The notes beneath the pieces were generated by a model, which saw only the letters and a list, made by a program, of their open reading frames with translations, had not been told where the DNA came from and searched no databases. Positions 1 to 45,793 of a stretch of 45,793 bases of DNA are shown here, piece after piece. Numbering within the stretch: the stretch's first letter is position 1; each line of letters starts with the position of its first letter. The position numbers and the translations under genes are program-made. Source of the stretch: an uncultured delta proteobacterium (GTDB taxonomy: Bacteria > Desulfobacterota > Binatia > Bin18); assembly GCA_963733195.1 (NCBI GenBank), contig CAVTCR010000027.1:1-45793 (forward strand), in the 5' to 3' direction.

Positions 1-136
1 CGGTGGAGGATATTAGAGCTGCGGCGCTGTAGGTGAAAGCGCAACACGGAGCATGCGAGCGCTTTCCCAAGGGCGCATGGCGCCGAGTGGCGCGCCCGAG
101 CACAGGTCCTAAAAAGCTCGAGCACGCCGCGTGCCG

Positions 137-172
137 GTCAGCGGCTGGACGGCGCAGTCGCCAGCCGCTGAC
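137..172. terminator. GC-rich hairpin (12-bp perfect inverted repeat), possible terminator downstream of the minus-strand fusion gene
   Basis: GTCAGCGGCTGG (137-148) and CCAGCCGCTGAC (161-172), 16 nt past the stop at 189. No U-tract on the minus strand. Confidence 0.45.
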
Positions 173-188
173 GATGTTTTCCTTACCC

Positions 189-1539
189 TTATTTCAATCC
201 CGCCTGGCGTAGGGCAGTAAGAAAGCGCTCTACTACCGCCGGATCTCTGATGACGGTCCTCTGCCTCATGCCTGCCACAGAAAAATTGGGGCTGAGCTGC
301 AAGACCTCGGCTGCCTCGGCCCGCGCCTCCTCCGCTCGACCTAACTCACCGTAGAGGGCAGCCAATAGCAGATGAGCACCCAAATGAGTGGGATAACGGG
401 TGACAACTCTCTTAAAGGCGGCAATCGCCTCCTCATACCGCCCGGTCAAAGCATAGGCCAAGCCGACGGCGTATAAGTACCATCCCGATTACTAGGGTCG
501 AGGCGCATCGCTTTCTCCGCCAACCCCAGGGCTTCCCCCGGTTTCCCACGCAAGGGTCAGAACCTCGCTCGCAGATGTAGCTATCGGCATCATTGGGATC
601 GAGGGCGATGGCCTGCTCTGCCTCAGCAATCGCCTTGCTCATGCTGCCTTTCCCAGGCACACCTCACCCAATAATCTATGGGCCTCGGGCAAAGAACCCT
701 CCAGGGAAGCGCCTTTTGGGCCAGCGTAAATGCTCGCTCTAGGGTCTGGGGATCTTCATTCCATTGCCAGAACCACTCCATAGAGTACATTCCACCCCAG
801 TGACACGTATGCCTCGGCATACTGCGGGTCCAGCTCAATGGCTTTCTCAAACATCTGCCGCGCCTGGTCATTCGCTCCATGTGTGAGGCGACAGTGGTCT
901 CCATGTCCGCGCAAGAGGCAGTCATAGGCTGTCAAGTTATCCGTGGGGGGACGCCGTACACGCTGCTGTTCTGCTTGCCGACCTTCGCACTTAAAATTCG
1001 ACACGATCTGCTGGGTCATCTCATCTTGCAGGGCAAAGATGTCTTGCAGTTCCCGATCATAGCGCTCGGCCCACAGGTGATAGCCTGTCGAGGCATCGAC
1101 TAACTGTGCCGTGATCCGCACCCGGTGACCGGCCTTACGGACGCTCCTTCGAGGACATACCGCACTCCCAGCTCTTTGCTTACCTCTTGTACCTTTACTG
1201 CCTTGCCTTTGTATGTGAAGGCCGAATTGCGGGCGATGACAAACAGGCTGAGAACTTCGAGAGATCGGTGATAAGGTCGTCCGTGATCCCGTCGCTAAAA
1301 TACTCTTGTTCAGGGTCACTGCTCATGTTCACGAAGGGTAGCACGGCAATGGAAGGTTTATCGGGCAAGGCCAGTGCGGGGCCTTCTTCAGCGCTAACCC
1401 CGGGAGTGGAGTCCTCGCCTCCGGGCGCAGTGCTGTAGGCGTTTCGGCTTTGGTCCTTTCTTTGGTCTCTCTCTTGGCCCCCGCGCTTTGGGTCACTCTT
1501 CGCTTGCGTTTCCACTTCCCGGCCTTCGAGTGCCTCCAA
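189..1539 (-). CDS. TolB_N-like domain plus TPR repeats (C-terminal part of the large fusion protein; frameshifted)
   Basis: Fragments across frames: [96 protein letters not shown]...ALRQAGLK*. Confidence 0.85.
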
Positions 1540-4160
1540 TAGCGCCTTGCCTCTTGCAAGTCTTTCGTGTCAAACCCTTCGGTGAACCAATCATAGACCT
1601 CTGCCAGCATCTTGCGAGCTTCTTTCTTCTTGCCCTGATTTTGCCATAGTCGTGCGAGACTGGTCAACGCCCGTAGTTCCCAGGATTTGGCTTGCTGGCT
1701 GACGCGCGATGTCGATGGCTTTGCGGAAACATCTCTTTTGCTTCGACGTCTGGGTACTGAGTGTTAGGGACTGGGGGTGGAGATTTTCGATTTTTGCCTT
1801 TTGCATTTTGCCTTTTGATTTTTGCTTTTCTGTGTTAGTGTGAGTTCCCCCTTGAGACCGGTACAGTTCCGCCTCAAAAGCGTACGCTCCCCCAGCCTGG
1901 GCCACTGTCGTTAGAGCATCCTCCAGCGCACCCAACCCCGTTTCAACCTGGCCTGCTTTTCTAATACACCTCAATCAACACGGAAAGGTAGGCCGGCACG
2001 CTTCTAGCTCCTGTCTCCCATCATTCGGGAAAGCGGTTAGGCCTTGGTGCATCTTTGCGATCCCTTCTGGCCAACTTGCCCTGCTCGCTCATTACGAAGA
2101 CCCTTCTGGAAGGGAGACACCCCCAGACCAATCTCCAAAGTTCTTGCTCGCAAGCGAGTGTCATTCCTTCCTCGTTGGAGTTCCCGGGCCGCTTGTTGTT
2201 CCCCGCGCTTCCCAATAAACCTCAGAAAAGCCGTGATAAGGGCAAACAATAAGCTGTAGGGCTGAGAGAGCTCCCGGGCCAGCGCGAGCGCTTCTCTGTT
2301 TCGCTTCAGGCTTGGTCGGGATAGCCAAGCACGGTAGGACATCAGGCTACACTTAGACAAGCCGGCCACCCCCAGGATCCTAGCACCCACCGTACGATCG
2401 GCTGCCGCTGGGGATCATACAGGACGATGCTCTCTTCCAGGTGCGCTCGGGCTACTGAAATTCTCCTAAATTGTAAGGTAAATCCCAGTGGCTATGACGG
2501 GCCCACACAACGAACCGGGTCCTGCCCTCTTGTGGGAAGCGTTAGCAGCTGCTCCCCCAGTTCCTGCGCGGTCGGTAACTCCGCCCGCTTACTGATAAAC
2601 TGAACAAAGTCCACCTAATAAGGAAAAAGTTGAGGCGTTTCTCCTGATCTGCTGGCAGAGCTCCCGTGCTCGCACGTACGCGTATTCCACTTCCGCGGCG
2701 CATGGCCTTTTATGGGGGTGAGTGGACTGCCCAGCGCGATTTGCAGGCTAAGTTCTTGCTGGACACGTTCGGGAGTGTCCGGAAGGTCATTGTGAGAACT
2801 CCAACCCTCTGGTCAGATGACTGATTGCCTCCTGATAGCGCACTCCGCCGTGAGGGCATTCTTCCCCGCTTGCTGCAGATACTGAATAGCCCTGCGGTAT
2901 TCCCGTCCCCGCTCAAAGTGCACTGCCAACTCCGCCGCGATCTCTCCGGCCTGCGTGCCATAGGCCGCTTCCTCTCGTTCGCCGATCCGCCGATGTAGCC
3001 CCACCCGCGGCTCCCAGTCACCCGCTCGTACACCACCTCGTGATAGAGCGCGTGGATGAAACCATAGCGGGCCGCCACCGTCCCGTCCGGCCATTCCTCC
3101 GTCCCGCGCGCCCGTATCAATTGCTGCCGCCGCACTAAGCCCGCACACCGCTCTTCTACCTCACCCACCTCTGCGTCCACTCCCGCGGCCACAGCGGCCG
3201 CCGAGAACTCTGCCCCCGCCACACTCGCAGCTTCCACCACCCGCTGCTCCTCAGGACTCAACCGCTCAAGCTGCTGCTCCACCATCTGGCGCAGGCTCTG
3301 CGGGACCCCGACCACTACCTCTTCTATGTCTCCCTGCAGTTCCCACCAACCCTCCCGCTGCACGAGGCCCCCTGTGCCACCAAATACTCCACCACATTGA
3401 CCATGAAGAGCGGATTCCCCTCCGTGCGCTGGTAAGATCACCGCGCCAGGGCGGCCGGCAGCCGATGGGTGGCAAACCTCTCCGCGAGATACTGCAGCCA
3501 CGTCTCGCTCCCCGAGAAACCGTAACGCCAGCTCCTTACAGTACCCATGCAGTTGGAGTTCCTGCTTGATGGCCGGCAGCGGATGGCCCTTCATGCTCGC
3601 GTCCATCGGGCGGTAGGTGCCAACCACCAGCAACCGGGCCGGCTGGCGCCGCCGGGCCAGGAAGGAGAGCAAGTCCAGGGTCGAGACATCACTCCAGTGC
3701 AGGTCTTCCAGCCACAGGATCAGAGGTCTCATCGGCTGTCAGCGCTTCCACCGCCTCAGCCATCTCCCGCAGCATCCGCTCGCGCGTGACCCCTTGGGTC
3801 TTCCGTTGCAGCGTCTCTAGCTCTGTGGCACTGAGCAGTGAGGGCAACTGCACGAGCCAGGTCGGGGCATGTTGACTCAGGATCTCCACAAGGCGTTGAC
3901 CTTCTGGCTCCCGACAGAGCTGTCCCAGTGCCGTCAGCACTGGCAGGTAGGCTTCGCCTGCCCCATAGTGTTCGATGCACTGCCCAGAGCCGAGCCACAG
4001 CTCACTTGTGTAGCAGCCTGCGCCAGGAAGGCTTCGACGAGGGTAGTCTTGCCAATGCCTGGCTCCCCCGTGACGAACACCACTTGGCGTTCGCCCATTC
4101 AGAGCCCTCTCCAACCACCGGTGCAGTTGCGTCAGTTCAGTCTCACGACCAACGAGGCGG
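1540..4160 (-). CDS. STAND/AAA_16-type ATPase plus TPR-like helical region (middle of the fusion; frameshifted)
   Basis: [20 protein letters not shown], Walker [12 protein letters not shown] (~4045-4080), [17 protein letters not shown], Walker [22 protein letters not shown]-terminal [10 protein letters not shown]...[14 protein letters not shown]. Confidence 0.85.
1755..1832. repeat. Degenerate 7-mer tandem repeats in a coding linker
   Basis: TTTTGCC TTTTGCA TTTTGCC TTTTGAT TTTTGCT, next to GGGTACT/GAGTGTT/AGGGACT units. Confidence 0.75.
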
Positions 4161-4252
4161 AGTACGAAATGTGGAGTGCGGAATCCTGATGCTGGACCCG
4201 AGACTGTTCTGAGTTGCTGACTACTGAATTCTGACTACTGGTTACTGGTGGT
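4158..4252. repeat. Degenerate 7-mer tandem repeats in the cyclase-ATPase linker
   Basis: GAGTACG AAATGTG GAGTGCG..., then GCTGACT ACTGAAT TCTGACT ACTGGTT ACTGGTG. Confidence 0.65.
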
Positions 4253-4796
4253 GTAGAGGGAGTGGAGGCTCGGCACCCGGTACACCCGCACGGGCTTGGC
4301 AATATTCTTGACGACTTGCTCGCCAATGTACTCATACCCCAAGGCCAGTTTGTTCTCGACTTGATCATAGACCGTGCCCGAGATGCAGATGCCCCCCGGC
4401 TCCGCTAGGGCTTCCAGCCGCGCGGCAATGTTGACCCCATCTCCGTAGAGCTTCTCGCCCTCCACTATGACATCGCCCAGGTTAATCCCCATGCGAAACT
4501 CCATCCGGCGGGCGGACGGCAGCTCCGCGTTCCTGGTTTTCAGCTCTTGTTGGATCTCGACGGCGCAGCGCACCGCATCCACTACACTGGCAAACTCCGC
4601 CAGCATGTTGTCTCCCGGGAGCGTCCACCACCCGCCCCCGGTGCTGCTGAATGAGGCGGCGCATCACACCGTGATAGGCCGCCAGGGTACGAATCGTCGC
4701 TTCCTCATCGTCACCCATCAAGCGGCTGTAGCCGGCAACGTCCGCACTGAGGATCGCCGCCAGCTTGCGCGGCATTCTTGCTAAGCCTGCCGCCAC
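4235..4796 (-). CDS. Class III adenylate/guanylate cyclase domain (part of the fusion; frameshifted)
   Basis: RKLAAILSADVAGYSRLM, MLAEFASVVDAVRCA, RMGINLGDVIVEGEKLYGDGVNIAARLEALA. Metal-binding Asp and the N/R transition-state residues are present. Confidence 0.9.
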
Positions 4797-4901
4797 ACTC
4801 GACTGCTCGTTACGGTCTTCGGTCTGCGGTTGGGTGAGTGCACTGGCGTCCCCTGGGACAGGAATGGCTGCTTTCGGTCCGGCGGGGTGACACGCTCAGG
4901 T

Positions 4902-6031
4902 TCAGCGGAAGAGAGCTCGAGGGAGCGGCTGCGCGTTGTGTCCGGGCAGTAGCGAGGTCGTCGGATTGCCATACAGCATGTAGCTCGCCCACGTTAACCC
5001 TTGCCCCTGACTCTGCGTGAGCGTCGCTTGGCGGGCCTGCTGAAGAGATGCGCCCAGCGTCTGCCCTGCGGCCAGGCTGCGATAGAAGCTCAAGGCAAAC
5101 CCGACACTCTCCTCATCATGCACCACCCAAAACGTGCCAATATAGTTTTGTACCCCCGCCAGCAGAAACGCGCTGCCAATGCCAAACGCCTGCCCCTCAT
5201 ACCGATACCCACCCTCCCACGCCGCCGTGGTCCCGGCCTGACACGAGTTGGAGAACACTAACAGCGGCGGGCGGGTCAGTTTACTCAACTCCGCCGCCGT
5301 CAGGAGCCCTTCGTGCAACCGCCACCCACTCTTATGGGGTGCGGCCGGGTCGTACTCGCTGTGGCCGGCGAAGTGCACGACGTCATACTCTTGCAGCGCC
5401 GCTAACAGCGGCAGCTTGCGGATGTTCTTCCCGCCCAAGAGCGTCACTTTCACGCCCGCGATGTCCCCCAACAGCGTACAGAGCTGCTCCACTTCTCGGC
5501 TGGCCTGCGGCAGGCTCTCGGTCGGGTCGGCAATCAGGAGTACCTTGAGCGTGTCCCTCAACTGACTCGTGCAGTGCGTTTGCCGAGGAGCGGATAGCCG
5601 GTGATGACCTGCCGACCGATGCGAAACTTGGTAGCCAGAAAGTGTTCGCCGTCAAATCCCAATTCCCACGGCACCTGAATCAGGTGCTCATCCAAGCGCA
5701 AGTACAGATCACACGGCTCGGCCGTGCGCAGGCGGGTGCGGACGGGCTCCGTGAGGAGGTGGGAAAAGATCAACCCGCCAATCCGCCGCAACTCCTGGAC
5801 GACCCTCTCAGGTTCCCGGCCGGGAGGAGCCGTTTCCAGGGGAGCACGGATACGGCCATAGCCCGGCGTGGCGAGCTGACTCACCTCGGCGGCCAGTTCC
5901 TGGAGAAAGGCGTCATCGACCTGGGTCTCACTGCGGGGGATGAGCGAGCCGAGTTCCGCCACATCCACCAGGAGCATATCCCCCCGGCGCAAAATGGTGA
6001 GCGAGATCGGCGGCTGGGCAGTGAACGACAT
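4902..6031 (-). CDS. CHAT (caspase-like) protease domain protein; one frameshift near 5560; probably the N-terminus of the fusion
   Basis: LIQVPWELGFDGEHFL, VLLIADPTESLPQASREV, YDVVHFAGHS (catalytic His), LVFSNSCQAG (catalytic Cys), AFLLAGV..YIGTFW, WASYMLYGNP. ATG at 6031. Confidence 0.9.
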
Positions 6032-6056
6032 AGTCTGTTTGTAGCCCACAGGTAAG

Positions 6057-6280
6057 GTGCTGTCAACTCTCAGATCAAGGCTGCTGTATCTGGCGCGGTG
6101 GTATAGTGGCACTAGCTTGAAGGAGATCCTCTCCTCCTATTTCGGTACCCAGGATGGCTCGACAGTCAGTCATGGGGTGTGCCGGGCGGAACGACGGGTG
6201 AAGGAGGAGCGAGGCTTTCGCCAGCAGGTCGAGCAAGTCTTAGGCAGCTTGTCTTCTTCACATATTCAAGCCTGACCCTT
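6057..6280 (+). pseudogene. 3' remnant with a DnaA domain-IV-like HTH, as found at the C-terminus of Y1/IS200-like transposases
   Basis: LLYLARWYSGTSLKEI..YFGTQDGSTVSHG resembles YLAR..G.SL.EIG..FG.RDHSTV.H. No RBS or N-terminal part. Ends in ...TCAAGCCTGACCC. Confidence 0.5.
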
Positions 6281-6305
6281 TTCTTCGATGCTGACTTTCA
6301 GTCTC

Positions 6306-7487
6306 CTACCTCCGCAACACCGCCAAACTCCCATCGCCAAAATCTCCCCAGCCTGTGACTAATCCCACTTGCGCGTCTTTCACCTGTCGCTCACCGCATT
6401 GATGGCGGAGCTGCCGTGTCGCTTCCACGATATGATTCATTCCGCCGACATGCGCTTCGGAGTGCAGACCGCCATGTGTGTTGATAGGGATTTCCCCGCC
6501 CAACTCTACTCGTCCGCCTTTGACAAAGTCGCCTATCTCTCCTCGCTTACAAAATCCGAGAGCCTCAAGCTGTAACAGGACCACATAGGTAAAGCAGTCG
6601 TAGATCTGTAGGAAGTCGAGATCAGATAAGCTGATATCGGCCATTCGTAAGGCGTTGGGAGTCGCGAAGTTTAGGCCAATCACAAACGGATCAGGCCGCG
6701 CTGGAATATCATCAGCTGGATAGGGATGGCCCTCGGCAATACCTGATATATACACGGGGGTCTGTTTGAGGTCGCGAGCTCGTTCTTTGGACGAAATCAC
6801 GACAGCGCAAGCACCATCCGTTTCTAAACAACAATCGAAAAGACGAAATGGCTTCGAGATCCAGCGTGAATTCAAATAATCCTCCATCGTCAGGGGCCGG
6901 TTACGCATAAAGGCTCGGTCGTTCAGGTGCGAATGCTTACGCGAAGCCACGGCGATTGCACCAGTCGCCTCATCCGGGATGTGGTAGATCTCCTTGTGGC
7001 GTGTAGCGAGCCAGGCGTACCATTGTACTGGTACAGACGCGCCAAACGGCAGGTAGTACTCATTGATAGTTGTCATGAGGCTACCGAGTGCCCCTGAGAT
7101 CCCGTCTCCGGCGTCACTGCCAAGACTCCGCACTCGCGCACTGGAATAGCCTTTCCAGCCAAAGGGAACGAGGACATTCTTGGCGACACCACAGGCCACA
7201 GCTAATGCCGCACTCTGCAATGCAGTTAAAGAACTGGCACCACCCATGTGAACGGTGACAGAATAACGCAAATCTTCAACTCCTAAATTGGCAGCAAAAT
7301 GTTCAGCTGTTGCCGAAGGTGTCGGTGGGGGAATGATGCCATCAATGTCGTGCGGCGTGAGCCCTGCATCGGCGATGGCATTGACAGAGGCTTCGAGCAT
7401 CAAGGCGAGTTCTGATTTGTCTGTTCCTCGCGTGTGCGGGGTTTCTCCGACCCCAACAATACAAGCTTGATCTTTCAGTGTGTTCAT
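6306..7487 (-). CDS. Thiolase-superfamily protein, SCP-x/Ltp2-like, lacking the nucleophilic Cys
   Basis: ACIVGVGET, HMGGASS where thiolases have the catalytic Cys, LFDCCLETDGA, QIYDCFT, INTHGG. GGAG RBS before the ATG at 7487. Confidence 0.85.
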   Translation of the reverse strand: MNTLKDQACIVGVGETPHTRGTDKSELALMLEASVNAIADAGLTPHDIDGIIPPPTPSATAEHFAANLGVEDLRYSVTVHMGGASSLTALQSAALAVACGVAKNVLVPFGWKGYSSARVRSLGSDAGDGISGALGSLMTTINEYYLPFGASVPVQWYAWLATRHKEIYHIPDEATGAIAVASRKHSHLNDRAFMRNRPLTMEDYLNSRWISKPFRLFDCCLETDGACAVVISSKERARDLKQTPVYISGIAEGHPYPADDIPARPDPFVIGLNFATPNALRMADISLSDLDFLQIYDCFTYVVLLQLEALGFCKRGEIGDFVKGGRVELGGEIPINTHGGLHSEAHVGGMNHIVEATRQLRHQCGERQVKDAQVGLVTGWGDFGDGSLAVLRR

Positions 7488-7608
7488 TGCATTCTCCCAC
7501 CTTCGTGTCTGTAGTGAAGCGGATCGTACACTGGACAGTTGTGAGTTGTAAAGTTCAACACAACACGCTATTGCCACCACACCAGTACGACAGGGGAGGT
7601 TTATACTG

Positions 7609-8364
7609 ATGAATAGCAAAGCAAAGGGTCATGTATTGATAACCGGTGCCGTGGGTGGGCTTGGTACCGCAATGGTGCAACGGCTCCTCGTAGAGGGCTA
7701 CTCCATCGTTGCCTGTGATCGTCGCGAGGACACAGTGAGTGAATGGCTACAACAACTTCCAGCCCCTCACCGTGAGCGAGTACAATTCCAGCCCTTGGAT
7801 GTGTCTAAAGAAGAAATCGTGAACAGTTTCGCCGAAAAATTACACAATCAAGGCGTGCAAATTAGCTATTTGGTTAATAATGCCGGGATTCATGGTGCTG
7901 GCGGTCCGGCGAATACTGAGTCCCGTGTGTGGGAACGTACCCTCCGTGTCAATATTCATGGGACGTTCTACCTTACGCGGGCGTTCAGCCAAGGGATGAA
8001 AGACCGTGGGTTCGGGCGGATTGTCAATCTCGCTTCATTATCAGCGTATAACCCCTTGGGTGAACAAGCACCTTACGCTGCCGCGAAAGCTGCGATCACG
8101 GGGTATACACGTTCTGCTGCTCTCGACTTAGCGAGATATGGCGTCACAGTGAATGCAATCGCACCAGGGCTGATCCTTCACGATGGGCTCAAGGTGGTTT
8201 TCTCTGAAGACGACCTGACGCGTATGGCGAAGGATATCCCAGTCAAACGCCCGGGTAAGCCGGAGGAAATTGCTGCCACTGTTGCCTTTTTATTATCGGA
8301 CGATGCGGCATTTATCACTGGGCAAACTATTCATGTGAACGGCGGGAGCTATTTGCCAGGATAG
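7609..8364 (+). CDS. Short-chain dehydrogenase/reductase (FabG-like)
   Basis: TGAVGGLG, VNNAG, YAAAK, VNAIAPG, ITGQTIHVNGG; GGAGG RBS. Confidence 0.93.
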   Translation: MNSKAKGHVLITGAVGGLGTAMVQRLLVEGYSIVACDRREDTVSEWLQQLPAPHRERVQFQPLDVSKEEIVNSFAEKLHNQGVQISYLVNNAGIHGAGGPANTESRVWERTLRVNIHGTFYLTRAFSQGMKDRGFGRIVNLASLSAYNPLGEQAPYAAAKAAITGYTRSAALDLARYGVTVNAIAPGLILHDGLKVVFSEDDLTRMAKDIPVKRPGKPEEIAATVAFLLSDDAAFITGQTIHVNGGSYLPG

Positions 8365-8404
8365 AGCGTAACTCCGCTAAGTGGCTATGGTATGAGGATT
8401 TATC

Positions 8405-8692
8405 ATGATTCTTGAAGTCGCAACTCTCAATATCCGAGTCGGGCAGGAGACCGAATTTGAACGGGCATTTGCACAAGCTGCACCGATCATTGCCTCAATG
8501 AAAGGGTATGTGTTGCACGAGCTGCGACGTTGTATCGAAACACCTAATCGCTATATCCTCCTCGTGCAGTGGCAGACGCTCGAGGATCACACTGTTGGTT
8601 TTCGTGGCTCGCCAGAGTATCAAGAGTGGAGACGTTTGCTACACCACTTTTATGATCCATTTCCGACCGTAGAACATTTCACCAAAGTGTGA
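8405..8692 (+). CDS. Antibiotic biosynthesis monooxygenase (ABM) family protein
   Basis: MILEVA...FERAF...YILLVQWQTLEDHTVGFRGSPEYQEW...HHFYDPFPTVEHF. Confidence 0.9.
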   Translation: MILEVATLNIRVGQETEFERAFAQAAPIIASMKGYVLHELRRCIETPNRYILLVQWQTLEDHTVGFRGSPEYQEWRRLLHHFYDPFPTVEHFTKV

Positions 8693-8723
8693 GCAAGATC
8701 AACAAACAGAAAGGACATTGCTA

Positions 8724-9671
8724 ATGGAAATGCGTTCGATTGGAAACACCGACCTGAAGGCTAGTATCATTGGGCTGGGTTGTAATAACTTTGGCATGAC
8801 GATTGACCTTGAGGCGACACGTGCAGTGCTTAATACCGCGTTCGAGGTCGGGATCAATTTCTTTGACACTGCGGATATGTACGGTGGTACCAAATCCGAG
8901 ACCTTCATAGGGGAAATTCTTGGCCCTCGTCGTAAAGAGATTGTCCTTGCTACGAAATTTGGCGGTATGGCGAAAAACAGCAAGACCGGCGAGCGCTGGG
9001 GAGCCAAGGAATATATCACGAAGTGTATCGATGCCAGTCTCAAACGGTTACAAACCGATTATATCGACTTGTATCAGATGCATTATCCCGATCCGAATAC
9101 GCCGGTTGAAGAGACTCTTGGAGTACTCAACGACCTTGTTAAGCAAGGAAAGGTACGGGCGATCGGGCACTCTAATTTCACTGGGGCGCAAATTGATGAA
9201 TCTGCAGCACAAGCAAAAGCGAAAAGCACCGCTGCCTTCGTGACTGCCCAGAACGAATGGAGCTTGCTCAATCGTGCGGCCGAACAGGATGTGATTCCTG
9301 CCTGTGATCGGCAGCAGGTCGGACAACTCCCATACTTTCCCATTGCCAATGGCCTATTATCAGGTAAGTACCGACGCGGAGAAGCGTTGCCGCCTGGTAG
9401 TCGGCTGGACAAACTCGATTTTTTCAAAAGTTGGGCGAACGATGACAATTTCAACAAAATTGAAAAGCTGGAAGCGTTTGCTAAAAGTCGCAGCCGTTCG
9501 CTCTTGGAACTCGCCATGTCATGGCTTGCATCACAACCTTGTGTGACGTCGGTCATTGCCGGCGCGACCAAGTCAGAGCAAGTACGGTCGAATGCTGCGG
9601 CGGCGAGTTGGAGATTATCTGCTGCGGAGCTGGCGGAAGTGAACGCTCTCGTGCCAATTCCCACCGCCTAA
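8724..9671 (+). CDS. Aldo/keto reductase
   Basis: GLGCNNFG, FFDTADMYG, LATKFG, LKRLQTDYIDLYQMH, GKVRAIGHSN; AAGGA RBS. Confidence 0.93.
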   Translation: MEMRSIGNTDLKASIIGLGCNNFGMTIDLEATRAVLNTAFEVGINFFDTADMYGGTKSETFIGEILGPRRKEIVLATKFGGMAKNSKTGERWGAKEYITKCIDASLKRLQTDYIDLYQMHYPDPNTPVEETLGVLNDLVKQGKVRAIGHSNFTGAQIDESAAQAKAKSTAAFVTAQNEWSLLNRAAEQDVIPACDRQQVGQLPYFPIANGLLSGKYRRGEALPPGSRLDKLDFFKSWANDDNFNKIEKLEAFAKSRSRSLLELAMSWLASQPCVTSVIAGATKSEQVRSNAAAASWRLSAAELAEVNALVPIPTA

Positions 9672-9862
9672 TCTCGGTATGCTTCGGCCGGCACCACGAG
9701 GACAGGGCAAACGAGGAAAAGGGTCAAAGGCGAAAAGGAAGAGCGCGTTCACACTCGCCATTTCCCCTATTCCATCTGGGGAGGGACTTTCCCAGGAAAA
9801 ACTGGTACTTTTGGAGCGGCAAAGATATATTCAGTCGGCTTTAGCGAAGGAGGGTCAGACCT

Positions 9863-11728
9863 ATGCAACAACGCGGATATCGGAGCGGCACTACAACCCA
9901 GGGACGACGAATGGCCGGCGCACGTGCGCTGTGGCGGGCGACTGGCATGAAAACCGAGGATTTCCAGAAACCGATTATCGCCATTGCCAACTCCTTCACC
10001 CAGTTTGTGCCCGGCCATGTGCATCTCCATAATGTCGGCCAACAGGTCAAAGCTATTATTGATGAGAACGGGGGCTATGGCGTGGAGTTCAACACTATCG
10101 CCGTAGATGACGGCATCGCTATGGGCCACGATGGTATGCTCTATTCGTTGCCCAGCCGCGAATTGATTGCTGATAGTGTCGAGTATATGGTTCAAGCCCA
10201 TGTTGCCGACGCGATGATTTGTATCTCTAATTGTGACAAAATTACGCCAGGTATGCTCCTCGCGGCCATGCGTCTCAACATTCCGACCATCTTTGTTTCT
10301 GGCGGACCAATGGAAGCAGGTAAGACGGAATTGTCGACCGGCGCAGCGAAACTCGACCTCGTCAACGCAATGATCGGTGCTGGAGATGATACACTCAGTG
10401 ACGAAGACGTGCAGAAAATGGAAGAAGAGTCGTGTCCGACCTGTGGCTCGTGCTCTGGGATGTTTACCGCCAATAGTATGAACTGCCTCAACGAAGCTAT
10501 CGGTCTTGCACTCCCTGGCAACGGGACAATACTGGCCACACACGCCCTTCGCTGGGAGTTGTTTGAACGTGCGGCGAAGCGGATCGTACGCATGGCGAAG
10601 GCCTATTATCTTGACGGAGACGAGTCGGTATTGCCGCGGAATATCGCAACGTTTGAGGCATTTGAGAATGCGATGACCTTGGACATCGCTATGGGTGGCT
10701 CGACCAACACGGTTCTCCATATCCTCGCCGCAGCGCAAGAGGCCGGGGTGAATTTCACTATGGCAGACATCGATCGCCTCTCACGTCAGGTTCCCTGTAT
10801 CTGCAAACTCGCGCCGGCGTCGAGTAAGTATCACATCGAAGATTGTGCTCGGGCTGGTGGTATTGCGACTATTCTTGGTGAGCTTGATCGGGCCGGGAAA
10901 CTCCACAGGAATGCGATGACCGTGAGTGGAGAAACGATGGGTGAGATGTTAGAGAAGAACGACATTCGCCGTGAGCAAACGGATGAGTTTGCGGTACGTC
11001 GAAGTTTAGCAGCTCCTGGCAACGTGCGAACCAAGGAAGCATTCTCGCAAAGCAAACAGTTCGACACCGCGGACCGCGATGCGATCAACGGCTGTATCCG
11101 TGCGGCTGAGTTTGCTTACAGCCAGGATGGTGGGTTAGCTGTACTTTACGGCAATATCGCCAAAGACGGATGTATCGTCAAAACTGCTGGCGTGGATGAA
11201 TCGATCTGGGTGATGGAAGGACCGGCCCGCATTTTCGAATCTCAAGAAGAAGCGTGCATGGGCATTCTAGGAAACAAACTCAAACCTGGCGATGTCGTCG
11301 TAATCCGCTATGAAGGTCCGCGTGGAGGACCGGGAATGCAGGAGATGCTGTATCCGACCTCCTACATCAAATCCAAACATCTGGGCACCAAATGCGCGCT
11401 GTTAACAGATGGACGGTTCAGTGGTGGTACCAGTGGCTTATCGATTGGGCACGTTTCGCCCGAAGCGGCGGAAGGAGGCGCAATTGCCTTAATCGAAGAA
11501 GGTGACATTATTCGCATCGACATTCCGCAGCGCTCGATAAATGTTTTGCTGTCAGACGAAGAGTTAGTTCAACGTCGGGAACGCATGGAGGCGAAAGGCC
11601 GTGACGCCTACAAGCCGCGCAAGCGCCAACGCCAGGTCTCGGCAGCACTGCGATCTTATGCTGCCCTCACTACCAGTGCGGCTCGCGGTGCGGTGCGAGA
11701 TATCACCCAAGTTGAACAAGCGAAATAA
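9863..11728 (+). CDS. ilvD: Dihydroxy-acid dehydratase
   Basis: [78 protein letters not shown]. Confidence 0.97.
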
Positions 11729-12068
11729 AACCTGAGATTGCCGAGTTTGTGAATTTATTTGGGGCTGCAGACAGATAGGGCGAGACAAAATCGTCACTAT
11801 CGGTGCCATGGCGATAGCTGCCTCATGTGGCTTTCCTGAGCTGGGTGCTGACAAGACGGGCAAGTGCTCATGGATGTCAAGTGTCCTGAGCACTTGGGAA
11901 TTTCACAAACTCACTGGTTTCCCTCACTCTATCCCTGCCAGCACCTCCTGAAGAAGATGGAGGGCCTCTTGAGGGCTGCTTAACCCGAACTCACATGTGG
12001 TGGCAAAACCGTTTGGCTGTAAGTTGCTCATCGTTTTTCTCCTATATGGCTAAATATTGAATTACTGG

Positions 12069-12084
12069 CCGCGCATATGCGCGG
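12069..12084. other. Perfect 16-bp palindrome between the convergent ilvD and AraC genes
   Basis: CCGCGCATATGCGCGG, 17 nt past the AraC stop. Confidence 0.4.
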
Positions 12085-12101
12085 TGTACGAGGAAATGCG
12101 A

Positions 12102-13046
12102 CTACACGGGGAATTGCGTGCCACCGGATACCAGGTGCTCACGTAATCGTGCGATGTCCTTGGTCGGCGAGCTGCCGAACAAGCGGCTGTATTCCCTGCT
12201 GAACTGGGAGACGCTGAGATACCCGACCCGCAGGCTCGCGGTGCTCACGTCCATCATCATGGACAGCATCAGATGCCGGGCCTCTTGCAGGCGCAGCACC
12301 TTTTGGAACTGCAAGGGGCTCATCGACGTGACGGCCTTGAAATGCTGGTGAAATGCGGACGCGCTCATGTGCACCAACTTGGCCAGCGCTTCGACTTTCA
12401 TCGGCTCGGAGAAATTGGCGCGCAGCCAGGAGAGGGCTTTGGCAACCTTGTGCACGCGCGATTCCGCGAGGCCGAGCTGCGCCACGCGGGCGCCGCCGGG
12501 ACTGCGCAGCAGGCGGATAAGAATCTCGTCGATCACCAGGGGGGCGAGCAGTTCGGCCTCCTCAGGCTGTGCCATCAGCTCGACCAATCGCGTCGCCGCG
12601 TTCACAATCTGTGTGTTGGTCTGCCCCACGTACAGCGCGCGTATGTCTTGGACCCGAGGCAAGCCGTGCGGATAGACTTTCCACACCAGTTCGGTGATCC
12701 GCTGCGGGTCGAAATCCAGCCGCAAACAGAGGTACGGCTCTGCGCGGCTCGCACGCGTCACTTGGGCGGCCACGGGCACTTCAACTGCGGAGACGAGCAC
12801 GCGCGACTCGTCGTACTCGTAGACATGCTGCCCGAGCATCACCCGCTTCGCGCCCTGCGCGACAATGCACAAGCCTGGTTGCCACGAGATATGCACCAAC
12901 TCGGTATACGGCCGTGAGGCGCGGATGGCATAGACTCCGGGAATGCGAAGCGTAAAGCGACCGTCATGCGGGGCATAGGTGCCAATCAATCGTGCGAGTG
13001 TGGCCACGTCTGGTGCGCCTGGTCCCTCATGGCTTCCTTCCCACAC
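12102..13046 (-). CDS. AraC-family transcriptional regulator (AraC_N/YqhC type)
   Basis: [66 protein letters not shown]. Start codon uncertain. Confidence 0.92.
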
Positions 13047-13297
13047 TGGAGCCGCATTGACCAGACTCCGGTCACGCGTTGATCGGTCTGTGACGCTCCC
13101 CGACCTCTCTCAAACGGATACGGTCAGTCAGGTCTACCAGTTTTGGCGCGAAGGTGCTGATCCTCTTCTCTGCTGTCGAAGATTCCTTTCTCATGAGAAT
13201 CACCTGTTCCTCTCTCGATACTGAAGCAATCGAGTCACCCGACGTAGCCCCAGTCAGGGAGGAGAACTCCCCTTCTCTTGTTTTCCATCCTCACCTT

Positions 13298-13403
13298 GCT
13301 TGTCATCGCCCCCAGTCACCGTTTGCCGCCCAACCGAGGTCGTTCAGATTTACCCCGAACCGTAAGCGGGTAGCGGTGCGGTGGCGCGTGTGGTTAGCCG
13401 TGT
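13298..13403 (-). mobile_element. attC-like site (downstream), R' degenerate
   Basis: On the minus strand, GGCTAAC overlaps the toxin stop. An imperfect palindrome follows (CACCG..CTACCC / GGGCGGCAAACGGTGA), ending GGGGGC-GATGACAAGC. Direct repeat of 14098-14206. Confidence 0.72.
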
Positions 13404-13765
13404 TCTGCCAGCGGATTGAGCAACTTGATTTCTTCAATCCAACGAAAGTCATCCGTGTTACGAGTCACCAACGTCCGCTCATACGCTATGGCCGTGCCCG
13501 CGACGATGGAATCCCCGAGACTCATCTTCCGGCGCTGCCGCAGCTTGACGGCCCACTGCACGACGCTCTCGGACAACGGGAGCCTCTCTGCGGTTCGGAA
13601 AAATTGCTCCAAGAATTGTCGATCGTCTTCCGTCAGTTTGTGGTACCCCAGAACTTCAATCTGGCTGATGACCGACACCGCCGGGGTATGCGTTTCGATG
13701 AACTGGCGTAACGCGGCATGCTCCGGTTGCGCCGCGTAGATGATGATGTTGCTATCCAGAAGCAT
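13394..13765 (-). CDS. vapC: PIN-domain toxin (VapC family)
   Basis: MLLDSNIIIY, SQIEVLGY, SLGDSIVAGTA, LVTRNTDDF: acidic tetrad present. Start overlaps the stop of the upstream gene. Confidence 0.92.
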   Translation of the reverse strand: MLLDSNIIIYAAQPEHAALRQFIETHTPAVSVISQIEVLGYHKLTEDDRQFLEQFFRTAERLPLSESVVQWAVKLRQRRKMSLGDSIVAGTAIAYERTLVTRNTDDFRWIEEIKLLNPLAEHG

Positions 13766-14025
13766 TACGTATCCCGATCGGGCAAGGCGCGCTCAGACCG
13801 CAGCTCTCGCTGCCAGGCGACCGGATCGGCGATCTCGGCAAACGTCCCTCTACGCGCAAGCTCCGCCAGGGCCTCCGCCATCACTCGTCCCCGCTTGGGC
13901 AAAAGCTCCGGAGCTGGCTCTTCCAAGACCGTAATATAGACTTGTACCGTACCGGGTTTCTCCGGTGGCGGTTCGAGCCACTCGACCTGATTATCATGAA
14001 GAATCGCTTTATAGGTGCGCAACAT
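13765..14025 (-). CDS. Putative antitoxin of the PIN toxin
   Basis: 86 aa, GAGGAG RBS, coupled to the toxin; C-terminus IADPVAWQRELRSERALP is typical of VapB-like partners. Confidence 0.8.
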   Translation of the reverse strand: MLRTYKAILHDNQVEWLEPPPEKPGTVQVYITVLEEPAPELLPKRGRVMAEALAELARRGTFAEIADPVAWQRELRSERALPDRDT

Positions 14026-14050
14026 GCTACTGCTCCTCAACGCTGCGTTC

Positions 14051-14095
14051 TGTCATCGTGTCAGCATTGTACCGCGTAGAGGTGAGAAAGTCTGC
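14051..14095 (-). promoter_or_regulatory. Putative cassette-internal promoter and operator of the TA pair
   Basis: -10-like TACAAT (14066-14071) followed by a TGACA-CGA-TGACA direct repeat. Confidence 0.4.
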
Positions 14096-14097
14096 GT

Positions 14098-14206
14098 ACA
14101 CGGCTCACGCCCCCAGTCACCGTTTACCGCCCAACCGAGCCGTTCAGATTTACCCAGAACCGCCAGCGGGCGGCAATACGGTGCAATGGATGGTTAGATG
14201 ACATGC
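14098..14206 (-). mobile_element. attC-like site (upstream)
   Basis: On the minus strand: GCATGTCATCTAAC, then CACCGTATTGCCGCCC / GGGCGGTAAACGGTGA, then GGGGGC-GTGAGCCGTGT (R' GTTAGCC changed to GTGAGCC). Confidence 0.75.
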
Positions 14207-14228
14207 TCTCATTCTCCCATCGGTCTCC

Positions 14229-17200
14229 CTACGATAATTCGTCCAGAAGTGCCTTCGCCTCTTGCAAGTCTTTCGTGTCAAACCCTTCGGTGAACCAGTT
14301 GTAGATCTCGGACAACAGCTTGTGAGCTTCTTTCTTTTGCCTTGTTGCTGCCACAGACGGGCGAGGCTCGTTGACGCGCGGAGCTCCAGCGACTTCGCTT
14401 GCTGTTTGCGGGCAATGTCAATGGCTTTCAGAAAACACCTTCGGCTTCCGCTTGGGCTTTGGGATCAGGTTTGGCTTGGGTTTGAAGACTCTGACTTTGA
14501 CCTGTCTGGACTCTCGACTCGAACTGCTCGACTGACTGTTGGAGCGTCAGCTCGCCCTTCAGCCGATACAGCTCCGCCTCATACAAACGCTCCTCACTTT
14601 TGTCTACCGCAGCCAGCGCCTCGGCCAGCACGGTCAGCCTTCCTCCGCCTGCTCCCCTTTCCCATATGCTTCGGCCAGCAAAGCAAGATAAGACGGCCGT
14701 GAAGCCTCTGTCCCCGTGGCCCGCAAAGCAGCCAGGCCCTGGCGCATCTGGCCGATCCCCTCTTCTCGCTGTCCCTGCTCGGCCAGTGCCCAGCCCTGCA
14801 GCATAGTTCCCTCGCCAAGAAGAATGGAAACCCCTGCTCGGTACGACGAGGGCAATGATAGCCTCGGCCTGCTCTTGGGCTGTTGCCCCTCCCGGCGAAG
14901 CTGATGGACATAGCAGCAAAGTCAGGGCATAAGCCAGGCTAAAGGGGTGAGACAGCTCTTGGGCCAGAGTCGAGCGCTTCGTGGCTATTCTTCTGGGCCT
15001 GGTCCGGATAGCCCAGAAACCACAGGGCCCAAGCCGCATAGGAGAGGCAGGTCACCTTGGGGTCATGTCCGACATAGGAGAGTGATGGGAGCGATGCTGC
15101 TGGGGATCGTAGAGGGCAATACCCTGCTCCAGGTGCTCTCGGGCAGCAGTCAACTCTCCGAGGTGGACAAGGTCAATCCCAGCGCACGGTGGGCCTCCAC
15201 AGGAGACTGGGTCTGTGCATATTCTGGGCTAAGCGAAGAGCTGCTCCGCTAGCTCACGCGCCGTCTGTAGTTCCGCCCGTACAAAATAAAACCGACTGCA
15301 GACCAAACAGCACCCGGAAGAGCTGAGGCGTTTCCCCCACCTGCCGGCACAGCTCCAGCGCCCGGGTATAGACTCTTTCCACTTCCGGGGCTGCATAGCC
15401 TTTGGTAGCTATCAGCGGAGCACCCAGGGCGATTTGCAGTGTCAGTTCTTGCTGGGTCCGTTCGGGCGTGTCCGGCAGGGTCTTGAGCAACTCTAGCCCT
15501 TTGGTGAGGTGAGCTGATCGCTTCGCTATTGGCCGAGCGTTGGCTGGCGCTCTGCCCGGCCTGTTGCCAATAGGGAATGGCTTGTGCGATAAGGCCCGCT
15601 TCGGTGTAATGATGGGCGACCAGTTCAGGTTGGGTCTCGATGGTCTCGCGGAAACTGTTCCTCCAACACCTGGGCGATCTGCTGATGCATACTGCTGCCG
15701 TCGTGCTCTTGAGTAACGATTGATAGGCGGTATCCTGAATCAGCGCATGCTTGAAGAGATAGCGCGCCTGCGGTCGCAGTCCACGCTGATACACCAACTC
15801 CGCTTCCACTAATTGCTTCAGCCCCTGCTGTAACGTCTCGTCGTCTATGGGCGAGACGGCGTGCAGCAGCTCATAGGAAAACTCTCGCCCGATCGTCGCG
15901 CCCAGTTGAGCAATCTCTTTGGCCCTGGCCAGCCGATCCAGCCGCGCCATGAGTGAATCTTGCAACGTCGAGGGAATCCCGAGCGGCATAGGGGCACCGC
16001 CGTGCGCCCCGACATACCGGCCATCCTCTTCTGTACCAGCCCGACTCCACGACCATCTTCGTCAGCTCCTCCACAAACAACGGCACACCATCAGTCTTGC
16101 TCACGATCTGTTGCACGACCTCCGCTGGCAGCGCATTGCCGCCCGTGACCTGTTCGACCATGGCCTCGACCTGCTTGCGCCCTAAGCGGCTCAGCGTCAG
16201 CTGGCTGAGATGCGACCGGTTCCCCCAGGGTGGGGTGAACTCGGGCCGAAAGGTCAGCAACGCCAGCAGCCGCGTCGTGGGCACTTGGTCCAGGAAGAGC
16301 GTGAGCACTTCCAGCGTGGAGGGATCGGCCCAGTGCAGATCTTCCCAGACACAGTACACGGCTGCCTTCTGCGCTTCCTCGACCAGCCACGCCACTAAGG
16401 CGTCTTGGGTCTTCTCCTTCTGTTTCTGCGGACTAAGCGTAATGGGTGGAGAGCCTTCGGGATGGGGGAAGCGACAACAAGGCGGCCAACAGGGGCAGCG
16501 GTATCGGCCTGCGGGAAGCGATAGTGGCTCAGCGTGTGCTGGAGTTTCTCCAGCTTGACTTGCAGGCGAATCCTCGCGCGCAAACTGCAGGAGCCGCTGC
16601 AGATGCTCAATGATGGGATAGAAGGCGCTGTTCTGGTGATAGGGTGAGCAGCGAAACTCGATGCGGGTGGCCCCCTCGTGCGCAAACCTGCTCTTTGAGC
16701 TCTTGCACCAACCGCGATTTGCCAATCCCCGGCTCCCCGCTCAGCAGCACCACCTGCCCGTACCCTGCTTTGGCTTGCTCCCACCGCTCCTGTAATAACT
16801 CCACTTCGTGTTCGCGGCCGATGAACGGCGTCAAGCCGCGGCACGGACACTTCAAAGCGGCTCTGTGCGGCGCTTTCGCCGCTGACGCGATACAGCGATA
16901 GCGGCGTGACGTTCTTGAGCGTCTGTGGCCCCAAGTCCTGGCAGCTCAAATAAGCCCTGCACCAACCGGTGGGTCGCCTGCGCTCAGGACGACGGTATCG
17001 GGCTCGGCAATGCCTTGCACCCGCGCCGCAAGGTTCGGCGTCTCTCCTAACGCCAGTCGTTCCGTGTGCTCCCCCGCGCCAATCTCCCCCACCACCACCG
17101 GCCCGGTGTGAATGCCAATCCGCACCTGTAACGGCGGCGTATACATCAACTGGCTGACTGCCGCCACGATCTCCAAGCCGCTGCGCACGGCGCGCACCGC

Positions 17201-17709
17201 ATCGTCTTCATGCGCCACCGGATAGCCAAAGTACACCAGCACGCCATCGCCCAGATATTGCGCAATATGCCCGTCGTAGCGCGCAATGACCTGCCGACAG
17301 GCAGCCTGATAGGCCACCACGCGGGCATGATAGTCTTCGGGGTCGAGCTGTTGCGAGAGGGTCGTGGACCCTACCAAGTCAATGAACATCACCGTCAGTT
17401 GGCGCCGCTCACCGATGGGGGCTGGGGGCTAGGGGCTGGGTGTTGGGGACTGACTACTGAAACTGACTACTGAATACTTCCGTTTCGCCGTTTCCCCTTC
17501 GCCGTTTCGCTCTTCGTTGCTCCGCCTGTCCAGACCAGCACATCCCCGTCTTCATCCGCCGCCACGCCTTCGGCGCCGATGAGTTCTCCTTTGAGGTCCT
17601 CCAAATACTCGTCATCCAGCTCGAAGCGGCGTTTCAGGGACCGATAGGTCACCCGGCCTTTGCTCTGTAACAACTCGCGGACTTGGTCCAGCACCTCATC
17701 AAAGGTCAT
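14229..17709 (-). CDS. Class III cyclase-AAA ATPase-TPR protein (multiple frameshifts)
   Basis: [118 protein letters not shown]. Confidence 0.88.
17415..17520. repeat. Degenerate 7-mer tandem repeats in a coding linker
   Basis: GGGGCTG/GGGGCTA/GGGGCTG/GGTGTTG, then TGACTAC/TGAAAC/TGACTAC/TGAATAC, then CCGTTTC-like units. Confidence 0.7.
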
Positions 17710-17779
17710 GGCAAGTCTCTCCCTATGCCTGACATCCTGTTCTTTGTTATTCTTCCGGACAGACGAATGAGAATGATCG

Positions 17780-18034
17780 TGCCGCGGGCAGTCTGAAACA
17801 CATACTCATCTACATGTTCTACTCAAACGCCTTGCATCGCTAAGAGGACGACTTCGGCAATGGCTTCTTTCGGCACTTTCCCTCGCCATTCTTCCACAAT
17901 AGATTCACAGGCCATGCCTCGGGCCACCGTGACTCCAGCACTTGCCGACCATGATCCGAGTACACACGAAGGTTGGCTGGCCAGATAAATCAGTTGGATC
18001 GCAAGGAATGACGGCCAATCATCTTCTGGGCCAT
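17780..18034 (-). pseudogene. DUF433-family antitoxin, frameshifted, with no partner toxin
   Basis: AGGAG RBS; across frames MAQKMIGRH / DPTDLSGQPTFVCTRIMV / VARGMACESIVEEWRGKVPKEAIAEVVLLA, matching the DUF433 DP...G.P...GTRI.V motif. Confidence 0.7.
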
Positions 18035-18184
18035 CGAGCAAGTCTCCTTGGACTGGTCTCTATTTCTTATCTTAGTCTGCTTACTAGATCATCTAACAGC
18101 TTCGTTACACGGTATCACGTGTTGTCACAATCTTGCCAAAGTCATAAGGGTAATGCTCCTCTCGACGGTGAAAGGAGCTGTAGC

Positions 18185-18293
18185 GACGGACTCTGATTCT
18201 GATCTGGCACATGCTGCCAGCGCGAGATCTAGGCCGTTCGGCAAACTTCAGGGCATCGATACCAAACGCCTCTTTGATCTCACAGGTTTTCAT
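18185..18293 (-). pseudogene. N-terminal remnant of an MDR (zinc-type alcohol/quinone oxidoreductase) gene
   Basis: MKTCEIKEAFGIDALKFAERP...QIRIRVR with an RBS, after which similarity is lost. Confidence 0.5.
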
Positions 18294-18323
18294 GCACGTC
18301 CCCCTTTTCAATTGTAACTTGCT

Positions 18324-18554
18324 TTAAACCACAAGCGGCGGCGCCTCGTAGCATGCTCGACCGGCTTGACACCAGGCCGCATGAGCAGCAGTTCCATCAG
18401 GACCACAGGCATCCAATGCGCGCACACACCAGAACCGTGTGGTCTCATCATACTCTGCCGGGCCAAGGCGAAACGCCCCTTGCGACCGCAAGAAACGACA
18501 CGGCCGACCAGATACATGTAAGGGAGTTAATCGCAACGCATCTTTCTTGATCAT
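18324..18554 (-). CDS. Small Cys-rich hypothetical protein
   Basis: 76 aa; GAGGAGG upstream; ATGA overlap with the FAD-subunit stop; CRFLRS...FWC.....CGPDG.......C...R.CYE. Confidence 0.75.
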   Translation of the reverse strand: MIKKDALRLTPLHVSGRPCRFLRSQGAFRLGPAEYDETTRFWCVRALDACGPDGTAAHAAWCQAGRACYEAPPLVV

Positions 18555-19568
18555 AGCGCCATTACCTCCTCAGCAGGTGAGAGCTGACCTGCAGCCTTGA
18601 GAACCGTTCTGCGAACCAGTTCGGCTAGCAGTGGCACTTTATAGCCATTAGCAGTCAAGGGGACGGCACCTTTGGTTGCGGCGTGCCCGGCCTGGGTAGC
18701 CAGTTCATCGCTCACGGTGTTGTCCAATTAAGACCTGCTCAGCGGCAGTTGAGCGGATTGGGACCGGGGCAACTGATCCCAACACCACCCGGGCGTCTCG
18801 CACCTTGCCGTTGTCCAGGTGCAGCACTGCTGCCGCCGCGACTAATGGCCAGTCGAAGGACTGTTTATGCTTGAGATTCATGTAGGCACTCCCGGCCTGC
18901 TGTGGCAGGCGGGGAATAGTGATGGTGGTCAGTATGTCGTCTCGTTTGAGGATATGTTCACGTTGGACATCCTGTTCGGGGGTGAGGAAAAACTCCTTCA
19001 GAGGGATAGCGCGCTCTTTTCCGTCTTTGTCTATCACGTGAAGGGTTGCCTCATAGGCAAGAAGTGGAATCGCTGCGGCTGAAGGGTGAATGCTCGCACA
19101 GGTCTGGTTTGCAAAAATCGCGTGATCGCGGTTGTCCCCTTCCTGGGCGAAACATCGCGTCCCTCCCCGCTTGCGACACAGGTACTCTTCTTGGCGGAAA
19201 TACCAGCACCGTGGGCGCTGGCACAGGTTGCCGCCAATCGTCGCCATGTTACGAACCTGCGGGGTGGCCACGCCCGACGCGACGTGCATAAGTGCGGGCC
19301 AGTTTTTCCGCACCTCTGCGTGCGTGGCGATCTGGGCGAAGGTCGTGAGCGTCCCAATACGGAGCGTACCGCTCTCGGCATCAACCGTAACGGTGCGCAA
19401 CTCAGGGATCTGACTAATATCAACAATCAAGGTCGGGGAAACAATATGTTCTTTGAGCAAATCGAGTACATCTACTCCCCCAGCTTTCAGCAGCGCATTG
19501 GCATTCTCGGCCAGAACTGCAGCGGCTGCCGCAGGGGTCTGAGGTTGCAGGTAGGCAAAGCGTTGCAT
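18551..19568 (-). CDS. Molybdo-hydroxylase FAD subunit with a 4Fe-4S insert (PaoB/YagS-like); frameshift near 18715
   Basis: LKAGGVDVLDLLK, ATPQVRNMATIGGNLCQRPRCWYFR..C......C, HPS, LGSVAPVP, NGYKVPL. Confidence 0.9.
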
Positions 19569-19591
19569 ACTTCCTCCTTCCTGTGTCCATG

Positions 19592-21958
19592 TTAGGTATG
19601 AGCACGCTGGTCACGCGCCGCCAGCGCTGCCAGGAGCCGGCTTGGCGTCAGCGGCAACTCGGTCACCCACGCACCCGTAGCATTGTAAATGGCATTCACA
19701 ACCGCGGCGATGGTCGCCACCTTTGCCGGCTCTCCTAAGTTGCGCGCGTCAGTGTTGGTCTGACCGTGGTAGACATTCAGCAGCACCGTGTCGAGCACGG
19801 GCATGTCACGCGGACCGGCCAACTTGTAGAAGAGCAAGTCCGGGATTGAGCATCCGGCCTTCCAACTCATCCATCACTCGCTCTTCAAACAGGCCAAAGC
19901 TCAAGGCATTGATGATCCCACCCTGAAGCTGACTCTCCGCCAGCAAGGGATTAAACACGCGACCACAATCTTGCACCGCGACGATCTTCTCAACCGTGAC
20001 CCGGCCGAGGCGTTCGTCGACAGTCGACTTCAGCGAATTGCACCCCGGCGATCAGGTCTTGACCCATCGACAAGCGCGGGAAGCGCCACCGCCGGACCGC
20101 CGTAATCGTCCGGGCGCTCGCCGATTGCGGCAGTTTTGCCGCCCGGCAATAAGGCGCATGCCTGCTTCCACTCCAGCGTCTGCCCGGACTGCGTCCTGAT
20201 ATGACCACCTGGGTGCACTGTTAGTGTCTCCACTGGCACGCCAAGTTTACGCGCGGCATGACGCAACAATGTCTGTTTTGCCCGATAGGCGGCCTGGCGT
20301 GCTGGTGGCGTCACCGTACTCGTCAGCTTGCTGCCACCTGGCGCTGGTGAGTACGGGTAGTCAGCATCCGCCAGCCGGACGTCGATCTGCTGCGGTTCCA
20401 GACCCAGTTCTTCTGCGATCGCTTGGGCGATGATCGTCGCTTCACCTCCACCTGGAGCTGAAGTGCTCGTAAATGCGATGACACTGCCATCCTTGTTCAG
20501 TTGGACTTCGACCTGCGCCCCAGGGTTATAGACACTGTACCAGACACTATTGGCCACACCGATCCCTCGTCGTATCGGTCCAGCCCCAGTCCCGGCCTTG
20601 GGATTACGGCGCTCTTTCCAGCCGATCCGCTCTGCGCCGATGCGTAACTCGTCAGCGCGCCAGGGGGCGCGGCCGCAACTATTGCGCAGGCGAAATTCCA
20701 CCGGGTCCTGCCCTAACCGCTCGCAGAGCATGTCGATCGCCACCTCAAGCGCAAAGGCCCCCTGCGGATGTCCAGGCGCCCGGAAGGCGCAGCCCGGACC
20801 AGTGTTCATCGCTACATCGTAATCAGCAGCCCGCACATTGCCGCAGTCATAGATGCTGAAGAACGGCCCCGATGCACCAGCACCAAAGCCAGCGCCGGCA
20901 GAGCCATGATTGACAACTTCGACCGCAGTGAGGCTCCCCTCGCGCGTACCAGCCACACGTGCCCGCATCTGATTGAGAGGACGGTTACCGCCAACGAGGT
21001 GCTCGTCTTTCCGTGAGAGGGCAATCTTCACCGGCCGTCCGGCTTTCTTGGCAAGATGGGCAGCAATAGCCGTATAGGGCAGGCTGGAGCCTTTGGTGCC
21101 GAAGTGACCGCCGATATATTGGTTCGTGACCCGCACCTGTGCATAAGGCAAACCGAAGTGGTCAGCCAATTCCTCACGTGTGCCGGTAACGGACTTGGCG
21201 CCACAGTGGACGACCAGACGACCGCCGGGTTCCCAGCTGGCCACCGCCGCGTGCGTCTCTAAACAGCTGTGGGTCTGCACAGGAGTAAAAAACTCCTGCT
21301 CCACCACGGCATCCGCTTCTTTCACTGCCTGATCGACATCGCCACGATCTTTGCCAAAGAGCGAACGCGTCGCGGGTCCAAAGACATTTCCCTTCTGGGG
21401 CGGTCCGTCCGCTGCCCACGCTGCCGCAACCGGCACAATACCTGTCGGAGCCTTGACTTGTCCCCCGCCACCAGCGCCACCGCCAGGCATGACGAGCGGA
21501 GCATCCTCACGCATTGCTTTGGCTAGGGTGACGACAAAGGGGCCGGGCTTATACTCAATCTTGATCGCACGAGCGGCATCTTCAGCTTGCTCGGGGGTGT
21601 CCGCCGCTACGGCGGCGATCTCGTGCCCCTGAAAACGGACTTGCTGGCGGTCGAGTACATACACCGCTCGCACGCCAGGCATCTTTTCCGCCCCAGAAGT
21701 ATCAACTGTACCGATCTGCGCGGCCGGATAGGGCGACCGCACGATGACACCGTACAGCATGCCGGGCAGTTTCAGATCACGGGTGTACTTCGCTTTCCCA
21801 GTCACTTTATCGCGCGCTTCAAGGCGCGGGACAGGTTTCCCCACGACACGCAACGAGCTTTTTGCATCCCACGGCGGCGGCTCGTCGTCGGGGACCACCC
21901 GTTTGACCGTCGTCAGCTGATCATCGTAACCAATAGTGAGTTCTACTTCTCGTGTCAT
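19592..21958 (-). CDS. Molybdo-hydroxylase molybdopterin subunit (PaoC/YagR-like); frameshifts near 19850-20060
   Basis: KVTGKAKY, RSPYP, HSCLETH, IGGHFG, FRAPGHPQG, DPVEFR, QDCGRVFNP, LGEP, NAIYNATG. Confidence 0.9.
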
Positions 21959-21961
21959 AGC

Positions 21962-22633
21962 TCACCCCCTCACCTGTTGCGGGTCCTGACCGGAAGCAGT
22001 CAGGACCGCCGCAAAGATGTGCGGATAGGTCCCACAGCGGCAGACGTTGCCGCTCACCGCCGCTTTGATTTCTGGCAGACTCGGCTTGGGGTTGCGATTC
22101 AGTAACGCCCGGCAACTCATTAACATCCCCGGCGTGCAGTAGCCGCACTGGAGCGCGTCATGCGCGATAAATGCTGCTTGTAATGAGTCGAGTTGCTCAT
22201 CGTTTTTTGCCAGCCCCTCGACCGTGCGAATGGCTTTCCCTTGCGCGGTAACGGCGAGAACCATACACGACACAACTGGTTCACCGTCAAGTAACACGGT
22301 ACATCCACCACAGGCGCCACGATCGCAAATCAATTTTGTTCCAGTGAGGTCAAGGTGGTCGCGTAGCGCACTGGCCAGGGTCACGCGCGGCTCCAGGCGA
22401 AGCGTATAGGTACGGTCATTCACCCGCAGCGTCATAGGAACCGGATCAGGACCGACGGCAGACTCAGCAGCGTTTTGCTCCTTGGCAGTGGCGACAGGTA
22501 ACTGGAATCCCACTGCAGCAAGACCTGCTGCGCCTGCACCTGTTCCCTTTAGAAATGAGCGGCGGGAAATGCTGGTCTTTGAGGAAGTGTTCTGTGTGCT
22601 ACTCTCTACGGGAGTGTTTTCCCCTTTGGGCAT
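21962..22633 (-). CDS. Molybdo-hydroxylase 2Fe-2S subunit with a Tat signal (PaoA/YagT-like)
   Basis: ISRRSFLK, TGTKLICDRGACGGCTV, QCGYCTPG, GNVCRCGTY; AAGGAGG RBS. Confidence 0.93.
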   Translation of the reverse strand: MPKGENTPVESSTQNTSSKTSISRRSFLKGTGAGAAGLAAVGFQLPVATAKEQNAAESAVGPDPVPMTLRVNDRTYTLRLEPRVTLASALRDHLDLTGTKLICDRGACGGCTVLLDGEPVVSCMVLAVTAQGKAIRTVEGLAKNDEQLDSLQAAFIAHDALQCGYCTPGMLMSCRALLNRNPKPSLPEIKAAVSGNVCRCGTYPHIFAAVLTASGQDPQQVRG

Positions 22634-22654
22634 ACTCTTTCCTCCTTGCTCTCC

Positions 22655-22760
22655 TTCTGGATTCTGTCTCCTGACTTCTGAATTCTTTCTTCCTCACTTT
22701 TCACTTTTTCTTGTTCTTCACTCTTAATTCTTAATTTTTCATTATTCATTTTTCATTCTC
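22655..22760. repeat. Intergenic pyrimidine-rich degenerate 7-mer array
   Basis: TCTGGAT TCTGTCT CCTGACT TCTGAAT ... CACTCTT AATTCTT AATTTTT CATTATT CATTTTT. Confidence 0.65.
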
Positions 22761-23123
22761 TTGAAATACCTCCTTCGCCAACTGGAAGGCATTCACTGCC
22801 GTTGGCACGCCTGCATAAAAAGCGATGTGGATAAGAATTTCGATGATCTCTTCTTTGCTTAGCCCCATGTTGAGCCCATTGGCAATGTGTCCCTTTAACT
22901 GCGGGAGGCGTTGCATAGCCATGAGCGAGGCAATGGTAATGGCGCTGCGCATTTTCGGTTCAAGTCCAGGACGGGTCCAGACGCGACCAAAGAGCACTTC
23001 GTTCATTATCTCTTCTAGGTCAGGAGCGAGTTCCCCCAAAGCAGTTGCAGCGCCACTTGCGCGTTTCCCCAATAGTTTTTTGCGCAGTTCGAGTCCTTTT
23101 TCGAGATCAGCTTTGTTCGCCAT
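22746..23123 (-). CDS. Carboxymuconolactone decarboxylase (CMD/AhpD) family protein
   Basis: GLELRKKLLG, LFGRVWTRPGL...RSAITIA, EIIEILIHIAFYAGVP. Confidence 0.9.
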   Translation of the reverse strand: MANKADLEKGLELRKKLLGKRASGAATALGELAPDLEEIMNEVLFGRVWTRPGLEPKMRSAITIASLMAMQRLPQLKGHIANGLNMGLSKEEIIEILIHIAFYAGVPTAVNAFQLAKEVFQENEK

Positions 23124-23160
23124 AATGATTCCCTCCTTAATTACATGACCTTACGATTTC

Positions 23161-23246
23161 CTGGATGCCAGCGAAAGCTGGCATGACGAAATCAAACCCA
23201 TCAGCATCAGTGCGGTGAACTATAGCTTCCCCTTTCGCGGGAATGT
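23161..23246. repeat. Two REP/dRS3-like palindromes
   Basis: CTGGATGCCAGCGAAAGCTGGCATGAC (23161-23187) and a degenerate TTCCCCTTTCGCGGGAATG (23227-23245). Confidence 0.6.
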
Positions 23247-23360
23247 TCATTCGCCTGCGGCGCACCCTTGAGCATGAAAAGAGAGGACGTGCGGCTGCAG
23301 TGTCATTGCGAGTTGTCCATAGCGCTGACGCTAAGCTTTCAAGTAAAAACGGGACACGTG

Positions 23361-23441
23361 CTCGTCCCCAGGCTCTGCCTGGGGACGGAATGAGATGGAG
23401 TCTCCTGACTACTGCCGTTCCAGGCAGAGCCTGGGACGGAG
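23361..23441. repeat. Inverted pair of REP-like palindromes (REPIN-like)
   Basis: CTCGTCCCCAGGCTCTGCCTGGGGACG (23361-23387) and CGTTCCAGGCAGAGCCTGGGACGGAG (23416-23441). Confidence 0.7.
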
Positions 23442-23489
23442 GACTGAAGATTTGTTTCTGAGCAGCGGAGCGAAGCCATCTCTGCCCGT

Positions 23490-23743
23490 ACGTCGGCAAT
23501 ATGCACATTGGCGCAGTCATAGATGCTCAGGAACGGGCCGGACACCCCGGCGCCAAAACCGGCGCCGGCAGAACCATGATTGACCAGATCGACGGCAGTG
23601 AGAGTCCCTTCGCGAGTGCCAGCATTGAGTCCGGTCGCCTTCACGCGGATCAATAACTGGCCGGGTCGCAGCTTGGGCTCAGGAACGTCACGGAGTTCCA
23701 GCGTCCCGTCTTTTTCGCCTGGGACAATAACTATCGCTTTCAT
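23490..23743 (-). pseudogene. Chimeric remnant: MDR oxidoreductase N-terminus fused in frame to an internal fragment of a second molybdopterin subunit
   Basis: MKAIVIVPGEKDGTLELRDVPEPKLRPGQLLIRVKATGLN joined to AGTREGTLTAVDLVNHGSAGAGFGAGVSGPFLSIYDCANV. The second half matches 20830-20955. Confidence 0.85.
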
Positions 23744-23762
23744 GGCTGCCTCTCAAAAATTG

Positions 23763-24638
23763 TTAGATTTTCTGCGCCCGTTCAAGAATCGGGGCGACGC
23801 GATCAATGCAGCCCAGCGCGTTCCCAGTCGCAATCTCCTGGACGAACGGTTGCGAGAAAAACACAATCCGGCTCGCGCCAGCCTCACGAAAGGCTTTCAG
23901 GGTATCCGCGGACAGCGCACCATTTTGCGGATCGACAAAAGCCGTCATCTGGAGAGCATCAGGATTACGTCCAGCCTCTTTGGCCTTCTGCCGGATGATC
24001 TCCACTTTCTTTTTGTAGTCAGCCGGATCGTTGGTCAGCGGACACCAACCGTCATAAGTGCGTGCGACGCGTTCCAAGGCTTTCGGCGTGTGGCCGCCAA
24101 GAAAGATCGGCGGACCAGATTTCTGCACCGGCTTGGGGTCACAATACACGGGCGGGAATTGCACGAGTTCACCCTGATAGCTCGGTTTCGGGTGGGTCCA
24201 GAGGATGCGCATGGCTTCTACCGTTTCTTGCAAGCGTTTCCAGCGGAGACGAAACTTGGTCCCCATTATCTCAGTCTCTTCCTTCACCCAGCCGCCGCCG
24301 ACCCCGAGAATCACCCGACCGCCAGAGTACATATCAAGGGAGGCAATCACCTTCGCCGTCATCAACGTGTCACGTTCCGGGAGCAGGCAAATACCCGTCG
24401 CCAGTTTGAGGCGCTTGGTGGCGGTGGCCGCGACCGTGAGGGCAATAAAGGGATCAGCCCAGCGGTTATAATGTTCCGGGAGTATGTCACCTCCGGGGAG
24501 TTGCCTGTTGAACCCCACGGGAATGACGGGATGTTCGCCAATCCACAACGATTCAAAACCAAGCGCTTCAACACGGTGGGCGATTTCTGCGATGTTCTTC
24601 GTCTCTTGTGTGGCCGGCACGGTAATGCCAATGTTCAT
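23763..24638 (-). CDS. LLM-class, probably F420-dependent oxidoreductase (Rv2161c-like)
   Basis: GFESLWIGEH, DPFIALTVAATAT..LKLATGI, SGGRVILGVGGGW..EE, PKPVQ..GPPIFLGG. Confidence 0.9.
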   Translation of the reverse strand: MNIGITVPATQETKNIAEIAHRVEALGFESLWIGEHPVIPVGFNRQLPGGDILPEHYNRWADPFIALTVAATATKRLKLATGICLLPERDTLMTAKVIASLDMYSGGRVILGVGGGWVKEETEIMGTKFRLRWKRLQETVEAMRILWTHPKPSYQGELVQFPPVYCDPKPVQKSGPPIFLGGHTPKALERVARTYDGWCPLTNDPADYKKKVEIIRQKAKEAGRNPDALQMTAFVDPQNGALSADTLKAFREAGASRIVFFSQPFVQEIATGNALGCIDRVAPILERAQKI

Positions 24639-24679
24639 GGCGAATTCCTCCTTGTCACCGAGCGGTCGTGAGCGCGACG

Positions 24680-24816
24680 GGGAACTGAGAATCCCGCTGC
24701 AGCAAGGCCTGCTGCGCCAGCCCCTGTTCCCTGCAGAAATGAGCGGCGGGAAATGCGCAGTCTTTGAGAAAGTGTTTTGTGCGCTACTCTCTAACCGGAG
24801 TGTTTCCTTTGGGCAT
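24680..24816 (-). pseudogene. 5' remnant of a second PaoA-like 2Fe-2S subunit (Tat signal only)
   Basis: DNA closely matches 22520-22648 (GAAATGAGCGGCGGGAAATGC..., CCTTTGGGCATA.TCTTT). Encodes MPKG...ISRRSFLQGTGAGAAGLAA. Confidence 0.85.
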
Positions 24817-24901
24817 AGTCTTTCTTCCTTCAGGGTCGAAGCGCAGACGGCTTGATTCTGTCTCCTACTTCAATCTTTTTCTATTCTCCTTTGAAACACC
24901 T

Positions 24902-26363
24902 TTACGCTTGTCCAGTCTGTGCCTGCAGCTTCCGCACCTGCGACTCCACGACCGTGCCTTTGAAAAAGTCGGGATTGAGACTCGCCCACAGCTTGACGGC
25001 ATTACCAAACGTGAACGCCTGAAAGTCTTCTTCGGACATGCCTTTCTCCTCGACGAGTTCCCACGCTTCTTCTAACACTTCCGTCATGTCTGGCACATCG
25101 AAGTGGCTGATGTCGGAGCTGAGCAGCGCGCCCAGCTTGGCGCCAAACGGATTCACTTTGGAAGCAAAGGCGTAGTTCAGCGTCGGATCGTCGGACTCAC
25201 AGCCAAAGAAGAAATTCGGAACAAACAGATTGTAAATGTCTTCTTTCTTGGTAATCTTGCATGCAGCAAAATCGTCGAGTTCTTCAGGCAGCGCGCTGCC
25301 CATGCCACTGATTCATCTCCGCTTCAAACTCCGGCCAGCGGCTGTACATCTTGTCTCCGCCGTATTGCTTGATCAATGCGCCGAGTTTGGCGCGATCCAG
25401 ATTGGCCGGATTGAGTTGTTGGATCACGTTGCCGTTGCGCTTCTCCCAATGCGAGATGAGGTCAGCAAACACGCTGCATCCCCAAGCGACCCCACCTTCA
25501 AGAAACGCAAAACGCATGCGTGGGAAACGACGCGTGACACCGCCAAGGAAGAGGGCCTTACACACCGCATTCCCGCTTCGCCAAAGTGCCCGATGTGATT
25601 GTAGACGAAATTGGTCAGTGAATTGCGCAGTCCCATATTCTCAGCAGCAGAATGAAAGGTCGCTGGATACCCCAATTCCTCGCACTTGCGCCACACCGGG
25701 TCATAATCATAATCACTGTCCAGCGCCTAACACGTCGACCCAAAAGGCATAGCGACGACTCACGCCTTGTTTCTCTGCCGCAGGAATCGAGCGACGAATC
25801 AGACTGCCCATCGCCACCGCCTTGATCCCCAGCGACTTGCAATGTTCCAACTCAGCCACCGCCTCTTGCGGCGTGTGCATGGGAATCACGCCGATCGGGG
25901 TTGCACGGTCCGCATACTCTGCCCAGGTCTCAGCCGCATAGCGATTAAACGCGCGACACCCAGCGATGCGCAGTTCTTCATCCCCGAGATAGGGGGCAAA
26001 CAATTGCGATGCCGAGGGATACAGAATCGCGAAATCGATCCCCATATCCGGGAGCCGCTCGTGCATCAGACGCGGAATAAACGATGTGGCCGTGTCCAGC
26101 TCACTGGGAGACACTAACGCCCACCACGGTTGCTGGCCGATGCGCTGATCGTGGCGCCCTTGTTTATCAAGCTTGGCAAAGGACGATTCCCCAAAATGGC
26201 GCACGCGGGAGGTCCATTTCTCGACAAGTTTCGGCCCAGCTTCTTCTCTGAGGTAGTCCATGGCCAGCGGTCCATACTCCCGCCAGTGACCATCAGAATC
26301 GATGACTGGATGACTCAATTTTGCCCGGATCGCTTTTGATTTTGATGTTCCGTTTCCTGACAT
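24902..26363 (-). CDS. Amidohydrolase_2-family metallohydrolase (multiple frameshifts)
   Basis: HPVIDSDGH, GIDFAILYPS, CRAFN, IPMHTPQEAVAELE, YNHIGHF, GGVTRRFP..RFAFLEGG, FFFGCESDD, SSDISHFD. Confidence 0.88.
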
Positions 26364-26403
26364 ACGCGTTTCTCCTTCAGCGAGTTTCTCTCTGTGATAC
26401 AAC

Positions 26404-26941
26404 TTATTCGGCCCTTGATCCGGCCTGGTATTGTTCGTCGCTGACCTTTTCCATCCAGTCGGCGGTCTTGCCGTCGAGCTGTTCCACAATGGCGATGTGC
26501 GTCATGGCCGTGGTGGCCGTGGCTCCATGCCAGTGTTTCTGACCCGGCGGGATCCAGACCACATCACCCGGCCGAATTTTCTCGATCGGGCCTCCCCAGC
26601 TCTGGACCAGGCCGCAGCCAGCCGTCACGATCAAGGTCTGGCCCAGCGGATGGGTGTGCCATGCGGTCCGCGCGCCGGGCTCGAACGTGACACTGACGCC
26701 GCGCGCGCGTGCCGGAGCGGGTGGCTGGAACAGAGGGTCAGTGCGTACCGTGCCGGTAAAATTCTCGGCCGGTCCTTTGCCGGAAGGCTGCGAGCCGCTT
26801 CGCGTGATGGTGATTGTCTGCGAACCTTCACTTGAAGCGACCGAGGAGCGTCCGAGCCTGAGGGGCTCCTGCCTGATTTGCATGGGCGTACGCCGAAGCG
26901 AGCAGAGAAAGCGACATGACCATCGCGGTGAGCAGTTTCAT
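26404..26941 (-). CDS. Cupin domain protein with an N-terminal signal peptide (frameshift near 26860)
   Basis: [21 protein letters not shown], then [47 protein letters not shown]. Confidence 0.88.
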
Positions 26942-26985
26942 TGCCGTCCTTTCGATTCAGTGATTAAGAGTGCTTTTCCCCTCGG

Positions 26986-27700
26986 TTAGAGGGCCATCAG
27001 ATGCCTCGCTAATTCTCCGGGAGCGGAGAAGAACGGCGAATGACTCGTGTCCATCGAGATCACTTTCTGACAGGGCGTCGCCGTGTACAACCGTTTCTGG
27101 AACGGCGGCGTCAACGCCCGATCTCGCAGGCACTCAATGTACACGCGCGGAACCCGTCCCCACTTGGCCTCACTCGTTTTGACAGGGGTGGTTATGGGCT
27201 CCATCGCTTGCGGCACCAGCAACAGCTTGGCTAAGGCAATATCCTCTTCCGAACAGTCCTCATAGAACGCCTCCTTCAGCCCCTCCTCGCGAAACGTGGC
27301 GGAGATCTGATCCGGGGCGACCACAAAATTGGCCAACGAGGCCGACTCCGTGTCGTGCTGAAACTCGTTCAAACATCGACTGGCCATTCCGAGGCAGGGC
27401 TGCGGCCAGATACACTAACCACTTAATGCGCTCGGGTCGCTCTTCGGCCACCTGCGTGATAATTCCCCCGCCCATACTGTGCCCCACAAGAATCACCGGT
27501 TCCCGCTGCGCATCCAGGAGTTTGCAGACGCTGTCCACATAGAGTTGGAGCGTCACGTCCGCCACCGGTGTCTTATCCTTCCCATGACCAGGCAAGTCAG
27601 GAGCCAGTACCGTGTGGCCGTGCTTCTCCAACAAGGGCACGACCTTGTACCAACACCACCCGCCGTGGGCTGCTCCGTGAATCAGTACGAATGTACTCAT
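26986..27700 (-). CDS. Alpha/beta hydrolase (methylesterase/SABP2-like); frameshift near 27365
   Basis: FVLIHGAAHGGWCW, DLPGHG, GHSMGG, YIECLRDRAL, TSHSPF. Confidence 0.9.
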
Positions 27701-27820
27701 GAGATCCTCCTTTTTCTGTTTGCACCCTAATGCTCAAGCTCACTTCGATCCGCCCAGCCGTGTCCCTTCGTTTTCAGCAGAACCGCCAACGGGCGGCTGT
27801 GAAGCCGCCGATCACGCTGA

Positions 27821-28888
<1,068 letters not shown>

Positions 28889-29299
28889 CTAGTCCACAGA
28901 GGATCCGGCCTGGTATTGTTCGTCGCTGACCTTTTCCATCCACTCGACGCTCTTGCCGTCGAGCTGTTCGACAATGGCGATGTGCGTCATGGCCGTGGTG
29001 GCCGTGGCGCCGTGCCAATGTTTCTCATCAGGCGGGCATCGGACCACGTCTCCCGGCCGAATTTTCACGACCGGGCCTCCCCAGCTCTGTACCAGGCCGC
29101 AGCCAGCCGTCACGATCAGGGTCTGGCCCAGCGGGTGGGTGTGCCATGCGGTCCGCGCGCCGGGCTCGAACGTGACACTGGCGGCGAACATGCGGGCCGG
29201 CGCGGGTGCCTGGTACAGCGGGTCAATGCGTACCGTGCCGGTAAAATACTCGGCCGGTCCTTTGCTGGAGGGCTGTGAGCCATTTCTTTTGATGTCCAT
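28889..29299 (-). CDS. Cupin domain protein (paralog of 26404-26941, no signal peptide)
   Basis: [26 protein letters not shown]; AAGGAGG RBS. Confidence 0.92.
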
Positions 29300-29371
29300 G
29301 TTCTGAATTCCTCCTTTGATAGAATTTTTCTTTGGTCAACCTCTTTCCCAACCGCTCGAACGCGGCAATGT

Positions 29372-29765
29372 TCAACTAACAGATTGTTTCTTCGTGGCAC
29401 GAGTTTGATAGTCGCGGATCGCGCCACAGGGCTCACGATGTGATTGATGATGCTGGCGGCGTAGCGGCGGTATTTGGTGCGGTACACGGCGTCGATCTGG
29501 TCGTTGAGGTCGGGGTCGGCGTCCACGAACGTGACATCTTTGTCGACGCTCACCAGCCTGGATGTGGCCTTCGTGGCGCACCTGCGTGCCACGGAACCAG
29601 GCGGCGGTAGCGCCCGTTGACGGATCGGACGTAGAGGTCATCGCCGTGGCGGACGACCCAAATCATCACCGGGTTGCGCAGCGTGCCGTCGCGTCGGAGT
29701 GACGCGATCTTCAGTTCTTCTGCTGTGCCGATCTTGGTGAGCTCGTCGCTCGTCCACGTTATCAT
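29372..29765 (-). CDS. DUF2255-family protein (frameshifted; 3' end uncertain)
   Basis: WTSDEL..IG.AEEL.IAS.R.DGTLR.PV.IWVVR..DDLYVRS, AWFRG, IDAVYRTKY. Confidence 0.8.
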
Positions 29766-29788
29766 CGGCGCGTCTCCTTTTTCGCCGC

Positions 29789-29863
29789 TCAGCGACCCAG
29801 CAGTTGCATGATGTGTTCGGGGTACCGTTCCCCTTGCACTGTGATCTTTGCGGTGGCTGTCAT
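29789..29863 (-). pseudogene. Orphan AKR C-terminal tail / 24-aa mini-ORF
   Basis: MTATAKITVQGERYPEHIMQLLGR*, homologous to the C-terminus of the AKR ending at 27859. Confidence 0.75.
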
Positions 29864-29865
29864 AA

Positions 29866-30955
<1,090 letters not shown>

Positions 30956-31236
30956 ATTGATGTGGCCCTGAAAGAACGCTGCATGCCACCGCGCGGGTTG
31001 TCGTGTCGCCGCTGACGACATGCCCTGGAAACAGGCTATCTACTACGGGTTCAGCACTCTCACGATATAGTCTGTCCCACGTTGTCGACCGCACGATATA
31101 AGAAGACTCACTTGACACACAGAATAATAATGGAGCTGTCAAAGTGATAGCGTATAAACAGGCCGGAGGGGTCCTTGTTTGGAAGACGCATTCCTTCTGT
31201 TTAACAGACTCTCCCCTTTCTCGCACCAGAACCCTT

Positions 31237-32565
31237 TTATCGTCGTATCGCCGGACTTTCTACTGATAGACCTCTTGCACGCCAGGCCATGTACAACTCA
31301 AGGTTCACATAGTCGTCAGAACCTAGGGCAAAAGGTTCCGCACGGATGGAAGTATTACACCAGGCAAACATCCGGTGAGACGAACCTAGGGTCTGCCACA
31401 GTTGTCGATAGATGGGAAATCCATTGATCTGCCCTTGACTGATGACCTCACCGTGGAGTCGTTGCCCGTTGTGTAGGTCGTGGCAGTGTGCACAGGCGAG
31501 GTTCAGTTGCCCACGCCGCTGCATGTAGAACGTTCGTCCCGCTTGAAAGAATGGGCGGGCCGGGCCGTCAACCTGCACCTCCATCGGCAAACTTCGAGAT
31601 TGAAAACTGATGAACGTCGTGAGCGCTAATAATGACTCAGATTCATAGGCATAGGCTGAGGCTTTCATGTGCTGTTCGCGGCAGCGATTAATTTGCTGTT
31701 CAAGATTGATGAGCTTTTTACTCTGCGAGTCAAAGCGTGGATAACGAGAGCGTACGCCACGCATGCTTTCTGCACCGGCATGGCAACTTGCACAGGCTGT
31801 ATTGGCTGCACCGTCTGTCTTCGCCCACAACTCTCGGCCACGCTCTACCCACAACATACCAGGATTGGCAAACTCGTCGTTCTGAAGCTGTTGGTTTTCT
31901 TGCGACAGATAGGTGTAGCCTGAGCGCCGAGTTTCAACGACGTAGAGGGGTTGCTTTCGTCTGTGAGATCCTGTGTCCGATTGGGCTTCCGCTATCTGCT
32001 GAGCACTCTGCCCTTCTAAGGGTGGAGGTGTGTCTTTGAGTGTAAGTAAATACGCAATGACATCCTCAATTTCTTGCGCTGTAAGTAGTGTTTTGTTGCG
32101 ATACGGTGTAAGGACACGATAGAGCCCGCTGACTTTATAGTATGCCGGCATGACTGATTGTGGATTGATCCGTTGTGCATCAACCAAACGTAATCGTAAC
32201 GCTCCTGCCGAGTAGCGACTTCCTATCCCGTCAAGCGCTGGACCGACAGTTCCATGCATCTGACGGTCTGGGAGCGGTGCGGCGTGGCACACAAGACAGT
32301 CACCTCGCTCACGATCCATGAAGATATGTCTGCCGCGTTCAGCGTCACCAAGAGTGCTCGTGAGTGGCTCGGTAATGGCATCATTCGTGACTTGGTAGCG
32401 AGTTTGAGACTCTTCTACAGCTACCGCCTCGTCTAGGACAGCAATGTTCCATGGAAGTACTAAGATCAATAGATAGTAGATGCTCAGGAAGCACCAGTAG
32501 TGACTTCTTTGCTCTGGTCGGTGTGCGCCACGAGAGAAAATTACCTTAGGAGATCGCACGGTCAT
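31237..32565 (-). CDS. soxXA: Fused SoxX-SoxA triheme c-type cytochrome
   Basis: SoxX part: GDAERG...CLVCH...GTVGPAL...NPQSVMP. SoxA part: RRSGY...NPGMLWV..G..LW...CASCH, EQQINRCR, GQLNLACAHCH, FPIYR..WQ, C..IRAEP, LELY..WR..GL....P..RR. One uninterrupted ORF. Confidence 0.9.
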   Translation of the reverse strand: MTVRSPKVIFSRGAHRPEQRSHYWCFLSIYYLLILVLPWNIAVLDEAVAVEESQTRYQVTNDAITEPLTSTLGDAERGRHIFMDRERGDCLVCHAAPLPDRQMHGTVGPALDGIGSRYSAGALRLRLVDAQRINPQSVMPAYYKVSGLYRVLTPYRNKTLLTAQEIEDVIAYLLTLKDTPPPLEGQSAQQIAEAQSDTGSHRRKQPLYVVETRRSGYTYLSQENQQLQNDEFANPGMLWVERGRELWAKTDGAANTACASCHAGAESMRGVRSRYPRFDSQSKKLINLEQQINRCREQHMKASAYAYESESLLALTTFISFQSRSLPMEVQVDGPARPFFQAGRTFYMQRRGQLNLACAHCHDLHNGQRLHGEVISQGQINGFPIYRQLWQTLGSSHRMFAWCNTSIRAEPFALGSDDYVNLELYMAWRARGLSVESPAIRR

Positions 32566-33830
32566 GTAAAGGCATCTGCAGTGATATTGGCATACCAGGA
32601 ACGTGCATACGCTGCTTCACGGGCCCGAGTTTCGGCTGGGGCGTCTAGCGGACTAACTCCGTCGGTTCCTGGTATCGTCTCGATTACATCGTTGACGGCT
32701 CGATACACGCCCGTAATCGAAATGCCGTAATTTGGTGCGACGAGGCTATAGCACGTATTCATAAGCACAGGAGGTGCCACAGGCTCACTACGTAATAGCG
32801 AGGCGATCGCAGCCGCACATGCTTTCGCCTCAACACTAGCCCCGAAGGCTGACTTGGGTATGGGGTTTGTAATAGCGGCATCACCAATAATGTGAATGTC
32901 GTGATGTACAGTAGACTCAAAGGTACTCGCGCGCACCGGACACCACCCTTTCTTATCGTCAAGATCTACCACCCTTGCTATCAAGGCGGCCCGCTGCGGG
33001 GGAATGATATTTGCCACTGCCGGTTTGTATTCATCAAAGTCCGTCCGTACAATCCCTTCACGTATGTCAACCCGATTCGCCCGGCCTCCTTGCGAACCTG
33101 AGACCCATTCTAAGGTGGTAGGATACAGCTGCTTCCAAGCCGAGACAAAGAGTTCCTTTTTGGTAAACGTATCTTTGGCATCAAGAACCAGCACCTTCGA
33201 GCGGGGCTTATTTTTCTTGAGATAATACGCAATGAGACTAGCGCGTTCATAAGGACCTGGAGGACAACGGTATGGGTTCTCTGGTACGGTAATGACTACG
33301 AGTCCACCATCTGCCATTGTTTCAAGCTGACGGCGTAAGATCTCGGTTTGCGGACCAGCTTCCCACGCATGGGGAAACACAGTACTCGCCGTGGACGTGT
33401 ACCCTTCGATCGCTCCCCACTGAAGTTCAACACCAGGGCTAAGAACGAGGCGATCATAGGTGAGTTTCTTGCCATCACTTAACATGAGTTGATGCTTCAC
33501 TGGGTCAAGATCAGTGGCCGTGGCATATACCACGCGAACCCTGTAGCGCTGCCGAAGGGTATCGTAAGTATGAGTAAGGGAGGCTAATGACTGTTGGCCA
33601 GCCACTACAGCATTACTAAATGGGCACGTGATAAAACTACGTTGTGTCGTCACGAGTGTGATATCAAGTGAGGAATCTGCCCGGCGGAGATATTTCGCGC
33701 AGGTCGCACCACCAAAACCTCCACCAACCACCACTACTCGGCCTTTCGTCTCTGCTCGGCTCAGATCGGGATGAACACCGGCAGCCAGCAATCCACTCGC
33801 AAGGTGAAGAAACGAACGACGCGTCATCAT
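32562..33830 (-). CDS. fccB: Flavocytochrome c sulfide dehydrogenase flavoprotein (FccB/SoxF) with a Tat signal
   Basis: TRRSFL, VVVGGGFGGATCAKY, TCPFSN, PHAW, YRCPPGPYERA, IGDA, PKSA, NTCYSLV. Confidence 0.9.
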   Translation of the reverse strand: MMTRRSFLHLASGLLAAGVHPDLSRAETKGRVVVVGGGFGGATCAKYLRRADSSLDITLVTTQRSFITCPFSNAVVAGQQSLASLTHTYDTLRQRYRVRVVYATATDLDPVKHQLMLSDGKKLTYDRLVLSPGVELQWGAIEGYTSTASTVFPHAWEAGPQTEILRRQLETMADGGLVVITVPENPYRCPPGPYERASLIAYYLKKNKPRSKVLVLDAKDTFTKKELFVSAWKQLYPTTLEWVSGSQGGRANRVDIREGIVRTDFDEYKPAVANIIPPQRAALIARVVDLDDKKGWCPVRASTFESTVHHDIHIIGDAAITNPIPKSAFGASVEAKACAAAIASLLRSEPVAPPVLMNTCYSLVAPNYGISITGVYRAVNDVIETIPGTDGVSPLDAPAETRAREAAYARSWYANITADAFT

Positions 33831-33839
33831 CAGTGAGTC

Positions 33840-34187
33840 CTACGGCCGTTGTCTTTTCGTAAAATATGAAGCTATCGCGTCGATGTCTGCCTCATCTAGA
33901 CCTTGAGTCAAACGATTCATCACCGTTCCTGACCGTTCACCACTACGAAATGAGCGTAGAGAATCACGCAAGGCGTTCGCGGGCATCGTGTTTAATGGCG
34001 GAATTGCGCCCGTACTGTGACCTTCAGGGCCATGGCACGCAGCGCAGGCATTTGCTAAGGCGGTCCCTCGTTGTACGGTCTGATCTGATGCACTGGCGTC
34101 GAACATACTTCCGACAACCGATATTGTCATGCAGAGGAACCACAATAGAGGCAGCTTAACCCAAGTATGAGCCGTTTCGTCATTCAT
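33840..34187 (-). CDS. Monoheme cytochrome c (FccA/c4-like)
   Basis: Signal-like N-terminus, ACAACHGPEG, GTVMNR (Met ligand), IDAIASYF. Confidence 0.88.
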   Translation of the reverse strand: MNDETAHTWVKLPLLWFLCMTISVVGSMFDASASDQTVQRGTALANACAACHGPEGHSTGAIPPLNTMPANALRDSLRSFRSGERSGTVMNRLTQGLDEADIDAIASYFTKRQRP

Positions 34188-34507
34188 GGCAGCACGGTAA
34201 TCGCAATCCGTTCTACCTCACTCTGTCCTGTGTCGTCAGCCCACGAAATTTCTAACTCACCCGACTGTGTCGCTGTGGTAAAAAAAGACAGATACGGGTT
34301 AGCGGAGATACCCGGAAACAGTTCGGCTCGAAAGACCTCAATGCTATTGTAGCGGCAGGTGAGTAGATTAATGGTGTTCTGCGGGATCGCCTTGCCGACT
34401 TCATCATGGCGGAGTCCCGTCTCCATAGGATGGCGAATAAGAAGACGCACTTCAAAGATTTGCCCGTGCTTAATCTCTGTCGGAACCTGAATCCTCGCAT
34501 TTGCCAT
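34184..34507 (-). CDS. soxZ: Sulfur carrier subunit SoxZ
   Basis: VRLLIRHPMETGLR, ISANPYLSF, SGELEISWADD. Confidence 0.92.
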   Translation of the reverse strand: MANARIQVPTEIKHGQIFEVRLLIRHPMETGLRHDEVGKAIPQNTINLLTCRYNSIEVFRAELFPGISANPYLSFFTTATQSGELEISWADDTGQSEVERIAITVLP

Positions 34508-34560
34508 GATTTTTTTTACGAATCACACACGACACATTTCGTATGCGCATTCTGTCATTA

Positions 34561-35040
34561 TTATTCGTCAATACACGCAGCTGTTGTGACCACAACTTCC
34601 GTGGACCCAAGCCATGCAGAATTGTTATTCATCACTGCAAGTGCAACTACGTGTTGAGTCCCAGCAAGACGAATACGGGTGTTGATCTCGGCTTTGCCAG
34701 ACTGAGGTCCGAGGTGAAAACGGGCAATAACTGGTCGCGGATTCCTTTCTGAGAAAACATGAACACTTTTCACGTAATTCTCCGTGGTCATCGGACTCTC
34801 TATCTGTAATTTCAACGGGACCGAGTTACCGCTCTCGGCAAGAGGAGGAAGCGTCAGTTTCACCTTCCCTACTGTCGGGGTGATTCCCCCAGTGACCTCG
34901 TCAATGAGTGGCTGCAAACGTGGCGGAACTTGGGCTGCAACACTTTCGCTCCTTGCTGCTGGGAAGAGAAGCATGGCGGCAAGTGTCCTAAGCACTTGCC
35001 GCCGCGATAGTGCAAATTGTGACATCGATATCTCTCGCAC
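34561..35040 (-). CDS. soxY: SoxY-like sulfur carrier with a Tat signal and a non-canonical C-terminus
   Basis: LSRRQVL, LPPLAESGNSVP, ERNPRP, TRIRLAGTQ.V.A; ends VVVTTAACIDE. Confidence 0.88.
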   Translation of the reverse strand: MREISMSQFALSRRQVLRTLAAMLLFPAARSESVAAQVPPRLQPLIDEVTGGITPTVGKVKLTLPPLAESGNSVPLKLQIESPMTTENYVKSVHVFSERNPRPVIARFHLGPQSGKAEINTRIRLAGTQHVVALAVMNNNSAWLGSTEVVVTTAACIDE

Positions 35041-35046
35041 GGGATG

Positions 35047-37224
35047 CTATGCTTTTCGCAAATCATGATGCTTCAACGGCAATGAACGAATCCGTTTGCC
35101 AGTTGCGGCGTAGATAGCGTTACAAATTGCTGGGGCCAGTGGTGCGAGTGGCGGCTCACCAGCCCCACCCCAGAATCCACCTGTTGGTGCGAGTACCACT
35201 TCGACCTTTGGCATCTCGGCAATGCGCATCATGGGATAATCATGAAAATTGGACTGCTCGACTCTCCCGTCCTTTATTGTGATCTCGCCATACAAAATGG
35301 CTGTCAACCCATAGACGACGCAACCTTCGACTTGAGCACGAACAGAATCAGGATTCACGACATATCCACTATCAAGGCCAATAATCAGGCGATGGATCTT
35401 GAGTTCACCCTTGTCACTCACAGAGACTTCAGCGACCGCTGCGGTGTAACTTCCATAAGCATCTTGGACGGCAATGCCGCGATGCACCCCTGCGGGTAGA
35501 GATTTCTCCCAATTGGCGGCTTTGGCCACGGCATCAAGGATACCCAGATCACGTGTTGCTTTGACAAGGAGTTTGCGGCGGAATTGATACGGATCTTTTC
35601 CTGCAGCGACCGCGAGTTCGTCAATGAAGCACTCACGGAAGAACGGATTATGGGTATGCGCAACCGCTCGCCACGGACCCGGTGGTACGTGAGTGTTGCG
35701 CATCGCATACTCCATGCGAATGTTCGGAAATGCATATGGCGCATCAGAGAACGTTCTCACCCCAATGCTATCAATGCCATTCTTCACCATTTCAGGTCTT
35801 ACACTATTGAAAATCGATTGATCTGCTTGGCGAACATACCACGCTGTTGGTTCATTCGCCGCATCAAGCGCGGCTCGCATCCGTACCAATGCTACAGGTC
35901 GATAGTGTCCGTGCTGAATATCTTCTTCCCGCGACCAGATCAATTTCACAGGCTTTCCTGGAAGCGCCTTAGCGATGGTGACAGCTTGCCGAACATAATC
36001 GAGGACCAGGCCACGCCGGCCAAAGCCACCGCCAATGTGGACCTTATGTACTTCAACATTGCTCAAAGGAATTTCCGTGATCTCAGCAGCCAACGCTGCG
36101 GTTGCTTCGCTATTCTGCGAAGGAGCCCAGACTTCAACACGGCCATCGTGGATATAGGCCGTACAATTCTGCGGCTCCATAGTTGCGTGTTCTAGATATG
36201 GTGCGTAGTACTCAGCCTCGACGACTTTAGCAGCTCCAGCAAAGGCTTTGTCTATGTCCCCTTCTTGGCGTGAGACTGGAGCATCTTTTACTGTGATACC
36301 TTCACGGAGGAACTCCATAATACTAGCGCTGCTGACTTTCGCGTTGTCGCCAAAGTTCCATTCAATTGGCAGTTCTCGCAACGCTTGTTGTGCGTGCCAC
36401 CAACTTCCTTCAGCAACGACGGCAACGGCGCTTTCCATCGGTACCACTTTAACTACACCAGGCTTGCTAGAGATTTTGTCAGCGTCGGCATTTTTGAGGG
36501 TGCCACCAAATACCGGGCATTGCGCGATCGCGGCATAGACCATGCCTGGGAGTTTCGTATCAATGGCAAAAGCCGTCTTGCCCGTGACTTTGTCCGGGAT
36601 GTCAAAGCGTTTGACGGGTTGTCCGATCAGCTTCCACTCCCTAGGATCTCTGAGGACGACATCAGTAGGAATATCGAGCTTGGCGGCATCAGCAGCGACC
36701 GCACCATACTTCACCTGTCGTTTGCTCGATGTGTGGGTAACAACTCCGTGGGCTGCTGTACATTCTGCTGGCAGAACTCCCCACTTGTTGGCAGCTGCAG
36801 TGACCAACATCGTCCGTGCGGCAGCCCCAGCTTGGCGCAGATACTCGTGGCTATCACGGATCGATCTGCTGCCGCCGGTTAACATTTCTTTGAAGACACG
36901 GTTGCGGCGTAAGTGTTCGCTGGTGGAGGCATATTCAGCGCGGACCTGCTTCCAATCACACTCCAACTCTTCGGCAATCAACATCGGGAGGCCAGTAAAA
37001 CTACCCTGCCCCATTTCTGTCCGCGCGACACGAATCAGAATAGTGTCATCTGGATTGACGAGTACCCAGGCTGTGACTTCCGGTCCGACGCTGGACGCAG
37101 CTGCTTTCTGCTGTTTTTTAGCGAGAACCGTTTGGGGGAGGCAGACACCGATCATAAGGCCGCCGCCCACCGTGGCACTCCGCACTAGAAAAGCTCGGCG
37201 TGAAAGATGCTGAGACGCTGGCAT
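35047..37224 (-). CDS. Molybdo-hydroxylase large subunit (isoquinoline 1-oxidoreductase beta/IorB-like) with a Tat signal
   Basis: LSRRAFLV, RTEMGQG...IAEEL, TGGSRS, HATMEPQNC, GGGFGRR, WRAV, VNPD...AQ.EG, QSNFHDY, GGAGEP. Confidence 0.93.
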   Translation of the reverse strand: MPASQHLSRRAFLVRSATVGGGLMIGVCLPQTVLAKKQQKAAASSVGPEVTAWVLVNPDDTILIRVARTEMGQGSFTGLPMLIAEELECDWKQVRAEYASTSEHLRRNRVFKEMLTGGSRSIRDSHEYLRQAGAAARTMLVTAAANKWGVLPAECTAAHGVVTHTSSKRQVKYGAVAADAAKLDIPTDVVLRDPREWKLIGQPVKRFDIPDKVTGKTAFAIDTKLPGMVYAAIAQCPVFGGTLKNADADKISSKPGVVKVVPMESAVAVVAEGSWWHAQQALRELPIEWNFGDNAKVSSASIMEFLREGITVKDAPVSRQEGDIDKAFAGAAKVVEAEYYAPYLEHATMEPQNCTAYIHDGRVEVWAPSQNSEATAALAAEITEIPLSNVEVHKVHIGGGFGRRGLVLDYVRQAVTIAKALPGKPVKLIWSREEDIQHGHYRPVALVRMRAALDAANEPTAWYVRQADQSIFNSVRPEMVKNGIDSIGVRTFSDAPYAFPNIRMEYAMRNTHVPPGPWRAVAHTHNPFFRECFIDELAVAAGKDPYQFRRKLLVKATRDLGILDAVAKAANWEKSLPAGVHRGIAVQDAYGSYTAAVAEVSVSDKGELKIHRLIIGLDSGYVVNPDSVRAQVEGCVVYGLTAILYGEITIKDGRVEQSNFHDYPMMRIAEMPKVEVVLAPTGGFWGGAGEPPLAPLAPAICNAIYAATGKRIRSLPLKHHDLRKA

Positions 37225-37320
37225 AATAGCTCTCCTTAAAAACTCCCCTGTTCACACTACACAAACCGCAGTCCGTAGTGCGTCAGGAATAAACACGTTT
37301 TATGGAATACGCATCACGAT

Positions 37321-37770
37321 TCACGCACTCTTCGCCGCGGCATGGATCGCTTTGCGTATGCGAGCATAGGTTCCACAACGACAGATGTTGGTCACCTCGG
37401 CGTCGATGTCTGCGTCGGTAGGCTGAGGTTTCTTCTTGAGGAGTGCAGCAGCAGCCATAACCATACCTGGCTGACAATAGCCGCATTGCGGAACTTGCTC
37501 AGCAACCCAAGCTTTCTGCACGGGATGATCGCCATTGGGAGAAAGGCCCTCGATGGTGAGGACTTTCTTTCCTACGGCAGCTGATGCTGGCAAGACGCAG
37601 GAGCGTACGGCTTCACCATCCAGATGCACCGTACAGGATCCACACAGCGCCATGCCACATCCATACTTCGCACCGGTGAGACCAATGGCGTCTCGCAAAA
37701 CCCACAGAAGAGGCATCTCTGGGTTGACATCCACAGAGTGTGATTTGCCATTAACCATAAGCTCGATCAT
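37321..37770 (-). CDS. Molybdo-hydroxylase 2Fe-2S subunit (IorA-like)
   Basis: [41 protein letters not shown]. Confidence 0.94.
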
Positions 37771-37900
37771 TGTTCCCCCTTCTTTATTTTCTGTAACGTT
37801 GTTCGTCTTCAGATCTGGGACTCAGCGGATAGTACGGAACTATTCCTGCCTAACCTAGAACAGGCACGCAATCAAGAACGGGACAAGTGCGAGTCTACTC

Positions 37901-38956
37901 TTACAACCCTCGCACCGCGGGCAATACGTCCTGCGCGAAACGACGCATACTACTGAGCACCTCTCTGTGAGGGACGAGGCCGCCAGGATTAAACCAACAG
38001 ATCAATTGATTCATCTCACACAGTCTATGTGCTTCAGTGATCTTGCGGATGCAGGTGTCCGGCGAACCATAGATTCCCATCGTTTGATCGATATCGTCCC
38101 ACGTCACTGTGTCGAATCGCTGTCGCACTTCACGTAAATACGTATAGGAAGCTCCTTGCTCTCGTTGTCCCAGTTTTGCTTGATGGCTGACAGTGCGGAA
38201 GTAGTGCATGGTACTGTCTTCGACTGCATGTCGAGCGTGTTCGCCGCTATCTGTGACAAAGAACTTGAACGCGACGGCCACATCCTCTTGGGCAGTCTGA
38301 TGTCCAGTATTCTTGAAGGCATCGCGATAGATCGCGATATGACGCGGAAGTTCAGGGAATGGATGAATGGTAGCAGCGACAAGAACAGGGTATGCGTGTG
38401 TGCCAGCGAAAGCTGCAGTTTCAGGGCTATTGGCAGCGATACGAAGCGGAGGATGTGGTTTCTGCAGCGGTTTTGGTGCGATTGCGGTTTCTGGTACGTG
38501 AAAGTACTTCCCAGTGAAGTGAAAAGTGTTTTGCGTCCATGCGTTAGTAATGATTGTTAACGCTTCCTCGAACCTCTCACGACTGTCATCTCGCGAGACG
38601 TTAAACCCTTGGAAATGCAGCGCGATAGTTCCGCGACCTATACCGAATTCCAAGCGGCCATTCGTAAGGATGTCGACAGTAGCCGCATCTTCAGCAGCGC
38701 GTAGCGGGTGTTGCAAAGATAATAATGCGACCGCCGTACCAAGACGAATACGCTTTGTGTGTTGAGCAACCGCAGTGGCTACAAGCATGGGGGCAGGCAT
38801 GATCGAGAACGGACGATTAAAGTGCAGTTCCGCCAACCAGGCAACGTCAAATCCGAGTTCGTCAGCATAGACGATCTGCTCGATTGTTTCGTGATAGCGA
38901 GTGACTTCATCTTGTTCAGGTCCGCATGGGAGTTGGTAAAAGAGCCCGAATTTCAT
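37901..38956 (-). CDS. Luciferase-like monooxygenase (LLM) family
   Basis: MKFGLF, LGFDVAWLAELHF, IRLGTAV, AEDAATVDIL..GRLEFGIGRG, PKPLQKPHPP. Confidence 0.92.
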   Translation of the reverse strand: MKFGLFYQLPCGPEQDEVTRYHETIEQIVYADELGFDVAWLAELHFNRPFSIMPAPMLVATAVAQHTKRIRLGTAVALLSLQHPLRAAEDAATVDILTNGRLEFGIGRGTIALHFQGFNVSRDDSRERFEEALTIITNAWTQNTFHFTGKYFHVPETAIAPKPLQKPHPPLRIAANSPETAAFAGTHAYPVLVAATIHPFPELPRHIAIYRDAFKNTGHQTAQEDVAVAFKFFVTDSGEHARHAVEDSTMHYFRTVSHQAKLGQREQGASYTYLREVRQRFDTVTWDDIDQTMGIYGSPDTCIRKITEAHRLCEMNQLICWFNPGGLVPHREVLSSMRRFAQDVLPAVRGL

Positions 38957-39281
38957 CGCCCCTCCTTAGAATAATGACACGCGTTCGACCACGTCGTTGG
39001 CACATTTCGTCCACGCACCACGATGGAATAGTCCTCTACTGACAGCAGGTCGTCAACGAGGGTTGAAAGATAATGGTTTGCGAGGAACAAAACACGAAGG
39101 TTTGGATTGAGTTAGCTGTAAAGATGAGCAAGGGTTCCCGACTTCATCGGTCGGAAATTTTCTCTCGGCCGGCAAATCGCAAAACTAGGAAAGTAAGGTG
39201 AAGTTTTTCGCATTTCTGCTAAAGAGCGAGCGCTCCTGTTCGCTCCTCAGCACTCCATCTCGATTTTCTCTCTGCCTCTTT

Positions 39282-39297
39282 GGGCACGCGTTTTGCT
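39282..39297 (+). promoter_or_regulatory. Sigma-54 (-24/-12) promoter
   Basis: GGGCACGCGTTTTGCT fits GGCACG-N4-TTGCW with exact GG-N10-GC spacing. Confidence 0.7.
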
Positions 39298-39324
39298 TAT
39301 AATCTGCTCTATAAGGAGGTTTCT

Positions 39325-39432
39325 ATGAGATCATGCACTACGCATTCAGACATAATGAGCGGATCCAGAACAAAAGATGCGAGCGGGGTTTCGGCTTCTG
39401 TTGCGACGTATAACTGTTGGCGAAATCTCTGA
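39325..39432 (+). CDS. 35-aa small ORF (or decayed gene start)
   Basis: AAGGAGGT at 39313-39320; MRSCTTHSDIMSGSRTKDASGVSASVATYNCWRNL*. Confidence 0.45.
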   Translation: MRSCTTHSDIMSGSRTKDASGVSASVATYNCWRNL

Positions 39433-39505
39433 CATCAGACAGTTGCTACCGATAGTTCTGTGAAAATTGTGGCCTGAACAATTGTGACGAGAGAAAGAGC
39501 TGACC

Positions 39506-40021
39506 ATGACATCGTACCGATTACTCGAACAACTCCTCAAAATGGAACAGCGCGTTCGTCAGGTCTATGTTGTCTTGAGTCAACATCAACAATTCCCTGC
39601 TGAACTTCGTACCTTGTGGAGCGTGATGGCAGAGGATGAAACGCACCATATTATCGCCTTGGAGCGATCGGCTCATCTGTTGAGTGTTATGGACTTCCCT
39701 CCGTCGATCGTAGAGAACGTGCTCGCCAACGTAGAGACGATAATAACGACCGCCGAAGCCAGCGTTCAACAACCGAGCCTGACCAGCGACGAGGCGTTCC
39801 ATCAAGCATTGCTGATTGAAGGTTCGGAATTGAACCATATCAATGCAGCATGGATGCACGGCTTCCGTTCGACCACGAGATTACTACTGGAGACGTTCGT
39901 GCCCGAAGCACACCAACACGTTCGACGTCTGATCGAAGCAGCGCATCGTTTCAGCACTGACGCAACCGTGCATGCAGAAGCCAATACTCTGTGTTCGCAA
40001 TACGAGAAAGCTCGTGAGTAA
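39506..40021 (+). CDS. Hypothetical ferritin/rubrerythrin-like helical protein
   Basis: LLKMEQRVRQVY...LWSVMAEDETHH...ALLIEGSE...EAHQH: E / ExxH / E / H spacing of four-helix di-metal bundles. Confidence 0.6.
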   Translation: MTSYRLLEQLLKMEQRVRQVYVVLSQHQQFPAELRTLWSVMAEDETHHIIALERSAHLLSVMDFPPSIVENVLANVETIITTAEASVQQPSLTSDEAFHQALLIEGSELNHINAAWMHGFRSTTRLLLETFVPEAHQHVRRLIEAAHRFSTDATVHAEANTLCSQYEKARE

Positions 40022-40161
40022 CGTGCCGGTCGAACGCTGGGCTCTCTCGCTGCTATGGCCCTCAAATTGGGCCAAAGCGCCGAAAGTCCTCGGGTCGAAA
40101 ATCAAGTGGTTAAAGGATCCGACTAGCAAACCATTACGGACGACTCACAGGAGCAAAGCAA

Positions 40162-40750
40162 TTAGTGAAATGGCGTCACCAGCATGGCGGCCACGAAGGG
40201 ATCATCCACACTATTGGGGGTGATGATCTCAAAGAGATCCAGGAAGCCGACCATCTCTAAGACATTGCGAATCTCACGAGGAACGTCGAACAGGCGCAGG
40301 TGACTGTCATGCGCAGCCAGATGCTTTTGCCCGGCCAACAGCGCCGCCAAGCCGGGTGAACTTAAGAACGTGACCTCAGTCATAACAAGATCAACATCAA
40401 CAAAGGCTCGCTGTAGTTCGCGCCGGAGCGCCGGGGCCGTGTTCGTGTCAATCCTGCCCTTCGCAATCAGTGAGGTCCGCTCCCACTCAAGGGTCAAACC
40501 AGAAGGGACGTCAGCCACCGGTCCACTCGGTAATTGCCGGGTTCGTTCCCGTATCTCCGCAACCTGGGGCCCGGGCAGCACGGCCACGATTTTGTTGTCT
40601 GAATTCTCGTGAACCTTCACCTCAATATCCGCAGGAACTTCAATGCCTTCCTCGGCCAATGCTTTTCGGGGGGTCTGCCAAGAGACGTGCACGATAGGCA
40701 GCATCCGTACAGGCCCGTACGATCGCTAGTTTCACTGGGTTCGCTTTCAT
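40162..40750 (-). CDS. NHLP leader-like domain fused to a STAS (anti-sigma antagonist) domain; one frameshift in a G6 run near 40670
   Basis: AAGGAGGAG RBS; MKANPVKLAIVRACTDAAYRARLLAD|PRKALAEEGIEVPADIEVKVHENSDNKIVAVLP, then KGRIDTNTAPALRREL...VTFLSSPGLAALL...IRNVLEMVGFLDLFEII. Confidence 0.82.
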
Positions 40751-40761
40751 TGTGCTCCTCC

Positions 40762-41031
40762 TTACGCTTCACTCGCCTCTACTAGAGGAGGTAGTACAAG
40801 GTGAATGACTTTATCAGTGTTTTCGACAATCTCCACCTCAAGACCCGCAGGCAAAGTGATGCCAGCTTCGGCCAAGACCTGCTTGGGAGCCTGCAAAAGG
40901 CGTTGACGCAGAGCGGGATCCTCTGTTGCTTTTTGCACGAGCTGACCGAAGGAGCCCCGCGTTTCCATGACCAGCAAGTAATCGCGAAAGAATCGGCGTA
41001 CAGAACCAAGAAAGGATGCAGATCCCGCCAT
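40762..41031 (-). CDS. Stand-alone NHLP (nitrile hydratase alpha-like leader) domain protein without a core peptide
   Basis: QLVQKATEDPALRQRLLQAPKQVLAEAGITLPAGLEVEIVENTDKVIHLVLPP, with the stop 7 residues later. Confidence 0.85.
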   Translation of the reverse strand: MAGSASFLGSVRRFFRDYLLVMETRGSFGQLVQKATEDPALRQRLLQAPKQVLAEAGITLPAGLEVEIVENTDKVIHLVLPPLVEASEA

Positions 41032-41278
41032 ATAGATGAAGTCCCCTTTCCAAATCTCTAAGGATAGGCAACATACAGCGCAGCTTCCCCTGAGGTCAAT
41101 GCGTGGGCTCTCCGTCACCACAGAAGATCTCACAGGTAGTTGCACACCACGTCTCTGAAGGAGATTATATGGCATCGTCGCTTTGGGGAGGATCCTCTAG
41201 GCGAGAATTGGAGCCCGTCACCACGAGGATTTGAGAGAGGCGGAACATGCTCTTGCGTGAGGAGAGCGAGGTAACGTT

Positions 41279-43013
41279 ATGCCTGAGACAATGCCAACGA
41301 TTGATATCGAACGTGAGATTCGTAATCTCAATGCGATTTTGGAAGTGTCCAAGGCTATGTCCAGCGAGATCCAACTGGATAATCTGCTGCAAGTCATCGT
41401 GCAGAAAACTGTAGAAATTATGGAGGCAGACCTCGCCAGCCTCTTCTTGTACGATGAAGGGCACAACGAATTGTGGAGTAAGATTGCCCACAAGCTCGGA
41501 CAACTACAGGAAATTCGTTTCTCAGTGGGGGTGGGTATTGCCGGAGATGTGGCCAAGACTCGTCAGGCAGCGAATATTGCCGATGCCTATACTGACCCGA
41601 GATTCAATTCGGACTTCGACAAACAGACAGGGTATCAGACGCGCTCTATTCTTTGTCTGCCCATGATGAGTAGCAAGGGTAAGCTGGTCGGCGTTATCCA
41701 GGTTCTGAACAAGAAAGACAGAGGAGTCTTTGATGAGCGAGACGAGTCGCTTTTGGCGGCGTTGGCTGCTCACGCCGCAGTAGCGCTGGAACGGGCACAG
41801 CTTACCGAAGTCTACGTCGAGAAGCAGCGAATGGACGAGGCACTCAAGTCTCGCACGCGAGATCCAGATGGGTATGTTACCCAAACGATTTCCCCCTTTC
41901 CCGCATCAATCGGAGATCGACCTCTACGCCGCCATCGAACCCGCGCGGGAGGTAGGAGGAGACTTCTACGATTTTATGCTCATTGATGACGACCATCTCG
42001 GTTTCGCCATCGGCGATGTTTCCGGTAAGGGTGTCCCGGCATCGTTGTTTATGTCGGTGACGAAAACTTTGCTCAGGGTCACGGCCGGCAAGCGAGGCCG
42101 TCCTGATGCTGTTCTTGCCGAGCTGAATAATGAACTCTGTCGTGACAACGATACTGGCATGTTTGTCACCATTTTTTACGGAATTCTGCGCCTGCGCACT
42201 GGAGAATTGGAGTACAGTAGCGGCGGTCATAACCTCCCTTATGTCCTCTTTCAAAATGGCGCGGTGGAAGCTCTCGAACAGACGGGGGGAATGGCACTGG
42301 GCGTACTTGAGGGTATTACGTACGGAGCAAAGAAAGTCACATTGCTGCCAAGAGAGGAGCTCTTCCTATACACCGACGGGGTGACAGAGGCGATGGATAG
42401 TGCCGGCAACCTCTTCTCGGACCACCGTTTGCGAGAGTTTTTACAACGAGAACACAAGTTGTCACCGACCGAGCTGATTAAACAGCGTCGTGAGTGAAGT
42501 GAGGCGTTTTTCTTGCGGCGTCGAGCAGAGTGATGATATTACCGCCCTAGCCATACACTACCTGAGCGATGACAATCACGACGAGACCACTATGAGTAAG
42601 CCAATGTCGATTCGCTTCAAGAACAATCTATCGGAGGTTGAGCGATTAGGTCAGGTGGTGGCAGAATTCGCAGAACTATACCATTTGCCTCCAAACCTGG
42701 GCTTCGATATCTATATGGCTCTGGAAGAGAGCCTGACGAACGTGATTTCCTACGGATACGACGATTCGGATGAGCACGAAATTATGATTCGTCTATCCTG
42801 CCAGGGGGAAGAAGTAACAGCAGTGGTTGAGGACGACGGCCGGCCATTTAATCCGTTGGAGGCGGCAGCGCCGGATACGAGCAAACCGCTTGAGGAAAGG
42901 CCAGTGGGAGGTTTGGGGATTCATTTGCTGCGGAAGTTAATGGACGATGTGGAATACAAAAGACAGAGGAGAGAAATCTCCTGGCGATGAAAAAGAGAAT
43001 CTCATTGACCTGA
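41279..43013 (+). CDS. GAF-SpoIIE/PP2C phosphatase-HATPase_c (RsbW-like kinase) fusion; frameshifts near 41848, 42480 and 42965
   Basis: GAF: NIADAYTDPRFN..D..TGYQTRSILC.P...GVIQVLNK. PP2C: EVGGDFYD, IGDVSGKG, LYTDGVTEA, QSDDIT. In the same frame as QSDDIT: EESLTNVISYG, VEDDGRPFNP, GGLGIHL. Confidence 0.85.
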
Positions 43014-43048
43014 AGTCACTTAAGTGAAGAATACATAAGGAATCGACT

Positions 43049-43168
43049 ATAGACATTACAGAAGAAAACGTGGAGAGGTTATGTTTCTCGGGATCAAAAG
43101 GGAGGCTGGACACGAGTACGGCAAGCAGGTTGGAGGAGAACTCCTGGCGTCGATAGATGGAAAGGTAC
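43049..43168 (+). pseudogene. Truncated STAS (RsbV/SpoIIAA-like) remnant
   Basis: TAAGGA RBS, ATA at the expected start, DITEE...KGRLDTSTASRLEE; similarity ends before the phospho-Ser motif. Confidence 0.7.
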
Positions 43169-43487
43169 CCATCGCCACACAATAGAGAGGCTCAGGAAGC
43201 TGAACACCGAGTATAATCTTTACTTACTGAACTACGGAAGCGAAGCGGACCCTCAATCCGTGGTGCCACGAGAGCGCAGGACATTCGGCGGCGCAATAGT
43301 GCGAGACGCGCTCCGGCACCTATAGCGATTTTCATTTGCGCGAGGCCTCTGAGTGAAATCCGCAGTAGATCCTTCTTTCTCAGCTCGATTCCTGCGCCGA
43401 CCCCTAAGATTTACTTCAACGGAGACAGCTAGTATAACCTGGCGGTCGGGTAGTAGGAGGCAATTTCCTAGGGGGATCGAGCCGGTA

Positions 43488-45793
43488 ATGTGGTTCGCCA
43501 TCAAACGCTTATCTTTGGGCATTTTCCTTATCGCATTGACTTCTAGCATACTGCTGGGTTGGGGGATTGGCATCTCGGCGTAAGACCCGATGCTCTCCTT
43601 GGGCCGAATTCCCCAAGCGGCTGTTCTCATCTATTCGTCTCAGCAAGTATTTATTGGATGGCGCCCAGGGCATGGTAGAAGGGCTCGCGGCAAGTGGGTT
43701 CATCGACGGGCAATCAATCGTCTTGAAACAATACAACGCCAAGGGGGACCTGGCGACGGTCAACACGATCGCCAGGCAGGTCACCAACGGGCAATTTGAC
43801 CTGGTACTGACGATGAGCACCCCGGCCACGCAGGCCGTAGCCAATGCGAACAAGGCCGGCAAAGTCACACACGTCTTTGGCGTCGTCGCCGACCCGTTTA
43901 GCGCAGGGGTTGGTATTAACCGTGAGGACCCACTGGATCACCCGAAACACCTGGTAGGGATCGGTACGCTGCTGCCTGTAGCGAACTCTTTCCAACTCGC
44001 GAGAGAATTCTTTCCCGGCCTCAAATCGGTTGGTGTGGTGTGGAATCGGGGAATCCAATTCGCGGGTCTTCACGGAACAGGCGCGCGAGGCGGCCAAAAA
44101 GCTAGGCATTGACTTGTTAGAGGCGACCGCCGACAACTCGTCGGCGGTGGTCGAAGTGGCCAGTTCCGTAATCTCACGTGCGGGCCCAAGCCTTGTGGGT
44201 CGGGGGTGATAACACTGTCCTGCTGGCGCTCCACTCGGTCATCGCGACGGCGAAAAAGGCGCGCATCCCGGTTTTTACTATCACTCCGGGCGACTCCGGC
44301 AACGCGGCACGCTTTTCGATCAGGGGGCCAATTTCATGAAATAGGGAGGCAGACGGGGGAGTTGGCGGCGCAGATCTTGCGCGGCACCGACCCCCGACCG
44401 TCCCGGTCAGGAACGTCGTGCCGGAGAAGTTGGTGATCAAGAAGCCGGCGCTCAGCGGGTTGGCAGACCCTTGGCGTCTGCCCGAGGAGGTCTCCGCGCG
44501 CGCGGATATATTCGTTGACGAAGCGGGAGTTCATGAAAAGGCAGTCGCAGCGACACAGCAACCGTCGGCCGGACGTGTGTTCAAAGTTGGTGTAGTCTAT
44601 TTCGCACCCGAGCCCGGGGCGGAATCCTGCATGCAAGGGTTGTCCGACGGGTTACGGGATCTGGGGTTCGTGGAAGGTAAGAACCTCGAGGTCCGCAAAG
44701 CGCACGCCCAGGGAGAGATTGTCAAGATTTCCCGCCTGCGCCCTGCAGAGCTACGACAACCAGGACCTGGACGGTGACTTCGCGGCTCAATGACGACGCC
44801 ATGCTGACGGCGGCTTGCAGTACAGTGAAGAAAACGCCGGTGGTGTTCACCTACGTGTACGACCCGGTCGCCGCCGGGGCGGGCACGGTTCTTCCACGGA
44901 TCACCTCCCGAACGTCACGGGCGTCGGCTCGTTTCCTCCGGTCGGTGAGACGATTGACGTGATTCAGCGGCTCATCCCCGGCGTACGGTCGGTGGGAACC
45001 CTGTACAACAACGCGGAAGCGAACTCGCGAAAAGTGGTGAGCGTGGCCCGTGGGTTGTTCCGCCAGCGCAACATCACGCTCGAAGAAGTGGCGGTCACCA
45101 ATACGAGCGAAGTCTTCCAGGCGGCGCAGGCGCTCACACAAAAAAACATCCAGGCAGTGTGGATCTCGGGAGACAACACCGCCCTCCAGGCGTTTCCGGG
45201 TATTGTCAAGGCGGCCACCGACGCCCGCTTGCCCTTAATCAACAACGATCCCAAGTTCGTCGAGCAAGGGGCGCTGGTCAGCGTCGGCATCGGCTGGTAC
45301 CAGACTGGCTACGCCGCCGCCAAGGTGGTGGCACGAGTGTTACGCGGGGAAAGTCCGCAGGCCATACCTTTTGAGAATGTCGCCGTCCGGGATACGGAGT
45401 TGAATCAAAGAGATGGCCGGAAAACTCGGCGTCACATTCCCACCGGAACTGGTTAAGGAAGCAGAAGCGACCGCTAAGCCGCAGGCAAGATGCGGCAGGC
45501 CACGACCCCGCTCGCCAAGAAACGGAACGTGAACCTCGTCGAGTTTAACAATGTGTTAGATGTGGAAGAGGCGGAACACGGCGTACTGACAGGGCTCCGT
45601 GAGTCCGGCCTCGTCGAGGGCCGCTACTACGAGGTCAAGATCCGTAACGCCCAGGGCGACATGGGAACGGTGAACAGCCTGATCGACGCCGCGGTCGGAG
45701 GGCGGGGCTGACCTTTTGATTACCTTGTCTACCCCTACCCTGCAGGCAGCGCTGCAATACAGCGGGCACCAACCCTACCCATCGTCTTCACCT
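43488..45793 (+). CDS. Membrane-anchored protein with tandem ABC_sub_bind-type substrate-binding domains (frameshifted; runs off the window)
   Basis: MWFAIKRLSLGIFLIALTSSILL, then three repeats of G...GL...G...G.......NA.GD/HAQGE...STP (near 43670, 44630 and 45580). Confidence 0.8.

Follow-up and report, generated by a model that had tools for sequence, protein, structure and literature searches.

The window, by which we mean the whole 45,793-nt stretch of DNA that was analysed, carries between positions 31237 and 37770 seven genes, all on the minus strand. They encode, in this order, IorA, IorB, a SoxY paralog (SoxY*), SoxZ, a c-type cytochrome, an FccB/SoxF-like flavoprotein and a fused SoxX-SoxA. 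The intergenic gaps derived from the coordinates are 96, 6, 53, -4, 9 and -4 nt, and recomputation from the ORF positions bore out the co-oriented arrangement described in the first-pass annotation. Every gene assignment was backed by Pfam and NCBIfam profile searches. IorA (37321..37770) is the small subunit with two [2Fe-2S] domains (Pfam Fer2_2, 1.4e-29; Fer2, 4.5e-09), and IorB (35047..37224) is the molybdopterin-binding large subunit, predicted to be Tat-exported (MoCoBD_1, 9e-40; MoCoBD_2, 9.8e-31). SoxY* (34561..35040), which has a Tat leader and the C-terminal arm ...VVVTTAACIDE (Pfam SoxY, 1.8e-31), is followed by its partner SoxZ (34184..34507; Pfam SoxZ, 4e-28; TIGR04490, 90.6 bits, cut-off 76). 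The monoheme cytochrome (33840..34187; Cytochrom_C, 3.6e-08) has a leader and a single CAACH motif and occupies an FccA/SoxE-like position. The flavoprotein (32562..33830) has a Tat leader and FCSD domains (FCSD_central, 2.2e-45; FCSD-flav_bind, 6.3e-26), and the cytochrome gene adjoins it 9 nt upstream, an arrangement that is a feature of flavocytochrome c sulfide dehydrogenase and SoxEF; the FccB-like protein is a predicted member of the flavocytochrome c sulfide dehydrogenase family. In the fused protein (31237..32565; three CxxCH motifs; SoxA-TsdA_cyt-c, 3.1e-36) the SoxX part spans approximately residues 75-177 (TIGR04485, 79.7 bits, cut-off 61) and the SoxA part approximately residues 235-442 (TIGR04484, 216.2 bits, cut-off 110).

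Twin-arginine leaders could be read directly in the translations of IorB (SRRAFL), SoxY* (SRRQVL) and FccB (TRRSFL), as could hydrophobic leaders on both cytochromes (the monoheme protein and SoxXA), in agreement with the earlier assignment of export signals. IorA has no signal peptide and is presumably exported jointly with IorB.

The C-terminus of SoxY* reads TTAACIDE, not GGCGG. Its best NCBIfam match was TIGR04487, "SoxY-related AACIE arm protein", a family that it resembles in its best score and in its arm type (an AAC-I-E-type C-terminal arm with a conserved Cys, here ending AACIDE), although the score of 152.2 bits lies under the cut-off of 172. Against TIGR04488, the true SoxY, it scored 103.5 bits, below the cut-off of 125. 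A155 and C156 were invariant in two alignments (A1 and A3); SoxY* arms end in AAC-[I/V/L]-[D/E]. Members from Bradyrhizobium (L059, 229.3 bits) and Hyphomonadaceae (L073, 175.4 bits) exceeded the TIGR04487 cut-off; the Binatia-type and beta-type members scored below it. The Bradyrhizobium match also bears out the statement, in the first-pass annotation, that secondary sox loci exist in Rhizobiales. The SoxY* family is curated yet uncharacterised, and a literature search found no paper on TIGR04487 or the SoxY-related AACIE arm family. Another SoxYZ-like carrier tied to a periplasmic dehydrogenase outside Sox is described by TIGR04557, "quinoprotein dehydrogenase-associated SoxYZ-like carrier", to which SoxY* and SoxZ gave weak matches (61 and 55.8 bits, cut-off 140); that carrier is a fused SoxYZ with a PQQ-enzyme partner, whereas here SoxY* and SoxZ are separate and accompany a molybdenum enzyme.

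When the rest of the source genome (93.2% complete) was searched, as the first-pass annotation had proposed, SoxB (TIGR04486) gave no match at E <= 0.001, the best match to SoxC (TIGR04555) reached 35.8 bits against a cut-off of 420, and no second SoxY was found, leaving SoxY* as the sole SoxY. SoxB was over cut-off in none of the 22 Binatia-type genomes that carry the module and in 21 of 28 proteobacterial hosts. These searches support the view that the operon is not canonical lithotrophic Sox. The earlier claim of a non-lithotrophic Sox lacking SoxB thus stood for the source genome and the 22 Binatia-type genomes but not for the proteobacteria, in most of which the module coexists with a full SoxB-containing system, so that "no SoxB" holds for Binatia-type hosts only. 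In Bradyrhizobium diazoefficiens, soxY2 was reported not to be essential for thiosulfate oxidation and soxY1 alone to be essential, according to the available passages of PMC5748708; the gene content of the Bradyrhizobium locus II was taken here from L059 and L110. The original soxY2 work is reportedly that of Masuda et al. 2010.

Compared with canonical Sox (SoxXA, SoxYZ, SoxB and SoxCD, with SoxEF in Paracoccus), the module likewise has a SoxX/SoxA haem pair, SoxY and SoxZ with a cysteine arm at the C-terminus, an FccB/SoxF-like flavoprotein accompanied by a small cytochrome, a predicted periplasmic location and one molybdenum enzyme. It differs in the carrier arm (AAC-[I/V/L]-[D/E] instead of GGCGG), in having no SoxB hydrolase, in standing as a second locus beside canonical Sox in proteobacteria and in its molybdenum enzyme: SoxCD belongs to the sulfite-oxidase family, whereas IorAB, with two [2Fe-2S] clusters, is of the xanthine-oxidase type. 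The closest solved chain to IorB was 8gy3_C, the large subunit of an aldehyde dehydrogenase (E 7.6e-75 over the full length), and IorB is assigned to the IorB/membrane-bound aldehyde dehydrogenase type of the xanthine-oxidase family. The set consists of a Moco large subunit and a small subunit with two [2Fe-2S] domains, and FAD_binding_5 (Pfam) was absent from all seven genes. The module thus has the same two-subunit core as isoquinoline 1-oxidoreductase and membrane-bound aldehyde dehydrogenase (PDB 8gy3), without an FAD subunit and with cytochrome c as the likely acceptor. The 8gy3 aldehyde dehydrogenase is a three-subunit enzyme; enzymes of this type are paired with a multihaem cytochrome subunit, whereas the IorB of the module is encoded with SoxY*Z* and has its own clade and surface patch (see below). 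E690, the glutamate of the GEPP motif, and Q370 were invariant in 35 SoxYZ-linked IorBs, and their counterparts in the PaoC and 8gy3_C sequences are the GE motif and a Gln; the PaoC residue aligned with Q370 we take to be the active-site Gln211. Catalytic roles of the GEPP Glu and the active-site Gln are established for xanthine oxidase and PaoABC.

The gene neighbourhood was surveyed in 80 related loci retrieved with a profile for the AAC-arm SoxY, relatives of which are encoded on 281 stretches among the 185,579 species genomes of a collection. In seventy of the loci the sequence extends 3 kb or more upstream of SoxY*, and 53 of these have IorB on the same strand no more than 1.6 kb upstream. 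IorA sits directly upstream of IorB in related loci. IorB was found further upstream in five more loci, being separated from SoxY* by FccB with or without SoxX in four (L061, L073, L079 and L080) and by a 2-kb gap in L060; in L057 IorAB is downstream and convergent, and in L041 IorA comes after SoxA. The gene order varies between lineages. It is IorA-IorB-SoxY-SoxZ-cytc-FccB-SoxXA in the Binatia type, IorA-IorB-(cytc)-FccB-SoxX-SoxY-SoxZ-SoxA in alphaproteobacteria and IorA-IorB-SoxX-SoxY-SoxZ-SoxA, with FccB absent, in betaproteobacteria; the monoheme cytochrome gene was present in 41 of 81 loci (the 80 and the window), 39 of them Binatia-type. Conservation of the IorAB-SoxYZ linkage had been named beforehand as the key test, and the linkage proved to be kept across phyla despite this rearrangement. 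Because the same set recurs in dozens of genomes from several phyla, the gene content of the operon is beyond chance. Horizontal transfer appears to have carried the module between Binatia-type bacteria, Methylomirabilota, Alpha- and Betaproteobacteria.

Some units consist of IorAB-SoxY*Z* without SoxXA. In L053 IorAB-SoxYZ stands in tandem with IorAB-SoxX-SoxYZ-SoxA, and two genomes carry an IorAB-SoxY*Z* locus apart from their SoxX-SoxY*Z*-SoxA locus; the pairing of IorAB with SoxY*Z* was one-to-one in L053, L105 and L107. In a subgroup with the arm VTETACLDAT, IorAB is missing next to some of the SoxX-SoxY*Z*-SoxA loci, and two of the genomes concerned (G252 and G254) yielded no close IorB at E <= 1e-100.

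A tree placed the 35 SoxYZ-linked IorBs, including that of the window, on one side of a branch and 18 unlinked IorBs on the other (SH-aLRT 100, stem length 0.49), so that by this sequence comparison the linked proteins form one clade. No SoxY lay near any of the 18 unlinked IorBs (0/18), a comparison to be read with the linked set having been picked via SoxY and the unlinked set drawn from one phylum. No cytochrome c gene was found within 3 kb downstream of the unlinked IorABs in 17 of 18 loci, the exception (L096) being an 80-aa downstream ORF with a single CxxCH.

The complex modelling proposed in the first-pass annotation was carried out for SoxY* plus SoxZ against IorB, with neither the Mo cofactor nor IorA in the model. 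An ipSAE of 0.62 was obtained (0.62, 0.56 and 0.73 in three runs), compared with 0.15 for the best control. In the calibration of the tool, 58 of 80 solved complexes and 2 of 110 mismatched pairs scored this high, counts that apply only roughly because the model was built on custom alignments. The three runs had at least 81% of contacts in common, and the partner pLDDT was at least 86. The modelled interface includes residues 150, 152-154 and 157 of the SoxY* arm and IorB residues 371-381, immediately after Gln370; Cys156 is absent from the confident contacts. The model speaks for SoxY*Z* docking on IorB. Positions that are clade-specific (with a residue kept in 90% or more of linked IorBs and shared by 20% or fewer of unlinked ones) made up 9 of 31 residues of the modelled IorB interface vs 22 of 659 elsewhere (Fisher one-sided p 2.3e-06, in a test that treats related sequences as independent and with a modeller that may favour conserved patches). 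The clade-specific surface patch comprises R107, R109, G309, E373, A374, A377, Y506-N510, H512, F684 and W685.

A molybdenum hydroxylase beside an odd SoxYZ and a loading cytochrome suggests a sulfur pathway of an undescribed kind. Three roles had been put forward in the first-pass annotation, and presentation of a SoxY-tethered substrate to the Mo enzyme is the one that agrees best with the docking model and with the clade-specific interface. We see an even chance that the seven genes form one periplasmic module around IorAB and SoxY*Z*, in which IorAB acts on a group that is attached to the cysteine of SoxY*. SoxXA would load Cys156 by oxidative coupling of a sulfur anion, be it thiosulfate, sulfide or another thiolate, and FccB with the cytochrome, where present, would provide sulfane sulfur derived from sulfide or maintain the carrier in working order. 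SoxY*Z* would then dock at the mouth of the substrate funnel of IorB with the cysteine arm inserted, the Mo centre would oxidise the tethered group, and the electrons would exit via the two [2Fe-2S] clusters of IorA to c-type cytochromes. With such an oxidation IorAB would fill the place of SoxCD, and possibly of SoxB too, in the canonical pathway. That the arm reaches the Mo centre we infer, and the same goes for what the tethered group is, which reaction it undergoes and what product results. The more specific proposal, that an enzyme of the xanthine-oxidase family acts on a carrier-tethered sulfur group, replacing the unrelated SoxCD and making SoxB unnecessary, is tentative, and we regard it as possible rather than probable. 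The known enzymes of this family hydroxylate free small molecules at sp2 C-H centres, and no member is known to us to oxidise sulfur or a group tethered to a protein.

Further points speak against a reaction on a tethered group. Without SoxB there is no evident route by which oxidised sulfur would be released from the carrier, some VTETACLDAT-type loci have SoxY*Z* without adjoining IorAB (with no close IorB in the genomes G252 and G254), and most proteobacterial hosts also possess a full SoxB-containing system.

SoxY* might instead serve the Mo centre itself, its persulfide, formed by FccB/SoxXA with sulfide, installing or restoring Mo=S while IorAB oxidises a free aldehyde or heterocycle. 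This too needs the SoxY* arm in the IorB funnel, so that the docking model and the clade-specific interface fit it equally well, as does the one-to-one pairing described above; moreover, the module has no XdhC/PaoD-type maturation gene, and the closest solved relative of IorB is an aldehyde dehydrogenase. We nevertheless consider it unlikely, as a haem enzyme, a carrier pair and a flavoprotein would be a heavy outlay for cofactor repair and the enzyme would be made dependent on external reduced sulfur. Furthermore, xanthine-oxidase-family cofactors are normally sulfurated in the cytoplasm, prior to Tat export.

It is quite unlikely, in our view, that IorAB hydroxylates a free organosulfur compound or thio-heterocycle and that FccB/SoxXA trap the released sulfide or thiol on SoxY*, with carrier docking as a close hand-off only. 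The usual carbon-hydroxylating chemistry of the family would be preserved, FccB-type enzymes do act on sulfide and the conserved linkage is compatible, but no transporter, hydrolase or organosulfur gene is conserved with the module, whose flanks are lineage-specific, the beta-type modules have no FccB, and the sulfur bound to SoxY* would still have to be accounted for without SoxB. Mere co-location of an ordinary IorAB dehydrogenase and a truncated Sox/Fcc set, through common c-type cytochromes or regulation and without direct contact, would make sense of the cytochromes, since IorAB-type enzymes need a cytochrome c acceptor. It is rendered very doubtful by the persistence of the linkage through rearrangement across phyla, the IorAB-SoxY*Z* units without SoxXA, the separate clade of linked IorBs and the docking model, which clears its controls and whose interface falls on clade-specific residues. 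Ordinary thiosulfate oxidation with SoxB (and SoxCD) encoded elsewhere, which would suit the 'true' NCBIfam scores of SoxA, SoxX and SoxZ and the SoxB of most proteobacterial hosts, is highly improbable and largely refuted for the source genome by the SoxB and SoxC searches there and in the 22 Binatia-type genomes, by the arm that is not GGCGG and by the dispensability of soxY2 in B. diazoefficiens (PMC5748708, as far as its available passages go).

In genome surveys, Sox genes are often counted towards "thiosulfate oxidation". Because SoxA, SoxX and SoxZ pass their cut-offs, yet the arm differs and SoxB is absent from the Binatia-type genomes, such calls are probably wrong here, and probably hundreds of soil, freshwater and sponge-associated genomes are affected, judging from the 281 stretches. 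If the Mo hydroxylase does act on a carrier-bound group, the xanthine-oxidase family would have a broader chemistry than is known, including its first protein-tethered substrate; there would be a third, non-homologous way to run a Sox-type pathway, and a function would be in hand for the long unexplained second sox locus (soxY2) in Bradyrhizobium. Since the module is present in isolates (Bradyrhizobium, Limnohabitans sp. 15K and betaproteobacterium GR16-43), the idea is directly testable. We found no paper uniting iorB, soxY and soxZ, and no report of the IorAB-SoxYZ linkage in the literature on Binatia sox, Pusillimonas or the isoquinoline 1-oxidoreductase of Bradyrhizobium. In SAR324 a flavocytochrome c gene is flanked by soxY/soxZ in an otherwise incomplete Sox set, and isoquinoline 1-oxidoreductase is noted separately, unconnected to soxY/soxZ in the available passages of the paper (PMC4782131).

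A scan for promoters and terminators over 30800-39300 remained at the shuffle level (5 found vs 6.6 expected, and 10 vs 7.0). In three soil/metagenome RNA-library runs 5-7% of the sampled sequence words were present. Short contigs of 90-99% identity covered parts of IorA, IorB, FccB, SoxXA and the luciferase-like monooxygenase (LLM) gene, and one (X2 record 11, 34908-35152) spans the IorB/SoxY* junction; as these contigs may be DNA-derived or from relatives, they show neither transcription here nor a single transcript.

The LLM gene (37901..38956, minus strand; no leader; Bac_luciferase, 2.2e-66) does lie 130 nt upstream on the same strand, as had been stated, but its inclusion in the system was rejected: an LLM gene adjoins the module upstream in only one of the 80 related loci (L002), and the neighbour is probably outside the module. 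All-against-all clustering of the ORFs of the 80 loci and the window revealed no further gene common across lineages. Upstream genes for hydantoinase A/B, SDR and copper amine oxidase were confined to a Binatia subgroup, and flanking RNB and TonB genes to some betaproteobacteria.

Open reading frame listing and translation placed the seven co-oriented genes on the minus strand at the coordinates claimed in the first-pass annotation, with intergenic gaps (96, 6, 53, -4, 9 and -4 nt) that also agreed. From 5' to 3' these are IorA (37321-37770; Pfam Fer2 and Fer2_2), IorB (35047-37224; MoCoBD_1 and MoCoBD_2, leader SRRAFL), a SoxY homolog (34561-35040; Pfam/NCBIfam), SoxZ (34184-34507; TIGR04490, 90.6 bits, cut-off 76), a monoheme cytochrome c (33840-34187; Pfam), an FccB/SoxF-like flavoprotein (32562-33830; FCSD_central and FCSD-flav_bind) and a fused SoxX-SoxA (31237-32565; TIGR04485, 79.7 against a cut-off of 61; TIGR04484, 216.2 against 110). 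A luciferase-like monooxygenase (LLM) gene (37901-38956, minus strand) does lie 130 nt upstream, and a second LLM gene occupies 23763-24638 on the same strand. Over 30800-39300, predicted promoters and terminators were about as frequent as in shuffled sequence (5 observed versus 6.6 expected, and 10 versus 7.0). Parts of the module are matched by RNA-library contigs of three studies, among them a contig that bridges the IorB/SoxY junction; relatives or DNA may be the source of these contigs.

The SoxY homolog ends in ...VVVTTAACIDE. Its top NCBIfam family was TIGR04487 ("SoxY-related AACIE arm protein"; 152.2 bits, below the cut-off of 172), and the true SoxY model, TIGR04488, gave 103.5 bits, below its cut-off of 125. 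Two homologs in the module, one from Bradyrhizobium at 229.3 bits and the other from a Hyphomonadaceae MAG at 175.4, did pass the TIGR04487 cut-off; the Binatia-type and betaproteobacterial members score below it. Searching a large protein database returned 1645 relatives, and among the best 120 of these nearly all arms were of the A-[A/G]-A-C-[I/V/T/L]-[D/E] type or the CG[V/L]ESK variant, two being otherwise. The arm cysteine and the alanine preceding it were invariant in two alignments. The protein is thus a SoxY paralog of an already curated but uncharacterised family; a literature search found no paper on TIGR04487.

Scanning one genome per species with a profile of 24 AAC-arm SoxYs gave matches in 319 stretches, and in 281 of these a relative is encoded. 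The 80 top-ranking loci were kept for comparison by tblastn with eight proteins of the window and for a tally by position. IorB was found on the same strand within 1.6 kb upstream of the AAC-arm SoxY in 53 of the 70 loci having at least 3 kb of upstream sequence, and gene order was rearranged among lineages, so the proposed linkage of IorB with SoxY is conserved. The order is IorA-IorB-SoxY-SoxZ-cytc-FccB-SoxXA (fused) in Binatia-type loci, IorA-IorB-SoxX-SoxY-SoxZ-SoxA in betaproteobacteria and IorA-IorB-(cytc)-FccB-SoxX-SoxY-SoxZ-SoxA in alphaproteobacteria, the additional cytochrome of the latter two being SoxX by NCBIfam. A Burkholderiales MAG (L053:3167-11685) carries IorA-IorB-SoxY-SoxZ followed directly by IorA-IorB-SoxX-SoxY-SoxZ-SoxA, both SoxYs with ACL[D/E] arms. 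Because the linkage outlasts rearrangement and recurs as a bare unit, the genomic evidence argues for IorAB and the AAC-arm SoxYZ being a functional pair.

The remaining loci were of several kinds. IorB lies further upstream in five (L060, L061, L073, L079 and L080), across a 2-kb gap in L060 and with FccB, with or without SoxX, intervening in the other four. In L057 IorAB is immediately downstream and convergent, and in L041 an IorA comes after SoxA where the contig runs out, a second contig from that genome starting within IorA-IorB. Two loci (L074 and L081) have a SoxY of the canonical GGCGG type, and no close IorB was found in their genomes. The other loci without an adjoining IorB are a betaproteobacterial subgroup (arm VTETACLDAT) and L046, L051 and L075; most of these genomes carry a linked-type IorB elsewhere (48-52% identity), in two of them (those of loci L105 and L107) within a second, separate IorA-IorB-SoxY-SoxZ locus. 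In two genomes of this group (G252 and G254) the search detected no IorB at E <= 1e-100. No further gene conserved across lineages was found beside the module in the 80 loci and the window, and an LLM gene adjoins it solely in L002 among the 80. Directly upstream of IorA, a subgroup of Binatia loci, L009 (562-7308) and 20 others, carries hydantoinase B, hydantoinase A, an SDR and a copper amine oxidase, a synteny restricted to one lineage (21-24 loci); as amine oxidases make aldehydes, this is a possible hint at a free IorAB substrate.

In a maximum likelihood tree (LG+G4, quick search) all 35 SoxYZ-linked IorBs fell on one side of a branch from the 18 unlinked ones (SH-aLRT 100, stem length 0.49), the linked set having been chosen via SoxY and the unlinked set coming from a single phylum. 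Neither SoxY, SoxZ, SoxA nor FccB was found within about 6 kb, or to the contig end if shorter, of the 18 unlinked IorB loci, which were the best in a sample of 200 other genomes from the host phylum.

Among solved structures IorB comes nearest to an aldehyde dehydrogenase large subunit (8gy3_C; E 7.6e-75 over the full length), with PaoC and others next. Q370, which we take to be the active-site glutamine, and E690, the presumably catalytic glutamate of the GEPP motif, align with the corresponding PaoC residues and are invariant throughout the linked clade. Mature SoxY (37-159) and SoxZ were modelled together with mature IorB (36-725), using one alignment per protein and scoring IorB as the partner. 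The top of three controls reached 0.15, and the complex itself 0.62 (individual runs 0.62, 0.56 and 0.73). In calibration, 58 of 80 solved complexes came up to that mark, as did 2 of 110 mismatched pairs; these counts apply only roughly to a run with custom alignments and three chains. The runs had at least 81% of contacts in common, with partner pLDDT of at least 86. No solved structure that joins SoxYZ to a xanthine-oxidase-family enzyme is known to us, so the score is unlikely to come from a complex that the modeller had already seen. This result supports, rather than shows, binding of IorB by the AAC-arm SoxYZ.

Confident contacts are predicted for SoxY residues 65-69, 101 and 126 and arm residues 150, 152-154 and 157, for the conserved SoxZ loop 30-40, and for IorB residues 105, 109, 115, 305-316, 371-381, 387, 406, 408, 470-483 and 507-511. 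IorB 371-381 sits immediately after Q370; by analogy with bovine xanthine oxidase, in which we take the equivalent stretch to line the funnel mouth, it would be located there. Positions conserved in at least 90% of 35 linked and common to at most 20% of 16 unlinked IorBs made up 9 of 31 interface positions versus 22 of 659 others (odds ratio 11.8; one-sided Fisher p 2.3e-06, a value that overstates the case because the sequences are related), and the structure modeller may itself be attracted to conserved patches. These clade-specific positions include R107, R109, G309, E373, A374, A377, Y506-A507-M508-R509-N510 and H512, as well as F684/W685 just ahead of the catalytic glutamate.

The reading we favour, at about an even chance, is that SoxY loaded by SoxXA docks on IorB, where the group it carries is oxidised at the Mo centre and the electrons pass out via IorA to cytochromes. 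SoxXA would load a sulfur anion onto Cys156 of the arm, the carrier would present it to IorB, and FccB and its cytochrome, where present, may feed sulfide-derived sulfane or maintain the carrier in its working state. Oxidation of a tethered group by the Mo centre would put IorAB in the slot of SoxCD. To our knowledge, there is no precedent for sulfur oxidation by a xanthine-oxidase-family enzyme. The docking evidence fits equally well with a SoxY persulfide sulfurating or repairing the Mo=S ligand of IorAB in the periplasm, which we regard as unlikely. Somewhat less probable still is that SoxY captures sulfur freed from a free organosulfur substrate. Mere co-location of IorAB and Sox genes round shared cytochromes is weakened by the docking result, by the IorB clade being a separate one and by the occurrence of IorAB-SoxYZ as a bare unit, and we consider it improbable.

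Canonical thiosulfate oxidation by the module is very improbable: in the host assembly (6.95 Mb in 87 contigs; completeness 93.2%, contamination 4.5%) SoxB had no match at E <= 0.001, SoxC was not found (top match 35.8 bits, cut-off 420) and the only SoxY was that of the module, which bears out the earlier view that this is not a canonical Sox system. For 50 of the 80 loci the source genome was likewise searched for SoxB. The protein was above cut-off in none of 22 Binatia/Methylomirabilota-type genomes, two of which gave weak matches (E ~1e-7) as related phosphoesterases typically do, and in 21 of 28 proteobacterial genomes, with split matches in two more. The module is thus a second locus beside full Sox in proteobacteria and stands alone in Binatia-type hosts, including that of the window. 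The secondary sox locus suggested for Rhizobiales is indeed known from Bradyrhizobium, its function being unassigned; in B. diazoefficiens thiosulfate oxidation reportedly requires soxY1 only, of soxY1 and soxY2 (PMC5748708). In SAR324, fccB is reported to be flanked by soxYZ with other sox genes missing, and isoquinoline 1-oxidoreductase is listed separately (PMC4782131). The IorAB-SoxYZ pairing was not found in print in the main texts covered by the search, most of them outside subscription journals.

The window IorB clusters within the linked clade beside MAGs labelled Deltaproteobacteria, Binatia and Methylomirabilota. It has no close paralog in its own genome, where no other member of the xanthine-oxidase family exceeds 30% identity to it, and 200 other genomes sampled from the host phylum held no IorB above 46% identity. 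G+C is 0.50-0.56 at 31000-45793 and 6000-12000 of the window (0.51-0.56 in the region of the module), and 0.59-0.62 at 2-6, 16-18, 20-22 and 28-30 kb. The lower G+C, the tree placement and the lack of a close IorB in the host-phylum sample suggest that the module was acquired by horizontal transfer. Six loci (L003, L004, L008, L018, L049 and L070) come from MAGs whose titles ("uncultured Enterobacteriaceae", "Klebsiella pneumoniae", "Streptomycetaceae") mismatch their gene content; these labels look unreliable because those placed in the tree (L004 and L008) fall in the Binatia-type clade.

Upstream of the module are genes with a STAS domain (40162-40704) and a GAF domain (41279-41986). Aldo/keto reductase frames occur at 8718-9671 (plus strand), at 29871-30884 (minus), 352 nt downstream of SoxXA, and at 28112-28858 (minus), the last covering just positions 7-212 of a 291-position profile and possibly truncated or frameshifted. 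The window also encodes a second Tat-exported xanthine-oxidase-family enzyme, PaoABC-like and at most 30% identical to IorB, with three subunits on the minus strand (18705-22633): small (21962-22633; TAT_signal and Fer2_2), large (20030-21958; Ald_Xan_dh_C and MoCoBD_1/2) and FAD (18705-19568; FAD_binding_5/CO_deh_flav_C).

Follow-up and report, generated by a model that had tools for sequence, protein, structure and literature searches.

To our knowledge, NHLP domains have so far been described solely as leaders of RiPP precursors, in which they are folded and unusually large. RsbR-type proteins join a non-STAS N-terminal domain to a STAS domain, and M. tuberculosis Rv1364c is a multidomain PP2C-RsbW-STAS protein. 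The sections of PMC12537861 cited here describe the NHLP leader fold as three helices plus a two-strand antiparallel sheet, and those of PMC2887384 describe units derived from the alpha subunit of nitrile hydratase (NHase) that occur as adjacent pairs and are sometimes fused. According to the cited part of PMC7726476, Os1348 of Pseudomonas sp. Os17 (PDB 6lk7) is an all-helical homodimer and a presumed bacteriocin precursor.

Fusions of an NHLP-like unit to a STAS domain form a real, conserved family. One member lies in the window analyzed here, a stretch of 45,793 nucleotides from an uncultured delta proteobacterium of the Binatia (GenBank assembly GCA_963733195.1, contig CAVTCR010000027.1). 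An initial annotation of this DNA knew of no description of an NHLP-STAS protein, and none was found in the literature.

The three genes of the module are positioned as initially annotated. The small NHLP-like gene (40762-41031, minus strand, 89 codons plus TAA) encodes an N-terminal FxxDY helix followed by three helices and a beta hairpin, and its product scores 60.6 bits against the NHLP leader model TIGR03793 (model positions 7-60 of 77; curated cut-off, 50.9 bits). In the window, this protein ends with ...HLVLPPLVEASEA; the ELS..VAGG motif and a core are absent from it, as had been noticed at the outset. The NHLP-STAS gene (40162-40750, minus strand) has 195 codons in relatives, and its frame is broken here by one surplus base: a long ORF (40162-40704) carries the STAS domain and matches the NHLP model in part (32.6 bits), and the first 26 codons (40672-40750) lie in a different frame. 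An intact homologue, P0001 (195 aa, 99% identical), reads LLADPRKALAEEG. Its NHLP-like unit (residues 1-66, corresponding to 40552-40750 on the minus strand, and model positions 7-66) brings the protein to 52.8 bits, above the TIGR03793 cut-off, versus 32.6 bits for the broken window piece alone. Both N-terminal domains are thus NHLP-like, as had been proposed. The STAS domain (40222-40470, minus strand) exceeds the cut-offs of PF01740 (36.2 versus 22.6 bits) and PF13466 (37.4 versus 29.2 bits), and it falls under that of TIGR00377, the NCBIfam anti-sigma antagonist model (42.5 versus 53.45 bits). The putative phospho-acceptor serine, which the initial annotation placed in FLSSPGL, is the second S of that motif (codon 40357-40359, minus strand), and it corresponds to S131 of P0001, in which the fusion is intact.

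Across a divergent intergenic region of 247 nt (41032-41278) lies a plus-strand gene (41279-42990) for a protein with GAF (79.4 bits), SpoIIE-type PP2C (156.6 bits) and RsbW-type kinase (HATPase_c_2, 88.9 bits) domains. The N, G1 and G2 motifs of the kinase domain align with those of RsbW and SpoIIAB. This gene had been annotated with the correct domains and at nearly the correct distance (about 250 nt), but without mention that it occupies three frames here; an intact orthologue of 576 aa is encoded at L014:5791-7521.

Altogether, the module is disrupted in the window by three 1-nt insertions and by one premature stop. The break in the fusion sits in the G6 run at 40668-40673, which had correctly been suspected, and the breaks in the GAF-PP2C-kinase gene lie near 41849 and 42480. 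Short-read contigs of relatives lack one letter at 40668/40670, 41849 and 42480, and these positions match the three frame breaks exactly, in a comparison to which uncovered stretches (for example, 42625-43100) contribute no information. The 11-nt gap that was annotated between the two minus-strand genes is present in the window, but it arises from the TAA at 40762-40764, where relatives have GAA (40764 A>C). Their small protein is read through to a TGA at 40747-40749, giving 93-94 aa; it mostly ends in ..GG plus one to three residues, and the stop overlaps the ATG of the next gene.

We conclude that the three insertions and the premature stop are probably assembly errors. They could instead be real, in which case the module would consist of pseudogenes, whatever its role elsewhere, and the system would therefore be dead in this organism. 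Such decay, which we regard as possible although somewhat unlikely, would account for four disabling changes within 2.8 kb of a locus that is free of the insertions and the stop in contigs of close relatives and in the 99%-identical P0001. However, broken frames are common throughout the assembly: the YcaO gene discussed later is also split, one large paralogue family has 53 matches, 18 of them with in-frame stops, and contig C27 has a long-ORF share of 0.57 (genome median, 0.66). Also, every one of the three indels is a single surplus letter, as expected of a sequencing artefact.

The initial annotation had left open whether the fusion has homologues; our searches found 80 clusters of them, and 52 clusters for the small protein. 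The small gene is immediately upstream of, or fused to, the NHLP-STAS gene in 33 of 34 loci, and of the 29 loci with two separate genes, 24 have overlapping stop and start codons (by 4 nt in 10 and by 1 nt in 14). Natural fusions go further. In four loci, the small protein, NHLP, STAS, PALP and ACT domains make up a single ORF (a threonine dehydratase fusion), and about 20 database clusters of ~700-aa proteins share this build of small NHLP, NHLP, STAS and threonine dehydratase. Single-chain forms of the small protein and the fusion, with 258-287 aa, also exist. A form with a DNA-binding Trans_reg_C domain occurs in Candidatus Entotheonella serta, a member of the lineage known to produce proteusins, and another form carries FHA-GAF-HATPase_c domains (histidine kinase). 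In a scan of P0307, the sole match was winged-helix.

When 401 genomes of the phylum were searched, 11 matched at E<=1e-15, 10 of them by the STAS part only, and both domains were found in genome G000 only. A single-protein search of the genome contigs with P0001 recovered no relative. In the organism's genome, the threonine dehydratase of the fused forms lacks a close orthologue; the top match, on contig C8, is 38% identical.

One earlier suggestion was that the NHLP fold serves to bring the two proteins together as a pair. Gene order and natural fusions agree with this suggestion, as do complex prediction and a fold comparison. The predicted complex of the small protein and the fusion scored 0.70 in three runs, versus 0.00 for the best of three controls. 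Of 80 solved complexes, 58 attain that mark, as do 2 of 110 mismatched pairs; this calibration holds only roughly for our score, which was made with custom alignments. The runs have at least 79% of contacts in common, with a partner pLDDT of at least 76. The predicted interface comprises fusion residues 4-66, within which strand 43-47 forms a sheet with strand 75-80 of the small protein. NHase alpha structures in the training data may have taught the model this sheet pairing. We therefore describe the small protein/NHLP-STAS heterodimer as a prediction. Os1348 is also a small NHLP-clan protein and a dimer, as is predicted here, and there are weak matches to NF038399, but the structural match reaches Z 2.8 only (comparison based on the cited part of PMC7726476).

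A single-chain relative was modeled with a pLDDT of 84.1 and a pTM of 0.81, and the topology of three helices and a two-strand sheet appears twice in it. When its N-terminal 165 aa were compared with 48,161 chains, NHase alpha alone scored above Z 5; the best match was 2dpp_A (Z 8.8, rmsd 3.9, 120 residues aligned), followed by 4ob1_A (Z 8.7), and the next match was at Z 2.8. An hhalign comparison with the genome's own NHase alpha is collinear (Prob 96.5, 113 columns), and the claw region of that enzyme (CTLCSC) faces a cysteine-free LPP... linker. Thus, the paired or tandem units are collinear with residues ~58-189 of NHase alpha (TIGR01323, PF02979; 2dpp_A). In contrast to NHase alpha, however, the module has no CxLCSC metal claw, is divided between two genes and does not adjoin a beta gene; against TIGR01323, the small protein reaches 24.7 bits and P0001 reaches 28.1 bits, far short of the equivalog cut-off of 249.85. 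Given the collinearity, the NHLP pair may descend from the NHase alpha enzyme rather than from a RiPP leader, and the initial view of a leader that had been co-opted is not supported.

Like the proteusin leaders of TIGR03793, both units score above the cut-off and have a similar topology in predicted models (judged against the cited sections of PMC12537861), and the solved NHLP chimera MprE (8tb1; DprE2 is 9cjx) is matched in sequence at E 8.9e-12. Unlike proteusin leaders, the module has no cleavage motif, core, maturase or exporter, its units are predicted to pair, and one of them is fused to STAS. The adjacent or fused NHase-alpha-type units described in the cited sections of PMC2887384 are similar in arrangement, but TIGR03795 (NHLP-Burk) is weak here (18.9 versus 41 bits), no TOMM cyclodehydratase is a neighbor, and STAS is attached.

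Both proteins exceed the TIGR03793 cut-off, many relatives of the small protein end in GG plus one to three residues, and a few relatives of the fusion have ..FGG.. tails, so it might be supposed that the small protein, the C-terminal tail of the fusion, or both are genuine RiPP precursors that are cleaved and modified by a distant cluster. We consider this extremely improbable. The model is matched only up to position 60-66 of its 77, short of the cleavage motif. The GG is followed by only one to three residues, overlaps the GGAGG ribosome-binding site of the downstream gene and is missing in P0129 and P0131. The tail of the fusion is variable and is modeled as a packed helix. In four loci, the supposed leader continues directly into the second domain. 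Moreover, no maturase or exporter is nearby: none was found in the 26 ORFs scanned in the window, where the initial annotation had likewise seen no RiPP maturase or peptidase-transporter, or in 66 neighboring ORFs of related loci.

Farther away in the genome, we found no NHLP precursor outside the module, and a TIGR03795 search gave matches of E 0.39 at best. The single C39 match is weak (30.2 bits). A LANC_like search gave no match, and neither did its control. Matches to TIGR03903 (53) were considered as a TOMM marker and rejected because they represent a generic cyclase/ATPase family here. A search for RRE-containing maturases, which had been recommended, did yield a single cassette of the SagD-type YcaO kind that includes an RRE-like protein (contig C65) and whose YcaO gene is split, but the YcaO does not co-occur with the fusion among relatives: the YcaO orthologue is in G000, G001, G010, G018, G022, G023 and G030, the fusion is in G000, G011, G013 and G022, and two genomes are common to both.

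These data bear on the idea that the pair mimics an alpha subunit, binding the NHase beta subunit, an activator or a leader-binding maturase and so tying an enzyme to phosphorylation signaling. In its favor are the collinear fold and the abundance of NHase alpha genes in the lineage (this genome has five matches, spread over four loci on C13, C21, C50 and C52), along with the YcaO cassette and its RRE-like protein. Nonetheless, we judge the idea very unlikely. Among the family genomes, NHase alpha is present in 34 of 36 and the fusion in 3 of 36, and therefore there is no specific link; the YcaO orthologue and the fusion coincide in so few genomes; and none of the loci scanned has an NHase or RiPP gene beside the pair. 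The initial proposal of a decoy that couples RiPP enzymes to signaling is likewise not supported, given the lack of other NHLP precursors and NHLP-Burk proteins in the genome and of YcaO co-occurrence.

Evidence for a phospho-switch begins with the STAS domain. Its candidate acceptor serine aligns with the S of DSTG in RsbV and the first S of DSSG in SpoIIAA, the phospho-acceptors of those proteins. Entry 1til/1tid carries A at the aligned position. Serine is invariant at this position (58 of 58 sequences in alignment A4 and 29 of 29 in alignment A5). RsbV and SpoIIAA are the best structural matches of the STAS model (for a relative's STAS and RsbV, Z 15.4, rmsd 1.0, 93 residues aligned), and MlaB and SLC26 STAS domains match at Z 9-12.7.

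Conservation of SpoIIE/HATPase neighbors, which the initial annotation had proposed to check, is seen in some loci but is not general. Among 20 Binatia-type loci with enough flanking sequence, 9 have a PP2C/kinase neighbor (the same divergent gene in 7 and another PP2C in 2), 5 have a PPP-like Metallophos gene, and 6 have neither; no PP2C or kinase gene lies within 5 kb of the one Planctomycetota locus. SpoIIE-type PP2C genes are rare, with about six in the 6.9 Mb of this genome, so the adjacency of NHLP-STAS and PP2C is not due to chance. All six of these PP2C loci have a STAS gene within ~11 kb, five of them within ~1.5 kb, and NHLP-STAS is the only STAS near the GAF-PP2C-kinase gene of this locus. 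GAF-PP2C relatives from other lineages had no adjoining NHLP gene in 21 loci.

It could be argued that this STAS is no kinase substrate, and that NHLP2-STAS is a phosphorylation-free regulator that binds a ligand or protein, like MlaB or transporter STAS domains, with the kinase/PP2C gene a secondary acquisition of one sub-clade. The Planctomycetota locus and the 11 Binatia-type loci that lack a PP2C/kinase nearby fit this argument, as do the MlaB and SLC26 matches and the fused forms, which themselves supply an effector. We nevertheless find it rather improbable, because the acceptor-position serine is invariant in all forms, the top structural matches are RsbV and SpoIIAA, and three distinct PP2C arrangements adjoin the module despite the rarity of PP2C genes (counted in one genome).

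On balance, we therefore favor, with somewhat better than even confidence, a split, metal-free NHase-alpha-like docking domain that is mounted on a phospho-switch and acts as a heterodimer, not as a RiPP precursor. Two co-translated genes would yield one heterodimeric regulatory protein, to which each contributes an NHLP unit built from three helices and one beta hairpin. Both hairpins would join into one sheet, with the N-terminal helix of the small protein packed atop it, and the pair would thereby rebuild the NHase alpha core fold without the cysteine metal site. This inert, enzyme-like docking domain would be carried by a SpoIIAA/RsbV-type STAS that retains the acceptor serine. We infer that the kinase domain of the divergent GAF-PP2C-RsbW protein phosphorylates this serine and that its PP2C domain removes the phosphate, with a GAF-bound ligand as the controlling input. 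Whether the serine is phosphorylated may then determine the choice of partner by the NHLP2-STAS adaptor. In other lineages, the partner would be the domain fused to the adaptor: a winged-helix DNA-binding domain, threonine dehydratase or histidine kinase.

This arrangement resembles RsbR-type proteins and Rv1364c in having an extra N-terminal domain on a phosphorylatable STAS and a phosphatase and kinase in one chain; unlike that of RsbR-type proteins, the N-terminal domain has another fold, completed by a second gene product. With SpoIIAA/RsbV-SpoIIAB/RsbW-SpoIIE/RsbU systems (6m36, 1th8, 1til), the module shares the STAS acceptor serine, an RsbW-like kinase and a SpoIIE-type PP2C. It differs from them in the N-terminal NHLP unit and predicted second small protein of its STAS, in combining kinase, phosphatase and GAF in one polypeptide, in its score below the TIGR00377 cut-off, and in that no sigma factor or other output was found among the 26 window ORFs scanned.

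The NHLP fold thus appears as a paired, enzyme-derived docking domain in a proposed phospho-switch, and as a neat example of a pseudo-enzyme divided between two genes. The partner-switching field gains a module whose outputs can be identified, since the fused forms point to DNA binding and threonine dehydratase. A broader and more doubtful proposition is that NHLP is an autonomous docking fold outside peptide natural products, a portable adaptor in which serine phosphorylation gates docking through the type of surface that RiPP maturases recognize, and which evolution would have joined to a transcription factor (in Candidatus Entotheonella), a threonine dehydratase and sensor kinases. If so, proteusin leaders and this module would be sister uses of one docking fold, and NHLP2-STAS would define a new class of partner-switching output. 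Automatic annotation labels such NHLP genes 'natural product precursors'. Genome miners are cautioned not to tally them as RiPP precursors.

Finally, an alignment of seven loci reveals conserved elements in the intergenic region. TTGACC (41094-41099, minus strand) is followed ~17 nt downstream by a TATGTT-like hexamer; both hexamers are candidate elements by consensus likeness. In the same alignment, a putative ribosome-binding stretch, GGAAAGGGG, precedes the small gene. Contigs from the X15 RNA library, a type of library in which DNA is possible, span 40172-41050 and give a weak hint that the locus is transcribed.

The two minus-strand genes of interest are a small NHLP-like gene (40762 to 41031; 89 residues) and an NHLP-STAS fusion gene (40162 to 40750), the latter comprising a long ORF (40162 to 40704) and, in another frame, its first 26 codons (40672 to 40750). 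A divergent plus-strand GAF-PP2C-kinase gene (41279 to 42990) lies 247 nt from the pair and extends over three frames. The NCBIfam model of the NHLP leader domain, TIGR03793, matches the small protein with 60.6 bits (cut-off, 50.9; model positions 7 to 60 of 77). The long ORF of the fusion gene carries the rear half of an NHLP match and a STAS domain (PF01740, 36.2 bits, cut-off 22.6; PF13466, 37.4 bits, cut-off 29.2), and the third gene scores 79.4 bits for GAF, 156.6 for SpoIIE-type PP2C and 88.9 for HATPase_c_2. The arrangement proposed in the initial annotation is confirmed, with corrections. A 171-aa ORF without a Pfam match (39506 to 40021, plus strand) is located between a luciferase-like monooxygenase gene (37901 to 38956) and the NHLP-STAS gene.

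The break in the NHLP-STAS frame coincides with a run of six Gs (40668 to 40673), where an error had been suspected near position 40670. An intact public homologue (P0001; 195 residues, 99% identical; TIGR03793, 52.8 bits) reads uninterrupted through this run, and the GAF-PP2C-kinase orthologue of a related genome (locus L014) is intact at 576 residues. Contigs of relatives, derived from short-read soil and rhizosphere runs and aligned to the window at 92% likeness or more, lack one letter at 40668/40670, 41849 and 42480, which are precisely all three frame breaks. They also carry C instead of A at 40764, so that the TAA of the small gene becomes GAA. The window thus differs from its relatives by one inserted base at each of three sites and by a premature stop, and the 11-nt gap previously noted between the paired genes is an artefact of that stop. 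The assembly is rich in broken frames: the sole YcaO gene is split, of the 53 matches to one family of paralogues 18 contain in-frame stops, and the long-ORF share of the window's contig is 0.57, versus a genome median of 0.66. The locus may truly have decayed in its host organism; we consider assembly errors the probable cause of the breaks. The paralogue family with the 53 matches consists of about 50 large cyclase/AAA-ATPase/TPR-type proteins, encoded on many contigs, that match TIGR03903 from position ~280 on.

Of 622 candidate homologue clusters of the fusion protein, 80 pass E ≤ 0.001; most have 195 residues, and a few rows are truncated or chimeric. The small protein has 52 homologue clusters (among 57 candidates); in relatives it is 93 to 94 residues long, mostly with GG and one to three further residues at the C terminus. 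The codons of this GG coincide with the GGAGG that serves the downstream gene as ribosome-binding site, and two relatives lack it. Gene order was counted in 34 loci (the window, 30 metagenome contigs and three related genomes) that include the fusion-gene start and no less than 188 nt before it. In 33 of them the small gene immediately precedes NHLP-STAS or is fused to it, the exception being L039. Among the 29 two-gene loci, the genes overlap by a 4-nt ATGA in 10 and by 1 nt in 14. The arrangement points to coupled translation of the pair. At locus L043 (2 to 1462), a second, diverged NHLP-STAS copy immediately precedes the small gene with its main NHLP-STAS partner, a local duplication. Four of 61 relatives (species-representative genomes) encode the two-domain protein, all in the window's family (three of 36 besides the window's own genome). 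Apart from that genome, it was not found in a 401-genome sample of the phylum, where the other 10 matches were STAS only. NCBI records assign close homologues to Candidatus Binatia or, in older records, to Deltaproteobacteria MAGs, and name them "STAS domain-containing protein" or "NHLP leader peptide family natural product precursor".

The small protein is predicted to pair with NHLP-STAS. The complex scored 0.70 over three runs (0.69, 0.71 and 0.70), and the best of three controls scored 0.00; 58 of 80 solved complexes and two of 110 mismatched pairs met the mark on this score, a calibration that is rough only, with self-made alignments. The runs had at least 79% of contacts in common, with partner pLDDT of at least 76. 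In the predicted interface, fusion residues 4 to 66 contact small-protein residues 6 to 19 and 63 to 84, and strand 43 to 47 pairs with 75 to 80.

AlphaFold models a natural single-chain relative of 300 residues (pLDDT 84.1, pTM 0.81) as three helices and a hairpin, twice, followed by STAS. Three helices and a hairpin is the topology published for NHLP leaders (PMC12537861). When the N-terminal 165 residues, modelled alone (pLDDT 79.2), were searched against a set of 48,161 representative chains, Z exceeded 5 only for alpha subunits of nitrile hydratase (NHase) (2dpp_A: Z 8.8, rmsd 3.9, 120 aligned, model 18 to 159 on chain 58 to 189; 4ob1_A: Z 8.7). Next came Os1348 (Z 2.8) and two proteusin leaders (Z 2.6 and 2.5). 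Profile comparison of the pair with NHase alpha of the same genome aligned 113 columns collinearly at a probability of 96.5%. In this alignment the CTLCSC metal claw lies opposite a cysteine-free linker, flanked by the NHase alpha stretches that match the first unit (before the claw) and the second (after it). According to Haft et al. (2010; PMC2887384), NHLP corresponds to NHase alpha minus 63 residues, a deletion that takes out the claw. The pair amounts to a metal-free NHase alpha core divided between two genes. NHase enzyme is present in 34 of the 36 genomes of the window's family. The window's own genome has five NHase alpha matches at four loci (contigs C13, C21, C50 and C52), with the C50 gene in two pieces; on C21 (16483 to 17475; L005:1144 to 2136), a 330-aa ORF joins an NHase alpha part with a CVLCSC claw to ~130 extra C-terminal residues.

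The initial annotation proposed that NHLP leader domains had been co-opted as interaction modules, either to pair the two proteins or as a decoy that couples RiPP enzymes to phosphorylation. We rejected a precursor role: the TIGR03793 matches end ahead of the cleavage motif, and no core-like sequence follows. Nor did we see any sign of a decoy. Around the pair, the window and related loci carry metabolic genes with no relation to it. The remaining TIGR03793 matches in the genome are true NHase alpha genes only. The genome also has one weak C39 match and a single YcaO of SagD type (TIGR03604, 233.8 bits, cut-off 219.25; L086:6039 to 7373, minus strand, within G000:C65:118500 to 132000). Its cassette includes Dyp-peroxidase pieces, an RRE-like winged-helix protein, a PhyH dioxygenase and protein-kinase fragments. 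Close to it, no precursor was recognised. Among the 61 relatives, YcaO orthologues occur in G000 (the window's genome), G001, G010, G018, G022, G023 and G030, and the fusion gene in G000, G011, G013 and G022. Neither gene depends on the other in this set.

The STAS part of the single-chain model superimposes on Bacillus subtilis RsbV (Z 15.4, rmsd 1.0, 93 aligned) and on SpoIIAA (Z ~13). The second serine of FLSSPGL aligns with the serine of DSTG in RsbV and with the first serine of DSSG in SpoIIAA (alanine in the variant of entries 1til/1tid); this position is the one phosphorylated in RsbV and SpoIIAA. Across all 58 two-domain and all 29 single-chain sequences aligned, the FLSSPGL serine does not vary. 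The neighbour's kinase domain aligns with RsbW and SpoIIAB across the N, G1 and G2 motifs. The genome has about six SpoIIE-type PP2C loci and ten HATPase_c_2 matches. A STAS gene lies within ~11 kb of all six PP2C loci and within ~1.5 kb of five, and NHLP-STAS is the sole STAS near the window's GAF-PP2C-kinase; this proximity fits one cognate substrate per enzyme. The GAF-regulated kinase/phosphatase would then serve the STAS switch at this locus.

The neighbours of the pair vary among loci, which limits the partner-switching reading. Among 20 loci with at least ~900 nt upstream of the pair, a divergent GAF-PP2C(-kinase) gene occurs in seven (the window, L014 and L017 to L021), and a different PP2C lies downstream in two. 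Downstream genes encode sCache-HAMP-SpoIIE and then a kinase domain at L016, and HAMP-SpoIIE and a free STAS at L044. In five loci (L015, 3206 to 3958, minus strand; L033, L034, L035 and L038), a PPP-like Metallophos gene of 245 to 250 aa, whose best named matches (ApaH and Ser/Thr phosphatase models) are far under cut-off, is directly upstream of the pair. Its product might act as a substitute phosphatase on the STAS serine. In these five loci the gene comes after LipB-like and enoyl-CoA hydratase genes. Six of the 20 loci have no PP2C, kinase or Metallophos neighbour, and one Planctomycetota locus has none within 5 kb. No NHLP neighbour was present at 21 loci of GAF-PP2C relatives elsewhere, and no sigma factor among 26 window ORFs scanned.

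Genes that are fused in other lineages usually work together. In four metagenome loci (L044, L045, L047 and L049), no stop separates the paired genes, and the frame runs on to encode a PLP-dependent threonine dehydratase bearing an ACT domain, a build seen in ~20 clusters (~700 to 710 residues). Searching 1.84 billion representatives with a profile yielded 17 clusters at E ≤ 1e-30, among which Pfam distinguishes two-domain forms (180 to 211 aa) and single-chain small+NHLP+STAS forms (258 to 287 aa; P0166 has Planctomycetota members). The 17 also include a 741-aa metagenome protein, P0169, that has the order NHLP-STAS-FHA-GAF-HATPase_c (a histidine-kinase-type ATPase), with no separate small unit in the chain, and a protein in which an OmpR-type winged helix precedes small+NHLP+STAS, its full-length member (394 aa) coming from Candidatus Entotheonella serta. 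The effectors attached in these fusions hint at possible targets of the free module and at its possible output.

The module is best read, from sequence comparison and modelling, as a heterodimeric adaptor in which a split, metal-free NHase-alpha-like docking domain is mounted on a phosphorylatable STAS domain; we infer both the phosphorylation of its serine and its function. This would place the NHLP fold in a non-RiPP use and add a new architecture to partner-switching proteins. We found no description of NHLP-STAS in the full text of openly available literature; "STAS" is absent from the main text of the one relevant paper (Haft et al. 2010). Elsewhere in the window, a sulfur-oxidation set (31237 to 35040, minus strand) encodes a SoxA/TsdA-like cytochrome, flavocytochrome c sulfide dehydrogenase, a small cytochrome c and SoxY, and two molybdenum hydroxylase gene sets (18705 to 22633 and 35047 to 37770) lie near it.
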